Part shown: in pieces, positions 1 through 64,000 of the stretch | Layout of the letters: every line of letters starts with the position of its first letter | How positions within the stretch are numbered: position 1 is the first letter of the stretch | NCBI GenBank assembly: GCA_963844035.1 | Contig: CAWJMT010000035.1 | Location: 9,537-73,536, forward strand | Direction of reading: 5' to 3' | DNA: 64,000 nt | Origin: an uncultured Gemmatimonadales bacterium | GTDB lineage: Bacteria > Gemmatimonadota > Gemmatimonadetes > Gemmatimonadales > GWC2-71-9 | The notes under the pieces: model-generated | The model's input: only the letters and a program-made list of their open reading frames with translations | Databases searched by the model: none | What the model was told of the DNA's origin: nothing | Position numbers and translations under genes: made by a program

Positions 1-118
1 CGGCGCGGTCGCCGCGAGGTAGAATTGCGTTTGTGCGCCCGTGTTCATCTGTGTGGAGCTCGATCACCGGGGCGCCCGGCGGGGCGGGGCGCCGCAGCTT
101 ACGCGCATTCCGTTAGGC
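1..118 (+). repeat. attC-like site, 141-bp family, left ~22 nt cut by the window edge
   Basis: Aligns base-for-base with the 5163-5304 copy from CGGCGCGG..GAGGTAGAATTGCGTTTGTGCGCC to ..GCGCCGCAGCTTACGCGCATTCCGTTAGGC. The R' core GTTAGGC is at 112-118. Confidence 0.8.
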
Positions 119-138
119 AGCACAGGCCGGAGGTCCAT

Positions 139-726
139 ATGCATCACGTCGCGTGGTCCCGGGCCATCCGCATAGCACTCGCGATCGGCGTGTCGTCAGC
201 GCTCCATGCCCAGACCGCTGCTCCGAGACGCGTGGCCATGCGCTTTCTCGTGGGTGCTGCAGTCCCGGTGGCACCCTCGCAGTTCCGCTCTGACTGGGCC
301 CCGGGCTTCAACGCGCTTGCGTCCATTGGGTATCTGGTGTCGTCGCGTGTCGAGCTCGCAGTGGCCGTAGAGTACGGGTCCTTTGGGCCAGGGCATGCCC
401 CCGCTGCACCAGCGCCACCTGCGGTGAAAACCACCCAATTCGCCACTCCGCTGTGGGGCGCCTGGCTCAACGGGGCCTTCACGGCGTCGTCGGCGCGTAC
501 GCGGCCACGCGTGCACCTTGGGGCGGGCGTCGTCGCTCATGGGGCGGCGCGCACCGCGCCCGCCGTCGAGATCGGAGTGGGTCTTGAGAGGTCGCTGGGC
601 GCGCGGATCGGCGCGTATCTCGACGCCACGCTTGTGTACGCATTCACCACGGATCCAACGGGCCAAGCGACGATTGCCGAGGCGTTGTCGTACGCGCCGA
701 TCCGTCTGGGGTTCGTGTGGCGGTGA
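139..726 (+). CDS. Cassette ORF: secreted, outer-membrane beta-barrel-like hypothetical protein
   Basis: There is an in-frame ATG at 139 within ORF 25..726; the upstream part of that ORF reads through the attC. Signal peptide MHHVAWSRAIRIALAIGVSSALHA/QT. The protein is Gly/Ala-rich and its C-terminus ..IRLGFVWR is OMP-like. It starts 21 nt after the R' core. Confidence 0.6.
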   Translation: MHHVAWSRAIRIALAIGVSSALHAQTAAPRRVAMRFLVGAAVPVAPSQFRSDWAPGFNALASIGYLVSSRVELAVAVEYGSFGPGHAPAAPAPPAVKTTQFATPLWGAWLNGAFTASSARTRPRVHLGAGVVAHGAARTAPAVEIGVGLERSLGARIGAYLDATLVYAFTTDPTGQATIAEALSYAPIRLGFVWR

Positions 727-735
727 CCTTGTGCT

Positions 736-838
736 GCCTAACACGCGCTTGAAGCTGCCGGCGCCGTCTTAACTGTGGAGGCCATCCGTTTGTGAACGTT
801 CAAGCATCGTGCGGCAGCTTAAGCGCAATCCGTTATGC
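736..838 (+). repeat. attC-like site, short (103-bp) second family
   Basis: GCCTAACACGCGCTTGAAGCTGCCGGCGCC...GGCAGCTTAAGCGCAATCCGTTATGC. The arms are complementary except for one extra G in the left arm (GCGCTT-G-AAGCTG vs GCGCTTAAGCTG). R' is GTTATGC, one mismatch to GTTRRRY. Confidence 0.7.
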
Positions 839-877
839 GACCTGGTGGCGGCCACTGCGGCATCGATTGGAGGTAAT

Positions 878-1453
878 ATGACAAAGGACATGTTCCGTGA
901 CCGTGAGCGTGGCGAGGAGGCGGCCTATTTCCGTCAGCAGGATGCCAAGCTGATCGCGAAGCTACGTCAGAAGGCCCAGTTGAGCGAGATTGCTCACGCG
1001 CTGGCGGAGAAACTTCACGCGGACGAACCGGCGCTTCTCGAGCGCATCCAGAAGCTCGGCGTCACCCTCGACACGGGTTCGGCGTTCATCCTGGCGCCGC
1101 TGGTCGAAGTCGCCTGGGTCGATGGCAACGTCAGCCATGCCGAGCGTGACACCATTCTGAAAATCGCGAGGCAACGCGGCGTGGCGCCGGGGTCTGCCGA
1201 TCATCGTCAGCTTCTCGATTGGCTAGCCCACCGCCCATCCGACGAAGTCTTCCGGACGGCGTTGGAAGCGATCCGAATCGGCCTCTCCGTCCTTCCGCCC
1301 GACGAATTGGAACAACGGATCGCGGTCATGATCAAGGCGTGCGACGAGGTGGCGCAAGCTGCGGGCGGGATAGCCCAACTGCTCCACCTGGACGGAGTCT
1401 CATACGCGGAGAGCGCGGTGATCGCCGCGATCCGCCGCCATCTGGCAAAGTAG
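878..1453 (+). CDS. TerB-like domain protein (hypothetical)
   Basis: ATG at 878 is preceded by GGAGG at 869-873. The segment APLVEVAWVDGNVSHAERDTILKIARQRGV resembles the TerB/DjlA-N type helical domain. Family assignment is by recollection only. Confidence 0.55.
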   Translation: MTKDMFRDRERGEEAAYFRQQDAKLIAKLRQKAQLSEIAHALAEKLHADEPALLERIQKLGVTLDTGSAFILAPLVEVAWVDGNVSHAERDTILKIARQRGVAPGSADHRQLLDWLAHRPSDEVFRTALEAIRIGLSVLPPDELEQRIAVMIKACDEVAQAAGGIAQLLHLDGVSYAESAVIAAIRRHLAK

Positions 1454-1535
1454 GAAAACGGGCATCAGGCTCGCAGGTCCGGCTGCAAAAGAGGTGTGAA
1501 AACAGACGGGCCGTCGACCATATCCAGGAGATCAC

Positions 1536-2090
1536 ATGAGGCTTGTACTCGTGTCCGTCGTGCTCTTCGGGGCGCTCTCTTGCTCGGATTCGTCCGGACC
1601 AGACATCCAGGGAAGCCTGTCGTTCACGTACACCGGCGCGGGAGGAGGAACGTTCAGCGCGTCGGGAGACGCGCCTTCCTTGACTGCGCCCCCGCCTGGA
1701 ACGAGTTGGGCGGTGGGGTATGTGCAGGCAAGCGAGACTCACGTCGCCGGTTCCACGCCGCGGTCAGGTGTTCTTGTAGACCTCGCGATTCTCCGGCTCG
1801 AGCGCACGACCCCAGGCTCCGCAAGCGTCGACCTTGCGTGCGACCTCGACGGCAGCGCCAGCTGCACCGGAATGGAACTCCTTCTGAACTTCAACGGCAA
1901 CGGCGACACGGGCGACTTCTTCTGCGGCTTGACGAGCGGAACGATCGTTCTCACGGAGGTAACCAGCAGCCGGGCCAAGGGCACGTTTTCGGGAAACGGC
2001 AATTGCATCGCCGGCACCGGAGGAACTTCCTCGGTGTTTTCGGTGAGCAATGGGGCGTTCGACGTCGCGTTGGTTGCGCCGCCCGGCTAG
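1536..2090 (+). CDS. Lipoprotein, hypothetical
   Basis: ORF 1536..2090. N-terminus MRLVLVSVVLFGALSC has a lipobox Cys. The mature part is Gly/Ser/Thr-rich. Confidence 0.65.
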   Translation: MRLVLVSVVLFGALSCSDSSGPDIQGSLSFTYTGAGGGTFSASGDAPSLTAPPPGTSWAVGYVQASETHVAGSTPRSGVLVDLAILRLERTTPGSASVDLACDLDGSASCTGMELLLNFNGNGDTGDFFCGLTSGTIVLTEVTSSRAKGTFSGNGNCIAGTGGTSSVFSVSNGAFDVALVAPPG

Positions 2091-2105
2091 ATCAAGACCG
2101 TGGCG

Positions 2106-2126
2106 GCCTAACCGGCGCTTGGAACG
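2106..2126 (+). repeat. Truncated attC left arm (short-family type)
   Basis: GCCTAACCGGCGCTTGGAAC resembles GCCTAACACGCGCTTGAAGC of the 736-838 site. It lies 16 nt after the lipoprotein stop. No right arm follows; the reverse-strand module begins at 2133. Confidence 0.45.
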
Positions 2127-2132
2127 GGCGGG

Positions 2133-2888
2133 CTAATGAGGTGGCGCGCGCCTCACCAGCGACTCAAGGGTCTCGAGCGCGGCGCCGGCCGCGGACAGGC
2201 GCTCCACTTCCGACGTGAGTTCCCGGCAACGTGCCTCGGCGCGCGCGCGACCAGATTGCGCCTCCTGCAGGCGCGTGTCCAGATCGGCCAGCTCTGCCTC
2301 CGCTTCTTGCAGCAGCGCCGCCCGGTCTTCGAGCCCGCGCAGTCCGGCGATCTCTTCGAGCACCTGGTCGCGTTCGGCGGCGAGCGCTTCTGCCTCGGCC
2401 ACCGCCTCATCGGCGATCCGCCGCCGCTCCTCGGCCTGGGCCTCGAACGAGCCCCTAGCCCGGCGTTCCTTCTTCAGCTCGGCCTCGCCCCGGGCGAGCG
2501 CGGCGCGGGCCTCGTCCAGCTCCCCGGCCAGCCGGGACCGTTCCTCGATCGCGGACTCGAGCTTGGCGCGCAACAAGTCGATCAACTCCCGCACGGCCGC
2601 CGCGGTCTGCTGAGGCTCGGCCTCGCCGGCGGACCCGCGCGCGGTCGCCGCCAGTCGCTCCCGCAGCGACGCGGTCCGCTCCCGACCGCTCTTCCCGCGC
2701 GCGACGCGCGGGCTCGGTTGCGGAGTTGCCGGCGGAGGCGTGACGTCGGGCGTCGGCGCGAGGACGACCGACTCGATACTGGTGGGCGGCGTCCCGTTTT
2801 CGGAGCCGGCCGTGAGCTCGGTGAGCACGCGGGAGATCGGCCGCGGCTTACGGGCTGGAACGTTGGCGTCGAAACCGCGTGTCGTCAC
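2133..2888 (-). CDS. Pro/Ala-rich N-terminus + C-terminal coiled-coil protein (PomX-like architecture)
   Basis: This is the frame of ORF 2133..3029. A GTG at 2888 overlaps the ParA stop as GTGA, indicating translational coupling. The N-terminus is ..PPTSIESVVLAPTPDVTPPPATPQPSP. The C-terminal ~150 aa are heptad-like and Glu/Ala/Arg/Leu-rich. Confidence 0.7.
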   Translation of the reverse strand: MTTRGFDANVPARKPRPISRVLTELTAGSENGTPPTSIESVVLAPTPDVTPPPATPQPSPRVARGKSGRERTASLRERLAATARGSAGEAEPQQTAAAVRELIDLLRAKLESAIEERSRLAGELDEARAALARGEAELKKERRARGSFEAQAEERRRIADEAVAEAEALAAERDQVLEEIAGLRGLEDRAALLQEAEAELADLDTRLQEAQSGRARAEARCRELTSEVERLSAAGAALETLESLVRRAPPH

Positions 2889-3850
2889 GCGCTCTTCTCC
2901 ATCGCGCGCTCGAGGCGCGCGCTGATCATCAGGCCGATGAGAGCGTCGATGTCCTTGGCGCCCTTGCACGATGGCGCGAAGGCATTGACGGGCAGGCCCT
3001 CGCTGGATGCCTGCGCGAACTGCGTGCATTGCCGCACGACCGCGTCCGACAGGAACTCGCGATAGTGCGTTTCCAGCGCCGCTTTTGCCTCGCGCGCGAT
3101 CCTGGTCGTGGGGTTGTATTGATTGATGACGATCAGGATCCGCTGCAGCCGGTGGTTCAGATCGTCCTCGAGTTGGCCCAGGGTCTCGAACAGCAATTTG
3201 AGACCGTGAAACGACAGGAAATCCGGGAGCACCGGGACGAGCAAGTCATCGGAGGCCATCAACGCATTGAGGTTCAGGAGCCCGAAGGAGGGCGGGGCAT
3301 CCATGACGATGAAATCGTAGCGATCAGACACTCGGGCGAGGGCCCGCTGGAGCTTGTACTCCCGCCCGGCCATCGGCATGAGACTGATGTCAATCGTCGT
3401 CATCCGCAGGTTGGCCGGGAGCACATCGAACTCCGCCAGCACTGTTCCCACGATCACGTCTTCGATCGGGACCCCGCCGACCATCACGTCGAAGACCGTG
3501 CGCTCGAAATTCTCGCCGGCGAGGCCCAGATGCCGGGTCGCGTGCCCCTGCGAATCGAGGTCGATCAAGAGCACCCGGTGGCCCATTTCTGCGAGCCGGT
3601 AGGCGTAGGCCACGGAAAGGCTGGTCTTGCCGGTGCCACCCTTGAAGTTCAGGAAGAGCTGGCGGCGCAGCGGCTCCCGGCCAGGGTAGCAACCCAACAC
3701 TCTGCGGTACGCCGACAGGTGTCGCGGCTGGTAGGAGTCGGGTCCGCCGCCCAGCCGTTTCAGCTCGGCCAGTTTGTCGGCGTCGGTGAGCAGCGTGTCG
3801 GTGAGCCCCAGGAGCTTGGCAAAGTGCCTGCGCTGGTAGTGGATCTCCAC
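2885..3850 (-). CDS. ParA/MinD-family P-loop ATPase with a ~65-aa N-terminal extension (PomZ-like position)
   Basis: Deviant Walker A FKGGTGKTS, then LLIDLDSQGHAT and a Walker B-like FIVMDAPPS. The GTG start overlaps the upstream gene's stop by 1 nt. Confidence 0.9.
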   Translation of the reverse strand: MEIHYQRRHFAKLLGLTDTLLTDADKLAELKRLGGGPDSYQPRHLSAYRRVLGCYPGREPLRRQLFLNFKGGTGKTSLSVAYAYRLAEMGHRVLLIDLDSQGHATRHLGLAGENFERTVFDVMVGGVPIEDVIVGTVLAEFDVLPANLRMTTIDISLMPMAGREYKLQRALARVSDRYDFIVMDAPPSFGLLNLNALMASDDLLVPVLPDFLSFHGLKLLFETLGQLEDDLNHRLQRILIVINQYNPTTRIAREAKAALETHYREFLSDAVVRQCTQFAQASSEGLPVNAFAPSCKGAKDIDALIGLMISARLERAMEKSA

Positions 3851-4977
3851 TAGGACGCTCGCTGCACGATGCCGGTCTCCGAGCGCCCGGGGTCTTGGGC
3901 GCGAAGGATCTGAAGGACGATGCGCCGCACCTGGGGGTCGGGATCACCGGTGAGCGGCTCGAGGAGCGGGCGCAGGGCCACCCCTCGCGCCGCGGCCGCG
4001 GCGAGCACCGCGCGGCGGCGAACGTGGGGGTTGGCGTCGGCGATCCCCCACCGGATGTGGGGCTCGAGCCGCACCGGGTCCCGTTGCAGCAGCCGGCCGA
4101 GCGCGTGGTACGCCGCGGCGCGCACGATCGGATCTTCTGCGGTGGCCCAAGGGCGAACGGCGTAGAACGCGTCGTCCCCGCCACGGCGGCCGAGACGGAG
4201 GAGCAGATCCACCTGGTCCTGTGGGCGCTCCGCCGCCGCCAGTGCCGCGACCAACCCGTCCGCAGGGGGACGCTCCGGCGTCACCGCGGCGGCAGCCGGC
4301 TCAGTGAGCTCCAGCATCTGTGGTGGGGTCGTCGCCTGGTCGAGCTGCTCGCGCAGGGCGGCCTCGCGGCGCTCTCCCAAGGCGTTGTCCCGTTCGAGGT
4401 CGAGGAGGGCGCGGCGCAGACTGCCGATGAACTCGGCAAGATCTACGGCTTCGGTGTCGCCGTGGCGCACGGAGCGTTGCCACTCGACCACCCGCGTGAG
4501 CAGGGTCTCGCGGGATGCCACCAGCTCGTCCACGCGCGCTCGCAGCTGCGAGGTCGTCTGTTCGCTGCCCGCGATACGCTCCCGGGCGGCAGCCGCTTCC
4601 CGCCGCAGGCGCACCAGCTCCTGCGCGTCGTCGCGCGCCTCTGACTCGAAGACATGTCCCTGCAGGTTGGCGCGCAGCGCCTCGGAGTGTTCCAGTCGCC
4701 GGTGTAGGGCGGCGACCTCCTCACGGGCCTGGGCGACCTCGCCCTGGAGCCGGCTGAGACGCTGAGTTTCGCCGACCTCACGCGCGGCGGCCTCGGCGAG
4801 GCGAACGCGGGCCAAGTCCGCCTCGGCGCGCGCCTCGTCGAGCGCGCCGCGCAATTGCTCCAGCCGGCACTCGAGCAGTACGGTCCGGTCCGAGCCGGCG
4901 GGCGGAGCCGAGCCCGCCGAGAGGCTGCCTCGACGCGGAGCCGTTACGCCTTCTCGCAGGGCAAGACCATGTATCAT
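3850..4977 (-). CDS. N-terminal coiled-coil + C-terminal HEAT-repeat protein (PomY-like architecture)
   Basis: ORF 3850..4977. Residues ~35-215 are coiled-coil-like. The C-terminus has repeated DP.VR..A units (DPIVRAAAYHALGRL, ANPHVRRRAVLAAA, DPDPQVRRIVLQIL) typical of HEAT/PBS-lyase repeats. Confidence 0.8.
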   Translation of the reverse strand: MIHGLALREGVTAPRRGSLSAGSAPPAGSDRTVLLECRLEQLRGALDEARAEADLARVRLAEAAAREVGETQRLSRLQGEVAQAREEVAALHRRLEHSEALRANLQGHVFESEARDDAQELVRLRREAAAARERIAGSEQTTSQLRARVDELVASRETLLTRVVEWQRSVRHGDTEAVDLAEFIGSLRRALLDLERDNALGERREAALREQLDQATTPPQMLELTEPAAAAVTPERPPADGLVAALAAAERPQDQVDLLLRLGRRGGDDAFYAVRPWATAEDPIVRAAAYHALGRLLQRDPVRLEPHIRWGIADANPHVRRRAVLAAAAARGVALRPLLEPLTGDPDPQVRRIVLQILRAQDPGRSETGIVQRAS

Positions 4978-5162
4978 CAGTATAGCAAAACGCGTCAGTC
5001 CGCGAAACCCATGAGGTCAAGTCAAGTCCCCTGAACCGGGCCCACCGGCCAGGTTTGGATTACTTGGTGCGGTGATCGCGCCAGCCGTCATATTCGGGGT
5101 GGCGACCCTTTGGCCCGTGGTTCTCGGCGGGCACGCTCGTTGACTCCTCCGGCGGTGGGGGA

Positions 5163-5304
5163 GCCTAACAAGCGCGTGAAGCTGTCGGCGCGGTCGCTTC
5201 GAGGTAGAATTGCAGTTGTGCGCCAGCGTATCATCTGTGAGCGGCTTGATCACCGGGGCGCCCGGCTGGACGGGGCGCCGCAGCTTACGCGCATTCCGTT
5301 AGGC
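5163..5304 (+). repeat. attC-like site, 141-bp family, complete
   Basis: GCCTAACAAGCGCGTGAAGCTG...CAGCTTACGCGCATTCCGTTAGGC. The R''/R' cores are exact complements. The left arm GCGCGT-G-AAGCTG carries one unpaired G relative to the right arm. Confidence 0.85.
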
Positions 5305-5472
5305 AGCACACTCCAATCCTTGATGTTTACTTGACGGTGTCATGCAATGCTTCCGGGCACCTCGTTCGGAGCATTGCCCATGACTGCGAAGCGCGCTGTT
5401 CTCCCGCTTGGTTTAACTCGGCGGGCGGGTTGTCCGCGGCTCATGCGCGATCCGTTAGGCAGCGGCCATACC

Positions 5473-5835
5473 ATGCGATCTCTAACCTTACTCGTGGCCA
5501 GTCTCGCCCTGCTTGCCCCGGTCTCTGCGTGCGGCGCCGGCTGGCAGCGACTACCGGCCGTCACACCCGGGGCTTTCGAGCCCCGTCAGCAGGTGCAGAT
5601 TTGGCATGCCGGGACCGTCTCCCGCTGGCATGCTGTGGTGATCGGCCCCGACTCAATTTCCGGAATTCCTTACTATAAGGTGGTGGACTGCGATAGCTGC
5701 CGCACTCGCGTACCTCGCAGCGTCGTGGACTCCATTCGCGTCGGGGATCCCGTCGCAGGGTTCTGGAAATCTGTCGGACTCACTCTTGGGCTCATGTTCG
5801 CCTTCTGTTACGCGACGTGCCCCAGGGGGGATTGA
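5473..5835 (+). CDS. Cassette ORF: small lipoprotein, hypothetical
   Basis: In-frame ATG at 5473 within ORF 5347..5835. N-terminus MRSLTLLVASLALLAPVSAC has a lipobox. The stop is 8 nt before the next attC. Confidence 0.6.
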   Translation: MRSLTLLVASLALLAPVSACGAGWQRLPAVTPGAFEPRQQVQIWHAGTVSRWHAVVIGPDSISGIPYYKVVDCDSCRTRVPRSVVDSIRVGDPVAGFWKSVGLTLGLMFAFCYATCPRGD

Positions 5836-5842
5836 GGGCGCT

Positions 5843-5983
5843 GCCTAACAAGCGCGTGAAGCTAGCGGCGCGGCCTCTTCGAGGTAGAATTGCGTTTGTG
5901 CGCCAGTCTTTGTCTGTGTGGGACTTGATCACTCGGGCGCCCGGCGGGGCGCGGCGCCGCAGCTTACGCGCATTCCGCTAGAC
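5843..5983 (+). repeat. attC-like site, 141-bp family, with a mutated R' core
   Basis: Full-length copy, but the right core reads GCTAGAC (5977-5983) instead of GTTAGGC, so the G/TT crossover triplet is altered. Confidence 0.8.
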
Positions 5984-6003
5984 GGCGGCAAAGGGCGAGA
6001 CCT

Positions 6004-6735
6004 GTGTCGAACGAGTTCGCGAACGTCTATCAGGATCAAGCTCGGGCCGACGCCTATGCGCAGCTCGAGTTTCCGGGTACCTACTTCCTAGCCTTTCGGG
6101 ATCTGCCGACGCTGTTCCACGAGCACGTCCGTGGCCGGCTGGCACTCGACTTTGGCTGCGGGACGGGGCGTTCGACGCGCTTCCTCCGGGGTCTCGGCTT
6201 CAGCCCTATCGGCGTGGACATTGCCGATTCAATGCTCGCTCGGGCGCGCGAGCTTGATCCGCGGGGTGAATACCGGCTGGTTGGGGATGGAGACTTGAGC
6301 GGACTGCCCGAGGCGACGTATGACCTCATTCTGTCAGCGTTCACGTTCGACAACATCCCGACGCTGGATCGGAAGGCAGCGTTGCTCGGAGCACTGCGGC
6401 TTCGCCTTAAGCCCTCGGGACGTCTGGTCAACCTCGTTTCAACACCCGACATCTACGTCCATGAGTGGGCCTCATTCTCCACGCGCGATTTCCCAGAGAA
6501 CCGCTTGGCTAAGAGCGGGGGTCGCGTTCGCATAGTGATGTTGGATGTGGGTGATCGTCGGCCCGTCGAGGACATCGTTTGTTCAGACGAGGACTACGTG
6601 CGTCTGTATGCCGCCGCCGGGCTGGAGGTGGTCGCTAGGCACGACCCGCTGGGACAACCCACCGATGGCATCGCCTGGGTCAGTGAGACAACGGTAGCGC
6701 CGTGGGCAATCTACGTCCTCGCGCGCGGTGCGTAA
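6004..6735 (+). CDS. Cassette ORF: class I SAM-dependent methyltransferase
   Basis: GTG start 21 nt after the attC. Motif I LDFGCGTGRSTRFL. Overall Methyltransf_11/25-like layout. Confidence 0.85.
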   Translation: MSNEFANVYQDQARADAYAQLEFPGTYFLAFRDLPTLFHEHVRGRLALDFGCGTGRSTRFLRGLGFSPIGVDIADSMLARARELDPRGEYRLVGDGDLSGLPEATYDLILSAFTFDNIPTLDRKAALLGALRLRLKPSGRLVNLVSTPDIYVHEWASFSTRDFPENRLAKSGGRVRIVMLDVGDRRPVEDIVCSDEDYVRLYAAAGLEVVARHDPLGQPTDGIAWVSETTVAPWAIYVLARGA

Positions 6736-6745
6736 CACGCGCTTG
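6730..6745 (+). repeat. Remnant of a short-family attC left arm
   Basis: GCGTAACACGCGCTTG matches GCCTAACACGCGCTTG (736-751) at 15 of 16 positions. It contains the methyltransferase stop (6733-6735) and is followed 5 nt later by a 141-bp-family attC. Confidence 0.5.
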
Positions 6746-6750
6746 CCGCC

Positions 6751-6891
6751 GTCTAACAAGCGCGTGAAGCTGGCGGCGCGTGCTCTTCGAGGTAGAATTG
6801 CGTTTGTGCCCCCGTCTCCATCTGTGGAGCGGTTGATCATCGGGGCGCCCGGCGGGGCGGGGCGCCGCAGCTTACGCGCAATCCGTTAGGT
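6751..6891 (+). repeat. attC-like site, 141-bp family, complete
   Basis: GTCTAACAAGCGCGTGAAGCTGGCGGCGCG...GCGCCGCAGCTTACGCGCAATCCGTTAGGT. Both cores fit RYYYAAC / GTTRRRY. Confidence 0.85.
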
Positions 6892-6911
6892 GCCTTTCCG
6901 AGGGTAACCCA

Positions 6912-7703
6912 TTGCAGGTAGCAAAGAAGCTCGTCCTCGTCACTGGCGCCTCATCTGGCATTGGAGCAGCCGTAGCTCACGGCATGGCCCGCCGTGGAGC
7001 GCGGCTCATTCTCGTGGCACGGGACCCTGCACGACTGTCGGCGGTTGCCAGAGAGCTCGCGTCCCTTCCGACCGAGGCCCACGTTTACGCTGCCGACCTC
7101 GCCGACCCGAAGGCTGTTGAAGCATTGGCCCACGACGTGAGCGCCCGGCACGGGACCCCCGATGTGTTGGTGAACAACGCGGGCGCTGGCCGCTGGCTCA
7201 CGATCGAGGAAACATCTGCAGAGGAGCTCGAGCAGATGATGGCGGTGCCGTACTTTGCAGCATTCAACCTCACGCGTGCCTTCCTGCCGGGCATGCGGCG
7301 CCGGGGAACTGGCCACATCGTCAACGTCACCTCTGTGGCCAGTCGACTCGTGTGGCCAGGGGCTGCCGCGTATACGGCCGCGCGTCGTGCCGTCGTGGCG
7401 TTCTCTGAATCACTGCGCACTGAACTTGCGGGGACTGCCTTGAGGGTCACCGTCACCACCTTTGGCACCGTGTCAACACCCTACTGGGCCCACAATCCTG
7501 GAAGCGAGGACCGCCTCCCCCTCGCCGATCGATCAATACCACGGCTGACGGCCGAGGCGGCCGCAGAGGCTCTTTGCCGCGGCGTGGAGCGCGAGAGAGC
7601 CGAAGTCATCTTGCCTCGGCGCTTTCGGCTGCTGTTCCTTCTCAATGCCGTGGCTCCTAAGAGCACGGCCCAGATACTTCGGCGGGGGTGGAAAGGCGCC
7701 TAA
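6912..7703 (+). CDS. Cassette ORF: short-chain dehydrogenase/reductase (SDR)
   Basis: TTG start 21 nt after the attC. Cofactor motif VTGASSGIGAAVA, NNAG, and YTAAR.A resembling the catalytic YxxxK region. The stop TAA lies inside the next GCCTAAC core. Confidence 0.9.
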   Translation: MQVAKKLVLVTGASSGIGAAVAHGMARRGARLILVARDPARLSAVARELASLPTEAHVYAADLADPKAVEALAHDVSARHGTPDVLVNNAGAGRWLTIEETSAEELEQMMAVPYFAAFNLTRAFLPGMRRRGTGHIVNVTSVASRLVWPGAAAYTAARRAVVAFSESLRTELAGTALRVTVTTFGTVSTPYWAHNPGSEDRLPLADRSIPRLTAEAAAEALCRGVERERAEVILPRRFRLLFLLNAVAPKSTAQILRRGWKGA

Positions 7704-7718
7704 CAAGCGCGTGAAGCC
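7698..7718 (+). repeat. Truncated attC (left arm only)
   Basis: GCCTAACAAGCGCGTGAAGC matches the family consensus, after which similarity is lost. No R' core follows before the next ORF. Confidence 0.6.
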
Positions 7719-7803
7719 TCCCTCAAGCCTCTTGGGCCTCTCTGCACTCCTGGGTCACCGAGCGTCGCGGTGAGGCGACGAACTCCGTGAAGAAACGAGG
7801 CCC

Positions 7804-9336
7804 GTGATGATCCGGCATCTGTCATACATCGTTCTTGTTCTGGTGCCGGCATGCACGCCGGACGTGGCACCCTCAGCGGCCGGGGACGCGGTCTTCTGTG
7901 CCACGATCCACCGAGACACGGCCGTTGGCCTGGCCCGGCAACTGCAGCCCGTGGAGTCCCTGATGGCGCGTAAGACCGGCGCGTACGTGCTGGAGGACGG
8001 CGGCGGCGCCCTGATCGCACGCGCCTGGCTGAGCGAGTATGCCGACCACACTATCGACGTTCAGTATTTCATCTTCTCCGCGGACAACATTGGGCTCATT
8101 GCGGCAGACTATCTCGTCCGTGCGGCCGACCGGGGGGTCAGGGTTCGGGTGCTCGTGGACGACCTCCTGCTGGAGGCGGATGCCACGGTATTGCTGGCCC
8201 TCGACGCGCACCCGAATCTTGAGATCCGCATCTACAACCCCACTGTGAACATCGGGAAGAAGCTTCCGCGAAGGCTCTTCAACGTGATCACAGACTTCCG
8301 CGGAATCAACCAGCGGATGCACACCAAGACCTTTATCGTGGATGGACGCATCGTGATAACCGGGGGGCGGAACATCGCAGACGAGTATTTCGACTATGAT
8401 CACGAGTATAACTTCCGCGACCGGGATGTTCTCCTCCTTGGCGGGGTCGCCACCCAGGTCGAGGCGGTCTTTGAGCAGTTCTGGAATGACGCGCTGAGCC
8501 GCCCGGTCGGGGAGCTGGTACACGCCTCGGCAGCGAATCGCCCCGATCCCGCTCGCCTCGAATGGCTGCATCAGTACGCGTGCAATCCTGCCAACTACTG
8601 GCCTCAGGTCCGGGAGCGGGTGAACAGTATTCCCGTTGCCTTTGAAGAGCTGCGGGCCTCCGGCAAGCTGCAGTGGCTCGACAGCGTGACCTACGTTGCC
8701 GATGTGCCCGGAAAGAACGATGGCAGTCGGGGTCTAGGAGGTGGCGGTGCCACGCTTGACGCCCTCATGGCTCTCGTGCAGCATGCCCACACTTCGGTCG
8801 CCATTCAGTCGCCTTACGTGGTCACGACGGACTTGGGTCGATCGGTCCTGCGCGACGCCGTCGAGCGCGGGGTCGAGGTCCGACTCCTCACGAACAGCCT
8901 GGCCTCGACGGATAACCTGGAGGCCTTCAGCGGCTATCAAAGGGATCGGGAGGCGCTGCTGCGAACCGGCGTCCGCGTGTTCGAGTTCCGTCCCGACGCC
9001 GCCGAACGCGTGACGATCATGACGGGGGCACTGCCGCCGACGCTGACTCACCTACCCATCTTTGGCCTGCATGCCAAGTCCATGGTGATCGACCGACACA
9101 TCACAGTGATCGGCACCTTCAACTTGGACCCGCGCAGCGCCAACCTCAACACGGAATGCATCACGGTCATCTACTCGGACCGGATCGCGTCGGAGGTGCT
9201 GGCGGGAATGGAGGTGGAGTTCCGACCGGAGAACGCATGGGAGACTACGCTGAGTGCGAACCCCGATGCGCGCGCCGGCCTAATCAAGCGCATGAAGGCC
9301 TGGACTCGGCGCGTTGTACCCAAGAGCATACTGTAG
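7804..9336 (+). CDS. Phospholipase D / cardiolipin-synthase-like protein, lipoprotein signal
   Basis: Two HKD motifs (RMHTKTFIVDGRIVITGGRNIADEY and GLHAKSMVIDRHITVIGTFNLDPRS). N-terminus MMIRHLSYIVLVLVPAC. Confidence 0.9.
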   Translation: MMIRHLSYIVLVLVPACTPDVAPSAAGDAVFCATIHRDTAVGLARQLQPVESLMARKTGAYVLEDGGGALIARAWLSEYADHTIDVQYFIFSADNIGLIAADYLVRAADRGVRVRVLVDDLLLEADATVLLALDAHPNLEIRIYNPTVNIGKKLPRRLFNVITDFRGINQRMHTKTFIVDGRIVITGGRNIADEYFDYDHEYNFRDRDVLLLGGVATQVEAVFEQFWNDALSRPVGELVHASAANRPDPARLEWLHQYACNPANYWPQVRERVNSIPVAFEELRASGKLQWLDSVTYVADVPGKNDGSRGLGGGGATLDALMALVQHAHTSVAIQSPYVVTTDLGRSVLRDAVERGVEVRLLTNSLASTDNLEAFSGYQRDREALLRTGVRVFEFRPDAAERVTIMTGALPPTLTHLPIFGLHAKSMVIDRHITVIGTFNLDPRSANLNTECITVIYSDRIASEVLAGMEVEFRPENAWETTLSANPDARAGLIKRMKAWTRRVVPKSIL

Positions 9337-9348
9337 AGAGGCGCGCGC

Positions 9349-9450
9349 GCGTATCAAGCGCGTGAAGCTGCCGGCGCGGTCTCCGCGGGGTGGAATTGCG
9401 TTCTGTGCGTCCGTACTGCATCTGGTGGAGCGGTTGTGGTGAAATCGGGA
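9349..9450 (+). repeat. Truncated, degenerate attC (left ~two-thirds)
   Basis: GCGTATCAAGCGCGTGAAGCTGCCGGCGCGG..GGAATTGCGTTCTGTGCG..GAGCGGTTG follows the family consensus with a degenerate R'' (GCGTATC). The right arm and R' are absent. Confidence 0.6.
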
Positions 9451-9543
9451 GACAGCGCTGGTCTTGAGGGGGCAGTGGCGCCGAGCCGTCCCGGTTCGAG
9501 TTCGGGCCAGGGCATGTCTCGGAAGGTTATCCCCAGGTGGCGC

Positions 9544-9810
9544 TCAGGGGATGCCGCTTCCCATCCTGTAGCCCCAATCGAAGCACACGCCAGCATTGGA
9601 CGCGAAGCACTCGAACTGCGCGATGAGGACCGAGTAGTAGGGCGACGCATCAGTTGGTTGCCGATACCGATTCCAGCCGGCGAACGGCTTGTCGGACCTC
9701 CAATAACACTCCGTGCCGTAGAGAGACGGATAGTAGGACACGAGCGCCCCGCCCGTCACGCAAGTTCCGAGATTGATGAAATTGACTAGCACGCTGCCAA
9801 CGTTGTACAT
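9544..9810 (-). CDS. Reverse-oriented small Cys/aromatic-rich hypothetical protein
   Basis: Only the last 88 codons (from ATG 9810) of ORF 9544..10638(-) look coding: MYNVGSVLVNFINLGTCVTGG..YGTECYWRSDKPFAGWNRY..FECFASNAGVCFDWGYRMGSGIP. The rest of that ORF runs through an attC. The start is uncertain (GTG at 9831 or 9858 is possible). Confidence 0.4.
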   Translation of the reverse strand: MYNVGSVLVNFINLGTCVTGGALVSYYPSLYGTECYWRSDKPFAGWNRYRQPTDASPYYSVLIAQFECFASNAGVCFDWGYRMGSGIP

Positions 9811-9999
9811 CGATGACCATCGGACGCGCACGGCGGAGGCAGATGTCCCGTCGCACACCTCGAAGGCTGCCCCGTTTTCACACGCCGCTCGTGAATCGGA
9901 GCGTGCGAAAGACCTCGACGGTGCCTCGGCATCGCGAGGTCGACGAGTTTCTGGCCCGCAAGATCTGTCGCGATCTTGAAGTTCCTGAAGCGCTCCGAC

Positions 10000-10126
10000 G
10001 CCTAACAAGCGCGTGAAGCTGGCGGCGCGGCCCTCACGAGGTAGAATTGCGTTTGTGCGCCCGTCTGCATCTGTGGATCGGTTGATCATCGGCGTGCCCG
10101 GCGGGGCGGGGCGCCGCAGCTTACGC
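10000..10126 (+). repeat. attC-like site, 141-bp family, lacking the R' end
   Basis: Matches the consensus from GCCTAACAAGCGCGTGAAGCTG through ..GCGCCGCAGCTTACGC. The expected GCATTCCGTTAGGC is then replaced by unrelated sequence. Confidence 0.75.
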
Positions 10127-10143
10127 CGCCTCTCGCGCGCCGC

Positions 10144-10683
10144 GTGAGAGCGTTCGTCGCCGCGCTCTGCGCGCTCCCCTGGCTTGCAGCGCAGGCCGAC
10201 GAGCTCTCCATCTTCAAGACCTGGCTCGATCGCGAGCATCCCGGCTACCACTCCGACGAAGGGCCCGCGCCGTTCCGCAACAAGACCGTCGAGGCCGCGT
10301 ATCCTGGGGTGCACTTCTACTACGTGCTCACCTACCCGCGGGGGATCCCGCCACCGTACCGCAACATGCTGACGCTCGTCGCCCAAGTGGACGAGCACGG
10401 CGCCGTGCTGCCGGTTCGCGCAATGGAGACGTTTCGGCGCGGCCTTCGCCCGGTGAAGACTAAGGAAGACGCGCCCAAGGTGGCCGCCGCCGTCCTCATC
10501 CTCGCATTCAGCGATCCGGGACAGCGGCGCTGGCCGTTCGTGCCCGAGAAATTCGTCGTGAAGCGGAAGAGCGGCGGCTGGGTTTGCACCTATTCCACCG
10601 GCTTTGGGTACGAGTCGGTCGTCACCTTCGACAAACATGGGACGCTCGTGTCCTTTAGCGCGAACGCCCCGCCTGTGGGCTAG
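10144..10683 (+). CDS. Secreted hypothetical protein
   Basis: GTG start. Signal peptide MRAFVAALCALPWLAAQA/DE. No motif recognised. Confidence 0.6.
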   Translation: MRAFVAALCALPWLAAQADELSIFKTWLDREHPGYHSDEGPAPFRNKTVEAAYPGVHFYYVLTYPRGIPPPYRNMLTLVAQVDEHGAVLPVRAMETFRRGLRPVKTKEDAPKVAAAVLILAFSDPGQRRWPFVPEKFVVKRKSGGWVCTYSTGFGYESVVTFDKHGTLVSFSANAPPVG

Positions 10684-10703
10684 GCGACGCAGACCTCTAA
10701 AAC

Positions 10704-10988
10704 ATGCCTGCGTACTTCAGCGTTCATCGGGTCTTTCACCTCACCGGCACAGGGCCAGTCGTCGCGGGCCATATTCTCGACGGCGTCATTCGATCCGGGA
10801 TGCTTGCTGCCATCGATGATCGTCCGGACCTCGGTCCGTGGCGGATCGGGGACGTGGGTTTTGCCGACAACGTCTCCCAGGCCAAGCGTTACGTGCTGCT
10901 CACGTTCCCGACTGTCCTATTGGTGGATGATCTGTGCAACGCACTGCCCCCTGGAAGCGTTTTGACGATCAACAACCCTGATCCATAA
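10704..10988 (+). CDS. Small hypothetical protein (possible EF-Tu domain-2-like beta barrel)
   Basis: ORF 10704..10988. VFHLTGTGPVVAGHILDGVIRSGM resembles the translation-factor domain 2 signature. This is a weak call. Confidence 0.45.
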   Translation: MPAYFSVHRVFHLTGTGPVVAGHILDGVIRSGMLAAIDDRPDLGPWRIGDVGFADNVSQAKRYVLLTFPTVLLVDDLCNALPPGSVLTINNPDP

Positions 10989-11076
10989 CGCCATGCCATC
11001 AAAGACAGGCTGGAAGGCGCGGATGCCAGCGCCTTCGATCGAGTCTTTGTGGCGATGGGGTTCGCTACGGGGGCCC

Positions 11077-11628
11077 ATGAGACCGCTGCGATACTCGATC
11101 AACGTCACCCTCGACGGGTGCTGCGATCACCGGGTGGGGATCGCGGACGAAGAGTTGCACTCCCATGCCGTCGTCAATCTCGAACGAGCCGATGCGCTGC
11201 TGTTTGGCCGCGTGACCTACGAGATGATGGAGGCTGCGTTTCGGCCGTCGGAGCGGACGGGAGCGCTACTTGATTGGATGGTCCCCTTCGCCCGGAAGAT
11301 CGACGCGGCAAGGAAGTACGTCGTGTCGAGCACCCTGGACCGGGTCGATTGGAACGCGGAGCTCGTGCGGGGGGACCTGGGGAAAGCCGTTCAGCAGCTC
11401 AAGCGTGAGCCGGGCAAAGGCCTGCTCGTGGGAGGCGTGAAGCTCCCGCTGGCTTTGGCGAGCCTGGGATTGATCGATGAGTACGAGTTTGTCGTGCACC
11501 CCATCCTGGCGGGCCGAGGGCCGACGTTGTTCGCTGGCTTGAGCGAGCGGATCGATCTGCGGCTCGTGGGCCGCCAGCAGTTCCGGTCGGGGGCGGTGGT
11601 TCTGCGTTACCAGCCCGCGAAGCTGTAA
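11077..11628 (+). CDS. Dihydrofolate-reductase-like (RibD C-terminal domain) family protein
   Basis: In-frame ATG at 11077. MRPLRYSINVTLDGCCDH.. then ALLFGRVTYEMMEAAFRP and GKGLLVGGVKLPLAL are typical of the RibD_C family. Confidence 0.8.
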   Translation: MRPLRYSINVTLDGCCDHRVGIADEELHSHAVVNLERADALLFGRVTYEMMEAAFRPSERTGALLDWMVPFARKIDAARKYVVSSTLDRVDWNAELVRGDLGKAVQQLKREPGKGLLVGGVKLPLALASLGLIDEYEFVVHPILAGRGPTLFAGLSERIDLRLVGRQQFRSGAVVLRYQPAKL

Positions 11629-12452
11629 TGCGCGACTTGTCGAAACGGTTGCGCGGCGGCGATTTCCGCCACGCCGTCGAGGCGGTGGCGGCGTTGCGTC
11701 ACTTGGACCCGGCGACCGGCGCGGACCTCGTCCCTTCGATCGACCCGAAGGACGAGCAGCGGGCATTCCAGCTTCTGATCGCGCAACTGGTGGCCGTCGG
11801 CGGCGTGCACCACCTGGCGGCGCGGTGGCGCGACTTGCCGTCGCCGCAATGGCGCGAAATGCTGGTGAGCGAGATCGGCCAGGCCTTTCACCTGTGGGTC
11901 GACGAAGGCACCATCGAGCTGTTGCTCGCCGCGCTTGACGATCCGGACGACAACGTTGCGCGACGGGCCGTGAAGCTGCTCACGGGCTGCCTCCGCGAGC
12001 CACCGGCCAAGGAGCGCAAGGAAATCGCGAAGACGCTTCGCGGCAAGGCAGCGCTCAAGGCGTGGGACCAGGCCGCCGCATGGATGACTCCGGCGCGGCG
12101 TGCCCGGGTCGCCAAGGCCGTGACCGCCGCGCTCGATCGCTGCGCCGACAATCCGCAGGCGCTGACTTGGCCGGACGACTACATCGAGCTCCTCGGCCAC
12201 AGCGCGACCTGCACTGACCAGCACGCCATCGCACTGCTGGAGGGGTTTCGCAAGATGGCAGGCGAGACGCGCGGCTCCGAATTCGAGGCGCTCGATCCCG
12301 AAAACCTGCCGTGGCCCACGTCAATTCTCGCGAAAAAGAAGGGCATCCCGCCCGGTACGCCGTTCGTTCGCGTCCGGTCCATACCCACCGGTCTCCTCGA
12401 CCTCAAGGGGCTGGAGGACGCCATCGAGCGCATTCGACGCCGCGAGGTTTGA
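11628..12452 (+). CDS. HEAT-like repeat hypothetical protein
   Basis: The ATG overlaps the previous stop (TAATG). LLLAALDDPDDNVARRAVKLLTG is a HEAT-type unit. Helical composition. Confidence 0.6.
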   Translation: MRDLSKRLRGGDFRHAVEAVAALRHLDPATGADLVPSIDPKDEQRAFQLLIAQLVAVGGVHHLAARWRDLPSPQWREMLVSEIGQAFHLWVDEGTIELLLAALDDPDDNVARRAVKLLTGCLREPPAKERKEIAKTLRGKAALKAWDQAAAWMTPARRARVAKAVTAALDRCADNPQALTWPDDYIELLGHSATCTDQHAIALLEGFRKMAGETRGSEFEALDPENLPWPTSILAKKKGIPPGTPFVRVRSIPTGLLDLKGLEDAIERIRRREV

Positions 12453-12457
12453 CCACC

Positions 12458-12757
12458 ATGCGCAAACTCATTGTCTGCAACATCATCTCGCTTGACGGCT
12501 GCTTTTCCGGCCCGGGTGGGAACGTCATGGTCATGCCGTTCGACAACGGCTTCTCGGATTACAACGCGGAACGGCTCCGGGTCACGCTCTCTGGATGGTT
12601 CTTCCTCACGCTTGGACTCTTCCCCATGTTTGCCGTAGGACTTTGCCAACGAGGGCCCGGACAAACGAGCGCGACCGTGTTCATGGTGCTGGAAGGTGTC
12701 TTGCTGGTCCTTGGACTGGTGATGACCTTCCAGGCTTATCGTCGCGAGGTTGTGTAG
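12458..12757 (+). pseudogene. RibD_C-like gene fragment fused to an unrelated hydrophobic tail
   Basis: MRKLIVCNIISLDGCFSGPGGNVMVMPFD is a family-typical N-terminus. After ~45 aa the reading frame becomes hydrophobic (WFFLTLGLFPMFAVGL..VLLVLGLVMTF), and no frame continues the family. Confidence 0.45.
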
Positions 12758-12777
12758 CAACCCATCACGGAGCAATC

Positions 12778-13581
12778 ATGCGCTGGATCCCCGGTAGCCG
12801 AAGCGAAAACCTCGAGGACCGCCGCGGCCAACGATTCGGCGGTTTCGGCCGACTTGGTCTGGGAGGCGCGGTCATCGTCGTGGTTCTCAGCCTCGTGTTT
12901 GGGCGTGACTTCACCGGAATCTTGACTGACGGCGGGGAAGTCGGCTCCCAGTCCGCTCCGGACGGGTCCGCGGCACCAGTCCAGTCCACGCCCCAGGAAG
13001 AACGGCTCGTCGACTTCGTCTCGTTCGTGCTGGACAGCGCGCAGGCCACCTGGGCCCGGATCCTGCCGCAGCAAGGCGCCCGCTATCGCCCCGCGAAACT
13101 CGTGCTGTTCCGCGATGCGGTGCAGTCCGCCTGCGGGTTCGGCCAGGCCGCCAGTGGGCCGTTCTACTGTCCTGGCGACGAAAAGGTGTACATCGACCTC
13201 GGCTTCTTCGAGGAGCTCAAAACCCGCTTCGGCGCCCCTGGCGATTTTGCCCAGGCCTACGTTCTCGCCCATGAGCTCGGCCACCACGTCCAGAACCTGC
13301 GCGGCACCATGGGCGCGGCGCGCGACAACCAACAGTCCGTCCAGATCGAGCTGCAGGCCGACTGCCTTGCGGGCGTCTGGGGCTACCACGCGTCCCGGCA
13401 GAACCTGCTCGAGCCCGGTGACGTGGAAGAGGGCATGGGTGCCGCAGCGGCGGTCGGCGATGATCGAGTGACCGGCGGCCGCGTGAGCCCCGAGAACTTC
13501 ACCCACGGCTCGTCCGCCCAACGCATCGCCGCGTTCCGGCGCGGGCTCACGTCCGGCCGCGTAGCTGACTGCGGCCCCTAG
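12778..13581 (+). CDS. YpfJ-like neutral zinc metallopeptidase, copy 1
   Basis: ATG at 12778 within ORF 12595..13581. MRWIPGSRSENLEDRRG, one TM segment, and an HELGHH zinc motif (AYVLAHELGHHVQN). Confidence 0.9.
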   Translation: MRWIPGSRSENLEDRRGQRFGGFGRLGLGGAVIVVVLSLVFGRDFTGILTDGGEVGSQSAPDGSAAPVQSTPQEERLVDFVSFVLDSAQATWARILPQQGARYRPAKLVLFRDAVQSACGFGQAASGPFYCPGDEKVYIDLGFFEELKTRFGAPGDFAQAYVLAHELGHHVQNLRGTMGAARDNQQSVQIELQADCLAGVWGYHASRQNLLEPGDVEEGMGAAAAVGDDRVTGGRVSPENFTHGSSAQRIAAFRRGLTSGRVADCGP

Positions 13582-13602
13582 AGGTGAAGGATTCATGATC
13601 TC

Positions 13603-15117
13603 ATGGTGACCCGGTGGCGTGCTCTGCTCCTCGGCGCCGTGGTGGCGCTCACGGCGTGCGGTCGCGACAAGCCGGCAGCGCAACAGGCGCCAATCGAGGA
13701 GGCCGAGGCTCCACTCCCGCCCTCCGACATCGAAACCCAGCTCCCGGCTTCGGTGCGCGAGGCGGTGCTGAGACCGTTTACCGGCGACGTCGACGAGCTC
13801 GTCAAGCTGCGGGTCGTGCGGGTCGGCGTGGCGTTCAATCGCACGTTCTATTACGTCGACAAGGGCGTGCCACGCGGCATCGCGTATGAGTACGGCCAGC
13901 TCATGGAGGCACGGCTCAACCAGCACTTCCACACCGGCAACAGCAACAAGATCCACGTGGTCTTCCTGCCGCTGCCGCGCGAAATGCTGCTGTCGGCGCT
14001 CATCGAGGGCAAGGTGGACCTGGTCGCGGCGCAACTCCCCGTGACGCCCGAGCTGCAGCAGCACGTCGCCTTCAGCGATCCCACCCGGACGAACGTCCAC
14101 CAGATCGTGGTCACCGGCCCCGGGGAGGGCGCGCCGGCGATCCGCACCATCGAGGACCTGTCGGGCAAAGAAGTGTTCGCCCGCGAATTCGGCGGCTATT
14201 CCCAGAGCCTGCAGGCGCTCAACGAGCTATTCAAATCCCACGGCAGGCCGCCGGTGGTGATCCGGCAGGCCCCGGCGAACCTGGAGGACGACGACCTGCT
14301 CGAGATGGTGAACGCCGGCCTGATCCCGGCCGTCGTGGTCGACGACTATCTCGCCGCTTTCTGGAAGAAAGTGTTTCGGAAACTCGTCGTCCACGACAGC
14401 ATCACGCTGCACTCCGGCGGGACGCTCGCGATCGCCGTGCGCAAGAACAACCCGCACCTGCTCGCGGCGCTGAACACGTTCATGGGGAAGTACGGGTTGG
14501 GCACGCCCTTTGGGGATCGGGTCAACCGGGACTACCTCGTCAACGCGAGCTACGCGAAGAGCGCCACGTCTGTGAGGGAGCGCAAGGCGTTCCTGGCGGT
14601 CGTGGCGCTGTTTCGGAAGTACAGCGACCGGTACAACATGGATTTCCTGCTGATGGCCGCTCAAGGATACCAGGAGTCCCGGCTCCGTCAGCACGCCCGG
14701 AGCCCGGTCGGTGCCATCGGCATCATGCAAATCATGCCGGAGACCGGCCGGTTATTGAACGTCGGCGACATCACCCAACTCGAACCGAATATCCATGCCG
14801 GCGTCAAGTTTATGAGCGACCTCCGGAACCGGAACTTCGCGAACGAGCCGATGGACGACCTGAACAAAGGGCTCTTCAGCTTCGCGGCGTACAACGCGGG
14901 ACCGACCCGGGTGCGCCGGTTGCGGGAGGAAGCCGAGCAGCGCGGCCTGAACCCCAACGTCTGGTTTGGAAACGTGGAGCAGATCGCGTCCGAGCGCATT
15001 GGGCGCGAGACCGTCACCTACGTCGCCAACATTTTCAAATACTACGTTGCATACCGGCTGGTGATGGAGGAGACGGAGCGCCGGGACGCAGCCAAGGCGG
15101 CGGTGAAAGCGCAGTAG
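13603..15117 (+). CDS. MltF-like lytic transglycosylase (SBP_bac_3 + SLT domains), lipoprotein
   Basis: N-terminus LLLGAVVALTAC has a lipobox. The N-terminal half resembles a periplasmic solute-binding protein. The C-terminal SLT signature is GYQESRLRQHARSPVGAIGIMQIMPETG..AAYNAGP. Confidence 0.85.
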   Translation: MVTRWRALLLGAVVALTACGRDKPAAQQAPIEEAEAPLPPSDIETQLPASVREAVLRPFTGDVDELVKLRVVRVGVAFNRTFYYVDKGVPRGIAYEYGQLMEARLNQHFHTGNSNKIHVVFLPLPREMLLSALIEGKVDLVAAQLPVTPELQQHVAFSDPTRTNVHQIVVTGPGEGAPAIRTIEDLSGKEVFAREFGGYSQSLQALNELFKSHGRPPVVIRQAPANLEDDDLLEMVNAGLIPAVVVDDYLAAFWKKVFRKLVVHDSITLHSGGTLAIAVRKNNPHLLAALNTFMGKYGLGTPFGDRVNRDYLVNASYAKSATSVRERKAFLAVVALFRKYSDRYNMDFLLMAAQGYQESRLRQHARSPVGAIGIMQIMPETGRLLNVGDITQLEPNIHAGVKFMSDLRNRNFANEPMDDLNKGLFSFAAYNAGPTRVRRLREEAEQRGLNPNVWFGNVEQIASERIGRETVTYVANIFKYYVAYRLVMEETERRDAAKAAVKAQ

Positions 15118-15230
15118 GATCGTGACGTCCATGGACGCAATCACGCTCGATGATAGTGATGGAGCCGAGGCGCTGCCCATCTGTCGCTCCAGCCCCACAC
15201 CGCTGCGCTCCCTCTCGCGCCCGCCGCTGA

Positions 15231-15248
15231 ACGCTCCTATCGTTAGGC
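15231..15248 (+). repeat. attC right-arm remnant (R' core GTTAGGC at 15242-15248)
   Basis: ACGCTCCTATCGTTAGGC compared with the family ACGCGCATTCCGTTAGGC. It lies between the MltF-like stop and the next ORF. Confidence 0.45.
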
Positions 15249-15315
15249 CGCATTCTCCCAACAGGCGGCATCCCTGATAGACCGTTGGTATCTGCTCCGG
15301 GTCAAGACGGCAGGG

Positions 15316-15909
15316 TTGCTCGGAGGTACTAACCTCGGGCAGGAGTTCGACCATACCAATGCCTGCAGCACGTGCGGTGCCGGGGCGCAGCCTGTCCCTC
15401 CGATCCTTGCGGATCTGGCGCGTATGGGCAGCAAGCAGCTCGACGTCACCGCCCACGATGGCCTGATCATCGTCGCTCGCGACCTGGCCGCGCGGTTCGA
15501 GGCAGCCGGTCTGACGGGCTTCAAGTCGTTGCCGGTTCGCGGCCGCTCTCCGAAGGCACCACACGACGCATTCAGGCATATCGCCATTTCCAACGTCTGG
15601 CCCCCGTTGCATCAGAGCAGCCGACTTGCAACGGAGGACCTCTGCCCGGTCTGTCGCCGTGCTGGTCATTTTGATATTCACCCAACCGGAACTCAGCTGG
15701 TATACTCCGCGCCCCCTCAAGCCGCAACGGATTTCGGTCGCACGTGGGAGTACTTTGGGACCTGGCATCTCGCAGCTCGTCCTGGAAGGCCTCCGGTTGG
15801 CGGCCACCAGTTTGTCATCGTCTCGGAACAGGCACGCGCCCTGCTCGGCTCGCTGCATCGTCGTCACCTCGCATTCGAGCCTGTGGTGATCAGAGAGAGT
15901 GCGGCCTAA
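15316..15909 (+). CDS. Hypothetical protein with CSTCG and CPVC motifs (possibly the double-CXXCG family)
   Basis: ORF 15316..15909 (TTG start). The frame stays open upstream to 15247 (..DRWYLLRVKTAG) without a canonical start codon. The stop TAA lies inside a GCCTAAC core. Confidence 0.55.
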   Translation: MLGGTNLGQEFDHTNACSTCGAGAQPVPPILADLARMGSKQLDVTAHDGLIIVARDLAARFEAAGLTGFKSLPVRGRSPKAPHDAFRHIAISNVWPPLHQSSRLATEDLCPVCRRAGHFDIHPTGTQLVYSAPPQAATDFGRTWEYFGTWHLAARPGRPPVGGHQFVIVSEQARALLGSLHRRHLAFEPVVIRESAA

Positions 15910-16594
15910 CAAGGTGAGCGCGACATCGCAGTCCCTGCCGGTGCTCGTTGATGCCCTCGTCAGCGTAACTCCAGGCAGCGCGGCGGCGGAGCAGCCGCAG
16001 CGCGCCATCGAAAGCTTGCTGATGGGTGCCCTAAGGAGCGGTGGACGTTTTGCGGGAGAGGGACTGGTCGACTCCTTGGCCGCGCACGGCTACGTGCTCG
16101 AGCGACTCGACGCGCTACCCAGCATGTGGCGAGTGGTGATACCGCCACCGCGCGTACTTGAGATCTGGTTCACTGGTGGCGACAACCCAGTGGTCGCGGC
16201 CGTGTCGTACAGGATCGGTAAGCCCTGGGGGAGCAAGAAGCAAAGGAGCGCGGCGAAGCTTCAGGCGGCGTTCTACGAGCGGTACGGGCAATTGGCCCTG
16301 CAAGGCGGCGCGAAGTCGCCAGAAGAGCGATTGATACAGCTTGTTGGGGACCTGGAGGCGGACGTCAACAACGGTGGCTTCGATCAGTACCTGCGTAACA
16401 AGGGTGAGGAGCGAAGCCGCGAGGCGCTCGCGTCGCTCTCTGCCATTGGTGCAAAACGCACGGCGCGTTGGTTGGCAGCGGCGCTCGAAGCCGGGGCAGG
16501 GGCGGATGCACTTGCGCGCCTCGACGAGCAGTTCAACGCGAAGCCGGAGGACCTGGCATCGCTGGTAATGACGTACGTCAGGCGGAAGAAGTAG
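15899..16594 (+). CDS. DUF4375 / DMP19-C-like domain protein
   Basis: The C-terminal half has GDLEADVNNGGFDQYLRNKGEE..ALASLSAIGA..A.WLAAAL, the hallmark I associate with DUF4375. The start is uncertain: GTG 15899, GTG 15914 or an internal ATG. Confidence 0.6.
   Translation: MRPNKVSATSQSLPVLVDALVSVTPGSAAAEQPQRAIESLLMGALRSGGRFAGEGLVDSLAAHGYVLERLDALPSMWRVVIPPPRVLEIWFTGGDNPVVAAVSYRIGKPWGSKKQRSAAKLQAAFYERYGQLALQGGAKSPEERLIQLVGDLEADVNNGGFDQYLRNKGEERSREALASLSAIGAKRTARWLAAALEAGAGADALARLDEQFNAKPEDLASLVMTYVRRKK
15904..15913 (+). repeat. attC left-core remnant (GCCTAACAAG)
   Basis: Exact match to the first 10 nt of the 141-bp family. Similarity then decays (GTGAGCGCGAC). Confidence 0.45.
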
Positions 16595-16854
16595 AGAGTG
16601 GAGAGTGACACATCATCATTGAGTCGACTCTGCGATATCATCGCAACGATGATAACCACCCCAACACCCAAGGGAGCACGGCATCCCGCACCAGTAACGG
16701 TGTCGCGTCACCGCGACACCTCCTCCGCCCGCCGATTGCGCGCTCAGAGACGCGGAAGTTAGGTTGGACAAAAGCGACGGCAACCCGCGCCCTGAGGCTC
16801 GATGCGCTCCACCGTTCGGGCTTTTTCCCGGCCCTAGCCGGTCACGGAGGTCCT

Positions 16855-17241
16855 ATGAGTCCTCGCATGAGCATCGCAGTCATCGCCGCAGCCTTCGGCT
16901 TCGCCTGCGCCTCGGCCAAGGTCATGACGCTGGACAAGAACGCGACGCGGCCGGCCACGTCTCCTGATTCTGTGGCCTTGCTGCTCGACGAGCCCGAGCA
17001 GCCCTATGCCGCCATCGCGCTCATCGAAGTCAGCGACCAAGGCTGGCGCCTGAGCCTCGCAACCCTCCGTGACAAGCTCGCCAAGGAAGCTGCCCAGCTT
17101 GGAGGGCAGGGGGTGATCGTGACACGTCAGTCGACTCAATCGGGCGCCGTTCTGCTGCCAGTCGGAGACTCCTGGGTCACGTTCAACACGGAGACAGAGC
17201 GACTCGTCGGCAAGGTGATCGTGTTCACAGATTCTCACTGA
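16855..17241 (+). CDS. Small lipoprotein, hypothetical
   Basis: MSPRMSIAVIAAAFGFAC lipobox. ORF 16855..17241. Confidence 0.6.
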   Translation: MSPRMSIAVIAAAFGFACASAKVMTLDKNATRPATSPDSVALLLDEPEQPYAAIALIEVSDQGWRLSLATLRDKLAKEAAQLGGQGVIVTRQSTQSGAVLLPVGDSWVTFNTETERLVGKVIVFTDSH

Positions 17242-17250
17242 AAACCTTGG

Positions 17251-17266
17251 GCGCGGTCCGTTAGGC
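17251..17266 (+). repeat. attC right-arm remnant (R' core GTTAGGC at 17260-17266)
   Basis: GCGCGGTCCGTTAGGC vs the family GCGCATTCCGTTAGGC (13 of 16). It lies 10 nt after the preceding stop and 18 nt before the next ATG. Confidence 0.5.
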
Positions 17267-17283
17267 CGCGGCTCGGAGGAATC

Positions 17284-17673
17284 ATGAGACCTTCCAATCG
17301 TCTGCTCAGCGTCTTATTCGTGGCATGTTGCTTCGTTGCCCTCGATCTCGAGGCGCAGCGCCTGGCCGTCGCACCGGAGTTCTCGGCTGCGCACCACGAC
17401 CTGGTCGCCGCGAACGCACACATGCGTACCGCCGTCGATACGGTTCGCGAGCGGGTCGGCGACTACCGCGTCGAGGGCACGGTGTTTGGTGCGCTCTTCT
17501 TGGGGGCCCTTGGCACGTGGATGGGAACGGAGGCGTGCAAGTATCAGATGGAGCCCTTGGAACCGGGTGCGGGTGGCAGCTCGCAGTGCAGTGGCCTCAC
17601 CGTCGGACTGGCGGGCGCGGCACTGGGTGGTGGCCTTGGGTACGTACTTGGATGGATCATGCCGAAGTACTGA
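17284..17673 (+). CDS. Small secreted/membrane hypothetical protein with a Gly-zipper-like C-terminus
   Basis: Signal-like MRPSNRLLSVLFVACCFVALDLEA. C-terminal TVGLAGAALGGGLGYVLGWI. Confidence 0.55.
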   Translation: MRPSNRLLSVLFVACCFVALDLEAQRLAVAPEFSAAHHDLVAANAHMRTAVDTVRERVGDYRVEGTVFGALFLGALGTWMGTEACKYQMEPLEPGAGGSSQCSGLTVGLAGAALGGGLGYVLGWIMPKY

Positions 17674-17682
17674 TAGCCCGCG

Positions 17683-17762
17683 GCCTGACGAGCGCGTGAA
17701 CCTAGCGGCGCGCTCGTGGCGCGGTAGAATTGCGGGTGTGCGATCGCTTACATCCGTGAGAT
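17683..17762 (+). repeat. Internally deleted, degenerate attC (~80 bp)
   Basis: GCCTGACGAGCGCGTGAACCTAGCGGCGCG..GGTAGAATTGCGGGTGTGCGA is joined to CGCTTACATCCGTGAGAT. Both cores are mutated (GCCTGAC, GTGAGAT). Confidence 0.6.
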
Positions 17763-17770
17763 TTCGGAGC

Positions 17771-17959
17771 GTGAGGTCCGCCTCCTGGCTTGTCCCCATC
17801 GTGCTGGGGCTCAGCGGCTCCGCGTGCGGTGAGATCAATGGGTTCTGCCTCACAGCGGGCGCACCCACTGGTGTGACCCTGGTGGCGAGGTTCACACCGA
17901 CGCCCGACGGGAACCGCCTCACCTGCAGCTTGGCCCTCCCGGACTCCGTGCGGCCCTAG
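17771..17959 (+). CDS. Possible 62-aa lipoprotein
   Basis: GTG at 17771, 9 nt after the degenerate attC, in the frame of ORF 17336..17959: (M)RSASWLVPIVLGLSGSACGEINGFCL... It is short with no homology evidence. Confidence 0.35.
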   Translation: MRSASWLVPIVLGLSGSACGEINGFCLTAGAPTGVTLVARFTPTPDGNRLTCSLALPDSVRP

Positions 17960-18144
17960 CGCTCCGTCTTCCCACACCGCATTATCAGGCGTCCAGCCAG
18001 CCGGTGTCCCAGGAGGGCCCGATGCACCGTTTGCTGCTTGCTGCGCTTGTCGTCGGTCAGATACCTGATGCTGGGGATTCTGAACGTCCCTACGCCGCCG
18101 CTCTACGGGTTGACGTCAGAAGAAGTCAAAGCCCGGTCTGCCTA

Positions 18145-18921
18145 ATGCGCCTCCCTCGCCGGTTCCTATCGATCCTACCGACTACGCTCGCGTTTGCGTG
18201 TGGAGTTTCGCGTGCTGAATCAGCACGTATGGCACCGCCGACCAACGAGCGGTTCCCTTTGCGGCATTCTGTGAGCTTGGTTAGCCACGCGGAGACCCTC
18301 GCCCTGCGTGCTGCGGCAGATTCGGGCGGAAGAAGGCAAATGGCACTGCGGGTGGAGACGAGCAACGACGGCGTCGTCGGTACTATCGACGTCTTCTCGC
18401 AAGATTCTTTGTATCAGCACATCACCGCCGTTTTCGATCCACACTCCCTCGAACCCAAGCAAGTGAGTGAGACCCGGCCGCACTGGCAGGCAAGTCTCAC
18501 GTACCCGGGTGATCGTGTCCACGGCACCGTCGTGAGGACCAGCGCGACCGGAAGCCCTGACACCATCCGCGTCGAGCGCGAACTTGCGGCGGCCGACTTG
18601 GACCGCAGAGCGCTTCTTCACGTTACTCCGTGGCTGCCGCTGGACGAGAAACATGCGTTCGCATTGCGGATCTACGATGTGGATCTTCTCTACACGTATT
18701 CCGTGCTCGTCAAGACCGGCGGTACGGCTCGCATCGTTGTGCCCGCCGGGACGTTCGACGCATACCGCGTCGAGGTAATTTCCGCGAGAGGCATGGTTAT
18801 TCCCCCCAGTCTGATTCCAACTATCGTCTACGTCAGCGCTGACTCGCTGCGCCGTGTTCTGCGGGTGGAACAACCTGACAGAGGCGTGATCATGGAACTC
18901 ATCGGCTGGGGGATACTATGA
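18145..18921 (+). CDS. Lipoprotein, hypothetical
   Basis: In-frame ATG at 18145 gives MRLPRRFLSILPTTLAFAC (lipobox). Beta-rich composition. Confidence 0.6.
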   Translation: MRLPRRFLSILPTTLAFACGVSRAESARMAPPTNERFPLRHSVSLVSHAETLALRAAADSGGRRQMALRVETSNDGVVGTIDVFSQDSLYQHITAVFDPHSLEPKQVSETRPHWQASLTYPGDRVHGTVVRTSATGSPDTIRVERELAAADLDRRALLHVTPWLPLDEKHAFALRIYDVDLLYTYSVLVKTGGTARIVVPAGTFDAYRVEVISARGMVIPPSLIPTIVYVSADSLRRVLRVEQPDRGVIMELIGWGIL

Positions 18922-19181
18922 AGTCCGTCGTCATCGGTGAGCCGTCCGGTGAAACCAGGGACCAGGTCATGGCGGTCTATCCACGCCACGAGGCACTGGT
19001 CGATCAGTTTATCGCGCGCGGCGACCTCATCGGCATCGGTCCCTTCGAGAACAGCGGCAGCATGGGGATCTTCCGGACGCGGGAAGCCGCCGAGGCGTTC
19101 GTTCGTCAGGACCCCTTTGCGCTCGAGGGGCTCGTCAAATCCTATGCGATCCGAGGGTGGAACGATGCGCTGCTTGCGTAG
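18918..19181 (+). CDS. YciI-like protein
   Basis: 87 aa. ..HEALVDQFIARGDLIGIGPF..GSMGIFRTREAAEAFVRQDPFALEGLV fits the YCII-related domain. There is a 4-nt overlap with the previous gene. Confidence 0.8.
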   Translation: MKSVVIGEPSGETRDQVMAVYPRHEALVDQFIARGDLIGIGPFENSGSMGIFRTREAAEAFVRQDPFALEGLVKSYAIRGWNDALLA

Positions 19182-19719
19182 GGGAGGTGCGGTGAAGATT
19201 GCCGTTGGATGCGGCCTGTTGATCAGCGCCTTGAGCTTCTCGCCCAAGTTGCCAGCCCAGGCATCCGGGGGCGGCGCGCTGAGCGAGGCCGCACTGTACT
19301 CGTTGTATGTGAAACGGCACGACGCGACCATCGCGCTCGCGGATCTCGCGGTGTCACACACGTCGAATGGTGACGTCCGGAAAGCCGCCGAGGCACTGGA
19401 CAGCGCCCATGTTGACGCTCGGGCGAAATTGGTAAGCATCGCCACCGAACGCCACCTGACGCTTGCACTGCCTGAGCATGATACTTCGACCGTTCTCTTG
19501 GAGCTGGCGCGCAGCAGCCTGGACGGCAAGGCCGGTCGCGCGTTCGATTCGACGTGGGTACACCTGGCGTACAACCTGCTTTCGACCCTGATTCTCGACA
19601 ACAATCGCGTGGTGAAGCGTCAGATCGGGCCAGACCTGCAGCCGGTTGCTCAAGAGTATACGACATGGCTGTTTCATCAGTCCGCCGAGCTCGATAAACT
19701 GCGGAAGAAGTTCAAGTAA
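19165..19719 (+). CDS. DUF4142 domain protein (secreted)
   Basis: In-frame ATG at 19165. Signal-like N-terminus. Two ..H..E..L..A.. helical repeats with FDSTWVHLAYN..H are typical of DUF4142. Confidence 0.7.
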   Translation: MRCLRRGGAVKIAVGCGLLISALSFSPKLPAQASGGGALSEAALYSLYVKRHDATIALADLAVSHTSNGDVRKAAEALDSAHVDARAKLVSIATERHLTLALPEHDTSTVLLELARSSLDGKAGRAFDSTWVHLAYNLLSTLILDNNRVVKRQIGPDLQPVAQEYTTWLFHQSAELDKLRKKFK

Positions 19720-19863
19720 ACAACTCCGATGAGACACCTTTCCCAAAAGGAGCGCGCGGGCATGTGATCCTGAGCGCAGATCCTTCGCTGCGCGCGCGTT
19801 CCGCGCGCTCCGCTCAGGATGACCGCCGCTTCTATGAAAAGAGAAGAGACATAGAGAGGAGAT

Positions 19864-19897
19864 GAAGCTGGCGGCGCGGTTGCCGCGAAGTAGAATT
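19864..19897 (+). repeat. Internal attC fragment
   Basis: GAAGCTGGCGGCGCGGTTGCCGCGAAGTAGAATT matches the family segment GAAGCTGGCGGCGCGG..CGAGGTAGAATT. No cores are present. It sits immediately upstream of ATG 19905. Confidence 0.55.
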
Positions 19898-19904
19898 AGA
19901 CCTC

Positions 19905-21137
19905 ATGAAACCGATCCTGCCGTTCATGCTGCTTGTCACCCTCGCCGCCGTACCGGTCCCGGTCCCGCCTCCGCCCCCGCCGAGCGGCGATGTCGTGGGC
20001 GATTGGATCGATCGAGCGGTGGCCGTGGGATATCGCGCCGGCGTTCCCCCCACCTTGAACGGACGCTGCGTTGCGCTCGTGGCGCTGGCCATGTTCGACG
20101 TCCTCAACGCGATCGAGCCGCGCTACACCCCCTATCGCCAGCAGCCGCGGGCCACACCCGGAGCGGCCGGCGACGCGGCGGCTGCTGCGGCCGCGCATTC
20201 CATCCTGGTGCGCGCCTATCCGGCACACACGGCGGCGCTCGACTCGGCGTTCCAGTCCGCCATCGCCGCCGTTCCCGAAGGACCGCGCGCGAACGCCGTG
20301 CGCCTGGGCGAAGACGTCGCGACCCGGTTGTGGAATGAGCGAGCCGGCGACGGCGCGGAATCGCCCAACGTGTGGCGCCCGACCACCACGGCGGGCACGT
20401 ACGTGCCCACGGTTTTGCCGATCGGCTCCGCGTGGGGCGCGGTGAAACCATTCGCGCTGCGAGCGGGGAACCAATTCCGTCCCGGCCCGCCCCCCGCCTT
20501 GACGAGCCAGGAGTGGGCGGCTGACTACGACGAAGTGAAGCGCCTGGGCGCCAAGAACGGCTCCACCCGGACGCCCGAGCAGACCGAGATCGCGCGCTTC
20601 TGGGAGTACGTCGGACCCGGCACCTACCTGCCGGTCGCACGCCAGGTCGTGGAGGCGAAGCAGCTGGCCCCAGTGGAGCGGGCCCGGGTCTACGCCCTGG
20701 TCTGCATCGCCGCCGCGGACGCGCTGATCGCCGTGTTCGACGCCAAGTACACCTACAACTTCTGGCGACCGCTGACCGCGATCAGGAACGGCGACGTGGA
20801 CGGCAACGAGGCGACCGGGCGCGATCCCGCCTGGGAGCCCCTCATTCCCACGCCACTCCATCCCGAATACCCGTGCGCGCACTGCATCTCACAGACGGCC
20901 GTGGCGACGGTCCTGGAGAAACTCTTCGGCGACACCGTGCCCGAGTTCGCGTTGACCAGCCCAACGGCCCCGGGCGTCACGCGCCGGTACCGGCGGCTGT
21001 CGGACTACGCGACCGAAGTGCTCAACGCCCGGATCTACGACGGTGTGCACTATCGCACTTCCGGCAACGTCGGCGCGGCGATGGGCCGGCAGATCGGCGC
21101 GTACGTGGTTGCCAACGTGCTCACCCCCGTCCGGTGA
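19905..21137 (+). CDS. PAP2-superfamily / vanadium-haloperoxidase-like protein, secreted
   Basis: Signal MKPILPFMLLVTLAAVP. KYTYNFWRPLTAIR and TPLHPEYPCAHC..ARIYDGVHYR match the acid-phosphatase/haloperoxidase motif set. Confidence 0.8.
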   Translation: MKPILPFMLLVTLAAVPVPVPPPPPPSGDVVGDWIDRAVAVGYRAGVPPTLNGRCVALVALAMFDVLNAIEPRYTPYRQQPRATPGAAGDAAAAAAAHSILVRAYPAHTAALDSAFQSAIAAVPEGPRANAVRLGEDVATRLWNERAGDGAESPNVWRPTTTAGTYVPTVLPIGSAWGAVKPFALRAGNQFRPGPPPALTSQEWAADYDEVKRLGAKNGSTRTPEQTEIARFWEYVGPGTYLPVARQVVEAKQLAPVERARVYALVCIAAADALIAVFDAKYTYNFWRPLTAIRNGDVDGNEATGRDPAWEPLIPTPLHPEYPCAHCISQTAVATVLEKLFGDTVPEFALTSPTAPGVTRRYRRLSDYATEVLNARIYDGVHYRTSGNVGAAMGRQIGAYVVANVLTPVR

Positions 21138-21231
21138 GTCCCGGCATCACCGACCCAGTCTGGCGCCGCGGCGAGCGACTCGCAACATTGGACGCGCGCC
21201 GCAGTCACAGGCAACCCCATCGGAGGTCGGC

Positions 21232-21621
21232 ATGCCATACTTGTTCCTGGCTGGTCGGATCCTATTTGGTGGAGTCTTGCTGTTCTCAGGGCTGGAACAT
21301 TTTCGCCACGCTCCGGTCTTGACGGTCCATGCAGGGTCCAAGGGCGTTCCCGCGCCCCATACCATGGTCCTCGCGTCCGGTCTCCTCATCATCGTTGGCG
21401 GTCTGAGCATTCTCCTGGGATGCCGTCCCACATGGGGCGTCCTGTGCGTGACGCTGTTCCTCGTGCCGACGTCGTTGGTCATCCATAATTTTTGGGCCGA
21501 CACGAATCTCGCCGTCAAGGAGGCGAATTTCACGGACTTCAAGAAGAACGTCGGCTTGCTCGGCGCGGCCTGGATGTCCCTGGCTATCCCACAGCCGTGG
21601 CCTTTCAGTCTCAATTGGTGA
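21232..21621 (+). CDS. DoxX family membrane protein
   Basis: ATG at 21232 with GGAGG at 21222-21226. LAGRILFGGVLLFSGLEHF and four TM segments. Confidence 0.8.
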   Translation: MPYLFLAGRILFGGVLLFSGLEHFRHAPVLTVHAGSKGVPAPHTMVLASGLLIIVGGLSILLGCRPTWGVLCVTLFLVPTSLVIHNFWADTNLAVKEANFTDFKKNVGLLGAAWMSLAIPQPWPFSLNW

Positions 21622-21642
21622 GTATGACGGGGTGACGTGGCA

Positions 21643-21656
21643 CCCTAACACGCGCG
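21643..21656 (+). repeat. Possible short-family attC left-arm remnant
   Basis: CCCTAACACGCGCG vs GCCTAACACGCGCT (736-749). It lies 22 nt after the DoxX stop. Confidence 0.3.
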
Positions 21657-21683
21657 AGATCCTCAGTCCCGGAGTTCAACCCG

Positions 21684-22349
21684 ATGGCCACGCAACGACG
21701 ATTGATCGACGTCAGCCACACCGTCGAACATGGCATGACGACCTACAAAGGATTCCCGGCGCCGATCATCTGCGATTGGCTGAGCCGGGAAGTATCGCGC
21801 ACGAAATACGCTCCCGGCACGGAGTTTCAAATCGGCAAGATCGAGATGATCGCCAACACCGGGACGTACGTGGACAGTCCGTTTCACCGCTATGAAAACG
21901 GCAAGGATCTCTCGGAGCTGCCGCTCGAGTCGCTCGCCAACCTCGAGTGCCTCGTGGTGCGCGTTGATCCCGCGGCCGGCCCGGCGATCGATCGGGTACC
22001 CCTCACGGCCGCCCAGGTCGGCGGTCGCGCCGTGTTGTTTCACACCGGGTGGGACCGGCATTGGCGCAGCGACGCCTACTTCGAAGGGCACCCCTATCTC
22101 ACCGAGCGCGCGGCGGATTGGCTCGTGAAGGCAGGTGCGGCGCTCGTGGGGATCGACTCGCTGAATATCGACAGCGTCGCCACCGGGGAACGTCCGGTGC
22201 ACACAGTCCTGTTGGGCAGCGAGATCCCGATCGTCGAACACATGCGTGGGTTGGCTGCGCTTCCGAATGAAGGCAGCCGGTTCTTCGCCGTGCCCGTAAA
22301 GGTCAAGGCCTTCGGGACATTTCCGGTGCGAGCGTTCGCGCTGGCCTGA
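21684..22349 (+). CDS. Cyclase-family protein (kynurenine-formamidase-like)
   Basis: LIDVSHTV..GMTTY, GTYVDSPFH and LFHTGWDRHW are signatures of the putative cyclase family. Confidence 0.85.
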   Translation: MATQRRLIDVSHTVEHGMTTYKGFPAPIICDWLSREVSRTKYAPGTEFQIGKIEMIANTGTYVDSPFHRYENGKDLSELPLESLANLECLVVRVDPAAGPAIDRVPLTAAQVGGRAVLFHTGWDRHWRSDAYFEGHPYLTERAADWLVKAGAALVGIDSLNIDSVATGERPVHTVLLGSEIPIVEHMRGLAALPNEGSRFFAVPVKVKAFGTFPVRAFALA

Positions 22350-22381
22350 CGGCGCCGTTCACGCGGAGAGGAGCGACAGGA

Positions 22382-22945
22382 ATGCCAAAAGCAAAAGACA
22401 TGAAGGCAAGACAGCGTGACGAACTACTCGAAACGTTGCAGGCCCGTTTTGACACCAACATGAACCGCCATGAAGGTCTTGAGTGGGCGAAGGTACAGGC
22501 AAGGCTGGAGGCGAGTCCTGACAAGCTCTGGTCGCTCAATGAAATGGAACGGAGCGGCGGTGAGCCGGACGTTGTGGGCCATGACAAGAAGACGGGCGAA
22601 TACGTCTTCTATGATTGTTCGGCGCAAAGTCCCAAGGACCGCAGAAGTGTGTGCTACGACCGGAAGGCGCTCGAGGCACGGAAAGAAAACAAACCGAAGA
22701 ACAGCGCTCTCGACATGGCCGCGAGCATGGGTATTGAGCTGCTAACGGAAGAGCAATATCGCGAGCTGCAGAAGCATGGAAAATTCGACACCACGACATC
22801 GAGCTGGATCGTAACGCCTGCGGATATCAGAAAACTCGGTGGCGCCCTCTTTTGCGACTACCGCTATGACACCGTCTTCGTGTATCACAACGGTGCCGAC
22901 TCCTACTATGCCGCCCGGGGGTTCCGTGGCTCGCTGAGGGTCTAG
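22382..22945 (+). CDS. DUF4256 domain protein
   Basis: NMNRHEGLEWAKVQARLEASPDKLWSLNEMERSGGEPDVVGHDKKTGEYVFYDCS..YHNGADSYYAARGFRGSLRV matches my memory of DUF4256 along its whole length. Confidence 0.85.
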   Translation: MPKAKDMKARQRDELLETLQARFDTNMNRHEGLEWAKVQARLEASPDKLWSLNEMERSGGEPDVVGHDKKTGEYVFYDCSAQSPKDRRSVCYDRKALEARKENKPKNSALDMAASMGIELLTEEQYRELQKHGKFDTTTSSWIVTPADIRKLGGALFCDYRYDTVFVYHNGADSYYAARGFRGSLRV

Positions 22946-22994
22946 CCCCATCCCCCTCCCTCTACTCATCGCTTTCGCCGGCAGCTTTTTCCTG

Positions 22995-23565
22995 GTGGCA
23001 CTGTCCCCGGGCCTGTGCATGACCCTGTCGATGTCGCTGGGCATCAGCATCGGCCCGCGCCGCGCCCTGTGGATGATGGCCGGCGAGCTCGCCGGCATCG
23101 CCCTGGTCGGGGCGTCCGCGGTAGCTCGGCGTGGCTGCCCTCCTCCTCGCAGCGCCGACGGTCTTTGCGGTCTTCAAATGGATTGGCGCGGCGTACCTGC
23201 TCTACATGGGGTGGCAGACCTGGCGCGCCGAGCCGATGCTGCCCGAGCAGGTGGCGGGCGACAACGGGCGCACCCGCTCCTCGCTGATCGTGCAGGGATT
23301 CATCACCGCGGTGTCGAATCCCAAGGCCTGGGCGTTCAATGTCGCGCTGCTGCCGCCGTTCATCGACCAGAGTCGGCCCTTGGCGCCGCAGCTGCTCACC
23401 ATGCTTGCCGTGATGGTGATCATCGAATTCACCTGCCTGCAGGTTTACGCCCACGGCGGAAGAATGCTCAGCGACCAGTTGCACCGCCGCGGTAAGGCAC
23501 GCTGGCTCAACCGCATCGCCGGCAGCCTGATGGTGGGGGTTGGATTCTGGCTGGCGCTGGGGTGA
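22995..23565 (+). pseudogene. LysE/RhtB-family translocator, frameshifted with no canonical start for the first TM segment
   Basis: The N-terminal part (..LLIAFAGSFFLVALSPGLCMTLSMSLG..AGELAGIALVGASAVA) is in the frame of ORF 22995..23495. The rest (AALLLAAPTVFAVFKWIGAAYLLYMGW..NPKAW) is in the frame of ORF 23131..23565, with the shift near 23125-23131. Upstream of 22995 the frame has no ATG/GTG/TTG back to the DUF4256 stop. Confidence 0.7.
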
Positions 23566-23568
23566 AGG

Positions 23569-23973
23569 CTACCCCAGGCTCGGCCGCATTCCCAGCCCGT
23601 GGATGGTCGCGCCCGGCAACCGCCGGCTCTCAGGACGCAACGCCCACGACACCGCCACCACCACCGCGATCGCCAGCGGCGCAGCGGCGTGCCACCACGC
23701 GCCACCGGTCGCGATCGAGGTGTACGCCGCGCCGGTCAGGTCGATCATGATCCCCATGTACGCCCACTCCTTGATCAGTGGAAACCCCGGCACCAGGATC
23801 GCGATCGAGCCCAGCACCTTCCACCAGCCGAGCAGCACGATGAAGTGGACCGGGAACCCCAGCGCGACAACGCCCTGGACCACGTCCGGCACCTTCATGG
23901 CGTACGCCAGCCCGCCCGACCCGATGAAGAACGCGACCAGCACGGTGCACACCCAGTAAACAACCCGCTTCAT
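23569..23973 (-). CDS. DoxX-like family membrane protein
   Basis: 134 aa with four TM segments. ..GFPLIKEWAYMGIMIDLTGAAY is typical of the DoxX_2-like family. Confidence 0.7.
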   Translation of the reverse strand: MKRVVYWVCTVLVAFFIGSGGLAYAMKVPDVVQGVVALGFPVHFIVLLGWWKVLGSIAILVPGFPLIKEWAYMGIMIDLTGAAYTSIATGGAWWHAAAPLAIAVVVAVSWALRPESRRLPGATIHGLGMRPSLG

Positions 23974-24003
23974 GTCACACCTCCACGGTTCATCACGTTC
24001 CTA

Positions 24004-24906
24004 CTACTTCGGGGTCGAATGGGTCGCGCCGTTGAGAAAGGGCAGGACCGTAGTGGCCAGGATCGGGGCGGCGCCGATCTCATAGTGCGTCAAGTCCGGC
24101 AGAATGGCGAGCCGGTTGGTGGACATGTGCTCGCGCATCCACCCGGCGTCCCTCAAACCCCCGCCGAGCAGCTGGTAGAACGAGACGATGTGCTCGGGAC
24201 GCATCATGTCGGCGTCGCCGTACACCAGCATGACCGGCATGGTGAGCTGCTTCACGCTGGCCGACCAGTCGTAGGGCTGCCGCATGTATTCGCCCATCGC
24301 GTCGAGCAGCCGCGGGAAGTCCTGAGGACGCGGCGCGATCGCTACGTAAGACTTGTACATCGGGGAGTCCTTCATCGCATCAGCCATGGCGGCACCCACC
24401 GCGGCCTGTTGCGGCAGCATTTCGGGGAAAAATCCGTTCTGCGCGTACGGCGTGGACACGAGCACCAGCCGGCGGACCAGCGTGGGATACTGCACGGCGA
24501 GCTGGAACGCCGCGCCGCCACCGAACGAGTAGCCCATCGCGTCCACCTGCCGCAGGCCGAGCTTCTGGACCACTAGCCCCAAGTCGCGGCCGATGTCCAC
24601 CAGGCTGATCTTCCGGGTGCCGAGCGCGGTGTGGCCGTGACCGTGCAGATCGACGCCGATCACACGGCGGGTTTCGGCGAGTTTGGTGAGCACCGGGCCG
24701 AACAGCCCGGTCGAAAACAGCCCACCGTGCAGCAGCAGCAACGGCTCACCTTTCCCTCTGATCTCGAACCAATAGTCCACGCCGTTGGCGGCGACGTAGC
24801 CGCTCGTATCCGGCTTGGCGACAGGTTGCTGCGCCTGGACAGCGGCCGCCGCACCAGCCGTGACAATGGCGGCAGCGATGAATGCGATGTGGGATCGGCG
24901 GGTCAT
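24004..24906 (-). CDS. Alpha/beta hydrolase, secreted
   Basis: Signal MTRRSHIAFIAAAIVTAGAAAAVQA. HGGLFS oxyanion region and nucleophile elbow GYSFGG. Confidence 0.85.
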   Translation of the reverse strand: MTRRSHIAFIAAAIVTAGAAAAVQAQQPVAKPDTSGYVAANGVDYWFEIRGKGEPLLLLHGGLFSTGLFGPVLTKLAETRRVIGVDLHGHGHTALGTRKISLVDIGRDLGLVVQKLGLRQVDAMGYSFGGGAAFQLAVQYPTLVRRLVLVSTPYAQNGFFPEMLPQQAAVGAAMADAMKDSPMYKSYVAIAPRPQDFPRLLDAMGEYMRQPYDWSASVKQLTMPVMLVYGDADMMRPEHIVSFYQLLGGGLRDAGWMREHMSTNRLAILPDLTHYEIGAAPILATTVLPFLNGATHSTPK

Positions 24907-25019
24907 GATCGGCTCCTTGATCGGTTTGGGCGCGCCTGATTGCGCGCTCTACCAGCACGACGAACGAAGGGCAGGGAAATCGACTGGCGGAGCGGTACTC
25001 GTGCGATAACATTGCAGTT

Positions 25020-25490
25020 GTGCCTCCGCATTCGCGCCCTCCGGAGCCGTACGTGCTTCCCCAGCCGGTGGTGGTGGACGGCCTGGCGGTGCGCACCAGC
25101 AACCCCGACGAAGCCCAGCCTGACCGCGCCAGGATCCCGGTATTGTGGGAGCGCTTCTACAATGAGGGCCACTCCGCCGCGGTGGAAGGTGCGGTATACG
25201 GCGTGTACTCCGAGTATGCGACCGATGCGTCGGGGCCTTACACACTGGTCGTCGGTGGTGCGAGCGACGCCGGGTCTCCGGTGCCACCCCTCACACGTGT
25301 GACGATCCCCGCCGGGCGGTATCTGGCCTTCACGAGCGCGGGCGAAGTCCCGGCGGCTGTGGTCGCCGGCTGGCAGGCCGTGTGGGAGTATTTCTCGCGT
25401 CCTGGGGCGCCGCGGCGGGCGTTCACAACGGACTTTGAGCTCTACGACCCGGCCACCCTGTATGAGGTGCGTATCTGCATCGCAGTGTAG
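25020..25490 (+). CDS. GyrI-like small-molecule-binding domain protein
   Basis: ..IPVLWERFY..GVYSEY..PYTLVVG..IPAGRYLAFT..W..FELYD is the pattern of the AraC-effector-binding/GyrI-like fold. Confidence 0.6.
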   Translation: MPPHSRPPEPYVLPQPVVVDGLAVRTSNPDEAQPDRARIPVLWERFYNEGHSAAVEGAVYGVYSEYATDASGPYTLVVGGASDAGSPVPPLTRVTIPAGRYLAFTSAGEVPAAVVAGWQAVWEYFSRPGAPRRAFTTDFELYDPATLYEVRICIAV

Positions 25491-25499
25491 CGTTTGCGA

Positions 25500-26315
25500 C
25501 TACGGCACGCGCGCGCTCACGACCGGCACCATCCACACCGCATAGCCTAAGGGGTCGCGGATATTGGCGATCATCTGATTGAAGTAGGCTGTCGCCTCCT
25601 CGCGGGTGAACCGCGTCAGGGCAGCCACCGACTCCGCATAGCCGTCCCGCCACGCTTCGATGACCGTCGCGAAGGTGTCGCGCGGCACGCGCAACGTGTC
25701 GACGACCACGTAGTCCATGGTGATGTTCGTGCAGCCGAGACTTGCCAGAATGCCAGAAGCGCTGCGCCCGACGAACAGATCGGTCCCGGTCGCCTCACCA
25801 AATTTGGCGGGGACCTCGTGCCAAAAGTCGCGAGGGTCGAGCGCGCCGCGTTGGAAGTGGAGCATCCCATAGTCCTCAGGGATCAGGTGCAGGCGCCCCC
25901 CTGGGCGCGTCACGCGCGCCAGCTCGCCGAGCACCCGGTCGGGATGCGGGATGGAATGGATCACGTGGCGGCACACGGTCAGGTCGAATGTGCGATCGGC
26001 GGCCTCGATCTCGAAGATGCTCTGGTGCTCGAACGTCAACCGGGGCGCCAGCCGTGCATAGCGCGATCGCGCCAGGTCCAGGTGCGGGTCCAGAATATCG
26101 ACCCCAAGTACGCGGGCGCGCGGAAACAGCTCGGCCAGCCGGGACGAGACTTCTCCGGTGCCGCATCCGGCGTCGAGGATGGAGATGTTGTCCGGCAGGG
26201 CATAGCGGCGGATCAGCTCGACCTCCTGGGGCCAGATGGCGAGCGCCTGTGCCGCGAGATTGCGCACCATCGATTCGTCGGCCATCTGCTTCGCCTGGGG
26301 ATTGAGATCCGTCAC
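25500..26315 (-). CDS. Class I SAM-dependent methyltransferase
   Basis: Motif I ILDAGCGTGEVSSRLAE and motif post-I VLGVDI. Confidence 0.85.
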   Translation of the reverse strand: MTDLNPQAKQMADESMVRNLAAQALAIWPQEVELIRRYALPDNISILDAGCGTGEVSSRLAELFPRARVLGVDILDPHLDLARSRYARLAPRLTFEHQSIFEIEAADRTFDLTVCRHVIHSIPHPDRVLGELARVTRPGGRLHLIPEDYGMLHFQRGALDPRDFWHEVPAKFGEATGTDLFVGRSASGILASLGCTNITMDYVVVDTLRVPRDTFATVIEAWRDGYAESVAALTRFTREEATAYFNQMIANIRDPLGYAVWMVPVVSARVP

Positions 26316-26441
26316 GGATGCTCCTCGCTACGGGGAGGCGGCGTATTCGGGATTGTCAGCCACCTACGTGCGAATGTACCCCGCGGTTCCTTAACGAGCG
26401 GAAGTAGCTCTTCACCCTAGCGTCTCCCGCCCCCGCGCTGA

Positions 26442-27827
26442 ATGTTTCATCGCATGACCCAGCACAAATTCCTCCTCGACGAAACGCACCTTCCCAAGGC
26501 CTGGTACAACATCAACGCGGACATGCCCGTGGCACCGGCGCCGGTGCTGCACCCGGGCACGATGCAACCGGTCACCCCGGACTTCCTTGCGGTGTTGTTT
26601 CCGATGGGCCTCATCATGCAGGAGGTGAGCGCAGAGCGCTGGATCGAGATTCCGGAGCCGGTGCGGGAGGTGTACCGCCTGTGGCGCCCCACGCCGCTGC
26701 ATCGCGCGGTGCGTCTCGAGAAGGCGCTCGATACGCCGGCCCACATCTACTACAAGTACGAAGGCGTCTCACCGGTCGGCTCGCACAAGCCCAACACCGC
26801 CGTGGCCCAGGCGTTCTACAACAAGCAGGAGGGCGTGAATGCCCTGACGACCGAGACCGGGGCGGGGCAGTGGGGGAGCGCGCTTGCGATGGCGTGCACC
26901 TTCTTCGACATCGACCTCGAAGTCTTCATGGTGAAGGTGTCGTACCACCAGAAGCCGTACCGCCGCATGATCATGGAGAACTATGGTGCGACGGTGTACG
27001 CGAGCCCCACCGACCGCACCCAGTACGGCCGCCGGCTGCTGGGCGAGGACCCCACGTCCAACGGATCCCTGGGCATCGCCATCTCCGAGGCCGTCGAAGC
27101 CGCCGCGAGCAGCGGCGGGGCCAAGAAATACAGCCTCGGCTCGGTGCTGAATTTCGTGCTGATGCACCAGACGGTGATCGGGCTCGAGGCGCTCGAGCAG
27201 CTGGCGATGGCGGGGGAATATCCGGATATCGTGATCGGCTGTGCCGGCGGGGGATCGAACTTCGGCGGATTTGCGTATCCGTTCCTGCACAAGAATCTGA
27301 CCGAGAAGAAGACGACCAAAGTCATTGCGGTGGAACCCGCATCATGCCCGTCGCTCACGAAGGGGAAGTACACCTTCGACTACGGCGACACTGCCGCCAT
27401 GGCGCCGATCGTCAAGATGCATACCCTCGGCCACACCTTCATGCCCCCCGGGATCCACGCGGGCGGCCTGCGCTACCACGGGATGGCGCCGAGTGTCAGC
27501 GCCCTGGTGGCGAGCGGCCACATAGAAGCGCGCGCGGTGCAGCAGCTCACGACGTTCGACGCCGCCGTGCAGTTTTCCCGCGCGGAAGGGATCATTCCCG
27601 CCCCGGAATCCGCGCACGCGATTCGGGTCGCGATCGATGAGGCGCTGCGCTGCAAGCGGGAGGGGAAGAAGCGGGTGATCGCGTTCAACCTGTCGGGGCA
27701 CGGTCACTTCGACATGACCGCTTACGAGGCCTATCACCAGGGGAAGCTCGAGGACTACGAGTACCCGACGGCACTGGTGGCGGAGGCGATGAAGCATCTG
27801 CCGCAAGTGCCGGCGGGAATGACCTGA
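26442..27827 (+). CDS. TrpB-like PLP-dependent enzyme (tryptophan synthase beta, TrpB2 type)
   Basis: ..LPKAWYNI.. N-terminus. [29 protein letters not shown] contains the PLP lysine region. 461 aa. Confidence 0.9.
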
Positions 27828-27854
27828 CGTTCCTGCTTCAGCGGGAGCGCCGAG

Positions 27855-27872
27855 CCGCGGGTTTACCCGCGG
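27855..27872. terminator. Hairpin between convergent genes (possible bidirectional terminator)
   Basis: CCGCGGG-TTTA-CCCGCGG is a perfect 7-bp stem. No U-run follows, so this is weak. Confidence 0.3.
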
Positions 27873-27906
27873 ACTCAGTCCTCGTACCCTCCTTTTCGAT
27901 TGTCCA

Positions 27907-28713
27907 TCACGCCGCGCGAAGCAGATCCATCAGCCAGCGATGCAGCGTCGGGTTCCCAGCCACAATCGACCCGCCGCCTAACACGTCGGGCTTTCCGTCG
28001 AGCGTCGTGATGATCCCTCCCGCCTCGCGGACCAGTACCACGCCCCCTGCGACGTCCCACGGCGCGAGACTCAACTCCCAAAACGCATCGAGCCGTCCCG
28101 CTGCCAGATCCGCGAGATCGAGCGCGGCCGCACCAGCCCGGCGGATCCCGCTCGACGCCCCCATGACCGCGGCGAACTGATGGAGATAGCGCTGCAGCGT
28201 GTCGAGACGTTTGAACGGAAATCCGGTGCCCACCAACGCATGGCGGGGCTCGTTGACGCTCGAGACCGCCAGACGCTGGTCACCCATCCAGGCGCCCAGG
28301 CCTCTCCCCCCGCGGCAGCGTCACGTTGCGCGTGACGTCGTGCACCACGCCCACGCACAGGTCACCTTCCACCAGGCAGCCGATCGACACCGCGTATTGC
28401 GGATAGCCGTGGAGGTAGTTGGTCGGTGCCGTCGAGCGGATCCACCACCCACACGACCTCGCCCGCCAGCGTGGCGCGCGGCGTGAGCTCCTCCCCCACG
28501 ACCTTCGAGCCGGGGGACGCGGCGGGCCAGCACCTCGACGATGATCGCTTCCGCCGCGCGGTCGACGCCGGTGACGAAGTCGTGCGTGCTCTTCTCCGTC
28601 CACTCGTGGCGATCGGGGCGCGGAGCCGCTCGCAAATACGCCCCGGCCCGCTCCGCGGCCTCCACCGCCGCATCGACTAAGTCTTTGATTTCTCGCACCT
28701 TGCGGCACCCCAC
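27907..28713 (-). pseudogene. Inositol monophosphatase family protein, at least 3 frameshifts in this sequence
   Basis: The family sequence is spread over four minus-strand frames:
- ..DLVDAAVEAAERAG..KSTHDFVTGVDRAAE (ORF 28321..28866);
- VVGEE..VVWVVDPLDGT (28362..28673);
- TNYLHGYPQYAVSIG..VGVVHD (28280..28744);
- ..GTGFPF..RRAGAAALDLADLAAGRLDAFWE..LAPWDVAGG (27907..28287). Confidence 0.75.
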
Positions 28714-28737
28714 CCGAGTCTCGTAGGTTGTCAGCCC

Positions 28738-29736
28738 ATGGCACGCGTCTTCTCCGGCATCCAGCCCTCTGGTGAGCTGCACATCGGTAACTACCTGGGC
28801 GCGGTCCAGAACTGGGTCAAGCTCCAGCAGCAGCACGACTGTCTTTTCAGCGTGGTTGACCAGCACGCGATCACACAGGCGTACGATGCCTCATCGCTGT
28901 CCCAGCGCACGCTGGAGATGGCGATCGGACTGCTCGGCGCGGGGCTCGACCCGCAGCGTTGCACCCTGTTCGTGCAGTCGCACGTCGCGGAGCACACCGA
29001 GCTGAACTGGTACCTCAACACCGTGACGCCGCTTGGCGAGCTCGAGCGTCAGACCCAGTTCAAGGACAAGGCGCAGCGCCAGGAGAGCGTCCCGGCCGGT
29101 TTGTTGAACTACCCTGTCCTGCAGGCCGCGGACGTGCTGCTCTACGAAGCCACCCTGGTGCCGGTCGGTGAGGACCAGGTGCAACACTTGGAGCTGATGC
29201 GGGAGATCGCGCGGCGCTGGAACGCTCGCTTCAGCGACGGGACGGGGTTCGCGTTCCCGGAGCCGCAGGCGCTGCTGACGACCGCCAAACGGGTCCTCGG
29301 TCTCAACGGCCAGGCGAAGATGTCGAAGAGCCTCGGCAACACCATCGGCTTGCTCGAGTCGCCCGAAGCGATCTGGGAGAAGCTCAGGCCCGCGGCGACC
29401 GATCCGGCGCGGGTCAAGAAGACGGATCCCGGGAACCCCGACATCTGCAACATCTTTACGATCCACCAGGGCTTCTCACCCGCCGACGTACAGAAGACGG
29501 TGGCGCATAACTGCCGGACCGCCGGGTGGGGCTGCATCGACTGCAAGCGCGTATTGGCGGATAACATGATAGCGGGGCTCACGCCGATCCGCGAGCGGGC
29601 AGCGGCGCTGCGCGCCGAGCCGCAGCGAGTCACCGACATCTTGAAGGCGGGAGCGGCGAAAGCGCGCGCGGTGGCACGGCGGACCTTGACCCAGGTACGG
29701 CAGCGGATGGGATTCCTCGAAGGGGCCGAGCCGTAA
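28738..29736 (+). CDS. trpS: Tryptophan--tRNA ligase
   Basis: SGIQPSGELHIGNYLG (HIGH region) and KMSKS at ..QAKMSKSLGN. 332 aa. Confidence 0.95.
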   Translation: MARVFSGIQPSGELHIGNYLGAVQNWVKLQQQHDCLFSVVDQHAITQAYDASSLSQRTLEMAIGLLGAGLDPQRCTLFVQSHVAEHTELNWYLNTVTPLGELERQTQFKDKAQRQESVPAGLLNYPVLQAADVLLYEATLVPVGEDQVQHLELMREIARRWNARFSDGTGFAFPEPQALLTTAKRVLGLNGQAKMSKSLGNTIGLLESPEAIWEKLRPAATDPARVKKTDPGNPDICNIFTIHQGFSPADVQKTVAHNCRTAGWGCIDCKRVLADNMIAGLTPIRERAAALRAEPQRVTDILKAGAAKARAVARRTLTQVRQRMGFLEGAEP

Positions 29737-30413
29737 TGCCCGAAGTCATCCGCCAGGTCGCCGAGACGCTGCAGCTCGGGCTGCTCCTCAAGCTTGGGCT
29801 GGCCACACTGCTCGGCGGCGCGATCGGACTGGAGCGCGAGCTCAGCGGCAAACCGGCGGGCCTCCGCACCAATATCCTGATCTGCATCGGCGCGACCCTG
29901 TTCACCGTCGTGTCGATCCACATGATGGCGCTGGGGGGCGGGGTCGATGCCTCCCGGATTCCCTCCCAGATCGTCACAGGGGTCGGCTTCATCGGCGCCG
30001 GGGCGATTCTCCATGCCCGCGGCGCGGTCACGGGTCTCACCAGCGCAGCGACCATCTGGGTTGTGGCGGCGATCGGCATGGCGCTCGGCGCCGCCGCGTA
30101 TGTCGAAGCCGTCGGTACCACCTTGCTCGTGACGCTGGTGCTGTGGGGACTCCGCTCGGTCGAGCACTTCGTCGCCCGCCAGTCGACCAGGAGCCATGTG
30201 CTGATCCACGCCCGCCCCGAGGAGAAGGCCCCAGAGGAGCTCGAGGCGCTGGTGCGGCGTTCCGGCCTCGACGTGGACCGGTGCGTCGTGCGTCACGAGA
30301 ACGTGGACCTCGTCGTGGAGCTGGAGCTGCGGGGCCCGAAGCGCCTGCACGACCAGGCGATGCTGTCGCTGCTGCACCACCCGGGCGTGCGGACGGTGTC
30401 CACCGGAGAGTGA
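29736..30413 (+). CDS. MgtC/SapB family membrane protein
   Basis: LLGGAIGLERELSGKPAGLRTNILICIGATLFT. The ATG overlaps the trpS stop (TAATG). Confidence 0.85.
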   Translation: MPEVIRQVAETLQLGLLLKLGLATLLGGAIGLERELSGKPAGLRTNILICIGATLFTVVSIHMMALGGGVDASRIPSQIVTGVGFIGAGAILHARGAVTGLTSAATIWVVAAIGMALGAAAYVEAVGTTLLVTLVLWGLRSVEHFVARQSTRSHVLIHARPEEKAPEELEALVRRSGLDVDRCVVRHENVDLVVELELRGPKRLHDQAMLSLLHHPGVRTVSTGE

Positions 30414-31438
30414 TGCGACGCCTGGTCGTCGATCTCGCGTCGGCGGGGACCGCTTGGCGAGTGCCGCCGGCGTCGCTCCAGGCCATTCGCGACGCGCTCG
30501 GCGCGGGCTGGGACGTGGTGGAGGTGGTGGCCCCGGCGACGACCGAAGGGGACGGCGTCCTCGGGACTCCCGAAGCCGAGGCCGCCGCCCGCGGGGCGGA
30601 GGTGTACTTCGGCTACGGCGTGCCCGCCGGTGTGGCAACGGCCGCCCGCGCGACCCTGCGGTGGGCGCATAGCGGGACGGCCGGTGTCGGGTCGGCCCTG
30701 CGCGCCCTCGCCGGTACCGGCATCATCCTCACCAACTCCGCTGCCATGCACGCCGAGCCGACCGCCGACTGGGTGATTGCCAGCATCGCGTATTTCGCGC
30801 GTGCGCTCGACCGGATGCGGCAGGCCCAGAGCGAGCACCGCTGGACCCGGGACGAGTTTACCGAGCTGCGCGAGCCGGTGGTCGAGCTCGCCGACGTACG
30901 CGTCGGAGTGTTCGGGCTCGGCGGGATCGGCAGCGCGGTGGCACGGCGGGCGCTGGCGCTCGGCATGGCGGTCGCCGGCGTGCGCCGGCGTCCGGAGTTG
31001 GGTGGTCCGGCGGGCGTGCGCTGGGTGGGCGGGCTCGCCGATCTGGCGCGGCTCGCCGCCGAGAGTGATTGCCTGGTGATCGCGGCCCCGCAGACTCGCG
31101 AGACGGCGGGAGCGATCGATGGTCGTATCCTGGACCGTCTTCCCAATGGCGCCGTGGTCATCAACGTGTCGCGCGGGCAGCTCCTGCCGGAGGATGGCCT
31201 GCTGCGCGCCCTGGACAGTGGCCGCCTGCGGGGCGCCGCCCTGGACGTGTTCGCGACCGAGCCGCTGCCGCCCGGGCATCGCTTCTGGGACCATCCGCGG
31301 GTCCTGATCAGCCCGCACGCCGCCGCCGTGTCGTCGCGCTTCTGGGAGCGCGAGACCGGTCTCATCCTCGAGAACGTGCGGCGCTATCTTGCAGGGGCAC
31401 CGTTGCTCAACGTCGTGGACCAGGAGGCCGGTTACTGA
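30413..31438 (+). CDS. D-isomer-specific 2-hydroxyacid dehydrogenase family protein
   Basis: In-frame ATG at 30413 overlaps the previous stop (TGATG). NAD fold VGVFGLGGIGSAVARRA. ..NVSRG..L and ..ISPHAA are catalytic-region motifs. Confidence 0.85.
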   Translation: MRRLVVDLASAGTAWRVPPASLQAIRDALGAGWDVVEVVAPATTEGDGVLGTPEAEAAARGAEVYFGYGVPAGVATAARATLRWAHSGTAGVGSALRALAGTGIILTNSAAMHAEPTADWVIASIAYFARALDRMRQAQSEHRWTRDEFTELREPVVELADVRVGVFGLGGIGSAVARRALALGMAVAGVRRRPELGGPAGVRWVGGLADLARLAAESDCLVIAAPQTRETAGAIDGRILDRLPNGAVVINVSRGQLLPEDGLLRALDSGRLRGAALDVFATEPLPPGHRFWDHPRVLISPHAAAVSSRFWERETGLILENVRRYLAGAPLLNVVDQEAGY

Positions 31439-32646
31439 TGGATCACCCGAAATCCCCGGCGCGCTCGAGCGTCCAGGTGAGCGGTCCGCATGGCGGGATG
31501 GAGAAGATCATCAAGGTCGCGATCGACCGCGGGGCGTCCGACGTGCACATCAAGGCCGGGGACGTGTTTCGCGCCCGCATCGACGGCAAGCTGGTGCCCC
31601 TCACCAAGCAGCGGCTCACGCCCGAGCAGACGAGGGCTATCGCCCTGCGGCTGATGCCGAACCAGGACGACCAGGCGAATATCGACCGCCTCCGCGACTA
31701 CGACTGCTCCTGGGGCATGCCCGGGGTCGGGCGCTTCCGGGTCAACATTCTGCGCCAGCGGTCGTCGTTCATGATCGTGATGCGGGTGATTCCGTTCGAG
31801 GTGCCGTCGTTCGAATCGCTCCAACTGCCCGCCGTTCTCCAGGCCGTCGCATCGGCGGAGCGCGGCCTGGTGCTGGTCACGGGACCGACAGGGTCGGGGA
31901 AGAGCTCCACGATGGCCGCGATGGTCAACCACATCAACCAGAACGCGCAGCGACACATCGTGACGCTCGAAAGCCCGATCGAATTCCTCCATCGGGATTT
32001 CAAGTCGTCGGTCACCCAGCGGGAGATCGGCGTCGATACCGACGATTACGGCCGAGGTCTGCGGGCAGCGCTGCGCCAGGATCCCGACGTCGTGTTGGTC
32101 GGGGATCTGCGCGATGCGTCTATCGTCGAGACGGTGCTCAAGGCCGCCGAGACCGGGCACCTCGTCATCTCCGCGATGGACACGCCCGATGTGCGAACCA
32201 CGATCGCGCGGGTGATCTCCATGTTTCACGTCGACGATCAGGACGCGGCCCGCCGGCGGCTGGCGGATTCGCTCCACGCGATCGTCTCGCAGCGCCTGGT
32301 GCCCCGGGCTGACGGCCACGGGAGAGTCGTCGTGGCGGAGGTGCTCGTATGCACGGGCACCGCTCGGGACATGATACGGGGCGCGACGCACACCCCCGAG
32401 CTCCCGGGTTACATGCGCACCGCGCGCGAGACGCATGGCACCCAGACCTTCGATCAGCACCTGGTGGATCTCGTTGCGGCGGGGGTTGTGACACACGAGG
32501 CCGCGTTGACCGCGGCTGGGAACCGGGCGGAGGTCGAGCAGCAGATCCGTACGCTGCCGCGCCGGCTGCCTCATCCGGCGGACCGCGCCGAGAGCACACC
32601 CGCCCCGATTCTGGAAGACCTGTCAAGCATTCTGCCCAGCGACTGA
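31438..32646 (+). CDS. pilT: Type IV pilus twitching-motility ATPase PilT family
   Basis: The ATG overlaps the previous stop (TGATG); the alternative start MEKIIKV is at 31498. ASDVHIKAG, Walker A GPTGSGKSST, ALRQDPDVVLVGDLRD. Confidence 0.9.
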   Translation: MDHPKSPARSSVQVSGPHGGMEKIIKVAIDRGASDVHIKAGDVFRARIDGKLVPLTKQRLTPEQTRAIALRLMPNQDDQANIDRLRDYDCSWGMPGVGRFRVNILRQRSSFMIVMRVIPFEVPSFESLQLPAVLQAVASAERGLVLVTGPTGSGKSSTMAAMVNHINQNAQRHIVTLESPIEFLHRDFKSSVTQREIGVDTDDYGRGLRAALRQDPDVVLVGDLRDASIVETVLKAAETGHLVISAMDTPDVRTTIARVISMFHVDDQDAARRRLADSLHAIVSQRLVPRADGHGRVVVAEVLVCTGTARDMIRGATHTPELPGYMRTARETHGTQTFDQHLVDLVAAGVVTHEAALTAAGNRAEVEQQIRTLPRRLPHPADRAESTPAPILEDLSSILPSD

Positions 32647-32656
32647 GCCCTACCGC

Positions 32657-33721
32657 GTGAGCGACTACCGCGCGCTGTTGCGCGAGCTGTCCGTTCCGCG
32701 TCTTGTCGGTACCCCCGCGCATGCGCAGGTCCGCGAGGTCTTGCGGCGTGAGCTCGCAGCCCGCGGCTACGTCATCCTCGATCATCAGTTCACGATGCGC
32801 CGCACCGCCGGCCCCGGCACCCTGATGCCCGTCGGAGGTGCACTGGTCGCCGCCGCGATCGGCACGGCGGCGCTCACCGCGCTGACGCGGGCGCCCGCGG
32901 CGGTCGCGGCTTGGCTGATAGCGTCGGCCTGCGGCCTGGTCGCCGTGGTATACGCGCGACGGCACGCGGCCGTCCCGGTTGGGGCCGTGAATCTCATCGG
33001 CGTGCGGCCGCGCACGCGCGTCACCGTGTGGCTCGCGGCGCACTACGATTCCAAGGGGCAGCCGCTCTCGATGGCCCTCCGGATCGGCGCGGTGGTCCTC
33101 GCCGCCGTTGGCCTGGCGGGACTGGTCGGGATCGCGCTGACGCGCCTCGCGGGCCATCCCTGGAGCGGTCTGGTCGAGGGGTGCATCGCCGTGCTCGCGG
33201 CGGGCGGCGGGCTGCTGTTGCTCGGGAATCGCGTCACGAACGCATCGCCCGGAGCGGTGGACAACGCCTCCGCGCTTGCAACCGTCTTCGCCATTCTCGA
33301 CCGGCTGCCCGCCGGGGCCCCCGTGGGCGTGCTGTTTCCGGATGCCGAGGAGTATGGGCTGCTGGGCGCGCGCGCGTTGGTGCATACCCGCGCGAACCTG
33401 TTCGAGGGCACCGTGGTCATCAACCTCGACGGCATCGACGATCGCGGTACCGCCATCTGTTTCGTTCACCGCTCAGGCCCCGTAGTCGCCGCCGTCGCGC
33501 ACGAGATCGGTGCCCGGCGGCGGCGCTGGCTGCCCGTTGTTGTGGACGGGCTCGCGTTCGGCCGCGTGGCGCGGGAGTGTGCCACGATCATGCGCGGGGA
33601 CTGGCGGACGGCCACCATCGTCCACTCGCCGCGGGATGTCGCCGAGCGGCTGACGCTCGAGGGCAGCGGCGCCGTGGCGGGCGGGATCGCCCGGGCGCTG
33701 GCCGGTCTATTCCCGAGTTGA
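32657..33721 (+). CDS. M28-family peptidase with internal TM segments
   Basis: ..AAHYDSKGQ.., DNASALATVFAILDRL and LFPDAEEYGLLGARAL are M28 metal-ligand motifs. GTG start. Confidence 0.8.
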   Translation: MSDYRALLRELSVPRLVGTPAHAQVREVLRRELAARGYVILDHQFTMRRTAGPGTLMPVGGALVAAAIGTAALTALTRAPAAVAAWLIASACGLVAVVYARRHAAVPVGAVNLIGVRPRTRVTVWLAAHYDSKGQPLSMALRIGAVVLAAVGLAGLVGIALTRLAGHPWSGLVEGCIAVLAAGGGLLLLGNRVTNASPGAVDNASALATVFAILDRLPAGAPVGVLFPDAEEYGLLGARALVHTRANLFEGTVVINLDGIDDRGTAICFVHRSGPVVAAVAHEIGARRRRWLPVVVDGLAFGRVARECATIMRGDWRTATIVHSPRDVAERLTLEGSGAVAGGIARALAGLFPS

Positions 33722-33730
33722 GGGCCTGCG

Positions 33731-33759
33731 TTGACGCCACCTGGCGTCGTGCCTAATTT
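33731..33759 (+). promoter_or_regulatory. Sigma70-like promoter candidate upstream of the purA leader
   Basis: TTGACG (33731-33736), a 17-nt spacer, then TAATTT (33754-33759). It sits in an unusually AT-rich patch between the M28 stop and purA. Confidence 0.35.
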
Positions 33760-33786
33760 CCTCAGAGGATAAGAGGATATCAGTAT

Positions 33787-33811
33787 GCCCCGCCCGTCGG
33801 GGCTTTTTTTT
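33787..33811 (+). terminator. Intrinsic terminator (or attenuator) immediately upstream of purA
   Basis: GCCCCG-CCCGT-CGGGGC followed by T8. The T-run ends 8 nt before the purA ATG. Confidence 0.7.
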
Positions 33812-33819
33812 GGGGTGCC

Positions 33820-35100
33820 ATGTTCGGACCGAAAACGCATTGCGTCGTTGTCGTCGGGGCCCAATGGGGTGACGAGGGCAAGGGCAAGATCGTCGACGTG
33901 CTCGCCGAGCGCGCCGACATGGTCGTACGCTACCAGGGCGGGGCCAATGCCGGGCACACCGTGGACACGGGCACCGGCGAGTTCATCCTCCATCAGATTC
34001 CTTCCGGCATCATCCAGGGCGCGATCTGCCTGGTGGGGAACGGGGTGGTCCTCGATCCCGAGACCTTTTTCACCGAGCTTGACGCACTGGAAGCCCAGGG
34101 CGTGCGGACCGATCAGAAACTGTACGTGTCGGACCGCGCCCACCTCACCCTGCCGCTCCATAAGCTGCTCGATCACGCGCGCGAGCGCCGCGAGCAGATC
34201 GGCACCACCGGTCGCGGGATTGGGCCGACGTATGAAGACAAGTTCGGCCGCCGCGGGATCCGGGTAGGAGACCTGCGCCATCTCCCCCGGGCTCGCGAGC
34301 TGGTCTGCGCCCGCGTGGAGGCGGCCAATGCATTCCTCGGCCTGCTCGGCGCCGATGAGCGAGCCAATCCGGCGGAGCACGTGGATCTCCTCGAGCGGCT
34401 GGCGCCACGTCTGCTGCCCATCGCGGTCGATGCGGGGCGGGTGGTGTACGAGTCGCTGGAGCGCGGCGAATCGGTGTTGCTCGAGGGTGCGCAGGGCGCC
34501 TTGCTCGACGTGGATCACGGCACCTATCCGTACGTCACCTCGTCCAACACCACCGCGGGTGGCGCGGCGGTCGGGGCCGGAATCGGTCCGACGGCAATCG
34601 ATGCGGTCCTCGGCGTCGTCAAGGCGTACACCACGCGGGTCGGCAACGGGCCGCTCCCCACCGAGGCGGAGCCCAAGCTGGCCGAGCATATCCGCGATCT
34701 GGGTGGCGAGTTCGGCGCGACAACCGGACGGCCCCGCCGCTGCGGGTGGTTCGATGCCGTCGTGGTCCGCTACGCCGTGCGGGTGAATGGCTTGACCGGA
34801 CTCGCGGTGACCAAGCTCGACGTGCTCGACACGTTCACCGAGATCCCGGTGTGCGTCGGGTATCGCCTCGACGGAGAACCGTACGACAGCATGCCCGCCG
34901 AGGTCGATCGTCTGGCCCGGGTGGAGCCGGTGTACGAAGTCTTGCCTGGGTGGGGCCAGTCCCTCTGCGGCGTCCGGCGCCTGGCCGATCTGCCGCCCGC
35001 GGCGCGTGCGTATCTGGATCGTCTGCAGGACCTTGCTCGCGCCCCGATCCGTTACGTGAGCGTCGGGACGCGCCGCGACCAGATCATCGAAGTGCCATGA
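33820..35100 (+). CDS. purA: Adenylosuccinate synthase
   Basis: VVVGAQWGDEGKGKIVD, GTTGRGIGPTYEDK and GATTGRPRRCGW. Confidence 0.95.
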   Translation: MFGPKTHCVVVVGAQWGDEGKGKIVDVLAERADMVVRYQGGANAGHTVDTGTGEFILHQIPSGIIQGAICLVGNGVVLDPETFFTELDALEAQGVRTDQKLYVSDRAHLTLPLHKLLDHARERREQIGTTGRGIGPTYEDKFGRRGIRVGDLRHLPRARELVCARVEAANAFLGLLGADERANPAEHVDLLERLAPRLLPIAVDAGRVVYESLERGESVLLEGAQGALLDVDHGTYPYVTSSNTTAGGAAVGAGIGPTAIDAVLGVVKAYTTRVGNGPLPTEAEPKLAEHIRDLGGEFGATTGRPRRCGWFDAVVVRYAVRVNGLTGLAVTKLDVLDTFTEIPVCVGYRLDGEPYDSMPAEVDRLARVEPVYEVLPGWGQSLCGVRRLADLPPAARAYLDRLQDLARAPIRYVSVGTRRDQIIEVP

Positions 35101-35113
35101 ACCTGCGCGCGCT

Positions 35114-36118
35114 ATGCTCGACCTGGCGGTGATTGGGGCCGGGCCCTGTGGACTCGCCGCGGGCGCCGCCGCGAAGCGGGCCGGCTTGCGCGCGGCGGTG
35201 TTCGACAAGGGCCCGGTGGTCGCGAGTCTGCTCACCTACCCGCTGTACATGACGTTCTTTTCGACCCCGGAGAAGCTCGAAATCGGCGGAGTGCCGTTCG
35301 TCACCAGCGGTGACAAGCCGACCCGCCGCGAAGCGCTCACCTACTACCGCAAGGTCGCGGAGTATCTGGATCTCGACGTGCGTCAGTATCACGAGATCGT
35401 AGGCGTGGTACCTGCGCGCGGGGGCGGGTTCGAGGTCAGCGTTCGTCCTCCGGGGTCGGCCAACCCTGAGACGGTGGCGGCGCGGCACGTGGTATTCGCC
35501 ACCGGCTATTTCGAGTCGCCGAACCTGCTCGGCGTTCCGGGGGAAGATCTCCCGCATGTGTCGCATTTCTTCACCGAGGCGCACCCCTACTGGCGGCAGC
35601 GGGTCGTCGTGGTTGGCGGTGGAAATAGCGCGGTCGAAGCTGCGCTCGAGCTGCACCGGGTCGGCGCACTGGTGACCATCGTCCACTTCCTGGGAGACGT
35701 GGACAAGGGCGTGAAGCCCTGGGTGCTCCCCGATATCTCGAACCGCCTGAAAGACGGCAGCATCGCGGGCCGCTGGCGCAGCCGTGTCCAGAAGATCGAA
35801 CCGGGTCGCGTGGTCATCGCCCGCGACACTGACGGTGCGACCGAGACGCTGCCCGCGGACTTCGTGCTGGCGCTGACGGGGTACCGCGCCGACCAGCGCT
35901 TGCTCAGGATGCTGGGCGTCAGAATCGACTCCACGACTGGCGTGCCCGCCCACGATCCGCTGACAATGGAAACGAACGTGCCCGGCGCCTATATCGCCGG
36001 TGTGCTGTCGTGCGGGTTCGATGCGAACAGGGTGTTCATCGAGAACGGGCGGGGGCACGGCGACCTGATCTGTACCCATATAAAAGCACGACCCCCCAGA
36101 GTTGCCCCCGGGGGGTGA
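35114..36118 (+). CDS. YpdA-family FAD/NAD(P)-binding oxidoreductase (putative bacillithiol disulfide reductase)
   Basis: VIGAGPCGLAAG.. followed by PLYMTFFSTPEKLEIGGVPF, which I associate with the YpdA family. Second dinucleotide fold VVVVGGGNSAVEAA. Confidence 0.7.
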   Translation: MLDLAVIGAGPCGLAAGAAAKRAGLRAAVFDKGPVVASLLTYPLYMTFFSTPEKLEIGGVPFVTSGDKPTRREALTYYRKVAEYLDLDVRQYHEIVGVVPARGGGFEVSVRPPGSANPETVAARHVVFATGYFESPNLLGVPGEDLPHVSHFFTEAHPYWRQRVVVVGGGNSAVEAALELHRVGALVTIVHFLGDVDKGVKPWVLPDISNRLKDGSIAGRWRSRVQKIEPGRVVIARDTDGATETLPADFVLALTGYRADQRLLRMLGVRIDSTTGVPAHDPLTMETNVPGAYIAGVLSCGFDANRVFIENGRGHGDLICTHIKARPPRVAPGG

Positions 36119-36407
36119 TCGCCTGCCCAACATCGTGCGCCCTAGACCCCGATGCGAGCGAGACGAAGTTCGTGCTCTTCAAGCGCTCGTATCAGGGCAT
36201 GCTTCAGACTCCGGTAGCCGGGCTATCTCTTCCGAGACCCCTAGCTTTGCGCCCCACCGTTGCCGGTGGTTTGCCCTGATCAGAGTTCTTCCGGGGTGGG
36301 GTAAAGCAAAATCGGTGCCCGGGATAGAAGGGTGTTTTTCCGCACGGAAACTCTGTCCCAGTCGTCACCGTATCGTGCTAAATGCCCGAAACAATGCATA
36401 ATGCGAC

Positions 36408-37484
36408 ATGTCGTACGTAGTCTTGGCTGCGCCGGCAGCGTTCAAGGGGTCATTCGGCCCAAAGCAGGTCGCTGACGCCTTCGCCTCGGGCGTTCGCCGC
36501 GCGCTTCCCGACGCCACCGTCTTGCAGTGTCCCATATCCGATGGCGGCGACGGGCTGCTCGAGGCCGTCCTTCCGAGGGAATCGCTGCGGGAGTCGGTCG
36601 CCGTCACCGGACCACTAGGGTCCAAGGTGCAGGCGGTGCTTGGTTGGCTCGACAGTGACACCGCCATTTTCGAGTCTGCCAGTGCCTGCGGGATTGCGCT
36701 GCTCAAACCCGACCAACTCGATCCGCTGCACGCGACCACGCGTGGCGTTGGAGAGCTGATCTGGGAGGCGGTCGACCGCGGGGCGCGCACGGTCGTGGTT
36801 GGCCTTGGCGGCTCGGCGACGGTCGACGGCGGCAGTGGGGCCGCGCGGGGTCTCGGGTGGACTCTGCGGGATCGCGCCGGTGGGTTGCTTCCGGAGGGAG
36901 GTGGCTCGCTCGTCGATATCGCCGGCTTGGACGGGGGGTGGCGACTCGAAGCGCAGATCGTGGCGCTCGCCGACGTGACCACGCCGTTGGTCGGTGCCGC
37001 CGGAGCGGCGCGGGTCTTCGGACCGCAAAAGGGGGCCTCGCCGGAAGCCGTCGATCGCCTCGCGGCAGGGCTCGAGGTGCTCGCCGCGGAATGGGCGCGG
37101 CAGGGCCGCCCCGATCTCGGAACGCTGCCGGGCGGTGGTGCCGCCGGCGGCCTGGGCGCCGGGCTCGCGTTCTTCGGGCGGGCGGAGCTGATCCGCGGCG
37201 CCGAGTGGGTGCTCGAGCGGGTGGGATTCGACGCCGCGTTGGCGTCGGCAGACTTGCTGATCACGGGCGAGGGCGCGTTCGATCGCACGTCGCTTGTCGG
37301 GAAGGCATCGGGCGAAGTGCTGCGGCGCGCGCAGGCGGCGCGGAAGAAAGTGGCGGTGGTGGCCGGGACCGTCAGCGATCTGATCGGCGTGCACGCGCTC
37401 GGAGGCGAGGGCCGGACGCTCGACGCGGCCGGGATCGCCGACCTCGCCGAGCGCGCGACCCGTGAGGCTTTTGGGTTATCTTAG
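36408..37484 (+). CDS. Glycerate kinase
   Basis: APAAFKGSF..A.A...G......V...P.SDGGDG N-terminus and C-terminal ..LITGEG.FD.TSL.GK. Confidence 0.9.
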   Translation: MSYVVLAAPAAFKGSFGPKQVADAFASGVRRALPDATVLQCPISDGGDGLLEAVLPRESLRESVAVTGPLGSKVQAVLGWLDSDTAIFESASACGIALLKPDQLDPLHATTRGVGELIWEAVDRGARTVVVGLGGSATVDGGSGAARGLGWTLRDRAGGLLPEGGGSLVDIAGLDGGWRLEAQIVALADVTTPLVGAAGAARVFGPQKGASPEAVDRLAAGLEVLAAEWARQGRPDLGTLPGGGAAGGLGAGLAFFGRAELIRGAEWVLERVGFDAALASADLLITGEGAFDRTSLVGKASGEVLRRAQAARKKVAVVAGTVSDLIGVHALGGEGRTLDAAGIADLAERATREAFGLS

Positions 37485-37490
37485 GCCCCT

Positions 37491-38828
37491 ATGCCACCAG
37501 CCGACAAAACAATGGAAAAGCTCGTGTCGCTCGCCAAGCGACGCGGCTTCGTGTTCCAGTCTTCCGAGATCTACGGGGGCCTCGGCTCCGTGTGGGACTA
37601 CGGCCCTTTGGGGGTGGAGCTCAAAAAGAACCTCAAAGAACGCTGGTGGCGCTCGATGGTGCACGAGCGCGAAGACATCGAAGGTCTCGACGCGGCCATC
37701 CTCATGCACGCGAAAGTGTGGGAGGCCTCAGGCCACATTGCCGGATTCACCGATCCGCTCGTGGATTGCAAGCAGTGCAAGAACCGCTTCCGAGCGGACG
37801 ACCCCAGCATCAAGGGCACGCCCGGGGAGCCCGACGCGCAGTGCCCAAAATGCGGTATGAAGGGCACGCTCACGGCGCCGCGCCTGTTCAATCTCATGTT
37901 CAAGACGTTCATGGGTCCGGTCGAGGAGGATGCGGCGGTCATCTACCTCCGGCCCGAGACGGCGCAGGGCATTTACGTCAACTATCTCAACGTGCAACAG
38001 TCGTCGCGCCAGAAGGTCCCGTTCGGCATTGCCCAGATCGGCAAGGCGTTCCGGAACGAGATTACCCCGGGCAACTTCACGTTCCGGACGCGCGAGTTCG
38101 AGCAGATGGAGATGCAGTTCTTCGTGAAGCCGGGGACCGACGGCGAGTGGTTCGAATTCTGGCGCCACGAGCGCATGAAGTGGCTGGTGGGGCTCGGGCT
38201 GCGCGCCGAAAAACTCCGGTTTCACCAGCACGGCAAGGGCGAGCTCGCGCACTATGCCAAGGATGCGTACGACATCGAGTACGAGTTCCCGTTCGGCTGG
38301 CACGAATTCGAAGGCATTCACAACCGCACCGATTTCGACCTGTCGCGCCACCAGCAGTATTCCGGGAAGAAGCTCGACTACCTGGACCCCGCGACGAATG
38401 AGCGCTTCGTGCCCTACGTGGTCGAGACCTCCGCGGGCGCGGACCGGGTGACCCTCGCCGTGTTGTGCGACAGCTACCGCGAGGAGGAGATCGAAGGGGA
38501 GACGCGTGTGGTGCTGCGGCTCGCACCGGCGCTGGCGCCGCTCAAGGCGGCCGTGTTGCCGCTCGTGAACAAGGATGGAATGCCGGAGCTGGCCCGGCGC
38601 ATCTTCGACGGCCTGCGCGCGCACCACAACGTGTTCTACGACGACGGTGGCTCGATCGGCCGGCGCTACCGGCGCCAGGACGAAGCGGGCACCCCGTTTG
38701 GAATCACGATCGACGGGCAGTCAACCCAGGACGGCACGGTCACCGTCCGCGACCGCGACACCCTCAAGCAGGAACGCATCGCCTCGGACCAGCTCGTGAG
38801 CTACGTCGCGGAGAAGATCAAGGCCTGA
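37491..38828 (+). CDS. glyQS: Glycine--tRNA ligase (single-chain GlyQS type)
   Basis: MEKLVSLAKRRGFVFQSSEIYGGLGSVWDYGPLGVELKKN, FRNEITPGNFTFRTREFEQMEMQFF and ETSAGADR. Confidence 0.95.
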   Translation: MPPADKTMEKLVSLAKRRGFVFQSSEIYGGLGSVWDYGPLGVELKKNLKERWWRSMVHEREDIEGLDAAILMHAKVWEASGHIAGFTDPLVDCKQCKNRFRADDPSIKGTPGEPDAQCPKCGMKGTLTAPRLFNLMFKTFMGPVEEDAAVIYLRPETAQGIYVNYLNVQQSSRQKVPFGIAQIGKAFRNEITPGNFTFRTREFEQMEMQFFVKPGTDGEWFEFWRHERMKWLVGLGLRAEKLRFHQHGKGELAHYAKDAYDIEYEFPFGWHEFEGIHNRTDFDLSRHQQYSGKKLDYLDPATNERFVPYVVETSAGADRVTLAVLCDSYREEEIEGETRVVLRLAPALAPLKAAVLPLVNKDGMPELARRIFDGLRAHHNVFYDDGGSIGRRYRRQDEAGTPFGITIDGQSTQDGTVTVRDRDTLKQERIASDQLVSYVAEKIKA

Positions 38829-39535
38829 TTGACGTACGCCGACTTCCGGGCGCTGGTCGATCGACTTGCGAGGGAAGTGCCCGCGGAATTCCGGGACGGC
38901 ATCGTTGCGATCGAGGTGAGTCCCAAGGCCGTGCCCGATCCCGTGCGGGGTGGGGTCTACACGCTCGGTGAATGCATCCCGCTCGAGTGGAGCGGCAACG
39001 GTGCGAACCTCCAGTCCCGGATCATTCTGTACCATGGCTCGTTCGCGGCCCTGGCCCGTCCACATGCCGCGGAGACCGACTGGCGCCGCGAAGCCTGGGA
39101 CACGCTCGCCCACGAGATGCGCCATCACCTGGAGTGGCGCGCCGATGTCGGCGCACTCGAAGCCTACGACTGGGCCGCCGAACAGAACTTCGCGCGCGCC
39201 GACGGCCAGCCCTTCGATCCCGTCTTCTACCGCTCAGGGGAGCAGGTGGCCGCGGGCGTCTACAAGGTGGACGACGACGTGTTCATAGAAGCAACAGACC
39301 GGGACGGGGGACGGGGGAGGGGGACGGGCGTGAAATCGCTTGGCACGGGCGGAAGTATCGGGTGCCGCTGCCACCGCGGGCCCAGCCACCCCTGTTTCTA
39401 TCCTTGGAAGGACTCCTGGCGCCCCCCGCCGGTGACGTGATTGTCGTCGTGCCTCGGCGGGCATCCCTCTGGGACCTCTGGCGACGCCGGAGCGTGACAC
39501 AACAGGTCGTCGCGGTTGAGCCACTCGATGCCTAA
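38829..39535 (+). CDS. Zincin-like metallopeptidase-fold protein (HExxH), frameshifted near 39300-39330
   Basis: TTG start directly after the glyQS stop. LAHEMRHHLEW is present. The C-terminal part (REIAWHGRKYRVPLPP..GDVIVVVPRRASLWDLWRR..VEPLDA) is in the frame of ORF 38972..39535. The shift coincides with the G-run block 39301-39328. Confidence 0.55.
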
Positions 39536-39824
39536 GCGGGTCTTTCTCGCCACCAAGGACCTGATGTTCCGGTCCAAGCTTGGCGCCACCGTGGTGGCCG
39601 CGGGCGCCGAGATCGTCAAGGACGCGACGGCGTGCGATCTGGTCGTGGTGGACGTTGAAAGCCCCGGTGCGGTGGACCGCATCCGGGGCTTCGTCACGAG
39701 CGGGACGCCCGTGATCGCCTATGGGTCCCACGTGCTCGCGGAACTGCTCCGCGCCGCCCGCGACGCCGGCGCGACCGCGGTGCCAAACTCCGAGGTCGAA
39801 CGCCGGCTACGCGCGGCACTCTGA
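39528..39824 (+). CDS. Small hypothetical protein
   Basis: MPKRVFLATKDLMFRSKLGA..; TTG at 39516 is an alternative start. No motif recognised. Confidence 0.5.
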   Translation: MPKRVFLATKDLMFRSKLGATVVAAGAEIVKDATACDLVVVDVESPGAVDRIRGFVTSGTPVIAYGSHVLAELLRAARDAGATAVPNSEVERRLRAAL

Positions 39825-40290
39825 TTACTTGGCCGCGAACTGCACCGGAATCTGGCGCGGCCGCGCCTTCTCCACCTTGGGCAGCGTGACGGTCAGCACG
39901 CCGTGCTGGTAGTTCGCTTTGATACCAGTGGCGTCCACCGTCGTCGGGAGCGTGAACGTGCGCGCGAACGCGCCGTAGGTACGCTCGTCGCGGTGCACGC
40001 GCTCGGTATGCTCCTGCGTCACCTGCTGCTTCGTGCCCTGGATCGTCAGGACGTTGTCTTCGTGAGAAATCTTCACGTCCTCCGGACTCACACCCGGCAC
40101 TTCCGCGACGATGCGGATCGCGTCGGCGTCCTCGAAGATGTCCACCGCAGGTACCCATGCGGCCACCGTTTCCATCAACGGGCTGCACGTCCAGGCCTCC
40201 GAAGGCGTCGTTCAGGAATCGAGTGAGCCGGTGCTCAAGACTGTTCGCTGTGAAGGGATTGGGCGCGAGACGGCGAGTAATGGTCAACAT
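39825..40290 (-). CDS. Hsp20/alpha-crystallin family small heat-shock protein, one frameshift near 40180
   Basis: The ACD core WVPAVDIFEDADAIRIVAEVPGV..LTIQG..GAFARTFTLP..I.A.Y.HGVLTVTLPK is in ORF 39825..40178. The N-terminal MLTITRRLAPNPFT..FLNDAFGGLDVQP is in the frame of ORF 39694..40356. Confidence 0.85.
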
Positions 40291-40409
40291 ATGCTTTCTG
40301 TCCTCCGCGTGATGTCGAATGGTTACGCTGCTACGACCCGCCGAGCCCATGGGCAATGGGCATGCCGCGCCCAGGGCACCATTCCTTGCCTTCTTGACAC
40401 CTCGCCGGA

Positions 40410-40437
40410 GCGATGGGCTGCCTATTTGTCAATCAAG
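40410..40437 (-). promoter_or_regulatory. Possible RpoH(sigma32)-type promoter for hsp20
   Basis: The minus strand reads CTTGATT, 13 nt, then CCCATCGC, compared with the E. coli-type consensus CTTGAAA-N13-15-CCCCATNT. It is ~120 nt upstream of the hsp20 ATG. This is a weak call. Confidence 0.25.
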
Positions 40438-40505
40438 AAGCTGGAGATGTCAAACCGGCGCGCCCCTCACCATCGGTGCGGTCGCCTTCTATCTTTCCCG
40501 GCCTC

Positions 40506-41069
40506 ATGATTCACACCGTAACGGTCGGTCTCGCGCCCGGGGATGTCCTGGCCCGGGCGAAAGCGTTCTTCGCGGAGCGGGTCCCGCACGCGAGCGCATT
40601 CCCGGAAAAGGAAGGGCCGCAGTTCCTGCTGCTGCGCGGGCAGGGGGGCGAAGAGGTGGTGATCAGCGCCCGATCGGCCGATGGGGACCAGGCGGCCGGC
40701 CGGAGCCTGGTGCGAGCCTCGACGCTGTTCTTCGACCAGGCCGTCGATCGATTCCTGTCTACGCTTCCACTCGAATCGGAAGTTGACGATTGCGTGAGCG
40801 CGGTTTCGGGGACGTTCACGGTGCGCGTCATGGTCACAGACGTGTGGGACCAGGTGGTGCTGGCCGTTACAGCGACGACGACTGTGGCGGAGCTGAAGCG
40901 TGAGGCCCTGACCCGAGCGCTGAGACGCGCCGGGATCGCGCTCGAGCGCTACGTCGTCAAGTTCCACGGAGCGGAGGTGCTCGACGAGTCCCTCGCGGTC
41001 GCGGATCTTGGCGCCGGCCCCAACTCACCGTTCATCGTGCTGCCGTCGCATCGTCAGGCGGTGCGATGA
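40506..41069 (+). CDS. Hypothetical protein
   Basis: In-frame ATG at 40506 within ORF 40413..41069. The C-terminal ~75 aa (..TTVAELKREAL..YVVKFHGAEVLDESLAVADLG) could be a beta-grasp/ubiquitin-like fold; that is inference only. Confidence 0.5.
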   Translation: MIHTVTVGLAPGDVLARAKAFFAERVPHASAFPEKEGPQFLLLRGQGGEEVVISARSADGDQAAGRSLVRASTLFFDQAVDRFLSTLPLESEVDDCVSAVSGTFTVRVMVTDVWDQVVLAVTATTTVAELKREALTRALRRAGIALERYVVKFHGAEVLDESLAVADLGAGPNSPFIVLPSHRQAVR

Positions 41070-41329
41070 GGCCCAGCCGCACGCCGACGACCCTTGCCGT
41101 GGGGTTTCTCTCGCTCGACGCCCTGTTACTCGGGTACGCCGGATTCACCGGCGGCCGCCCGCTGCTCGTGGTGGCCGGCGCCGCATGCGGGCTGGGCGCC
41201 GTCCTGGTCATCGCGGCGTGGCGTCGCTACCGGCGTACGCTGGCCGAGCTCGAGGACGCCCGTCGCGACATCAAGCGCGAGGTGGCCTCGATTCGTGACC
41301 TGCTGCAGGGCCATCACCTGAACAACTAG
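41066..41329 (+). CDS. Small two-TM membrane protein, hypothetical
   Basis: 4-nt overlap with the upstream gene. Two hydrophobic segments followed by a charged helix. Confidence 0.5.
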   Translation: MRPSRTPTTLAVGFLSLDALLLGYAGFTGGRPLLVVAGAACGLGAVLVIAAWRRYRRTLAELEDARRDIKREVASIRDLLQGHHLNN

Positions 41330-41395
41330 TGCCGTTCCAACCACTCATGTCGGGCACGCGGTACCTCCGGGCAACCACGGTGGAACGGCACTAGC

Positions 41396-42304
41396 GTGAC
41401 CACGACCGTGGTGTGGCATCCCGCCGCCGGGTTGCACAACCCCGGGGCAGGGCACCCGGAGCGCCCCGAACGGATCGCCGCGGTACTCGAGGCCCTGCGC
41501 GCACCGGAGTTGTCCCCGCACGTTCGGTGGCACGAGGCGGCGCCCGCGACGCGGGACCAGGTGGCCGCCGTGCACTCGACGGCATACCTGGACATGCTGG
41601 AGCGCGTCGCTGCAGGCGGGGGCGGGCTGCTCGACGAAGACACCATCATGGGTCCGCGCAGCTGGGAAAGCGCGCTCGCAGCGGCAGGCGTCGCGCTCGC
41701 GGCCGTGGAGCGAGGCATCGAGCACGACGGCGGAACGGCCTTCGGGGCTACGCGCCCGCCCGGGCATCACGCGCTCGCCGGGCGCGCCATGGGGTTCTGC
41801 TTCCTCAACAACGTCGTCATCGCGGCTCGCCATGCGCAGCGCCTCGGGCGCGCGCAGGTGCTGATCGTTGACTGGGACGTGCATCACGGCAACGGGACGC
41901 AGGACCTGGTCGACACCGATGCTTCGATCCGCTACGTGTCGATGCATCAGTATCCCTGGTACCCGGGGACCGGCGCGGCCAGCGAGCGCGGGATCGGCAA
42001 CATCTTCAACGTGCCGCAGCCCCCGGGATTGCCGCGGGCAACGTACGTGCGCGACCTGCTCGCGGCGGTGGACCGGGCACTCGACGGCTGGCGCCCCGAC
42101 CTGCTGCTCGTGTCGGCGGGATTCGATTCGCTCGCGGGCGATCCACTGGGAGGGTTCACGCTCGAGCCGGAAGACATGGCACAGTGGACGGTCGCGCTGC
42201 GGCAGCGTGTGGCTCCGGCACCGGTGGTCGGCGTGCTCGAGGGCGGATATCGCGTGGAGCGGCTCGCGGCGGGCGCGCAGGCGCACGTCCGCGCGCTTGC
42301 CTGA
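41396..42304 (+). CDS. Histone-deacetylase-family (HDAC/AcuC-like) amidohydrolase
   Basis: [25 protein letters not shown] and GFDS..GDPLG. Confidence 0.9.
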
Positions 42305-42331
42305 GCGCACGCGGCGCGGGATACTTGCATT

Positions 42332-43345
42332 GTGAAGCTCACGACCGAAGTCATCACGCTGCGCACGCGGCACCCATTCGTGATCGCGCGCGGCGGCTCG
42401 AGCGACTATCGCGTGGTCTGGGTCCGGCTGACCGACGCCGCTGGACGGGAGGGATGGGGTGAGGCCGACCCGTCTTCCTACTATAAGGAGACCGCGGATA
42501 CCGTTCTGGCGGCTCTCAAGAAGATGGAGCCGCACCTTCCCGCCGACCCGTTTGCCCTCGAGCAAGCTGATGCCCACTTCGCGCAGGTCGCTCCCAACGA
42601 TCGGGCGGCGCGCGCGGCGCTCTCGGCCGCGCTCCACGACCTGGTGGGCAAGCGCCTCGGACAGCCCGTATGGCGCTTGTGGGGGCTCGATCCGGACCGC
42701 GCTCCCCTGTCATCCTTTACCATCGGGCTGGATACTCCCGAGCGGATGCGGCAGAAGGTGGCGGAGGCGGAGCAGTACCCGATCTTGAAGATCAAGTTGG
42801 GCACCGATCGGGACGAAGAGATTCTCCGCACGATCCGCGACGCGACGGACAAGCCGCTCAGGGTGGACGCCAACGCGGGATGGACGCGCGAGCGGGCGAT
42901 TGCCATGCTCCCGGTCCTGCGGGATTTCGGCGTGGAGTTCCTGGAGCAGCCCCTGGCACCGGACGATCTCGAGGGCATTGCCGCCGTGCGCCGCGAAGAG
43001 GTACTCCCGGTGATCGTGGACGAGAGCTGCCTGATCGCCGCCGACATCCCGCGCCTGGCGGGCGTGGCGGACGGCATCAACATCAAGCTGGCGAAGTGCG
43101 GCTCGCTGCGGGAAGCGCTGCGGATGATCGCCACCGCGCGGGCGCACGGGATGCTGGTGATGCTGGGATGCATGATCGAGTCGTCGCTCGGGATCACGGC
43201 GGCCGCGCAGCTCGCGCCGCTGCTCGATGCCGCCGATCTCGACGGGGCGGCGCTGACGGCGAACGACCCGTTCGTTGGCGCGACCATCGATGGCGGCAAG
43301 ATCCACCTGCCGACCGAGCCGGGGTTGGGCGTCCGCCAGCGATGA
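42332..43345 (+). CDS. Dipeptide epimerase (enolase superfamily, L-Ala-D/L-Glu epimerase-like)
   Basis: ILKIKLG, LRVDANAGW, LEQPL, DES and NIKL.KCG. Confidence 0.8.
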   Translation: MKLTTEVITLRTRHPFVIARGGSSDYRVVWVRLTDAAGREGWGEADPSSYYKETADTVLAALKKMEPHLPADPFALEQADAHFAQVAPNDRAARAALSAALHDLVGKRLGQPVWRLWGLDPDRAPLSSFTIGLDTPERMRQKVAEAEQYPILKIKLGTDRDEEILRTIRDATDKPLRVDANAGWTRERAIAMLPVLRDFGVEFLEQPLAPDDLEGIAAVRREEVLPVIVDESCLIAADIPRLAGVADGINIKLAKCGSLREALRMIATARAHGMLVMLGCMIESSLGITAAAQLAPLLDAADLDGAALTANDPFVGATIDGGKIHLPTEPGLGVRQR

Positions 43346-45580
43346 GCGGAACGCCGGCCGCCGAAGTCGTCCTTCCGCTTCCGATCTCCCGCCCGTACAC
43401 GTACCGGATCCCTCCCGGTCTCGCCGCGCGTGTCGTGCCGGGGGCGCGCGTGCTCGTCCCGGTCCGGCAACGGCACGCGATCGGCGTCGTCATGTCCGTC
43501 ATCGACGCCGAGGCGGCGCGCGACCTCAAGACGATCCTCGCCGTTCCCGATGCCGACCCGGCGCTGTCTCCGGCGTTGTTGCGGCTGGCGCGCTGGATCG
43601 CCGGGTACTACGGCGCGCCGCTCGGGTTGACGCTCCGCGCCATGCTTCCCGGGACGCTGTGGCAGGCGGAGCGCCCGGAGGGGCCGCGCGACGCCGAGGA
43701 GCGCGTGCTCGTCCTCACCCAGCGCCTCCCCTCGCTGCTCGAGCGGGAGCGCACGTTCCAGCGCGCTCCCAAACGCCGTCTTGCCTATGAGGCGGTAGAA
43801 GCGCTCGGCGGCTCGGCGCCACTGCGGCACCTCACGACGCAGCTCAAGTTCTCCGCCGCCGTGCTCGACGGCCTGGTGCAGCCAACAGCTGGCAAGGGTC
43901 GAGCGGGTGGCGCAGCTCCGCGACCCGTTTGCCGACCTCGCGACACCGCCTCCACCCACCCTCAGCCCCGACCAGCGGCGCGTCGTGGACGACATCGCCG
44001 CGACCCCGCCCGACGTGCCGGTGCTGATCCACGGGGTCACCGGATCGGGGAAGACGCTGGTCTATCTCGAGGTCGTGCGCCGCCTGGTGGAGCAGGGGCG
44101 CGGGGCGATCCTGCTGGTTCCGGAAATTGCGTTGACGCCCCAGACCGTCGCGCGGGTCCGGGGCGTGTTCGGCGATCAGGTGGCCGTGCTGCACTCGGGG
44201 TTGTCCGACGGCGAACGCGTCGATGCCTGGCGCGCGCTGCGCAGCGGCGAGCGACTCGTGGCCGTGGGCCCACGCTCGGCGGTGTTCGCGCCGGTGCAGC
44301 GGCTCGGCGCGATCGTCGTGGACGAGGAGCACGAGGGCAGCTACAAGCAGGGGACCGCGCCCCGCTACCACGCCCGCGACGTCGCCCGGGTACGGGCCCA
44401 GCTCGAGGATGCGCGCCTGGTGCTGGGCAGCGCGACGCCGTCGCTCGAGACGCTGCACCAGGGGGAAGCGGGGGTAGTGCGCGTGTTCGGTCTGCCGCAG
44501 CGGATCGATGCGCGGCCGTTGCCGCCTGTGACCGTGGTGGATTTGCGCACCGCGCCGCGCGTGCCCGAGGCGCGGGGCGTACCCTGGAGCGAAGCCCTGG
44601 ACGCCGCCGTGAGCGAGGCGCTGGCCCAACACGATCAGATCATTCTTCTCCTCAACCGCCGCGGCTTCGCGACCTATCTGCAATGTCCCGCCTGTGGCGA
44701 CGTGCGCGAGTGTCCGCGGTGCGCCATCACCCTCACGGTGCACCAGACGCCGCCCGCGCTGCGCTGCCACTACTGCGGCCACGAGGAGCCGGTGGCGCCG
44801 TCGTGCCGGAAGTGCGGGCACGAGACCCAGCGGATGCGGGGGATCGGCACGCAGCAGCTCGAGCATTTCGTGGCGCTGCGGTTTCCCGAGGCCCGAATCG
44901 CCCGGATGGACCTGGACACGACCAGCACCAAGTGGGCGCACCACCACATTCTCGAGCGGGTGGCGCGTCGCGAGATCGACATCCTGCTCGGCACGCAGAT
45001 GATCGCCAAGGGCCTCGATTTTCCCGGCGTGACCCTGGTGGGCGTGGTCGATGCGGACACGGGTCTGCACCTGCCCGACTTTCGCGCGGCCGAGCGCACG
45101 TTTCAGCTCGTGGCACAGGTCGCGGGTCGCGCGGGGCGGGGCCCGAAGGGCGGGCGGGTGCTGGTGCAGACGCGCGCGCCGGAGCACCACGCGATCCGCG
45201 CGGCGCAGGCGCACTCGGTGCGGGACTTCGCCGCGGCCGAGCTGCCGCTGCGGGCACCGCCGAACCCGGTGTACCCGCCATTCACGGGCCTGGTGCGGTT
45301 CGTCGCCGCCGACGAGGATGCGGACGCCGCCGCCCGGGCCGCGGCGGACGTCGCCGCCTGGGTGCGGCGCGTGGGAGCGGAGCAGCTCGAGGGCGCGCTG
45401 CTCGTGCTGGGGCCCGCGCCCTGCCCGGTCCCGCGGCTCAAGAACCGCTGGCGCTGGCACGTGCTCGTCAAAGCGACGGAGCCGCGCGCCATCGGGCAAG
45501 TCGTGCGCGCATGGGGGCGGGGAAAGGCGGCCGCGGGGGGGGCGCGCCGGCCGGTGGTATCGTGGATCGCGATCCCGTGA
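43342..45580 (+). CDS. priA: Primosomal protein N' (PriA helicase), one frameshift near 43882
   Basis: The ATG overlaps the epimerase stop (ATGA). The N-terminus ..LPLPISRPYTYRIP.. is in the frame of ORF 42670..45591. The rest is in ORF 43907..45580: GVTGSGKT, VDEEHEGSYKQ, the Cys cluster CPACGDVRECPRCAITLTVH..CHYCGHEE..CRKCG, and GTQMIAKGLDFP. Confidence 0.9.
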
Positions 45581-45631
45581 CGCTGCTGTAGCCCGGCGGA
45601 CATTGCGTCAAGGGTTTGGGAACAGATACCT

Positions 45632-46762
45632 TTGGCGTCCGTGACCCTCCCTCGCTTCCGGTATCGTCCCCCCAACTTTCATACGCCGCCGCTCGCGGAC
45701 GCGCCTGAGGCGCGCTTTGAGCTTGCGCCGGCGGATGGGGTGCTTCCGGACGGGTTCTTTTCGACCACCAACCTGCCCACCTACCTGAAGGTCGGCACCT
45801 GGCGCCGTCCGCGCCTGCCGCGCATGGACTGCGTGGTGGTGCGGCAAGCGAACGGCGACCTGGTGGTCACCGAGCCCCGCAAGGTGCCGAAGGGTGGTCT
45901 GGTCGCCGTCGGGGTGGCGGAGGATGGCAGCGAAGGGATCTACGTGCACGCCGAGGGGTTCCTGGGCGGGCGCCACAGCGCCAACGAATTCGGGTTCATG
46001 CAGACCGAGGTGTCGCGCGAGCGGCCGGTGGACTACGCGGTCCTGGCGCAGCTGCTGGGAGAAGAGAAGCAACGCGGTGGCAAGGTGCTGTGGGTGGTTG
46101 GGCCCGCCCTGGTGCACGCCCGGGCCCGCATGGACATGATCTGGTTCATCGAGAACGGCTACGCCAACGTGCTGTTCGGCGGCAATGCGGTCGCCGTGCA
46201 CGACCTCGAGGCCGCGATCTTCGGCACCACGCTGGGAATGTCGAGCTCCGGGGAAGGCGTGGAAGGCGGCCACGCGCTGCACATGCGGGCCATCAACGCC
46301 ATCCGCCGGGCGGGGTCGATCGCCGCGGCGGTGGAGCAGGGGCTTGTGACCGAGGGTATCATGCACGCGCTCGTGACGCACGACGTGCCGTTCGTGCTGG
46401 CGGGCTCGATCCGGGACGATGGCCCCCTGCCGGAAGTGGTGACCGACACGCGGGCCGCGCAGGATGCGATGCGCGCCTACACGACGCAGGTCACATTTGC
46501 GGTGTTCGTGGCGACGGCGCTCCACGCGATCGCCGTCGGCAACATGCTGCCCGCGTTCGTGGACGGTTCCACGGTGGAAGATGTGCGGCCGCTCACCACC
46601 ATCTGTGTGGACCAGACCGAGTTCGTGGTCACCAAATTGAAGGACCGGGGAACGCACCAGGCCTTCGGGGTCGTTACCAACGCGCAGGATTTCATGCACG
46701 TGCTGCGGTTCTACGTGGAGCGATGGGAGCAAGCCCAGACTCCGGCGTCGGCCGTCCGCTGA
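45632..46762 (+). CDS. Conserved hypothetical protein (possibly TIGR00300 / LOR-SDH-like family)
   Basis: 376-aa ORF with good coding character. GGNAVAVHDLEAAIFGTTLG and GSIRDDGPLPEVVTD recall the deoxyhypusine-synthase-like fold family. The function is not established by me. Confidence 0.75.
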   Translation: MASVTLPRFRYRPPNFHTPPLADAPEARFELAPADGVLPDGFFSTTNLPTYLKVGTWRRPRLPRMDCVVVRQANGDLVVTEPRKVPKGGLVAVGVAEDGSEGIYVHAEGFLGGRHSANEFGFMQTEVSRERPVDYAVLAQLLGEEKQRGGKVLWVVGPALVHARARMDMIWFIENGYANVLFGGNAVAVHDLEAAIFGTTLGMSSSGEGVEGGHALHMRAINAIRRAGSIAAAVEQGLVTEGIMHALVTHDVPFVLAGSIRDDGPLPEVVTDTRAAQDAMRAYTTQVTFAVFVATALHAIAVGNMLPAFVDGSTVEDVRPLTTICVDQTEFVVTKLKDRGTHQAFGVVTNAQDFMHVLRFYVERWEQAQTPASAVR

Positions 46763-46803
46763 GCGTCGGCGCGGGTCCCGGCTGGGCGCAGCTGGCGACT
46801 GCC

Positions 46804-47115
46804 GTGGCGGCGCAGGTGCCTCCCGCGGAGATCGAGACGATCTATCTCTTCCGGCCGCTCAAGCGGGAGGGGCGCGAGTGGGGCACCGCCGTCGTGACGC
46901 GTCGCGCGGAGGAGGGAAGCCGGTTGCGCGTGTACACGGCGCGGTACATGCTCATCCTCCGGGGCAAGGAGCGCGGGCGCTGGAAGGGGGACGTCGAAGA
47001 GGTGGCGCTGTCGCCGGCGGAAGTGCTGGCGCAGGTGATGCAGGCAGCGGTGGATCGCTCGGGCGATCCGGAGCCGCCGGTCATCGTCGAGAGGTCGGCC
47101 TGGTATGAAGTATGA
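46804..47115 (+). CDS. Small hypothetical protein
   Basis: Coding-looking tail of ORF 46090..47115 (..IETIYLFRPLKREGREWGTAVVTRRAEEGSRLRVYTARYMLILRG..). The GTG 46804 start is a guess. Confidence 0.45.
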   Translation: MAAQVPPAEIETIYLFRPLKREGREWGTAVVTRRAEEGSRLRVYTARYMLILRGKERGRWKGDVEEVALSPAEVLAQVMQAAVDRSGDPEPPVIVERSAWYEV

Positions 47116-47576
47116 AGGTTGACGGCAGCAAGCTGCTGGGAGAATTCCGGCAGTATTTGAGCGATCACAACCTGCCCGCGACCAACCAGCGTCTGGCGGT
47201 CGCGGAGGCGGTGTTCTTTGCAACCGACCATCTGTCGGTGGACGACGTCGCGCGTCAGGCGGCGAAGCGCGGCGCCCCGGTCGGAACGGCGACGGTGTAC
47301 CGTTCGCTCGACCTGCTGGTGCGCAGCGGGCTGGTCAAGGAGCACGACTTTGGCGAGGGCTTCAAGCGCTACGAGGCGATGCTCCCGGGTCAGGCGCACG
47401 AGCATTGCATCTGTACGTCGTGCGGCAGCGTGTTGGAGTTCTCCAACGATCGCCTGGAACGGATGATCGCGCTGCTCGCGGAGGAGGTGGACTTCCGTCC
47501 CCACCACCACCGTCTGGATGTGTACGGTCTGTGCCGGAGCTGTCAGCAGGCAAACCCCCTAGCGCGGGCGAGGTAA
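47112..47576 (+). CDS. fur: Fur-family transcriptional regulator
   Basis: ..[20 protein letters not shown]....[13 protein letters not shown], plus [15 protein letters not shown] and GLCRSC metal sites. Confidence 0.9.
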
Positions 47577-47596
47577 CGAGCTTGATCGACTCACGC

Positions 47597-48142
47597 ATGT
47601 TCGTTCCGACCAAGGCATTCCTCACCAAGGGCGTCGGCCGGCATAAGGAAAAACTCACGAGCTTCGAGATGGCCCTGCGGGACGCCCATCTTGCCAACTT
47701 CAACCTCGTCCGCGTGAGCTCCATCTTTCCGCCCGAGTGCGAATTGGTGGACCGGGAGGAGGGGCTCACCCTGATGCGGCCCGGCCAGGTGGTGTTCGCG
47801 GTGATCGCGGAGTCGTCGACCAACGAGCCGAGTCGCCTCGTCGCGGCGTCGATCGGCGTGGCGATGCCCGCCGACCAGACCCATCACGGCTACATCTCCG
47901 AGCACCACACCTATGGACAGAACGAAATCGTGGCGGGGGAATACGCCGAGGATCTCGCCGCGTCCATGCTGGCGACCGTGCTCGGCGTCCCGTTCGACCC
48001 GGAGCAGGCCTGGGATCAGCGGCGTGAGCAGTGGATGGTCTCCGGCGAGATCGTCCGCACCATGAACGTCACGTCCACCGCCGAGTGCGGTCCGGATGGC
48101 CGCTGGACCACGGTCGTGTCCGCGGTCTGCTTCTGCGGGTGA
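47597..48142 (+). CDS. Pyruvoyl-dependent arginine decarboxylase
   Basis: [46 protein letters not shown], including the SS self-cleavage site region. Confidence 0.9.
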
Positions 48143-48153
48143 CGTAACCTCCC

Positions 48154-48905
48154 ATGCTTGTCCTGCAGGCGGCGCTCGACGCGGGGCGCAATGTCTCGTT
48201 CGTCGTGGCGTTTACGGCTGGACTGCTGAGCTTTCTGTCGCCCTGCGTCCTGCCGCTCATCCCGAGCTACGTCGGCTTTCTCACCGGCATGTCCGTCGAA
48301 GAGCTGCAGACGAAGCGCGGCACCGCGCTGCTCCACGCCCTGTGGTTCGTGGCCGGGTTCTCCATCGTCTTCATGGCGCTCGGCGCGACCGCGTCGGTGT
48401 TGGGCGGGTTCATGCTCCGCTACCACGTGTGGATCGGGCGCATCGGCGGCGTGCTGGTGCTGCTCGTTCGGGTTGTATCTGCTGGGCGTGTTGCGTCCGG
48501 CGTTCCTGATGCAGGAGCGGCGCATCCAGCTGGCGCGGAAACCCCTGGGATATGCCGGCTCAGCGCTCGTGGGCGTGGCGTTCGGCGCCGCCTGGACGCC
48601 CTGCATCGGCCCGATTCTCGGCGCGATCCTGACGCTGGCGGCGGAGGCGGCCAGCGTGGCGCAGGGGACGGCCCTGCTCGGCGTCTACGCCCTCGGGCTC
48701 GCCGTCCCGTTCGTGCTGACCGCAGTGGCGCTGGATCGGTTTCTGGTGTGGTTCCAGAGGTTCCGTCCGTACATCGTGTGGGTGGAACGAATCGCCGGCG
48801 TGATGTTAGATACTTCTGGGTGTGCTCCTGATCACCGACCGCTTCAGCTTGCTCGCGGGATACTTGCAAGGACTGACCCCCGAATTTCTGAAGCGGCGGT
48901 TGTAG
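48154..48905 (+). CDS. ccdA: Cytochrome c biogenesis protein CcdA, two frameshifts (~48468 and ~48810)
   Basis: LLSFLSPCVLPLIPSYVGFL is in ORF 48154..48831. The middle part (LYLLGVLRPAF..GAAWTPCIGPILGAIL) is in ORF 48473..48940. The tail LLGVLLITDRFSLLAGYLQGL..KRRL is in a third frame ending at 48905. Confidence 0.85.
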
Positions 48906-48971
48906 AAACGAGCACGGCGGGTACCACATTCCTATATTAGGTGGTACGTACCACCCCAGAGGAGAAAGACG

Positions 48972-49742
48972 ATGACCGGTAATCAGTGGATACGACTGAG
49001 CGCCGCGTTGAGCCTGGCGGCGGTGCTCGGCTGTGCCAAGGGCGAGCAGAGTCAGACTCGCCGACAGCACGGCCCGCAACCTGACGCTCGCGCCGACCGA
49101 ATCGACCGCGGCGATGAAGGACGTTCCGGCGCCCGAAGAGCAGCCCGCCGCCCCCGCGCCCAAGCCGGCGCCCAAACCCAAGCCGAAGCCCCGCCACCCG
49201 CCCCCACGAGCTACACGCTCCGGGCCGGTACCGGGGTTGCCATGAGCATCGACGACTCCATCACGACGCGCCACGCCAAGGCGGGTGACACCTTCAAAGC
49301 GACCGTCAGCGAGGACATCCGGGATGCCTCGGGGCACGTAGTGATTCCGATGGGCTCGGTGGTGACGGGAACGGTCGTCAGCGCGGTGCCCGCGCCCAAT
49401 CCGCGCGCGACCGGTCACCTCGACCTGGCGGTGAGCACCGTGGCAGTGCGCGGCGTGGTCTATACCGTCGAAGGCACGGTGGATTCCAAGGACAGCGTGA
49501 TGCAAGGACGTGGTGTCACGACGGCGGACGCCGGCAAAGTGGCCGCGGGCGCGGCGGTCGGCGCCATCGCGGGCAAGCTGTTCGGTAAGAACACGAAGGG
49601 TGCGGTGATCGGTGGTGCCGCGGGTGCGGCGGCGGGTGGCGTGGTCGCCTCGCGGTCGCGCGACATCGATGTGCTGCTTCCCGCGGGCGCGGGTATTCAC
49701 GTGACGCTGTCGGCGCCGCTGACGGTGAGCGCGCGTCGCTGA
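48972..49742 (+). CDS. Lipoprotein with a C-terminal glycine-zipper region
   Basis: ..LSLAAVLGC lipobox and AAGAAVGAIAGKLFG..GAVIGGAAGAAAGG. Residues ~25-75 look more natural in the frame of ORF 49033..49245 (..APEEQPAAPAPKPAPKPKPKP), suggesting two compensating indels. Confidence 0.6.
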   Translation: MTGNQWIRLSAALSLAAVLGCAKGEQSQTRRQHGPQPDARADRIDRGDEGRSGARRAARRPRAQAGAQTQAEAPPPAPTSYTLRAGTGVAMSIDDSITTRHAKAGDTFKATVSEDIRDASGHVVIPMGSVVTGTVVSAVPAPNPRATGHLDLAVSTVAVRGVVYTVEGTVDSKDSVMQGRGVTTADAGKVAAGAAVGAIAGKLFGKNTKGAVIGGAAGAAAGGVVASRSRDIDVLLPAGAGIHVTLSAPLTVSARR

Positions 49743-49764
49743 GCTAGAGCGTGACCGGGTCGCC

Positions 49765-50091
49765 ATGTTTGGGGCCCGGTCACACCGCAGGCATCTACAA
49801 CCTTCGAGCCATCCCAGCACGCCCGGGCCGATCCCTGTGTTCCACGAGTTGCTGCGATACCTGCTCATTGCTGCCGCGCTGGCCAGTGTGATCTACGGTG
49901 TTGTCAATTTTCCGGGTTCTCACCTGCGCTCTGCGACCTATGTTACGCGTCCGAAGGTGTGGTGGTGGTCACCGTGGCGCTTCTTCAGCGATGACGAATG
50001 GACAGCGGAGGGACTCACCTACCGGCGCCGATTCGTGATGTGGTGCCTGCTGTCGGTTGGGCTCCTCATGGCCGTCATGTGGCTCCTGTAG
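49765..50091 (+). CDS. Small membrane protein, hypothetical
   Basis: Two hydrophobic segments (LLRYLLIAAALASVIYGVV, FVMWCLLSVGLLMAVMWLL). The start is uncertain. Confidence 0.4.
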   Translation: MFGARSHRRHLQPSSHPSTPGPIPVFHELLRYLLIAAALASVIYGVVNFPGSHLRSATYVTRPKVWWWSPWRFFSDDEWTAEGLTYRRRFVMWCLLSVGLLMAVMWLL

Positions 50092-50190
50092 AACCGATGC
50101 CTAAGGAGGTATCTACGGTCAACGAGCCTGCACAGCACCCAACTACTGCGCGCGACTACAGCGCGCTCATCATCCTCGCGGAGAACGAGC

Positions 50191-50937
50191 GTGACGTCTG
50201 ACAAGCGCTGGGCCCGCTTTCTTTTCGTGGTTGTTCTTCCCACACTTTTCCTCGCCCCAGCCGCCGCGGCGCAAATTGAGTTCACTCCCTACGTCGGCGC
50301 TTTCCTGCCGGCGGGGCGGGTCGTGGATGAGACCGAGAACCCGAGCACGATGTGCCTATTCTTCTACTTCAACCACCCCCCTGGTACGTGCTCGAACTTT
50401 GGGTACGTGAAGCAGAATGTTGCGCCGCTGGTAGGAGCGAGAGTCACTGCATGGATCGCCTCTCGCTGGGCTCTCGAGCTTGCGGGCTTCTACACTCGGA
50501 GCGGCACGTCGAGCCCCACCTTCGGCGACCAGTCGGCCACGGTGTACGGCGGTTCCGGGCGCGTTCTCTTTGCCCTCACACCGCGCCACGCGCGGACGTC
50601 TTTGTACGCACTTGCGGGACCGGTTGCCGTATGGCATACGGGCGTGACGTACGACTCGCTCGACTACATCCGGTCGGTCTACGGGATGTCCACGAGGGCG
50701 GCCTATTGGGGCGCGGTGCTAGGCGTAGGGATACGGAGTGGCACCACCGCTCCCGTAGGATGGCGGATTGAATTCGAGGACAATTACTACGGGTTCCCAG
50801 GCCTCCTCACCCCCCACAAACAGCATGATTTCGTTGTGTCCGGGGGACTGAAGTTGGAAGTCGGTCATTCGCGACGCCGGACGCCGTCGCACCAATTCCG
50901 GCAATCCGCCAGGCGGCTGCCGGATACACATCCATGA
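50191..50937 (+). CDS. Outer-membrane beta-barrel-like protein
   Basis: Signal ..FLFVVVLPTLFLAPAAAA/QIEF. The pattern of alternating aromatic/Gly strands suggests a barrel. The last ~25 aa (..HSRRRTPSHQFRQSARRL..) look non-native. Confidence 0.55.
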   Translation: MTSDKRWARFLFVVVLPTLFLAPAAAAQIEFTPYVGAFLPAGRVVDETENPSTMCLFFYFNHPPGTCSNFGYVKQNVAPLVGARVTAWIASRWALELAGFYTRSGTSSPTFGDQSATVYGGSGRVLFALTPRHARTSLYALAGPVAVWHTGVTYDSLDYIRSVYGMSTRAAYWGAVLGVGIRSGTTAPVGWRIEFEDNYYGFPGLLTPHKQHDFVVSGGLKLEVGHSRRRTPSHQFRQSARRLPDTHP

Positions 50938-50954
50938 CATCCAAGGACACGCTC

Positions 50955-51019
50955 CGCGAACAAGCGCGTGAGCTGGCGGCGCGGCCGCCACGAGGTAGAA
51001 TTGCGTTTGTGCGCCCGTC
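50955..51019 (+). repeat. attC left half (141-bp family), outside the main array
   Basis: ..GCGAACAAGCGCGTGA-GCTGGCGGCGCGGCCGCCACGAGGTAGAATTGCGTTTGTGCGCCCGTC matches the family left half. The core is degenerate and the right half is absent. Confidence 0.65.
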
Positions 51020-51070
51020 GGCGCTACTCCGGTTACACTTGTTGCTCGAGACGTTTATCACGGAGCACAC

Positions 51071-51883
51071 ATGCGCTGGATTCCCGGTAGCCGAAGCGAA
51101 AACCTTGAGGACCGCCGCGGCCAACGCTTCGGCGGTTTTGGCCGACTTGGCCTGGGGGGCGCGGTCATCGTCGTGGTTCTCAGCCTCGTGTTTGGGCGTG
51201 ACTTCACCGGAATCTTGACTGATGGTGGGGACGTCGGCTCCCAGTCCGCTCCGGACGGGTCCGCGCCACCAGTCCAGTCCACGCCCCAGGAAGAACGCCT
51301 CGTCGACTTCGTCTCGTTCGTGCTGGACAGCGCGCAGGCCACCTGGGCCCGGATCCTGCCTCAGGAAGGCGTCGGCTATCGCCCCGCGAAGCTGGTGCTG
51401 TTCCGCGATGCGGTGCAATCCGCCTGTGGGTTCGGCCAGGCAGCCAGTGGGCCGTTCTACTGCCCTGGCGACGAAAAGGTGTACATCGACCTCGGCTTCT
51501 TCGAGGAGCTCAAGACCCGCTTCGGTGCGCCTGGCGATTTTGCACAGGCCTACGTTCTCGCCCATGAGCTCGGCCACCACGTCCAGAACCTGCGCGGCAC
51601 CATGGGCGCGGTGCGCGACAACCAACAGTCGGTCCAGATCGAGCTACAGGCTGACTGCCTTGCGGGCGTCTGGGGCTACCACGCGTCACGGCAGAACCTG
51701 CTCGAGCCCGGTGACGTGGACGAGGGCCTGGGTGCCGCAGCGGCGGTCGGCGATGATCGAGTGCAGGGCATGTCGACGGGCCGCGTGAGCCCCGAGAACT
51801 TCACCCACGGGTCGTCCGCCCAACGCATCGCCGCGTTCCGGCGCGGGCTCACGTCCGGCCGCGTGGCTGACTGCGGCCCCTAG
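51071..51883 (+). CDS. YpfJ-like neutral zinc metallopeptidase, copy 2
   Basis: Collinear with 12778..13581. By manual alignment there are about 35 substitutions plus one 9-nt indel. The same HELGHH motif is present. Confidence 0.9.
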   Translation: MRWIPGSRSENLEDRRGQRFGGFGRLGLGGAVIVVVLSLVFGRDFTGILTDGGDVGSQSAPDGSAPPVQSTPQEERLVDFVSFVLDSAQATWARILPQEGVGYRPAKLVLFRDAVQSACGFGQAASGPFYCPGDEKVYIDLGFFEELKTRFGAPGDFAQAYVLAHELGHHVQNLRGTMGAVRDNQQSVQIELQADCLAGVWGYHASRQNLLEPGDVDEGLGAAAAVGDDRVQGMSTGRVSPENFTHGSSAQRIAAFRRGLTSGRVADCGP

Positions 51884-52099
51884 AGTCCGCCGAAGCCCTT
51901 CGGCGCGACGATCGTCGCCCTCGGTGCGCCGGTGGGGGAAGACTCACGCTGGTAGAATGTGAACGATGCTGGCAAGAGAACACGCGCAGCCTTGCAACAC
52001 AGGCCCTCGCGCCCGCTAAATGGACTCGTCACCTCGCACAAGCTCGGCGCATCGTCGCAAACCGGGCCCTCGCGCTGACTAGGCGGACTCCTTACCGTG

Positions 52100-54126
52100 C
52101 TAAGCCGAGGCTGTCGTCCGGGGAACGGAACACCGCTCGAGGATGCCGCGCGCCACGTGATCCGCGATCGCCATGATCGTGATCATGGGATTGACGCCGC
52201 TCGAGGTGGGGAACGCACTGGCATCCGCCACATACAGCCCCCGCACAGTGTGAGACTCGCCGGTCTCCCCGACCACCGAGCGAGCGGGGTCGGCGCCCAT
52301 GGCACAGCTCGCCATCTGATGGAACGTGATGTAGGACATGCGGCACTTGGTGTAGCCACGGTGGTCTAAGGCGTCGCCGAACCGCTCGAGCCAGCTGCGG
52401 CTCGCTCACCCGCGCACGGGCCGGCGGCGTCTGGAGCGAGAACAGCTCGGTGGCCCCGGCGGCGGCGAGCACCTGCGCCGCCCCCACGAGCCCCTGCCGC
52501 ACGTTGGCCACGTCGCGGGGCGACAGCTCGTAGTGCACGCGCGGCCGCCCGTCGCGCCCCACCACGACGCGTCCCGGATCGCGGTCGCGGAGCAGCACCC
52601 CCACGATGCTCACGTTCGCCAGACGGCTCAGGTCCTCGCGGTGACGGACGGCGCTCTCCCATCCGAACCCGCTGGCCGGCAGCGCGAAGTGGACCGGCGC
52701 CGTTTCGAACTTCACCCCGTATCCGTCGCCCAGATCCGCGAATTGGTCGGAGTAGCGGGTCTGCAGGGCGCCGGTCCACGGCTCCACCCGCTGCGGGAAA
52801 ATGCCGGCGATCGCGGTGGCCGGATGCAGCCGCAGGCCGCGGCCGATGGCCGGTCATCGTCCAGGCCGGATCGCTGGAGCAGCGCGGGCGTGTTGATCGA
52901 TCCGCACGCCGCCACGACAACGCCCGCGCGTACCGTGAGCTGATGGCGCGTGCCGCTCGAGCCGGTGACGACGCCCTCGATGCCCGTCGCGCGACCCGCC
53001 TCGACCCGGATGCGGAGCACATCGCAGTTGGGCACGAGCTGGGCGCCGGCACGCGCAGCCGCCGCCAGGTAGGTGCGGGCCGTGGAGTTCTTCGCGCCAT
53101 GGCGGCAGCCGTAGCCGCAGTAGCCGCACTCGACGCCTTCCTTGCAGCCGGTGACGTTGCGCGGAATGACCCCCACGTGCCAGCCGAGGCTGTTGCACCC
53201 GCGCTCGAGTAACTGATCACGGATCCCCGGGGTGGTCCACTGCGTGCCAACGTTCAGGCGGCGCGCCACGTTGTCGAGCGAACGTTGCGAAACGGGGACT
53301 CGTGAACAGCGTGAGACCGGACAGCCGGTCCCATTCTGCGCGGATCTCGGGTGGCAGCGGGAAGCTCGTCGTGTAGTTGATCACGGTGCCGCCGCCGAGG
53401 CAGCTGCCGGCGAGGATCGGCAGCGATCCGTTCTGGGTCAGCATCAACCCGGAATCGAGGTAGTAGCGGGACAGCATGTCGCCTTCGACCTGGGTGAAGT
53501 CGCGCGAGCCCGGGTTGCCGCCCTTCTCGAGCACCACCACGCGCAGACCGGCCTCCGCCAGGAGGCCCGCCACCACGCCGCCGCCGGCTCCGGAGCCCAC
53601 CACTACGACGTCGCAGTCGAGCACGGTATCCCGATCGATCGCGAGGGCCGGCAGTGGCTCGACGGCGGCAGGAGGGTCGGGCAGCGGTCCCGGGTATCCG
53701 GTCGCTTCCCACGCCGGGTGGCGACGACCTACCGGCCAGCAGTAGTGCGCGACGTGCACCAGCCGCTTGAGCGCCTGGAACCCGGCGCGCCGCAGCGTGA
53801 GGCGCGATCGGGAATAGCCCCGCAGCACCGCCTCGCGCTGCACCGCGGGCAGCGCGGTAAATGCGGCGAACGTTCCGGCGAACAACAGATTGACCAGGGG
53901 GTTGTCGAGCATGCGGAGCAGCAGCTTCAGGCGCTTCCGGTCCGCCGGGCTGGGCACGCTCTCGATCAGCCGGGCGGCGCGATCCGACTGTGCCGGCCTG
54001 CCGTGCCCCGAGGGCGAAAAAGCCGCCGGGATCTTCCGGCCGTGGGATGGACGGGACGAGGGTCTCACATACCGCTTCTAAGACTCTCTGCTCTCGGGCG
54101 GACAGCCCCTCGTGCTCGTCCGCCAT
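52100..54126 (-). pseudogene. GMC-family FAD oxidoreductase (long-chain alcohol-oxidase-like), at least 4 frameshifts
   Basis: The sequence is spread over five minus-strand ORFs:
- MADEHEGLSAREQRVLEAVCETLVP (53254..54126);
- DVVVVGSGAGGGVVAGLLAEAG..GGGTVINY (53217..54068);
- ..CGYCGYGC..GSINTPALLQRSGL (52712..53269);
- ..YGVKFETAP.. (52092..52787);
- ..HQMASCAMG..GLYVADASAFPTSSGVNPMITIMA (52100..52339). Confidence 0.8.
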
Positions 54127-54138
54127 GCTCGCTGGCCC

Positions 54139-55937
54139 TCAGTACCCGACTGCGCCGCCGCCGCGCCGGGGATCGGCCACGCCGACCCAACCGTCGGCGG
54201 TCTTCGCGATCGCATTGACGCCCGTCTTGTAGCGCCACTCGTGGATGGTGTGGCCCATCGCGGTCAGCGAGTCGAGCGATGCCTTGCACGAACCCGCTCT
54301 TGCTCCACGTACAGGAGATCGGGCAGTCCCTGATGATGCAGGCGCGGCGCGGCCACGGCATCGCGCAACGACATGCCTTGATCGATGACGTTGCTGATCA
54401 CCTGGTACACTGCCGTCGTGATGCGCGAGCCGCCCGGCGAGCCCAGCACCATGAACAGCGCACCGGCGGTATCCAGCACGACGGAGGGGGTCATGGCGGA
54501 GAGCATGCGCTTTCCGGGCGCGATCGCGTTGGTGGCGCCTTGCACCAGGCCGTACAGGTTGGCCTTGCCGGGCGCCGTCGTGAAATCGTCCATCTCGTCG
54601 TTCAGCAGGAACCCCGCGCCGGTGACCGTGACGGCGCTGCCGAAATCGTTGTTCAGGGTCGTGGTGCACGACACGGCGTTGTCGTCGGCATCGACCACGG
54701 AATAGTGGGTCGTTTCCGTGCCCTCGACGTGGGGCGTCATGCGCGGCGTCGGCGTCGCACGCTGCAAGTCGATGTCCGCCCGAAGCGTCGCCGCATACTC
54801 CTTACTCAGCAGGCGCTCCACCGGGAGTGGCACGACGTCGGGATCCCCCAGGTACAGGTTCCGATCGACGAACGCGCGCCGCATCGTCTCCGCCTGGAGG
54901 TGCATGAGGGCCGCGCTGCCGAATCGGGGGAGGCTCGGGTAGCCCTCCATCACGTTGAGGATCTCGGCGAGCGTCACGCCGCCGCCGCTCGGCGGCATGG
55001 TGTAGATCGCGTAGCCCCGATACGTGATGTGGATCGGCACCCGCCACTTGGGGTGGTAGCGCGCCAGATCCTGCTTGGTGATCAGGCCGCCGCCGCGCTG
55101 CATCTCCTGCACGATGAGCTTGGCGATGCTGCCGTGGTAGAACGGCTTTGGACCGCTGTCGGCGATGAGCTGCAGGGTGGCCCCGAGCTCCCGCTGCACG
55201 AACGGCGTCCCGGGGGGCGGCGCGGCGCCATCGAGAAGAAACTGCGCCCGGGAGGCGGGGAAGCGGGTCAGCCGCTCCAACTCGACGTTGATGTTGCGGC
55301 TGCGAATCGCGTCGAGCACGTGGCCGTCGCGCGCGAGCGCGACCGCGGGCGCCACGACGTCGGCCCACGGCAGCTTGCCGAACTTGCGGTGCGCTTCGAA
55401 CATGCCGGCCACACTTCCCGGAACCCCCGCCGAGAGGGGCCCGGTGAGCGCCGCCTCCGTCACGTTGCCGGCCGAGTCCACGTACATGCCGGCGGTCGCG
55501 CCTCCGGGGGCGACCTCGCGGTAGTCGAGCGCGTGGACGGTACCGTCGTGCAGGCGGATCACCATGAACCCGCCGCCACCGATGTTGCCGGCAATCGGCT
55601 GCACCACGGCGAGCGCGAATCCGACCGCCACCGCGGCGTCGACGGCGTTGCCGCCGCGGCGCAGGATGTCGGCCCCGACGGCGCTGGCGAGCGGATGCGC
55701 CGACACCACCATGGCGTGCTGGCCGCTGACCGCGCCGCCCCGATCGGTGAGCGGCCACGTCGGCCCGATGAGGGGACTGCGGGCCGTGCTCTCGGGCGTC
55801 GGCGGTGGTGCCCCGCCGGCGACGGGCTCGGGCGCGGCTGGTGTCGCCGCCGGTCCCTTGGTGCCGCCGCAGGCCGCGAGCAGTGCGAGCGTAAGTGCGA
55901 GGAGTGCGCGCATCCCGAATTGTGCACGTTGACCCAA
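54139..55937 (-). CDS. ggt: Gamma-glutamyltranspeptidase, frameshifted near 54290-54310
   Basis: Lipoprotein signal ..LALLAAC. ETTHYSVVDADDNAVSCTTTLN (catalytic Thr) and PRLHHQGLPD. The C-terminal ..LTAMGHTI..GVADPRRGGGAVGY is in the frame of ORF 54139..54669. Confidence 0.9.
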
Positions 55938-55972
55938 GCAACGGTCAACGCCTAACTTGGAACCGACCCCCC

Positions 55973-56878
55973 ATGACCGCTCCCGGCCATCAGGATCCCC
56001 GCCTCACCGAGCAGCGCAACCCGCGGACCGAGCGCATCGATGTCGCCTCGAGCCTCGAAATCGCCGACCTGCTCGCGGGCGAAGACGCGCGCGTCGTTCC
56101 GGCGGTTCAGCTCGAGCGGGAGCGCGTGGCGCGCGCCATCGATCTTGCGGTCGCGGCGTTTCAGCGCGGCGGCCGCCTGCTCTACGTCGGAGCGGGGACC
56201 TCCGGCCGGCTCGGCGTGCTCGACGCGAGTGAGTGCCCGCCGACGTTCGGGACGCCACCCACGATGGTGGTGGGAATCATGGCGGGTGGCCTGCCGGCGC
56301 TGGTGCGGAGCATCGAGGGAGCGGAGGACGACGTGAACGCGGCAGACGCCGCGATCGATCAGGCGGGCGTGGGGAAGGCGGATTTCGTGCTCGGGATCGC
56401 GGCCAGCGGCACCACGCCGTTCGTCCGCGCGGCGCTGGGGCGCGCCAAATCGCTCGGCGCCACCACCGGCTTGCTGTCCTGCACCGATCCGCCGCGCCAG
56501 CTCGCCGAAGCTTGCGACGTGGTGATTCTCCCCAAGGTGGGCCCGGAAGCCGTGACCGGATCGACGCGCATGAAAGCCGGCACCGCCACCAAGCTCGTCC
56601 TCAACGCCATCACGACCGGCGCCATGATTCGGCTCGGCAAGGTGTACGGCAATCTGATGGTGGACGTGATGGCCACGAGCGACAAGCTGCGCGACCGTGG
56701 TGAACGGATCGTGATGGAGTGCGCCGGCGCGGATCGGGCGCGCGCCCGCGCCGCGATCGACGCGGCCGGCGGGAGCGTGAAGGTCGCGATCGTCATGGTG
56801 CGGCTGAGCCTGAGCCGCGACGAGGGCGTCCGCACGCTCGAGTCCGCGGGGGGGAGCATGCGCCGCGCGATCGGTGAT
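55973..56878 (+). CDS. murQ: N-acetylmuramic acid 6-phosphate etherase
   Basis: In-frame ATG at 55973. TEQRNPRTERID, GAGTSGRLGVLDASECPPTF and GSTRMKAGTATKLVLN. There is no in-frame stop before anmK (the ORF runs on to 57538), so the 3' end is approximate and probably affected by an indel. Confidence 0.85.
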
Positions 56879-56900
56879 CCACCTCCCGTCGGTCGGGCAA

Positions 56901-58025
56901 GTGACCACCACACTCGCCGTCGGGATCATGTCGGGCACGTCGCTCGACGGCGTGTCGACGGCGCTCGTGAAGGTGACGGAGTCGCCGCCCGGTGCGGAGC
57001 TCGTGGCATTCCGCGTCGAGCCTTACGCCGCCGCGGAGCGCGCGCAGATGATCGACGTCATGGCGCGCGGCAGCGCGCGGGACCTGGCGCTGTTGCACGT
57101 CGCGCTGGGCGAGCGCTTCGCCGGGGCCGTGCTGCAGCTGCTCGCCACGGCGGGGGTCGCGCCGCGCGACCTGTCCTTCGTCGCGTCGCACGGGCAGACC
57201 GTGTGGCACGAGCCGGGGCGCGCCACGCTGCAGCTGGGCGACCCCGCCGTGCTGGCGGAGCGCCTCGGCGTGCGGGTGGTGAGCGATTTTCGTGCGCGCG
57301 ATGTGGCGGCGGGGGGCCAGGGGGCTCCCCTCGTGCCGCTCGCCGACGTGCTGCTGTTCGGGCACCCCGCGCACGGGCGGCTGCTGCTCAACCTCGGCGG
57401 CATCGCCAACGTCACCTGGGTGGCGCGGCGCGGCGAGATCGCGGGCGCCGTGGCATTCGACACCGGACCGGGCGTGGGCGTGATCGACGCCGTAGTACGG
57501 CGGTTCACGCCCGACGCACCGTTCGATCGCGACGGTGAGCGCGCTCGTCGCGGGCAGCCGATCTCGTCCGTATTGGACCAGCTGCTTGCCGATGCGTATT
57601 TCGCCGCGCCTCCTCCCAAGAGCACCGGGCGTGAGCGCTTCAGCCCGGCGTACGCGGAGCAGTCTGATCGAGCTGGTGCGAGCGGCGGGCGGCTCCGAGA
57701 ACGACGCCGTCGCGACGGCCACGGTGCTGACCGCCGAGGCCGTGGCCCGGGCGATCACGCGGTGGACCCCGGCGGGCGCCGGGGAGGAGCTGGTGATCTC
57801 GGGCGGCGGCGCGCGCAATCCCGCGTTGGTCGAGCAGCTCGCCGCGCGCGTGCATCCCCGGCCCGTGGTGCTGTTCGACGCGCTGTTCTTCGATGGCGAA
57901 GCGAAGGAGGCTCTGGTCTTTGCGTTCCTCGGATCATCTCACGCTCGACCAACCGGCCCGGGAATCTCCCCGCCGCGACGGGCGCCCGCGGCCCGCGCGT
58001 GTTGGGGCACGTCACCCCGGCGTGA
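56901..58025 (+). CDS. anmK: Anhydro-N-acetylmuramic acid kinase, two frameshifts (~57650 and ~57930)
   Basis: VGIMSGTSLDGV, DFRARDVAAGGQGAPLVP and FDTGPG are in ORF 56874..58025. The middle part (..VISGGGARNPALVEQL..EAKEALVFAFLG) is in the frame of ORF 57535..58587. Confidence 0.85.
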   Translation: MTTTLAVGIMSGTSLDGVSTALVKVTESPPGAELVAFRVEPYAAAERAQMIDVMARGSARDLALLHVALGERFAGAVLQLLATAGVAPRDLSFVASHGQTVWHEPGRATLQLGDPAVLAERLGVRVVSDFRARDVAAGGQGAPLVPLADVLLFGHPAHGRLLLNLGGIANVTWVARRGEIAGAVAFDTGPGVGVIDAVVRRFTPDAPFDRDGERARRGQPISSVLDQLLADAYFAAPPPKSTGRERFSPAYAEQSDRAGASGGRLRERRRRDGHGADRRGRGPGDHAVDPGGRRGGAGDLGRRRAQSRVGRAARRARASPARGAVRRAVLRWRSEGGSGLCVPRIISRSTNRPGNLPAATGARGPRVLGHVTPA

Positions 58026-59475
58026 GTGCAACGCTTGCGCGGCTGGTGTTTCCGTCGCTCCGATTCAGACCGGCGACGGCGGCGGGTTCGCGCATGAGCG
58101 CGCCAAGATCGATGCGGCCCTCAAGGCCGGCGTCGGGGGATTCATCCTGTTCGGCGGCGACCGCGCAAGCATCACGACGCTCACGACGAACCTGCGCGCG
58201 GCCGCCGGGCGCCCACTGCTGATCGGCGCCGACCTGGAGCGCGGGCCCAGGCAGCAGGTCGAGGGACTCACCGAGCTGCCGCCCCCCGCCGCGCTCGGAT
58301 GGCTGGCGGACCTGACCGACGACCAACACGGCGGGCATGATCACCGCGGTGCGAGGCCCGGTCGGTCGGCATCACGTGGGCGTTTGCCCCGGTGTGCGAT
58401 CTCGACAATGAGCCGAAGAACCCGATCGTCCAGACGCGCTCCTTCGGCGTCGATCCGGCGCTCGTGGGCGAGCACGCGGCAGCGTGGATCCGTGGCTGCC
58501 AGGAGCACGGCGTGCTCGCGTGCGCCAAGCACTATCCGGGACACGGGCGGACCACGCAGGACTCCCATGCGACGCTGCCGCGGGTGACGACGGCGATGGC
58601 GGAGCTCGAGCAGACCGATCTGGTCCCGTTCGCGGCGGCGGTGCGCGCCGGGGTCGGCAGCGTGATGAGCGCGTTCGTCGCGTATCCGGGCTGGGACCCG
58701 AGCGGCAGTGCCGCGGGCTACTCGCCGAGTGATGCTCGACTACCTGCGGGACACGCTTGGCTTCCAGGGCATCGTGGTCACCGACGCGCTGATCATGGCG
58801 GGAGCGACCGCGCGCCAGGCCGAGGCGCCCGCCACGGCGAGCGCGGTAGCGGCGGGGTGCGATGCGCTGTTGTATCCGGCGGACTTCGCAGGCGTAGTCG
58901 CGGAGCTCGACCGCGCCGTGGGCGGTGTGATCTCCGTCGCCCGGGCCGACGCCGCGCTGGCGCGCTACCAGCACGCGGTGGATACGTGGAGTCAGGGCCC
59001 CGAGCAGGGCGAGCCGGACCTGGCGGCGCACGCCGACTACGCCGATCGGCTCGCCACGCGGGTGACGCACATGGTGCGGGGCGATGCGCCGGCGCATCGC
59101 GCCGCCGTTATCGTGTCGATCGTGGACGACGATGTGGGTGGGCCGTACAAGGTCGGGCCGCGGGACGTCTTCCACGCACACCTTGCGCGAGGCGGGGGTA
59201 GCAATCGCAGCGGGCAACGGGGAACGGGCAGACGGGGAACGGGTATCGTGCTCGTCTACGCCGAGCCGCGGTCGTGGAAGGGGCGGGCCGACCTGGGTCC
59301 GCGCTCGCTCTCGGCCCTGAAGACGCTCGCACCGAAGGCCGCCCTCATTATTCTGTTCGGCCATCCGCGTCTCGCGGCGCAGATTCCGGGCAAGGCGCCG
59401 GTGGTGTGCTGCTGGCATGGGCAGCCGTTGATGCAGCGCGCGGCGGCGAGGTGGGTCAAAGACAAGACCAAGTAA
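58022..59475 (+). CDS. Glycoside hydrolase family 3 (NagZ-like beta-N-acetylhexosaminidase) with a C-terminal extension, at least 3 frameshifts
   Basis: The GTG overlaps the anmK stop (GTGA). ..GGFILFGG.. and LIGADLERG are in the frame of 57535..58587. NPIVQTRSFG..KHYPGHGRTTQDSH is in ORF 58392..59201. ..LGFQGIVVTDALIMAG is in ORF 58708..59475. Confidence 0.8.
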
Positions 59476-59483
59476 GAGGGACG

Positions 59484-59534
59484 GGGGACGAGGGAGGGGT
59501 AGCACCCGTCCCCCGTCCCCCCTCCCTCGTCCCC
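59484..59534. terminator. GC-rich hairpin between convergent genes
   Basis: GGGGACGAGGGAGGGG (59484-59499) is the exact reverse complement of CCCCTCCCTCGTCCCC (59519-59534), with a 19-nt loop. No U-run follows. Confidence 0.45.
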
Positions 59535-60973
59535 TACCGCATCACTCCGAGTTGTCTCAGGTATGCTGAAACGGTCCGTCCCGGCACCGCAAAAATGATC
59601 TTGCCCTGAGACTCCCGGTTCCCGCCGTACAGCATCGCGACCACGCGACCGTCGCGGTCGAAGATTGGACTGCCTGAGGATCCCGGCGCCCCGTAGCCAT
59701 CCACCTGCACGAGGGTACTCAGCACCTTGCTCACCGTCCCCACCGTCAGCGTGGGATCGGCGACGGTGGTGCGGTCCTGGCTTTCCATCGGCAGGTCCTC
59801 GCCGAGCGGATAGCCGATGATCGCGACCGGGTCGCCGCGCTGCGGATCTTGTGCGGCGGCGGCGAATCCCACGACGCGCGGCGTGCCGCCGCGGATGTCC
59901 ACCTTGAAGACGCCGACATCGGCGCTGTCGGACACGCCGAGCAGGCGTCCCTGGAACCACTGCTTGCTCCCCGAAAACTTGACGGCGATGCCGAGCGGCG
60001 CGCGGCCGCCCGCTTCGCCCACGAGCACATGCTTGTTGGTGACCATCGTGCCCTGAGAGTCCACCGAAAACGCCGTGCCGCTGAACACCTCGGTCGCGGA
60101 GAACTTGACCAGCACCAGGGCCACGGCGTCGGTATTGCGACGCGCGATCCCACGGAAGTCCACGCGCGAGGCGTCGGCGAGTCCTCGCTGGCGCAGTTCG
60201 GCGGAGTCGAGCTGGGAGCGGAGCAGCGCCACCGTGGCGGGGTCACCGCTCGTTCCCAGCGCGGCAAGGGCGCCGCGCAGCCGTCCCGTCTCAGCCTGCG
60301 AGGCGCGCAGCGCGGTGCGCATGCTTTGCATTTCGGTTTGGACGCTGGACAGGAGCAGCTGCGCCGCCCGACTCAGGGAATCGGCGCGCGCTTGCAGCGC
60401 GGCGAGCTCACCAGCGTGGCGGGCGTTGTTCCATTGCATCCACCCGAAGGCGCCGACGCTCACTAAGAGGAGGGCGAGGAGCGTCTTGGTGGTGCGGCGG
60501 AGCCCCTGCGTCTGGCGCTCGACTTCCGCGGCGATGCGCACGCCGGTGCTGCTGGGCGCGGGCGGAGTGCGGGGCGGGGCGGACACCGCGCGGAACTGGT
60601 CCCGTGGAGACGACATCCGCCCGGCGGAATCGCGCGCGGCGGCTGACGAATCGGCGGCGCCGGCATCGAGGACGTGAAACTCGAGCGACGGGCCGTGAGT
60701 GCCGAGCGCGATGACGTCGCCGTCGCGCACCGGCGCATCGCCCGTGACCGCGATCCCGTTGACGAACGTGCCGTTGGTGCTGCCGAGGTCGCGTACGATG
60801 AAGGCGTCACCCTGGCGGATGATCGCGGCGTGTTGGGAAGAGACATCGAGGTCGCCCGCCGGATCGAACCGCAGATCCGACAGGGGATTCCGGCCCAGCG
60901 CGACGTAGCCTTTCTGGAATGTCTCAACCTGTCCGGCGCGTGTGCCGGACAGGATCTTGATTCGAGCCTTCAC
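59534..60973 (-). CDS. FHA domain - TM - coiled coil - trypsin-like (S1C) serine protease fusion protein
   Basis: N-terminal FHA domain (..LGRNPLSDLRF..VSSQHAAI..DLGSTNGTFVNG), a TM segment LLALLLVSVGAFGW, and a C-terminal protease with GAPGSSGSPIFDRDGRVVAM. Confidence 0.85.
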   Translation of the reverse strand: MKARIKILSGTRAGQVETFQKGYVALGRNPLSDLRFDPAGDLDVSSQHAAIIRQGDAFIVRDLGSTNGTFVNGIAVTGDAPVRDGDVIALGTHGPSLEFHVLDAGAADSSAAARDSAGRMSSPRDQFRAVSAPPRTPPAPSSTGVRIAAEVERQTQGLRRTTKTLLALLLVSVGAFGWMQWNNARHAGELAALQARADSLSRAAQLLLSSVQTEMQSMRTALRASQAETGRLRGALAALGTSGDPATVALLRSQLDSAELRQRGLADASRVDFRGIARRNTDAVALVLVKFSATEVFSGTAFSVDSQGTMVTNKHVLVGEAGGRAPLGIAVKFSGSKQWFQGRLLGVSDSADVGVFKVDIRGGTPRVVGFAAAAQDPQRGDPVAIIGYPLGEDLPMESQDRTTVADPTLTVGTVSKVLSTLVQVDGYGAPGSSGSPIFDRDGRVVAMLYGGNRESQGKIIFAVPGRTVSAYLRQLGVMR

Positions 60974-62001
60974 GGGCGCTGGCCGACGAGGTACAGCCCC
61001 AGGCCCACCAGCGTCGCCGCGATCGCCAACAGGAGCAACGCGCGCCAGCGCGTGCGCCTCGCCCGCACCGGCGGCGGGCTGCCGGTGTAGACGGGAACGG
61101 GCTCGGTGGCCGTGTCCGTGTCGATGAGCGGGTACACCTGATGCCCGGGCGTGTCTCCCGGGTCAGCGGCACGCAGCCCCTCACCCTCGAAGCGCGCGAC
61201 GATCACCGTGATGTTGTCCGGGCCCCCGCGCTCGTTCGCGAGCGCGATGAGACGATCGCATGCGCCCGGCAGGTCGTGCCCGCCGCCCACGATCGCGCTG
61301 ATTTCCTCCTTCTTTACCTGGCCCGTGAGGCCGTCGGAGCAGAGGACGAGCACGTCGCCGTTCCGCAGCTCCTGATGCGTCAGGTCCACCTTCACTTTGG
61401 GATCGGGGCCGAGCGCCTGGAGAATGATGTTGCGGCGTTCGCTGTGCGCCGCCTCCTCCTCGGTGAGCTCGCCGGCCTCGACCAGGCGCTGCATCAGCGA
61501 CTGATCCTTGGTGAGCTGGAATGCCGTCCCGTTGCGTACCAGATAGGCGCGGCTGTCCCCGACCTGCGTGAGGAATACCTGGTCGCCGAGTACGCCGACG
61601 GCGGTCGTGGTCGTCCCCATCCCGCGCATTTCAGGGTGCGCGATCGCATACGAATGAATGTGCCGGTTCGCCGCCTCGACCGCCTCGCGCAGCCGGTACG
61701 CAAACCGCTGCGATGTGGGCTCCGGCTCCTCGCCCCAGGCCGTGACCAGGTGATTGTAGATCGTATCGGTGGCCATCTCGCTGGCGATCTCTCCCGCCGC
61801 CGCGCCCCCCATCCCGTCGGCCACCACGAGCAATGAGCCGTACCCACCCACCTCGTGCTCTCGTACCTCGGGCAGCAGCGAAGCCTGCCGCCGCGAGAGA
61901 TCGGCAACGAGAAAGTGATCTTCGTTGTGATCGCGCGAGCGGCCCACGTCCGTCTTGGCGAACACGTGAATCTGGGTGGGCTTGGAGACGCGTCCGAACA
62001 T
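60970..62001 (-). CDS. PP2C-family Ser/Thr phosphatase with a C-terminal TM anchor
   Basis: In-frame ATG at 62001. KTDVGRSRDHNEDHF, VADGMGGAAAGEIAS, LLCSDGL, DNITVIV, then ALLLLAIAATLVGLGLYLV. Confidence 0.9.
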   Translation of the reverse strand: MFGRVSKPTQIHVFAKTDVGRSRDHNEDHFLVADLSRRQASLLPEVREHEVGGYGSLLVVADGMGGAAAGEIASEMATDTIYNHLVTAWGEEPEPTSQRFAYRLREAVEAANRHIHSYAIAHPEMRGMGTTTTAVGVLGDQVFLTQVGDSRAYLVRNGTAFQLTKDQSLMQRLVEAGELTEEEAAHSERRNIILQALGPDPKVKVDLTHQELRNGDVLVLCSDGLTGQVKKEEISAIVGGGHDLPGACDRLIALANERGGPDNITVIVARFEGEGLRAADPGDTPGHQVYPLIDTDTATEPVPVYTGSPPPVRARRTRWRALLLLAIAATLVGLGLYLVGQRP

Positions 62002-62003
62002 GG

Positions 62004-63507
62004 CTATGGCTCGCAGAGGGAGTGCACGAGGGCGGGATAGGATCGGACCCCGGCGTCGAGACCGGCGGCCCGTCGCGCCCATTGGCACCCCTGCGCGCGA
62101 TCGTCGAGCTTGGCGTAGGCATTCGCGACCAGGTACGCCGCCAGGGCGCGATCGGTGGCGGCCACGCCGGGCGTGTCATAGGCCGCCCGCGCCGAGTCCC
62201 GCAGGGTCGCACCGTCCAGGACATCGATACGATCGAACAGGTCGTTCAGCCGCGTCGCGACCGGGACCGCCGGCTTGGGTGGCACTGGCGTCGCGGTGCC
62301 CGCCGACCGGGCGGGCGGATTCGACGGGGCTTCGCTTGTGGGTGACGTCTGCGGAGTGGTGGTCGTGGATGTGCGGCGTGGCGTCGCGCCGGGCCCACAG
62401 GGCGTACGCGCCGCCGGCGCCGATCAAGACGATGGCGCCGAGCGCCATCGGCAGGGCCGAACGTCGCTTGGCGGGCGCGGGCCGGGCGGAGGGAGTAAGG
62501 ATCTGCGTCTTCCCGTCCGCGTCGGCGCGCGTGGCCGGCACCGCCGCCGCCGCCCCGCGCCCCAGTCCCGCGACGGCGGCCACGTCGCTCGCGAACTTGG
62601 CGGCTGACTGATACCGCTCGGTGGGGTCACGAGCCAGTGCCACGTCCAAGGTCGCCTGGAGGCCGGCGGGATAGGTGATGGTTGGACGCGCCGCCGCGAG
62701 TGTGAGCGGATCGTCGGTGAGCCGTTTGATCATCGTCTCCTGTATCGTGCTCGCTTCGAACGGCAGTTTGCCCGTCAGCATCTTGTACAGCACGAGCGCC
62801 AGCGAGTAGATGTCCGAGCGGCCGTCGACCTTGTCACCCGCGAGCTGCTCCGGGCTCATGAATTCCGGCGTCCCAACCACAAGTCCCGTCTTGGTCACCT
62901 TCTGGGAGTCGTCGCCGCCGATCGCCTTGGCGATCCCGAAATCCACGACCTTCACCACGTCCGTCCCGTTCCGTCCCCGGGCCAGCATGATATTGTCGGG
63001 TTTCAGGTCCCGGTGCACGATGCCAAGGTCGTGGGCGGCCTGAAGCGCGTCGGCCACCTGGGCAAAAATCTGTACCGCGCGCCCGGTGGGGAGCGACTCG
63101 TCGCGCTTGAGGAGATCGGTGAGGGGCTCGCCCTCGACGAACTCCATGGCGAGATAGATCAGGCCGTCGCTCGTCTCCCCGAAATCGTAGATCGCAGCCA
63201 CGTTGGGATGGGTGATGCGGCTCGCGTTGGCGGCCTCGCGGTTGAAGCGCGCCACGGCGTCGGGGTCGTGCACCATCGACGGGTTCATCACCTTGATCGC
63301 GCTGCGCCGGCCCATCTTGACGTGCTCGGCGAGATACACCTGACCCATCCCTCCCTCGCCCAGCTTTCTCGTCACATGGTAGCGGTCGGCGATCACCTGG
63401 TCGACCAGGTCGCTCGCGGGGGAAGCCGCGCGCAGCGTCTGCCCGTCGTTCGGACAGAACTTCACGTCGTCCGCGTACTCCGTGTTGCACACCGGGCAGA
63501 CCTTCAT
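62004..63507 (-). CDS. Ser/Thr protein kinase with an N-terminal zinc ribbon, TM segment and extracytoplasmic C-terminal domain; one frameshift near 62395
   Basis: ATG at 63507. CPVCNTEY..CPNDG, GEGGMGQVY, HRDLKPDNIML, DFGIAK and GTPEFMSPEQ. After the TM segment (ALGAIVLIGAGGAYALW) the reading continues in the frame of ORF 62004..62285 (..TSTTTTPQTSP..VPPKPAV..). Confidence 0.9.
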
Positions 63508-64000
63508 GAGGCGGCCGCCAGCTCCACACGCAGCAGCTTGTCGCCCAGGAGGATCCGGGAACGATGTTGCAGCGTCATGTCGCCGCGGGCGGCGATCGCC
63601 ACGCCGTTGCGGCTGCCGGCGTCGATCACCACAAAATCGGCGTCCTCCGACCGGATGGTGGCGTGCGCCGCGCTCATGGATGGATCGTACGGAAACAACC
63701 ACTCGCCCCGCTCGCGGCCGATCTGGATGTCCCGGCCGGGGGAAAGCTGCACCACGTCCCGCGAGCTCCCGTCGGAGCGGAGCTGGGTCAAGCTGGCGAT
63801 GTCGGCGCTCGGGATCAGGCTCCCCATGCGCTTCGTGGCATCGACATCGGGTGCGGTGGGTCCCGGATAGCCGAGGCGCCGGAACCGGACCACCTGCGAT
63901 CCGATCAGCACCAGATCACCGTCCACCAGCCGGTAGGGCGCTTCGAGAAACACCCACGTTCCATTCCGGCTCCCCAGGTCGCGCACGACCAGCTGGTCGC
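63504..64000 (-). CDS. Tandem-FHA-domain protein (5' end beyond the window)
   Basis: ..VRDLGSRNGTWV.. and ..MSAAHATI..VVIDAGSRNGVAI.. are two FHA cores. The stop overlaps the kinase start (ATGA). The frame is still open at 64000. Confidence 0.85.
   Translation of the reverse strand, partial: DQLVVRDLGSRNGTWVFLEAPYRLVDGDLVLIGSQVVRFRRLGYPGPTAPDVDATKRMGSLIPSADIASLTQLRSDGSSRDVVQLSPGRDIQIGRERGEWLFPYDPSMSAAHATIRSEDADFVVIDAGSRNGVAIAARGDMTLQHRSRILLGDKLLRVELAAAS

Follow-up and report, generated by a model that had tools for sequence, protein, structure and literature searches.

A probable sedentary chromosomal integron of a Gemmatimonadales bacterium, seen through its cassette array

We identify positions 1-10126 of the window (the whole stretch of 64,000 nucleotides that was analysed) as, very probably, the part in view of an array of cassettes that belongs to a sedentary chromosomal integron in a soil Gemmatimonadales bacterium. 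This identification is built on observations of the sites and their fold, the sequence family to which they belong, the cassette anatomy, the link between this family and integron integrases, and the chromosomal setting. The preliminary description had proposed an integron cassette array, a reading upheld by a covariance model trained on foreign sequences, by orientation, by cassette anatomy and by the integrase link. The array is an element of ordinary type in a lineage that has received little study, and it is unusual in two respects: a C at base 16, and a -10-like motif with a predicted short ORF in the attC centre.

Repeats and cassettes in the window

All repeat copies at positions 1-10126 lie in a single orientation (+). 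Four of them, full or cut by the window edge, belong to a class of ~141 nt; besides these there are one copy that has lost its 3' core, a single 103-nt version and a number of stubs. The parts of the array and its surroundings are as follows.

1-118 (+): attC of the 141-nt class, 5' part lost at the window edge, R' GTTAGGC at 112-118; 34.4 bits with the covariance model, flagged as 5'-cut
113-838 (+): cassette with ORF 139-726 (195 aa, no Pfam match), then a 103-nt attC at 736-838 with R' GTTATGC; 77.6 bits, E 3e-21, and DNA fold
833-2134 (+): fused cassette(s) holding ORFs 878-1453 (TerB-like) and 1536-2090; of the attC that follows, a left-arm stub is left at 2106-2134 (GGCCTAACCGGCGCTTGGAAC...)
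2133-5162 (-): three-gene block inside the array, encoding a coiled-coil protein (2133-3029), a ParA-like ATPase (2885-3850) and a HEAT-repeat protein (3850-4977); GC ~72% vs 62-66% for the cassettes
5163-5304 (+): full attC, 142 nt, R'' GCCTAAC and R' GTTAGGC; 81.7 bits, E 8e-22, and fold
5305-5460 (+): gene-less segment closed by the degenerate right arm of an attC (5411-5460, GCGGCTCATGCGCGATCCGTTAGGC); 16.2 bits, E 0.02
5455-5983 (+): cassette with lipoprotein-like ORF 5473-5835 (cassette homologs in L015, L097 and L126), then a 141-nt attC at 5843-5983; 68.6 bits
5978-6891 (+): cassette with SAM methyltransferase ORF 6004-6735, then a 141-nt attC at 6751-6891 (GTCTAAC...GTTAGGT); 83 bits, E 3e-22, and fold
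6886-7718 (+): cassette with short-chain dehydrogenase ORF 6912-7703, whose TAA stop falls within R''; attC reduced to its first ~21 nt (7698-7718)
7804-9430 (+): phospholipase-D-like ORF 7804-9336, then an attC stub at 9349-9430 (left arm and centre, right arm gone; 63% identity)
9431-10126 (+): segment whose sole long ORF is on the minus strand (~9544-9810, Cys-rich), then attC 10000-10126; 38.1 and 43.7 bits in two covariance-model runs
10127-25100 (+): decayed continuation of the array, with accessory genes mostly on + and attC remnants all on +
50955-51029 (+): isolated attC left half and centre (including GGTAGAATTGCGTTTGTG), immediately 5' of a duplicated Zn-peptidase gene at 51071-51883

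Since the attC at 1-118 is cut by the window edge, the array extends left of position 1. The preliminary description had placed repeats at 1-118, 5163-5304, 5843-5983, 6751-6891 and 10000-10126, and repeats were found at each of these, all on +. It had also called the copies near-identical, which is too strong a term, the ungapped identity between them being 77-86%. Its core ends (GCCTAAC/GTCTAAC...GTTAGGC/GTTAGGT) fail for 5843-5983, where R' is mutated to GCTAGAC and the GTT crossover triplet is gone, and for 10000-10126, which lacks its last ~14 nt, R' included. Similarly, the statement that each copy directly follows a single + strand ORF fails at 5163, which is preceded by the three-gene minus block, and at 10000, where the only long ORF upstream is on the minus strand. 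Starts of the next ORF, at 139, 878, 5473, 6004 and 6912, lie 12-39 nt past a repeat.

The arm motifs have 7 and 5 occurrences, where shuffled sequences would give 0.05 and 0.00. Copies that had been overlooked include the 103-nt site at 736-838, the right-arm remnant at 5411-5460 and left stubs at 2106-2134, 7698-7718 and 9349-9430, with further remnants to the right at 15242, 15905, 16758, 17260, 17683, 19868, 21644, 24984 and 50955. In the first 10 kb, ~4-5 of roughly 11 sites have both arms and an intact GTT. R' is mutated at 5983 and missing at 10126, and the sites at 2106, 7698 and 9349 are reduced to stubs; recombination may have ceased in the local array. The array is partly fossil, several cassettes having fused through loss of an attC arm.

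The repeats fold as attC sites

DNA folds of both strands gave the arm pairing that had been described: the R box has 7 bp (GCCTAAC/GTTAGGC) and is separated from the L box by a spacer that does not pair. R'' and R' fit RYYYAAC/GTTRRRY, and in the L box positions 16 and 23 of the + strand are unpaired, with a 6-bp stem between them. Single copies of the long class reach fold z-scores of -2.5 to -3.4. Over 150 sites, base pairing was present in 97.1% of cells, compared with at most 43% in slid controls, and double-sided changes numbered 169 vs 53 in shuffles. Compensatory change was seen in 7 pairs, one of which takes all four Watson-Crick types (T-A 363, C-G 36, G-C 12, A-T 5).

A covariance model trained solely on family members from outside the window (R1) matches the window copies on the + strand only, at 83, 82, 78, 69, 44 and 34 bits, with best E-values of 1e-18 to 1e-22. 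The extrahelical G in the left arm of the + strand, noted earlier as being of unusual identity, is indeed there: the top strand carries G16 in 445 of 449 sites, so the bottom strand carries C16. At the other extrahelical position, 23, all four bases occur (C 51%, T 24%, G 19%, A 6%). Both extrahelical positions belong to the arm in which the top strand carries AAC, a canonical geometry by the criteria of PMC5027507. The repeats are genuine attC sites, with a canonical fold and a non-canonical base 16.

More specifically, the minus (bottom) strand of each repeat, once single-stranded, would fold into a hairpin in which an unpaired central spacer separates the R box from the L box, and two bases of the L box, 6 bp apart, are flipped out. 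This is the structure that an integron integrase would bind before cutting at 5'-AAC-3' of R'; the ORF and its attC could then leave as a circle and enter again at attI.

A one-strand family with its own integrases

The arm pattern is present in three Gemmatimonadales MAG loci (L001, L002, L004) and in at least 120 soil metagenome contigs. Orientation was checked on this other DNA: full sites number 458 across 119 contigs, each contig carries them on one strand, and none shows a both-orientation scatter. The sites form one-strand arrays of ~500-bp cassettes (median spacing 500 bp) and fall into length classes of 90, 102 and 141 nt, in which the arms are conserved and the centre is variable. 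The longest ORF lies on the attC top strand in 288 of 335 inter-site segments. The longest co-oriented ORF spans 88% of the cassette; it starts ~26 nt after the crossover and stops ~12 nt before the next site.

Integron integrases adjoin arrays of this family in L126, L127, L089 and L022, in all four co-oriented with the cassettes. Two proteins, P0037 and P0042, match TIGR02249 end to end with 453 and 450 bits (cut-off 265 bits), and 'integron integrase [Gemmatimonadales bacterium]' is the name given to such proteins in one source. In L126 and L127, a full-length intI (TIGR02249, 453 bits) at 10001-10984 lies immediately upstream of 9 and 7 attCs on the same strand. These two contigs share 98.2% identity as far as nt 11100, where the attI GTTAGGC ends, and diverge beyond it, and the first cassette of L127 corresponds to the L126 cassette at 15328-15736 (88% identity). 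Such a break directly after attI indicates cassette exchange, and it is from this comparison that we infer recombination activity. Not all integrases of the family are intact: that of L089 has a 46-aa internal deletion over the first catalytic Arg region, and that of L022 lies in fragments in two frames. In L098, attCs adjoin an Xer-like gene with no intI between.

A tblastn search with an approximate IntI1 query found no integrase or attI in the window, within which the structure qualifies only as a CALIN. The window's genome may still carry an intI; in this lineage intI is upstream of and co-oriented with the cassettes, and here it would lie left of position 1 on the + strand.

Decayed tail and chromosomal setting

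To the right of position 10126, about 15 kb more of former cassettes keep attC fragments only, and core chromosome follows. R'-type ends at 15242, 16758 and 17260, R''-type starts at 15905, 17683 and 21644, and centre stubs at 19868 and 24984 mark this tail, in which no covariance-model match was significant. Homologs of its genes at 10993-11628, 13603-15117 and 18937-19719 are attC-flanked cassettes in L011, L001, L073, L002 and L045. The placement of the window in Gemmatimonadales is indirect, being drawn from the attC family and from one window gene that is 84% identical at the nucleotide level to the MAG locus L001. A GTG at 25020, within the last attC stub (24984), starts a Cass2-family 'integron-associated effector binding' protein. 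Core genes for tRNA synthetases, PurA and PriA occupy 28-46 kb, and GC is 0.62-0.66 in the cassette region vs 0.68-0.73 in the core. Between 28 and 64 kb the sole repeat trace is the attC left half at 50955-51029, and no covariance-model match there was significant.

Alternative readings

The attCs could be real but the genome's intI lost or a pseudogene, leaving cassettes that are frozen and decaying into ordinary chromosomal genes (a CALIN or fossil). We regard this as a serious possibility that falls short of an even chance. It would account for the loss of an arm or of the GTT triplet in about half of the sites at 1-10126 and for the 15-kb tail of remnants, and it is in line with the degraded integrases of L089 and L022 and the Xer-like neighbour in L098. 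On the other hand, the intact sites at 736-838, 5163-5304, 6751-6891 and 1-118 score like those of active arrays, relatives have intact integrases and signs of cassette exchange, and the integrase-proximal part of an array that runs past the left edge lies outside the window.

That the repeats are REP-, MITE- or ERIC-like intergenic palindromes, spread by transposition or acting as transcript stabilisers or terminators, is highly improbable. Imperfect palindromes of ~141 nt between genes, with modest single-copy fold scores in the long class, would suit such elements, but their orientation is uniform across all 119 contigs, the end motifs are exactly RYYYAAC/GTTRRRY and the extrahelical-base geometry is canonical for attC. 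Arrays of the family start at an integron integrase, and two near-identical contigs split exactly after GTTAGGC. Moreover, the hairpins have no T-run behind them, none of the five listed terminator-like sites in 1-11000 lies inside an attC or at its end, and the core region holds a single trace. A sedentary chromosomal integron remains our preferred reading.

A possible expression module in the attC centre

Compatible with the integron reading is an additional one, tentative and on balance rather unlikely, in which the attC centre is an expression module that would provide transcription, and a hand-over of ribosomes, to the next cassette. A -10-type promoter (TAnnnT) would lie 5-7 nt 5' of an ATG or GTG in the centre, from which a leaderless short ORF would run through the right arm to a stop at the TAG of GTTAGGC, ~20 nt 5' of the next cassette's start codon. 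The top strand carries the pattern TAnnnT-N5-8-RTG at 152 of 172 sites of the 90-nt class and 52 of 70 of the 102-nt class, almost always in frame with the R' TAG, compared with 3-4 bottom-strand occurrences and with 35 of 449 sites when the centre is shuffled; yet only 31 of 202 sites in the 141-nt class have it. In the 102-nt class, GGTAnnnTT...TTTGTG is much more conserved than its unpaired flanks, a differential signal for which the 90-nt class is too uniform. Hexamer variants retain T1, A2 and T6, but no -35 matches, and a two-hexamer sigma-70 scan calls none of the centres.

The length classes differ by multiples of 3, although another frame is equally open in the centres, and the shared start codons are not independent events because the classes are homologous. 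Stubs of left arm and centre are kept before genes at 17683, 19868, 24984 and 50955, and the GTG at 25020 serves as a protein start, but array geometry alone would put stubs upstream of the next gene. A TAnnnT-N6-8-start layout is also found in core operons of the lineage (window positions 36408, 28738 and 37491), and dnaX of L125 shows TAGATT-N7-ATG. An SD core precedes only 24% of 303 cassettes, whose starts lie a median of 20 nt after the attC. Precedents are ORF-11 and the short ORFs inside attC sites whose stop is the core-site TAG (PMC8876359). We put forward an expression role of the attC centre as a hypothesis, drawn from these sequence patterns.

Comparison with known systems

Canonical attC sites, for example attC aadA7 of class 1 integrons, are taken by the criteria of Nivina et al. 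2016 (PMC5027507). The window family has in common with such sites the RYYYAAC...GTTRRRY cores, an R box and an L box with an unpaired central spacer between them, a variable terminal structure, extrahelical bases 16 and 23 that flank a 6-bp stem and lie, in the bottom strand, on the arm opposite AAC, and an ORF preceding the site. It differs in its bottom base 16, which is C (99%) where the canonical base is usually G, in a variable base 23 where T is conserved, and in its sites of 90-141 nt with highly conserved arm sequences. A C at an extrahelical position has been described before: the natural attC dfrA1 has C as its second extrahelical base, T-N6-C sites were recombined well by IntI1, and C was favoured by IntI2*179E and SonIntIA (Larouche and Roy 2011, PMC3053210). 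However, dfrA1 has an A-N7-8-C spacing in a mobile integron, whereas here the canonical N6 applies and the C is fixed across a chromosomal family.

With sedentary chromosomal integrons such as the Vibrio cholerae superintegron with its VCRs and the Xanthomonas arrays, the window family shares a chromosomal site, long arrays whose small cassettes are for the most part uncharacterised, attCs that are much alike within a lineage and a cassette GC unlike that of the host core. Unlike these, it has a host phylum Gemmatimonadota, an intI co-oriented with the cassettes and at least three attC length classes with common arms, and the window array is heavily eroded. 'Inverted integrase' integrons are known, for example, from Treponema denticola. 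Within the soil/freshwater IntI clade they make up a sub-clade (PMC8352920), and in them, as in L126, L127, L089 and L022, intI runs in the same direction as the array, a likeness that rests on gene direction.

Termination-reinitiation is promoted by ORF-11 of attI1 and by short ORFs inside attC sites (review PMC8876359). The predicted short ORFs of the window family would likewise end in the TAG formed by positions 3-5 of GTTRRRY, just 5' of the next cassette start. They differ in being predicted in every attC of the family and in having a -10-like hexamer instead of an SD, which suggests a putative leaderless layout for the short ORF in the attC centre.

attC sites at the left end of the window

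The preliminary description had reported near-identical repeats in the first 10 kb, and both a direct-repeat search and a reading of the sequence show them to be real and at the positions it named. The direct-repeat search of the window returned a repeat family of 121-143 nt (1-121, 5163-5307, 5839-5986, 6747-6894 and 9996-10143), and the 141-nt copies share 77-86% pairwise ungapped identity. Window copies and the other sites of the family were located by fuzzy searches with the two arms together with a covariance model. The left-arm motif AACAAGCGCGTGAAGCTG occurs 7 times at no more than three mismatches, versus 0.05 expected, and the right-arm motif 5 times versus 0 expected, all on the + strand. 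The covariance model, R1, was built from 40 sites, none from the window. It identifies six significant sites inside these 10 kb and matches 5411-5460 weakly; on the minus strand and past 10126, the window gives no significant R1 match.

attC copies and fragments in the first 10 kb, with R1 scores
1-118, + strand, attC cut at its 5' end, R1 match of 34 bits
736-838, + strand, 103-nt version of attC read from the sequence, R' GTTATGC, R1 match of 78 bits
2106, + strand, attC left-arm stub read from the sequence
5163-5304, + strand, attC, R1 match of 82 bits
ending 5460, + strand, attC right-arm remnant read from the sequence
5843-5983, + strand, attC, R1 match of 69 bits
6751-6891, + strand, attC, R1 match of 83 bits
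7698, + strand, attC left-arm stub read from the sequence
9349, + strand, attC left-arm stub read from the sequence
10000-10138, + strand, attC, R1 match of 44 bits

At 5163-5304 and 6751-6891, the cores (GCCTAAC or GTCTAAC with GTTAGGC or GTTAGGT) match RYYYAAC/GTTRRRY. The ends first assigned to the copies hold for most of them, the exceptions being 5843-5983, which ends with GCTAGAC, and 10000-10126, which is 14 nt short and has no R' (the 3' core box). Both arms and the GTT triplet are intact in only about 4-5 of the ~11 sites of the first 10 kb. An Rfam scan of the window gave no match in the array, Rfam being without any attC family.

GTAGAAT heptamers occur nine times in the 64 kb, all on the + strand, eight of them inside attCs or stubs of attCs. 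The remaining one (CGCTGGTAGAATGTGAACGATG, window 51952) stands alone, just past the second copy of a peptidase gene.

The attC family in other loci

A gapped pattern of the arms matches three contigs of Gemmatimonadales MAGs (L001, L002 and L004). It also matches an Alphaproteobacteria MAG (L003) by chance, and this locus was discarded as it does not align with the attC family. The right-arm pattern is present in at least 120 soil-type metagenome contigs. Among the matches listed, there are 458 full sites in 119 contigs; the median spacing of sites is 500 bp, and none of the 119 contigs carries sites on both strands. Sites are 57-144 nt long, and their main length classes are 90, 102 and 141 nt. 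The arms are common to all length classes and nearly invariant (consensus GCCTAAC-AAG-CGCKTGAAGCTGNCGGCGCG ... CGCGCCGCAGCTTAMGCG-CGATCC-GTTAGGC), while the centres vary in both length and sequence. Positions of the R'' (5') and R' core boxes are 96-100% conserved across 449 family members. Segments between sites have the anatomy of cassettes: in 288 out of 335, the longest ORF is on the attC top strand and covers 88% of the segment, with its start about 26 nt past the crossover and its stop about 12 nt short of the next site.

About 80% of the 458 sites in the soil-type contigs (L005-L124) are 90, 93, 102, 108, 132, 138 or 141 nt long, lengths that are multiples of three. These multiples of three are unexplained unless a short ORF running through the right half of the site is under some constraint.

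Fold and extrahelical bases

Full copies were folded as DNA on both strands. In the fold, a 7-bp R box (GCCTAAC/GTTAGGC) is separated by an unpaired spacer (AAG opposite CATTCC) from an L box; two + strand bases of the L box, at positions 16 and 23 on the arm holding AAC, stay unpaired, with exactly 6 bp between them. Over 150 aligned sites, pairing is observed in 97.1% of cells versus at most 43% for slid partners. Double-sided changes in the same alignment number 169 versus 53 in shuffles, with compensatory change at 7 pairs, and all four Watson-Crick types are seen at one pair of the family.

Canonical attC sites have extrahelical bases at positions 16 and 23/24 separated by a 6-bp stem, with 2-3 extrahelical bases on the arm opposite the bottom-strand AAC triplet (Nivina et al., 2016; PMC5027507). 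By this geometry the + strand is the top strand, in agreement with the + strand ORFs, and its G16 corresponds to a C16 on the bottom strand. This C16 is found in 445 of the 449 unique family members and position 23 is variable, the extrahelical signature of the family being N-N6-C. The bottom-strand G16 and T23/24, an identity that is usual and not required, are not those of the Gemmatimonadales family. Polarity had initially been read from an extra base in the left arm with an unusual identity (G on the + strand), and the folds of both strands together with the C16 count confirm that reading.

Link to an integron integrase

A tblastn search with an IntI1 sequence as query returned no IntI-like tyrosine recombinase in the 64-kb window, and the window has no attI site either. 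The same query finds three of the soil-type loci (L089, L022 and L098). The candidate in L098 was rejected as an IntI, the gene being Xer-like. The L089 homolog is 48% identical to IntI1 and carries the IntI-specific segment (...KYPQAGREWGWQWVFP...). In both L089 and L022, the degraded intI precedes the attCs and reads in their direction.

Degraded intI genes in soil-type loci
L089 1270-2127, - strand, degraded intI with a ~46-aa in-frame deletion over the first catalytic Arg region
L022 138-330, + strand, degraded intI, fragments in two frames

With the L089 protein as query, we obtained thousands of full-length relatives, several of which are named integron integrase by their sources. One (P0001) is a full-length version of the L089 protein with 97% identity, and two others (P0042 and P0050) carry the name 'integron integrase [Gemmatimonadales bacterium]'. 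P0037, 327 aa long, and P0042 match the TIGR02249 model end to end (453 and 450 bits, respectively; cut-off 265), and their genes are directly upstream of arrays of the Gemmatimonadales attC family.

Three loci around intI relatives were compared. In L125, from a Gemmatimonadales MAG, intI neighbours dnaX-ybaB-recR ... grpE-dnaJ, and the contig ends shortly past intI. In L126 (a 1.47-Mb contig) and L127, intI occupies 10001-10984, with 9 and 7 attCs, respectively, downstream on the same strand. The latter two loci share 98.2% identity up to and including nt 11100, where a GTTAGGC located 116 nt downstream of intI ends, and beyond it they carry different cassettes; the first cassette of L127 recurs in L126 at 15328-15736 with 88% identity. 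Such a divergence is what attI insertion and cassette reshuffling would leave behind, and this comparison of sequences provides the best available evidence that the Gemmatimonadales attC family may recombine. A sequence common to L089, L125 and L126/L127 (...AATTCACGTTAGGC) is a candidate attI end. An intI to the left of position 1, on the + strand, either intact or a pseudogene, would be trailed by ...CGTTAGGC.

A Xer-like recombinase gene is found 4 kb upstream of intI in L126 (4816-5745). In L098 (16-708 and 1649-2358), an 85%-identical relative of this gene is followed after about 1 kb by attCs of the family with no intI between; the gap holds a 28-nt mini-palindrome, GCCTAACGCGCGCACCGGCGTGTTAGCC.

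Cassettes and decayed tail of the array

The array runs off the left edge of the window. Cassette products include an unknown secreted-looking protein, a TerB-like protein, lipoproteins, a methyltransferase, a short-chain dehydrogenase and a PLD-like enzyme. The preliminary description placed a single + strand ORF before each site, which is correct for the cassettes at 113-838, 5455-5983, 5978-6891 and 6886-7718 and incorrect for 2133-5162 and 9431-9999. The left-arm stub at 2106 and, on the other side, the full site at 5163 flank a minus-strand block whose GC content, about 72%, exceeds that of the cassettes. A TATACT hexamer is present just upstream of the first gene in this block.

Minus-strand block and attC remnants past 10126
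2133-4977, - strand, three-gene operon of ~3 kb (coiled-coil protein, ParA/MinD-like AAA_31 ATPase, HEAT-repeat protein)
15242, 16758 and 17260, + strand, R'-type ends
15905, 17683 and 21644, + strand, R''-type starts
19868 and 24984, + strand, centre stubs

Genes among these remnants have homologs that are attC-flanked cassettes elsewhere. More specifically, the gene at 10993-11628 matches a cassette in L011, the gene at 18937-19719 matches cassettes in L073, L002 and L045, and the gene at 13603-15117 has 84% nucleotide identity to L001 2666-4168, with an attC next after the L001 copy. The gene at 25020-25490 encodes a protein of the Pfam family Cass2 ('integron-associated effector binding protein'). 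Core genes follow at 28-46 kb (TrpRS/TyrRS-type and class II aminoacyl-tRNA synthetases, PurA and PriA), and GC rises from 0.62-0.66 in the array to 0.68-0.73 in the core. The succession of cassette-like tail genes with attC remnants, core genes and rising GC therefore indicates that the array is chromosomal and has decayed distally into ordinary genes.

The window has two copies of a Zn-metallopeptidase gene (PF04228), at 12764-13583 and 51057-51885; the duplicated stretch includes the ribosome-binding region, and identity is 94.5%. The first copy belongs to the decayed array and the second, 38 kb from it in the core, comes right after an attC left half (50955-51029), which suggests that a cassette-derived peptidase gene was copied out of the array. 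In addition, Rfam identifies a c-di-GMP-I-GGC riboswitch aptamer at 36209-36284 on the minus strand (62.7 bits vs a gathering score of 59), between + strand genes for an oxidoreductase (35114-36118) and a glycerate kinase (36408-37484).

Integron array, dispersed repeat and a possible role of the attC centre

Canonical folds, matches of the window copies to a model built from other sites, and arrays of relatives that start at intI support the original proposal of an integron, the repeats being attC sites in a cassette array of a chromosomal integron. The host genome is most likely that of a Gemmatimonadales bacterium, as judged indirectly from the attC family and from the 84% identity of 13603-15117 to L001. 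The chromosomal core genes at 28-46 kb and the 77-86% identity of the 141-nt copies are those of a sedentary chromosomal integron. Judged on the window alone, the structure counts formally as a CALIN (two or more attC sites lacking a nearby intI): it has six significant sites within 10 kb, and none of the sequence to their right encodes an intI. As the array runs on past the left edge, an intI may be adjacent there. A dispersed palindromic repeat of the REP or MITE type was rejected on account of the single orientation in 119 contigs, the cassette anatomy and the integrase link. Arrays of the family start at intI, the core region gives no significant R1 match on either strand, and beyond ~25 kb the window holds one attC left-half stub only, at 50955-51029.

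Sites of the 141-nt and 102-nt classes have GGTAGAATTGCGTTTGTG in their centre, and those of the 90-nt class have GTAGATTAGGGAATG. From these motifs we consider it possible, if rather unlikely, that the attC doubles as a built-in expression cassette, supplying a promoter and ribosome delivery to its downstream neighbour. A -10-type element (TAGAAT or TAGATT; variants TAnnnT) in the unpaired centre would give a leaderless transcript from an ATG or GTG, and this start would open a 14-28-codon ORF ending at the TAG of R', about 20 nt before the next cassette start, usually without an SD. If true, expression along a long array would be independent of the distance from Pc. The left-plus-centre halves that remain before domesticated genes at 17683, 19868, 24984 and 50955 would also be accounted for; at 24984, the GTG of the motif (25020) is the start of the Cass2-family gene.

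Several counts point in this direction. A top-strand TAnnnT lies 5-8 nt before an ATG or GTG in 152 of 172 sites of the 90-nt class and 52 of 70 of the 102-nt class, and the TAG of GTTAGGC is nearly always in the frame of this start, although a second reading frame is equally open and frame openness thus does not discriminate. On the bottom strand the TAnnnT-RTG pattern is seen 3-4 times, and with shuffled centres it is found in 35 of 449 sites; these length classes are, however, homologous and hence not independent. Motif positions in the 102-nt class are far more conserved than the unpaired flanks, and T1, A2 and T6 are kept in hexamer variants, but most 141-nt sites are without the motif. 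There is also no -35 match, and a two-hexamer sigma-70 scan of 1-11000 calls no attC centre; terminator-like sites were not enriched in a scan of the same interval. An SD core is present in only 24% of 303 cassettes, whose starts are at a median of 20 nt after the attC. A TAnnnT-N6-8-start layout precedes the first genes of core operons in the window and in relatives, and a layout of this kind is a mark of leaderless mRNAs in Actinobacteria and Deinococcus-Thermus (PMC3898074, PMC12340547). ORF-11 and short ORFs within attC that end in the core-site TAG and hand ribosomes to the next cassette set a precedent (PMC8876359).

Outside the attCs, TAnnnT is seen 5-9 nt before a start codon with no SD at window 36408, 28738 and 37491, at L125 616 (dnaX) and at L126 10001 (intI); TGCATAAT-gcgac-ATG and TAGATT-gatcctg-ATG are examples of the layout in core operons. 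These starts hint that leaderless or near-leaderless mRNAs may be common in this lineage.

Comparison with known integrons

Integrons outside Proteobacteria are known mainly through integrase surveys. Integrons in Gemmatimonadota have already been listed, the phylum being named in lists only (PMC8618304), and the literature searched contained no description of a Gemmatimonadota attC family. The lineage now gains a defined one, with an arm consensus, three length classes, an N-N6-C signature, a co-oriented intI and a candidate attI core. Given its presence in at least 120 soil contigs, this family could therefore allow a sizeable fraction of the cassettes in soil to be attributed to a host lineage. 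Expression of distal cassettes in large chromosomal arrays is a long-standing question, on which an attC-embedded promoter with a short ORF would, if true, bear.

Three traits are notable: the fixed C at extrahelical position 16, the co-orientation of intI with its cassettes and a conserved centre motif with a possible role in expression. With this C fixed, the family is a natural system for testing how IntI reads the base. Several IntIs tolerate a C at an extrahelical position or prefer it, and IntI1, IntI2*179E and SonIntIA use T-N6-C sites well (PMC3053210). Like the Gemmatimonadales family, attC dfrA1 is a natural site with a C at an extrahelical position (PMC3053210). The orientation of intI is likewise shared with 'inverted integrase' integrons, a sub-clade of soil and freshwater IntIs (PMC8352920) in which intI is co-oriented with the cassettes, the likeness being one of arrangement.

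Follow-up and report, generated by a model that had tools for sequence, protein, structure and literature searches.

Three overlapping minus-strand genes at positions 2133-4977 of the window, the 64,000-nt stretch of Gemmatimonadales DNA analyzed here, probably represent the Gemmatimonadota ortholog, in a streamlined form, of the pomY-pomZ-pomX operon of Myxococcus xanthus, and by homology and analogy with that operon they would serve in the placement of the division site. attC sites are found on both sides of the genes (Table 1). A preliminary description of this DNA had noted a resemblance to PomXYZ in domain architecture and gene order; our comparison goes beyond architecture and reveals homology of all three proteins together with identical gene order. 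The sequence features listed in that description (three coupled minus-strand genes, their domains and the attC flanks) were borne out in every case.

The first and second genes have one base in common, which belongs both to a TAG and to a GTG codon, and the second and third overlap in a GTGA. The three genes are co-transcribed. Hundreds of conserved homologs and a GC3 of 0.83-0.86 argue that these are real genes and not chance ORFs. For the first gene, the choice of start codon is uncertain: the ATG at 4977 aligns with a GTG that serves as start in relatives. DNA homology to related genomes spans exactly 5016-2133 and ends at a conserved non-coding block located directly 5' of the pomY-like gene. 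This block is probably a promoter or a leader; a consensus sigma-70 scan revealed no promoter.

Table 1 Features of the pom-like locus and of its attC flanks, in window coordinates
Feature	Position	Strand	Remarks
Remnant R''-L'' arm, last attC of the plus-strand array	2106..2123	+	GCCTAACCGGCGCTTGGA; 10 nt from the pomX-like stop codon; remainder of the site absent
pomX-like gene	2133..2888	-	251 aa; GTG start within the GTGA overlap; basic peptide, Pro-rich linker, C-terminal coiled coil
N-terminal peptide of the pomX-like protein	2817..2888	-	(M)TTRGFDANVPARKPRPISRVLTEL; homologous to the PomX ATPase-activating peptide (NPEP) MKKAFEQNVSRAKPRLRLGALT
pomZ-like gene	2885..3850	-	321 aa; ParA/MinD ATPase with ~65-aa N-terminal extension
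Deviant Walker A motif KGGTGKTS, residues 70-77	3620..3643	-	Direct sequence reading and alignment
pomY-like gene	3850..4977	-	375 aa; N-terminus disordered, then a long coiled-coil helix and 4 HEAT repeats
HEAT repeats (residues 239-361) of the pomY-like protein	3895..4263	-	Pfam, hhalign, AF2
Coiled-coil helix of the pomY-like protein, residues 28-109	4651..4896	-	Aligns with the PomY helix from its first residues
Conserved non-coding block, directly 5' of the pomY-like gene	4978..5016	-	GGGTTTCGCG.ACT.A.GC.TTT..CTATA; probable promoter or leader
Complete attC	5160..5308	+	144 nt upstream of the conserved trio block

The ATPase encoded by the second gene matches Pfam AAA_31 (5e-48) beginning at residue 66, and aligns with M. 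xanthus PomZ at 56% identity over 301 aa (E=3e-122, 342 bits). This alignment takes in part of the N-terminal extension, which is present in both proteins (319 aa in PomZ, 321 aa here). Generic ParAs share 30-39% identity with the pomZ-like protein at about 145-160 bits, and a search of 1.84 billion representatives returned just a handful of full-length proteins above ~250 bits. The best solved structures are ParA and Soj at 121-126 bits, with MinD at ~50 bits. Matches to the NCBIfam models ParA_partition (99.6 bits, cutoff 180) and plasmid RepA were partial and below cutoff, the minD_bact model gave 31 bits against a cut-off of 212.9, and the Pfam MipZ match was weak and partial (1.5e-9). In a neighbor-joining tree, the Gemmatimonadota and myxobacterial clades form separate branches of one PomZ-like group. 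The ParA groups with PomZ, away from chromosomal and plasmid ParA, MinD and MipZ. Residues K61, G62, K66 and D90 of PomZ, those of the published mutants, are kept as K70, G71, K75 and D99. The residue aligned with PomZ K268, which we take to be the non-specific DNA-binding residue, is Q277; other basic residues may substitute for it. A term search of a Pom paper (PMC7993993) returned no mention of K268. By sequence, this orphan ParA is a PomZ ortholog with PomX-like and PomY-like partners.

The third protein is Pro-rich at its N-terminus (18.6% in residues 1-70), with a subsequent coiled coil that matches Filament at 3.7e-7, under the Pfam cut-off. Its start reads GFDANVPARKPR, compared with AFEQNVSRAKPR in PomX, and its K14 and R16 match K13 and R15 of PomX. 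The N-terminal peptide of PomX has ~22 residues and is positively charged, with K13 and R15 essential by mutagenesis (PMC7993993). The peptide motif is present in 107 of 113 Gemmatimonadota homologs and makes up a continuous, graded series across 74 metagenome loci; a profile of the peptide ranked the PomX N-terminus first among 449,420 windows. Comparison of the pomX-like protein with the PomX family by hhalign gave E=7.6e-5 over 172 columns, a match of the coiled coil, and an intermediate protein, L083X, is linked both to the window protein (E=9e-13) and to M. xanthus PomX (E=5e-9; BLASTP, composition correction on). Since BLASTP gave no match when the pomX-like protein was compared directly with PomX, and a short HMM of the peptide stayed below significance, the case for homology of the X proteins is built on the position-specific motif, the transitive links and a profile match of modest strength. 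Both proteins present the motif F-[DE]-x-N-V-x3-K-P-R, then a Pro-rich linker and a coiled coil. While PomX comprises 404 aa, the pomX-like protein has 251 aa and a much shorter linker.

Residues 240-359 of the first protein match Pfam HEAT_2 (1.7e-8) and HEAT (1.2e-6). The AlphaFold2 model of the protein (pLDDT 78) presents a long helix at residues 28-109 and more helices up to 215, then a disordered linker and eight helices (four HEAT repeats) at 239-361; the chain terminates 14 residues past the last HEAT helix. The coiled-coil helix of PomY itself corresponds to residues 5-106 (PMC13170346). Against the myxobacterial PomY family, hhalign gave Prob 98.3% and E=2e-14 over 310 collinear columns, which cover the coiled-coil start, the motif VDLAEFIGSLRR (LDLASFISQLRS in PomY) and the HEAT repeats, so that coiled coil, 'DLA.FI..LR' motif and HEAT repeats are the elements common to the two proteins. 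Cross-controls with hhalign, the X family against the Y family and the reverse, gave 3% and 0.6%.

While PomY has 682 aa, 6-7 HEAT repeats and, as second activator, a C-terminal disordered region plus winged-helix domain, the pomY-like protein has 375 aa and four repeats and is devoid of the C-terminal IDR/gD module. A C-terminal comparison found no match to PomY 496-682 in the pomY-like protein. This region of PomY, important in Myxococcus for positioning, supplies a second ATPase-activating activity (PMC13170346). The pI also differs, 6.3 for the pomY-like protein versus 9.7 for PomY. The missing 496-682 region, the lower number of HEAT repeats and the shift in pI all count against a PomXYZ reading. 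Locus L089, from another lineage, retains the PomY C-terminal domain. In M. xanthus, PomY without its disordered C-terminal region can still cluster on PomX, and these clusters colocalize with division constrictions (PMC10307791).

In the M. xanthus locus (L020; PomX, PomY and PomZ being MXAN_0636, MXAN_0634 and MXAN_0635), the same three protein types are encoded on one strand in the Y-Z-X order of the window, and this order is also observed in loci L001-L008, L083, L087 and L089. The M. xanthus genes, in a host of a different phylum, are separated by gaps of 40 and 5 nt, unlike the window genes, which overlap by 1 and 4 nt. We examined 80 metagenome loci that carry a related ParA. In 74 of them, the ParA is directly followed by an ORF that starts with the peptide motif, the other six having <120 nt of sequence downstream of the ParA; a PomY-like match lies upstream in 69. 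The trio was found in every related locus examined. Across Gemmatimonadales and Longimicrobiales, the ParA keeps a constant length of 321 aa and is 68-94% identical, with a divergence that follows taxonomy (93% down to 68%). The literature treats PomXYZ as peculiar to myxobacteria and as unique in its two-activator design; the view that it is restricted to myxobacteria, which the preliminary description had repeated, is incorrect.

By homology with the Myxococcus system, a mechanism can be proposed. Self-assembly of the PomX-like protein, mediated by its coiled coil, would create a single scaffold, to which the PomY-like protein would bind, and on which it would accumulate, by way of its own coiled coil and HEAT region. 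ATP-bound dimers of the PomZ-like protein, a ParA of the DNA-binding class, would coat the nucleoid and tether the cluster. Hydrolysis of ATP, triggered by the N-terminal peptide of the PomX-like protein, would result in a biased random motion of the cluster to mid-nucleoid, where it may recruit FtsZ and mark the division site. The PomX-like protein would be the sole activator in the Gemmatimonadota version. The positional read-out may differ, because some Gemmatimonadota divide asymmetrically (PMC11271474).

A PomXYZ-derived machine could also have been given another job, be it an off-centre division site, another nucleoid-borne assembly or chromosome organization. The absence of the C-terminal module and the different charge of the PomY-like protein would fit such a change, as would the occurrence of both symmetric and asymmetric division in Gemmatimonadota (PMC11271474) and the re-use of ParA/MinD systems for many cargos (PMC13170346). 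We nevertheless regard it as rather unlikely, as the level of identity of the ATPase speaks for a conserved function, and so does the retention of all three partners, in unchanged order, in different phyla. In addition, the coiled-coil and HEAT portion that is retained is the portion reported as sufficient for constriction-colocalized clusters, and these genomes contain no other known division-site system.

The integron context was the basis of a different proposal in the preliminary description, according to which the trio is an accessory ParA positioning module, mobile and self-promoted, in the form of an integron cassette in reverse orientation. The observations behind it were confirmed: a truncated attC arm and a complete attC flank the trio, whose orientation is opposite to that of the neighboring cassette ORFs, all of them on the plus strand. 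The remnant arm fits the R''-L'' pattern of the attC sites of the window, with a chance expectation of 0.01 matches, and the complete attC scores 159.9 bits with a covariance model derived from five window attC sites including itself. The bottom strands of the attC sites fold into the expected R-stem, spacer and L-stem hairpin with single bulged bases. The trio sits, like a cassette, between attC sites of a genuine array (sedentary chromosomal integron or CALIN). Its flanks are different in every related genome, and a mobile CBASS island has entered the L007 locus at the 3' end of its pomX-like gene; both can be read in favor of mobility.

The relatives make a cassette-borne module very improbable. 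The same gene order and protein lengths are seen in distant relatives with no detectable attC (L001, L004/L005 and L087; no attC was found within 10 kb of the trio in L001, L004, L087 and others). Among the close relatives with enough sequence, attC arrays are exclusively downstream of the pomX-like gene in 8 of 12. Where at least 5 kb of upstream sequence is available, in six relatives, the region preceding the pomY-like gene is free of attC, whereas this genome does carry attC sites there. Unlike a cassette, the trio has no intact attC at its 5' boundary, which is a truncated arm of 18 nt and not a recombination-competent attC. Its codon usage is core-like, with a GC3 within the range of core genes (0.82-0.89) and above that of the cassettes (0.69-0.76), and the divergence of the ParA along taxonomic lines is likewise at odds with mobility. 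The preliminary description had raised the question of whether homologous trios are always flanked by attC; what we found is a locus whose synteny is conserved in the lineage whether attC sites are close to it or not. The trio belongs to the chromosome and is inherited vertically in the phylum; it is not a cassette. In the sub-lineage of this genome, a chromosomal integron cassette array reaches with its distal end up to the 3' end of the pomX-like gene, and the attC at 5160..5308 is part of that integron context and not of the Pom module.

MinCDE shares with the trio a ParA/MinD-family ATPase and an activator acting via a short basic N-terminal peptide, and the PomX peptide has been modeled as binding at the binding place of MinE (PMC13170346). 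While MinCDE is a membrane-based inhibitor, the trio, in which the partners are coiled-coil/HEAT proteins and MinC and MinE homologs are absent, would by homology be a nucleoid-based positive regulator. McdAB and MipZ also have ParA-type ATPases and use the nucleoid as a matrix for positioning an assembly or regulating FtsZ. The partner proteins of the trio, however, have no sequence relationship to McdB, and MipZ, which works together with ParB, lacks partners of the X or Y type. ParABS of the Soj/Spo0J type belongs to the same ATPase superfamily, with the deviant Walker A and the closest solved structures, but it scores ~120 bits versus 342 bits for PomZ, and its one centromere-binding protein contrasts with the two coiled-coil partners of the trio, which has neither ParB nor parS. 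A DNA partition system, with a ParA and a non-canonical centromere-binding adaptor segregating chromosome or plasmid, is hardly credible: the below-cutoff NCBIfam matches and the JGI annotation of the genes as 'chromosome partitioning protein' point that way, but no DNA-binding domain of the ParB, HTH or RHH type was found in the two partner proteins (Pfam, NCBIfam), parAB is already present elsewhere in cultured Gemmatimonadota, the locus is carried by large chromosomal contigs of 322-962 kb, and the similarity to PomZ is far above that to any partition ParA.

The reading of the trio as a streamlined PomXYZ bears on how Gemmatimonadota select their division site. A 2024 study reported that Gemmatimonadota genomes encode none of Min, MipZ, PomZ, MapZ and SsgAB, and pointed to orphan ParA-like proteins as candidates (PMC11271474). 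In published data, minCDE is absent from eight cultured Gemmatimonadota, which have parB and 2-4 copies of parA. As the literature leaves the phylum without Min, MipZ and PomZ, the locus is a concrete and testable candidate for division-site placement. On balance, we favor the broader view that PomXYZ is an old, multi-phylum system and not a myxobacterial invention, of which Min-less Gemmatimonadota would use a streamlined single-activator version, with related trios and a two-gene variant in further uncultured lineages. If true, the division-site system reported as missing by the 2024 study would be identified, and natural 'minimal' variants of PomXYZ would be provided. The picture of PomXYZ would change to that of a widespread family with a natural one-activator form, and this variant would help to separate the parts of PomY for condensate formation and FtsZ recruitment from those for control of the ATPase. 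For Gemmatimonadota, which are among the most abundant soil phyla, division-site choice would become experimentally approachable in culturable organisms.

Three minus-strand genes with the overlaps claimed in the preliminary description are present in the window (see table). The first two have a single G in common at their junction (TAG/GTG), and the pomZ-like and pomX-like genes overlap by GTGA. The domains claimed for their products are likewise borne out. Pfam HEAT_2 and HEAT match the C-terminal third of the pomY-like protein, for which an AlphaFold2 model (mean pLDDT 78) presents a disordered N-terminus, a long helix (residues 28-109), two further long helices up to residue 215, a disordered linker and, at the end, eight short helices (239-361) that make up four HEAT repeats, with nothing after them. 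The ParA carries a deviant Walker A motif (KGGTGKTS, residues 70-77) within an AAA_31 match that begins at residue 66. In the third protein, proline accounts for 18.6% of the first 70 residues, and a coiled coil follows. A scan of 1900-5500 for sigma-70 consensus sequences detected zero promoters, and matches to the PADLOC defence library were confined to trivial coiled-coil and P-loop ones. A block of about 45 nt is conserved directly 5' of the pomY-like start (4978-5016 in the window, with equivalents in the related loci L003, L006 and L007). It contains a TATA(C/G)T box nearly abutting the start codon, and could be the promoter of a transcript with a short leader or none, or else a regulatory site.

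Positions of the trio genes and of the attC sites found by the covariance model in the window, and of the pom genes in M. xanthus AM003 (locus L020)
Feature	Sequence	Position	Strand	Remark
pomY-like gene	window	3850-4977	minus	375 aa
pomZ-like gene	window	2885-3850	minus	321 aa
pomX-like gene	window	2133-2888	minus	251 aa, GTG start
attC	window	1-122	plus	
attC	window	733-842	plus	
attC	window	5160-5308	plus	complete
attC	window	5840-5987	plus	
attC	window	6748-6895	plus	
attC	window	9997-10144	plus	
pomY	L020	863/989-3037		single strand with pomZ and pomX
pomZ	L020	3078-4037		319 aa
pomX	L020	4043-5257		404 aa

Myxobacterial pom loci for comparison were recovered by scanning a genome collection with the back-translated PomX activating peptide (peptide from PMC7993993). 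The M. xanthus genes lie in the order pomY-pomZ-pomX on one strand, as do their counterparts in the window. Over 301 residues the window ParA shares 56% identity with M. xanthus PomZ (E=3e-122, 342 bits), in an alignment that includes part of the N-terminal extension, and its identity to PomZ of the other recovered loci is 53-60%; K61, G62, K66 and D90 of PomZ are all conserved. When 1.84 billion representatives were searched exhaustively, just a few full-length proteins exceeded about 250 bits, whereas ordinary ParAs scored 145-160 bits at 30-39% identity. Among solved structures the best matches were ParA and Soj at 121-126 bits, with MinD at about 50 bits. The protein thus groups with PomZ and not with generic ParAs, as had been proposed. 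Neighbour-joining places the PomZ clades of Gemmatimonadota and of myxobacteria on separate branches inside one PomZ-like group, and since neither is nested within the other, a recent transfer from myxobacteria is unlikely. Residue 277 of the window ParA is a glutamine, aligned with PomZ K268, which we take to be a DNA-binding residue. If that role is right, the Gemmatimonadota ParA may use other basic residues for DNA binding.

Two other identities for the ParA were rejected. A function in plasmid or chromosome partition was discarded, as Pfam and NCBIfam find no DNA-binding domain in the partner proteins. An identity as MinD or MipZ is dismissed by the minD_bact score (31 bits against a cut-off of 212.9), PomZ being the closest relative.

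The resemblance of the HEAT protein to PomY is also upheld. By BLASTP it gives weak collinear matches to M. xanthus PomY in the coiled coil and HEAT region (E=9e-4 and 2e-4), and the E values reach 8e-8 with other myxobacterial PomYs. Comparison of family with family by hhalign gives a probability of 98.3% (E=2e-14) over 310 columns, in a collinear alignment that begins at the first coiled-coil residues of PomY and extends across the HEAT repeats; cross-controls of the X family against the Y family and the reverse give 3% and 0.6%. The two Y families have a motif in common, which reads VDLAEFIGSLRR in the window protein and LDLASFISQLRS in PomY. While M. xanthus PomY has extra repeats, then a long stretch of disorder and, at its C-terminus, a winged-helix domain, the window protein ends directly after its four HEAT repeats, and its pI is 6.3 as compared with 9.7. 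The ATPase-activating activity of PomY resides in residues 496-682 (PMC13170346), and no counterpart of this segment was matched in the window protein or in its equivalents from loci L087 and L083. The portion lost from the window protein is therefore predicted to be the second activator. A Myxococcus PomY without its disordered C-terminal region, which is a coiled-coil and HEAT protein as in the window, continues to assemble on PomX into spherical clusters, and these colocalise with constrictions (PMC10307791). The parts retained in the window protein would thus be those tied to condensate formation and FtsZ recruitment.

The case for homology of the third protein to PomX is built on a short peptide motif, on a profile match of modest score and on links through intermediate sequences. 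Direct BLASTP against M. xanthus PomX gave nothing significant, and a 31-column HMM of the peptide matched myxobacterial ORFs at E>1 only; position-specific window ranking and intermediate sequences were used instead. The window N-terminus, (M)TTRGFDANVPARKPRPISRVLTEL, aligns without gaps to the PomX peptide MKKAFEQNVSRAKPRLRLGALT. Both follow the pattern F-[DE]-x-N-V-x3-K-P-R-x5-L-T, which includes the equivalents of K13 and R15, the residues whose replacement in PomX abolishes PomZ activation (PMC7993993). Of 113 Gemmatimonadota homologues, 107 carry the motif. Among the remaining six, at least five have this same peptide, altered by a conservative change or preceded by an extended N-terminus, and the sixth has it too and escaped the search pattern alone. 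When a profile of the Gemmatimonadota peptide was run against 449,420 windows from six-frame ORFs of the myxobacterial loci, the PomX N-terminus ranked first (30.8, compared with 29.8 for the top unrelated window). The chance of such a rank at a single position fixed beforehand, residue 2 of the gene that follows pomZ, is a few in a million. The coiled-coil halves of the X-like and PomX profiles align with E=7.6e-5 over 172 columns. Together with the intermediate sequences, these matches are in agreement with the PomX resemblance first suggested for this protein, whose linker is far shorter than that of PomX (251 aa compared with 404 aa in total).

The best representative from outside Gemmatimonadota is a ParA, P0361, whose identity is 61% with the window ParA and 59-60% with PomZ. 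Its locus (L083:4571-8342, on a 425-kb contig of 70% GC) encodes a 480-aa coiled-coil and HEAT protein on one side and a 444-aa protein starting MKSAFNKNVSKRKPRTRLG on the other. With composition correction on, the latter matches both the window X protein (E=9e-13, 42% over 150 aa) and M. xanthus PomX (E=5e-9). Both Y families are likewise matched by the HEAT protein of this locus (1e-10 and 7e-6). A matching trio surrounds a second ParA, P0363 (L089:3277-7190), with the N-terminus MRKAFSANVSTARPKTRLG in its X protein. Two more uncultured lineages thus have full Y-Z-X trios. The L083 type, like the Gemmatimonadota trio, is without the winged-helix C-terminal domain of PomY, while the L089 type retains it. 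Among 80 surveyed metagenome loci whose ParA is 55-92% identical to that of the window, 74 have an ORF starting with the peptide motif directly 3' of ParA, the six exceptions each having less than 120 nt of downstream sequence, and 69 have a PomY-like match upstream. The peptides of these loci grade from the type seen in Gemmatimonadota, by way of MKRAFDANVSR.RPR and MKRGFEENVPKVRPRVRLG, into that of Myxococcus. A two-gene form was observed in a Candidatus Riflebacteria MAG (L085:5074-7086, 44% GC), with a PomZ-like ParA (43-45% identical) and, upstream of it, a gene for a 289-aa coiled-coil protein with the PomX-like N-terminus MNNRFDRTLPKKIPK; no HEAT protein was found adjacent to this ParA.

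Close homologues of all three proteins number in the hundreds in public metagenomes and MAGs, with near-constant length, and belong to Gemmatimonadales or Longimicrobiales where the taxon is named. Identities are 68-94% for the ParA (321 aa long in almost every homologue), 77-100% for the HEAT protein (best 120 matches) and 48-100% for the third protein. The trio occurs in identical order with unrelated flanks in L001 (388 kb, Gemmatimonadales), L004/L005 (Longimicrobiales) and the further large contigs L006 (962 kb), L007 (484 kb), L003 and L087. Nucleotide homology to the closest relatives (84-91% identity) spans exactly 5016 to 2133, which is the trio plus 39 nt upstream, and only attC repeats align outside it. 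GC3 is 0.83-0.86 in the trio, 0.82-0.89 in housekeeping genes elsewhere in the window and 0.69-0.76 in the cassette ORFs beside the trio. As judged from these comparisons, the trio is a conserved locus of the lineage. In the closest relative, the pomY-like gene is broken into two overlapping reading frames (L003:6407-7613), probably through a sequencing frameshift rather than as a pseudogene, because coverage of the contig is low (4x).

The preliminary description had placed the trio, as a possibly mobile module, between attC sites, and these sites are real. The window repeats carry R''/R' boxes (GCCTAAC...GTTAGGC), and their bottom strands form a hairpin in which an R-stem is followed by an unpaired spacer and then by an L-stem with single bulged bases, behaviour by which we regard them as genuine attC sites. 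A covariance model built on five of them finds weaker matches besides the six plus-strand sites in the table. The truncated arm next to the pomX-like gene (2106-2123) is an exact fit to the R''-L'' pattern, for which 0.01 matches are expected by chance, and the attC beyond the pomY-like gene is complete. A trio always flanked by attC is not what the relatives present. Twelve relatives combine a ParA identity of 81% or more with enough sequence, and attC sites occur in eight of them (L003, L006, L007, L086, L094, L098, L099 and L105), invariably 3' of the pomX-like gene and on the strand opposite to it; L006 has its first site 62 nt beyond the stop codon. Upstream of the pomY-like gene, attC is absent from all six relatives for which at least 5 kb of sequence is available on that side, and the covariance model, which may be lineage-specific, finds none in the distant L001, L004/L005 and L087. 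The usual arrangement is therefore one in which the far end of the array abuts the pomX-like 3' end. The 2106-2123 arm is that array's last attC in decayed form, and the sites upstream of the pomY-like gene are peculiar to the window genome. The presence of attC on both sides may have come about through a second array seeded there, through rearrangement, or through misassembly of the metagenome at attC repeats. Cassette status of the trio is rejected, given the 18-nt remnant on its left, the relatives without flanking attC and the core-like GC3; the mobile module gives way to a lineage locus conserved with or without attC nearby.

An orphan attC R' arm (5419-5463, within 5309-5463) lies about 110 nt after the complete attC, with neither a matching left arm nor an ORF between them, and could be a cassette that is empty or has been broken. 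This arm and the one at 2106-2123 may jointly record the rearrangement that placed attC on both sides of the trio. Left halves of attC sites with no recognisable R' arm, some carrying a conserved core (GGTAGAATTGCGTTTGTGCGCC), occur at 7698-7715, 9346-9507, 17680-17813, 19863-19907, 24984-25023 and 50952-51054, spread over 50 kb amid genes whose codon usage is core-like. These halves could represent attC sites in decay, or else a related repeat that serves some other role. Directly after the last comes the second copy (51071-51883) of a zinc-metallopeptidase-like gene with a HELGHH motif; the first (12775-13581) is 38.3 kb away, and the copies have two stretches in common (300 nt and 107 nt) that are 96-98% identical. 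Rfam gives a match to the riboswitch variant c-di-GMP-I-GGC (62.7 bits, gathering score 59) on the minus strand at 36209-36284, with an oxidoreductase gene on one side and the HisRS region on the other. An island of 6.2 kb (L007:12635-19362) separates the pomX-like gene of L007 from the attC array. Its genes, for a Uma2-family endonuclease, patatin, SMODS cyclase, E1/E2-like and JAB proteins, amount to a CBASS defence system, and it is bracketed by a second copy of the pomX-like gene's final 239 nt (91% identical), which suggests an element integrating into the 3' end of that gene. This end would therefore be an insertion point for other mobile DNA also, which partly explains the variable flank of the trio.

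The Pom system has been described as conserved in myxobacteria (Cystobacterineae), in papers that searched myxobacterial genomes only (including PMC7993993, PMC13170346 and PMC10307791). Gemmatimonadota genomes are said to lack Min, MipZ, PomZ, MapZ and SsgAB, with orphan ParA-like proteins proposed as candidates; a table of eight cultured species in the same work gives minCDE as absent, two to four parA copies, and parB as present (PMC11271474). Our search of the literature, which was not exhaustive, found no earlier report of a Gemmatimonadota PomZ orthologue and its partners. By its homologies, the window locus identifies the orphan ParA of Gemmatimonadota as an orthologue of PomZ that is accompanied by both partners. 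From this orthology to the Pom system already studied (PMC13170346, PMC7993993, PMC10307791), we infer a Pom-like mechanism and function in this phylum. The PomX-like coiled coil would form a scaffold on which the PomY-like protein gathers, and DNA-bound PomZ-like dimers would anchor the assembly on the nucleoid. Triggering of the PomZ-like ATPase by the PomX-like peptide would make the assembly drift to mid-nucleoid, where it would recruit FtsZ.

Follow-up and report, generated by a model that had tools for sequence, protein, structure and literature searches.

Two divergent ypfJ genes and a decaying integron cassette array on a Gemmatimonadales-like chromosome

A pair of ypfJ genes 38 kb apart

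The window, as we call the whole 64-kb stretch analysed here, from the chromosome of a soil bacterium, carries two intact genes for a YpfJ-like metallopeptidase, which lie 38 kb apart in direct orientation and make up the one long repeat pair that a self-BLAST of the window brings to light (12764-13583 versus 51057-51885). An initial annotation of this DNA, made by eye, had described them as collinear and ~95% identical; BLAST aligns 829 columns, of which 37 are mismatches, at 94.45% identity (E = 0). Global alignment of the copies with 200-nt flanks sets the left edge of identity at ATCACGGAGC, 14 nt 5′ of the ATG and inclusive of a GGAG ribosome-binding site, and the right edge at TAGAG, 2 nt past the stop, beyond which similarity of the flanks is at random level on both sides. 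Each repeat unit consists of the ribosome-binding site and the ypfJ ORF. Copy 1 (ORF 12778-13581, plus strand) encodes 267 aa in a short form with the loop VTGGRV, and copy 2 (ORF 51071-51883, plus strand) encodes 270 aa in a long form with VQGMSTGRV, a protein identical to the database protein P0001 (NCBI/ENA). This difference is a single in-frame 9-nt indel, as had been annotated, and the 37 substitutions between the two ORFs, for which the earlier count was about 35 with most at third positions, are distributed 5/3/29 over the three codon positions. Nei-Gojobori estimates are dS 0.143 and dN 0.018 (dN/dS 0.12), and both copies are held intact by purifying selection, just as the initial annotation had proposed. 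It had also placed core genes between the direct repeats, and those for TrpS, PurA, a class II aaRS and PriA are indeed found there.

Assignment of both genes to YpfJ holds at full length. Pfam PF04228 (cut-off 23.2 bits) matches copy 1 with 289 bits (E 5e-86) and copy 2 with 293 bits (E 4e-87), and the NCBIfam equivalog NF050010 (KPN_02809/YpfJ; cut-off 250 bits) scores 302 and 309 bits, respectively. Both translations keep an intact zinc-binding motif HELGHH of the HExGHH type (in AHELGHHVQN) and an N-terminal hydrophobic segment, which would serve as the anchor of a putative membrane-bound HExxH zinc peptidase. In all these features the two copies are like other members of the KPN_02809/YpfJ family, which is itself annotated as putative; they differ from it in number, since ypfJ is usually one chromosomal gene.

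A partly decayed cassette array

What kind of DNA surrounds these genes? The first part of the window is marked by a family of 141-bp repeats on the plus strand. One complete member lies at 5163-5304 (GCCTAAC...GTTAGGC) and is found by BLAST, nhmmer and a structure scan; others are at 1-124 (BLAST and nhmmer; the window begins inside it), at 5839-5981 with its R′ site mutated to GCTAGAC, at 6751-6891 (GTCTAAC...GTTAGGT), and at 9996-10132 with R′ missing. By BLAST the copies are 85-91% identical to one another. Inverted core sites in 5163-5304 and 6751-6891 fit R″ RYYYAAC and R′ GTTRRRY, and on the minus (bottom) strand 5160-5306 folds as an imperfect hairpin (-36.2 kcal/mol, z -3.06), the ends of which are paired and the stem of which is interrupted by an internal loop and by two bulges of one base each. 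Because these core sites and this hairpin go together with an alternation of the repeats with small co-oriented accessory ORFs, Cass2 among them, the 141-bp repeats are an attC family of an integron. The accessory ORFs, mostly in the same orientation, include those for TerB-like, methyltransferase, SDR, PLD, RibD_C, DMP19, YCII, DoxX, cyclase, DUF4256 and Cass2 proteins, and GC content in the array is ~62-66% against ~70% in the core. An attC of a second, 103-nt type is located at 736-838 (plus strand; GCCTAAC...GTTATGC; nhmmer E 1.7e-6), and it was the sole addition from a generic structure scan for other attC types, the output of which was mostly noise.

Besides these sites, there are relics. 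A left-part-only attC occupies 9348-9436 (plus strand; nhmmer, BLAST), and nhmmer finds further ones at 17680-17761, 19863-19897 and 24984-25033, and a weak one at 7695-7717. All the relic matches fall in HMM positions 5-92, the left and central part of the profile, and the partial attCs always keep the left part, with seven or eight such relics against no right-only one. Just past the relic at 24984-25033 comes a Cass2 gene (25053-25490, plus strand; PF14526, E 6e-16), which encodes an integron-associated effector-binding protein and sets the distal limit of the decayed array. The whole would be a sedentary integron cassette array, partly decayed, that extends from before position 1 to ~25.5 kb on a Gemmatimonadales-like chromosome. 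Neither an integron integrase nor attI is visible within the 64-kb window, and the head of the array would lie upstream of position 1. A tblastn search of the window with an IntI1 sequence gave a marginal 73-aa match only, in an ORF devoid of a Pfam integrase domain, and PADLOC made no convincing defence assignment among the array genes.

Copy 1 beside a displaced mltF gene

Copy 1 lies in the distal part of this array, tightly packed between an ORF 20 nt upstream and an MltF-like gene 21 nt downstream (13603-15117, plus strand). Homology of the latter to core mltF covers 13623-15120 only. Over this length it is 92.6% identical in nucleotides to mltF of five relatives, where the gene has GFO_IDH_MocA on one side and carbonic anhydrase or another gene on the opposite side; in the window, its first ~7 codons and both flanking genes are replaced as compared with those relatives, and in none of the five does ypfJ stand beside mltF. 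Hence the region from 10 to 18 kb is a mosaic of ORF-sized pieces free of attCs, and it is bounded by the attC that has lost R′ (9996-10132) and the left-half relic at 17680-17761.

Copy 2 in an island among core genes

Copy 2 is found in a quite different setting. A 2.3-kb island (49750-52090, plus strand) with a GC content of 62.6-66.4%, against ~70% in the core, is situated between a Gly-zipper lipoprotein gene and GMC-like/GGT genes and contains an 84-aa ORF, an OMP β-barrel-like ORF (50191-50937, plus strand; PF13505, E 3e-4, below the Pfam cut-off), half of an attC, and copy 2. The half attC (50957-51019, plus strand) comprises the left arm and part of the central region, without the right arm and without the R′ site. 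Its relation to the array family, already noticed in the initial annotation, is confirmed: self-BLAST aligns 50959-51019 with 10004-10065 at 95% identity (E 2e-20), and the attC profile HMM matches 50957-51019 at HMM positions 10-73 with E 5e-16 (nhmmer). Two arms able to pair with each other are not present, and folding of the sequence is no better than that of shuffles (z -0.5 and -0.95); this half attC is a relic and not a recombination site. Two other identities considered for it were discarded, namely a complete short attC (AACAAG...CTTGTT), which folds no better than shuffles, and a sigma-70 promoter, for which it offers only a TAGAAT -10-like hexamer while a consensus scan finds none.

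To which gene would the half attC belong? It starts 20 nt past the stop of the OMP gene, and 52 nt separate its end from the ATG of copy 2. In the layout of a cassette, an attC in this place would belong to the OMP ORF and not to ypfJ, which is a correction to the initial annotation. The junction at 51019/51020 is abrupt and without a GTT/GWT crossover signature. Around copy 1 and downstream of copy 2, local alignments to the attC consensus stay at the shuffle level, and no attC relic explains the octamer GGTAGAAT at 51951. Thus, neither copy in the window is followed by an attC of its own. As for distance, the half attC had been placed far outside the main array, and it is indeed a lone, truncated attC-derived sequence that adjoins coding sequences; the array itself turns out to be larger and more decayed than was then supposed, with relics up to ~25 kb by nhmmer, and the last of them is ~26 kb away.

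Downstream of the junction, what is conserved of copy 2 exceeds the repeat that it shares with copy 1. A 37-nt 5′ leader (51020-51056, plus strand), which copy 1 does not have, is common to two related metagenomic loci, L084, where it stands behind pspC, and L081; the former aligns to 51020-51915 of the window and the latter to 51040-51890. A 37-nt 3′ flank (51884-51920, plus strand) is common to L084, L165 and L082, so that leader, ORF and 3′ flank form a unit of 51020-51920.

The core genes on both sides of the island are in conserved order. Relatives (L166-L170), which were found through the adjacent PvlArgDC gene and are only 70-76% identical in nucleotides to the window, have HDAC, MR_MLE, PriA, ArgZ-like, (Fur), PvlArgDC, DsbD and Gly-zipper genes to the left of the corresponding slot, and GMC oxidoreductase (minus strand), GGT (minus strand), SIS and AnmK genes to the right. 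In some of them the slot itself contains sugar oxidoreductases together with an MFS transporter, and in another an RHS protein and an IS. In the window (~49.75-52.09 kb) it is taken up by the island with its 84-aa ORF, OMP gene, half attC and ypfJ copy. It has to be asked whether the island and the main array are the two parts of one ancestral array, split by a rearrangement that placed ~25 kb of core genes between them. The half attC and copy 2 are oriented like the main array, attC relics are scattered over up to 25 kb, and the region is prone to rearrangement, as the mltF mosaic illustrates. On the other hand, the core is collinear with relatives on both sides (PriA to Gly-zipper; GGT-SIS-AnmK), the island is embedded in core DNA, and it has a single truncated attC; splitting of an array is a very unlikely explanation of this arrangement. 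Since core order is kept to the left and to the right of copy 2, with variation confined to the slot, synteny favours an ectopic event, in which the island would have arisen by a second-site cassette-derived insertion or replacement. Among the three options listed in the initial annotation, it is thus the second-site insertion that gains ground and the split array that loses it. DsbD, the Gly-zipper gene and GGT, all near copy 2, are read in more than one frame, which suggests indel errors in the MAG contig or pseudogenes.

ypfJ as a cassette in a relative

Neighbours of ypfJ vary across the 165 loci that were fetched. The best homologues in GTDB are from Gemmatimonadales MAGs with at most 61% aa identity, and a tblastn search of 80 GTDB ypfJ loci with all the window proteins found no shared neighbours. 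Closer relatives are found on short metagenomic contigs only, namely L081, L082, L083, L084, L164 and L165. In the 2.16 Mb of fetched loci, nhmmer detects the 141-bp attC family in just three of these close relatives, L165, L084 and L082, and a fragment in L164 was recognized by eye. In L082, L084 and L164 the attC-family sequence is located just 3′ of ypfJ.

On contig L165 (ENA ERZ27267692), the left part of an attC (32-130) precedes ypfJ (282-1094), behind which come 72 nt of flanking sequence, a full-length attC at 1163-1308 and then a methyltransferase gene. The methyltransferase cassette is 90.6% identical to 5848-6546 of the window, where the methyltransferase cassette spans 6004-6735, and the slot upstream of this cassette is occupied by ypfJ in L165 and by an ORF at 5347-5835 in the window. 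ypfJ followed by its own attC, which is found at neither window copy, is thus found here: in L165 ypfJ is a bona fide cassette with an attC of the 141-bp family, and the connection between ypfJ and integron cassettes that the annotation had suspected is supported by this contig.

L083 shows a different context that does not look like an integron, with pirin (minus strand), pspC, ypfJ, and then a convergent ORF that runs off the contig. Among the fetched loci, the pspC-ypfJ pair occurs in L083 and L084 only and the convergent ORF in L083 only. The ORF upstream of ypfJ in L081 is unrelated to that upstream of copy 1.

Age of the pair

High identity, direct orientation and presence on one contig might be taken as signs that ypfJ was duplicated in this genome not long ago and that its copies then diverged in the ordinary way, and the two copies are neighbours in a protein NJ tree built without the indel region (no support values shown). 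Several observations are against it. The flanks are without any homology despite a dS of only 0.14, so that unrelated flanks, together with copies that are not each other's closest relatives, do not give the picture of a segmental duplication. ORF identities are 95.1% between copy 1 and copy 2, 96.3% between copy 1 and L164, 96.4% between copy 1 and L165, and 95.9% between copy 2 and L165. A phylogeny of the two copies with their homologues, which the initial annotation had called for, does not make them exclusive sisters: nucleotide NJ recovers a clade of copy 1, L164 and L082 (80% bootstrap) that leaves copy 2 outside. These three are united by three sites and an indel patch, i.e., the 9-nt indel and at least four substitutions in the adjoining 6 nt, and the short form of the loop is also seen in a clade of relatives with 65-70% identity. 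Parsimony-informative sites exclusive to copy 1 and copy 2 number zero, and gene conversion between the copies was dismissed as well, there being no site common to them alone. Between this genome and the L165/L177 sample, dS is 0.207 for the methyltransferase gene and 0.149 for mltF; with a value of 0.143, the two ypfJ copies are thus at the level of divergence between species. From the tree, the lack of exclusive shared sites, the interspecies-level dS and the occurrence of the indel patch in other lineages, the pair does not appear to be a recent duplicate, which is a highly improbable account of it; the copies seem to be old paralogs or alleles, of the short-loop and the long-loop type, that separated at about the time when related species did.

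Only a few sites underlie the tree, and it is in conflict with the leaders: L164 and L165 have the same 5′ leader and yet are not sisters in the ORF tree. Such a conflict makes recombination among ypfJ alleles likely, which would blur their history. The allele-like behaviour of the short and long forms, with the same leader in L164 and L165, also bears on the question of whether the contig is chimeric or mis-joined, so that the ypfJ of another strain would stand among the wrong neighbours, as the source is a metagenome-assembled contig on which several core genes read as frameshifted. We give this very little credence. Each copy has unique flanks on each side, which extend over kilobases; the differences between the copies follow codon structure and preserve the frame; both types of flank of copy 2 are met again in assemblies made independently (L084, L081, L165); and two mis-joins would be required.

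How can one genome have two ypfJ genes at such places?

The explanation that we prefer, with a probability of roughly 60%, is that ypfJ belongs to the pool of genes shuffled by the region of the chromosomal integron, that the two copies are old paralogs or alleles which were placed separately, and that copy 2 is part of an ectopic cassette-derived island. The presence of two copies 38 kb apart would then follow from membership of the gene in this pool, each copy having come to its place through illegitimate or site-specific events of its own. Copy 1, reduced to the ribosome-binding site and the ORF, would have landed in the attC-poor, mosaic distal array, between other ORFs and the displaced core mltF. 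Copy 2 would keep a longer ancestral unit, with the 37-nt leader, the ORF and the 37-nt 3′ flank, in a slot within the core block. The island might have arrived by integrase-mediated insertion at a secondary site or by another ectopic transfer, with subsequent decay of attC, and both of these steps are inferred.

Some features of the window do not sit easily with such a course of events. No integrase or attI is visible, and in the strict definition neither copy is a cassette, as no attC follows it. The half attC is on the upstream side of copy 2, and 51019/51020 bears no GTT/GWT signature. In addition, the low identity of the relatives used for synteny (70-76%), the small number of sites behind the ORF tree and its disagreement with the leaders have to be counted on this side.

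Another possibility is that copy 2 is the original chromosomal ypfJ of the lineage, whose surroundings have been invaded or rearranged by attC-bearing DNA, and that copy 1 alone is the integron-associated extra. Only copy 2 keeps the leader common to L084 and L081, pspC is just 5′ of ypfJ in L084 as in L083, and copy 2 keeps at its 3′ side a remnant of the ORF that is intact in L083, where the context is pirin, pspC, ypfJ and the convergent ORF. Nevertheless, the window has neither pspC nor the convergent ORF, the neighbours of copy 2 (the OMP gene and the half attC) are unlike those in L083 and L084, all relatives that conserve the flanks have unrelated genes in the slot, and the ORF tree puts copy 2 nearer to the genes of cassette type (L165, copy 1 and L164) than to L083, L084 and L081. 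An original copy 2 is therefore unlikely in our estimation, and separate placement of two members of a shuffled pool remains the reading that we follow.

A possible trace of cassette formation

How could ypfJ become a cassette in the first place? The convergent ORF downstream of ypfJ in L083 has a coding-type GC content by codon position (0.69/0.47/0.86) and a weak match to cyclophilin (E 0.002, below the Pfam cut-off). The 72-nt flank behind ypfJ in L165 aligns to the last ~21 codons of this ORF with a 1-nt deletion, at a score of 41 against 10.4 ± 1.7 for shuffles (0 of 2000), and it is fused directly to the R″ end of the complete attC. Remnants of the same ORF extend over 31 nt in copy 2 (shuffle 1/2000) and over 26 nt in L084 (0/2000), and that in the 3′ flank of copy 2 is visible as ATIVAP in a 7-aa tblastn match at 51921-51901. 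With an intact ORF in L083 and decayed remnants elsewhere, the arrangement of L083 would be the older one. It might be possible that the ypfJ cassette still bears the marks of having been formed de novo out of chromosomal DNA of the host lineage itself, although we consider this doubtful. Within the same tentative reading, the remnant in L165 and the displaced, ORF-sized core mltF suggest that the integron region may recruit resident chromosomal genes, and the bias of the relics toward the left part could point to polar decay or to some function of the left half. The L083 arrangement has been seen in no other locus, and the trace of origin is to be taken as a lead.

Comparison with known integrons

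attC sites of sedentary chromosomal integrons are ~80% alike and homogeneous within a host, and de novo formation of cassettes is described as largely unknown (PMC5371416). Lone cassettes (SALINs) and small CALINs are common, the integrase can insert cassettes at GWT sites of the genome, and attCs can afterwards disappear by slippage (bioRxiv 10.1101/2022.09.11.507474); later domestication of the cassette through loss of its attC has been proposed (Loot et al., bioRxiv 10.1101/2022.09.11.507474). The array in the window is like sedentary chromosomal integrons with paralogous cassettes and decaying attC sites, of which the Vibrio superintegrons are an example, in its species-specific, homogeneous attC family, its co-oriented small ORFs, its content that differs between relatives at one and the same position and the presence of a multi-copy gene. 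It is unlike them in that no integrase is visible in the window, truncation or loss of R′ affects many attCs, both ypfJ copies are without an attC of their own, the array region includes a core gene (mltF), and the host is Gemmatimonadales-like and not a proteobacterium. The island of copy 2, with cassette-type DNA and a lone attC far from the array and inside core genes, recalls SALINs or CALINs and insertion at attG sites (bioRxiv 10.1101/2022.09.11.507474). What differs is that a left-half attC is upstream of ypfJ, that no GWT/GTT junction can be recognized, that the island has two or three ORFs, and that insertion by the integrase is inferred.

The ypfJ pair thus fits known ideas and adds a case from a phylum that has been little studied, without being a system of a new kind; as a by-product of integron activity it is fairly ordinary, and one relative may show how ypfJ first became a cassette. 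It puts on record a sedentary integron of an uncultured Gemmatimonadales-like lineage, in which a housekeeping-type peptidase gene is present within the cassette array and again, domesticated and devoid of attC, among core genes, in line with current ideas on SALINs, CALINs and insertion of cassettes into the genome. If true, ypfJ would be seen in close relatives in three states, i.e., a chromosomal gene with an intact neighbour, a cassette with the remnant of that neighbour fused to attC, and a domesticated gene without attC. If the 3′ remnant holds up, the question of how a cassette is first formed would become testable in one lineage.

Partial attC sites and ypfJ breakpoints

Partial attC relics lie in the window at 9348-9436, 17680-17761, 19863-19897, 24984-25033 and 50957-51019, the last one upstream of copy 2 of the ypfJ peptidase gene, together with a weak one at 7695-7717, and in metagenomic contigs of ypfJ-bearing relatives at L165:32-130 and L084:2782-2843. 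All of them retain the left or central part of the site (positions 5-105 of the attC profile HMM), and no right-half-only relic was found among the partial attCs of the window, L165 and L084. From the attC at 9996-10132, the right core site R' is the sole part missing. How can such one-sided relics arise? Decay could be polar and begin at the R' crossover end. Another possibility is that the left half, which carries the invariant GGTAGAAT of the attC family, could have a function; detection could also be biased against the GC-rich right half.

The GGTAGAAT octamer occurs eight times in the window against 0.34 expected by chance, and seven of these occurrences are inside attC-family copies. The exception is the eighth, at 51951-51958, 68 nt past the stop codon of copy 2, and its surrounding sequence has no attC similarity. 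A second attC type of 103 nt (736-838, GCCTAAC...GTTATGC, -24.3 kcal/mol) coexists in the array with the 141-bp family.

On the 5' side of ypfJ, L164, L165, copy 1 and copy 2 share one breakpoint, located 14 nt ahead of the start codon ATG. Immediately 5' of the ribosome-binding site, L164 (45-73) and L165 (253-281) have CGCCGCCT(A/G)ACA, which resembles the initial ~10-13 nt (R'' box) of an attC site, and no further attC sequence follows behind this stretch.

Neighboring genes and elements

Near copy 2, the genes for DsbD (48190-48884), a Gly-zipper lipoprotein (49063-49730) and GGT (54142-55769) each match proteins of relatives in two or three reading frames; either a long-read assembly introduced frameshift errors here, or the genes are real pseudogenes. 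In the relative L169, the variable slot whose window counterpart houses copy 2 contains an RHS/YD gene and a transposase fragment, and in L084 an IS110-family transposase gene (L084:583-1608) is directly 5' of pspC-ypfJ.

A c-di-GMP-I-GGC riboswitch on the minus strand (36209-36284), whose 62.7 bits exceed the Rfam gathering score, is flanked by plus-strand genes for Pyr_redox_3 (35114-36118) and glycerate kinase (36408-37484). Downstream of the riboswitch, the minus strand has a single ORF (35084-36133), which overlaps with the Pyr_redox_3 gene and matches no Pfam family.

Inside the array, a three-gene block in the opposite orientation (2133-4854, minus strand) encodes a coiled-coil protein, a ParA/AAA_31 ATPase and a HEAT-repeat protein; for this block PADLOC gave weak matches only. 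The MltF-like gene (13603-15117) and the core mltF found in five relatives share 92.6% nucleotide identity, and this identity is confined to 13623-15120, while the first ~7 codons and both neighbors differ. Thus, a core gene is present as an ORF-sized piece within the array region.
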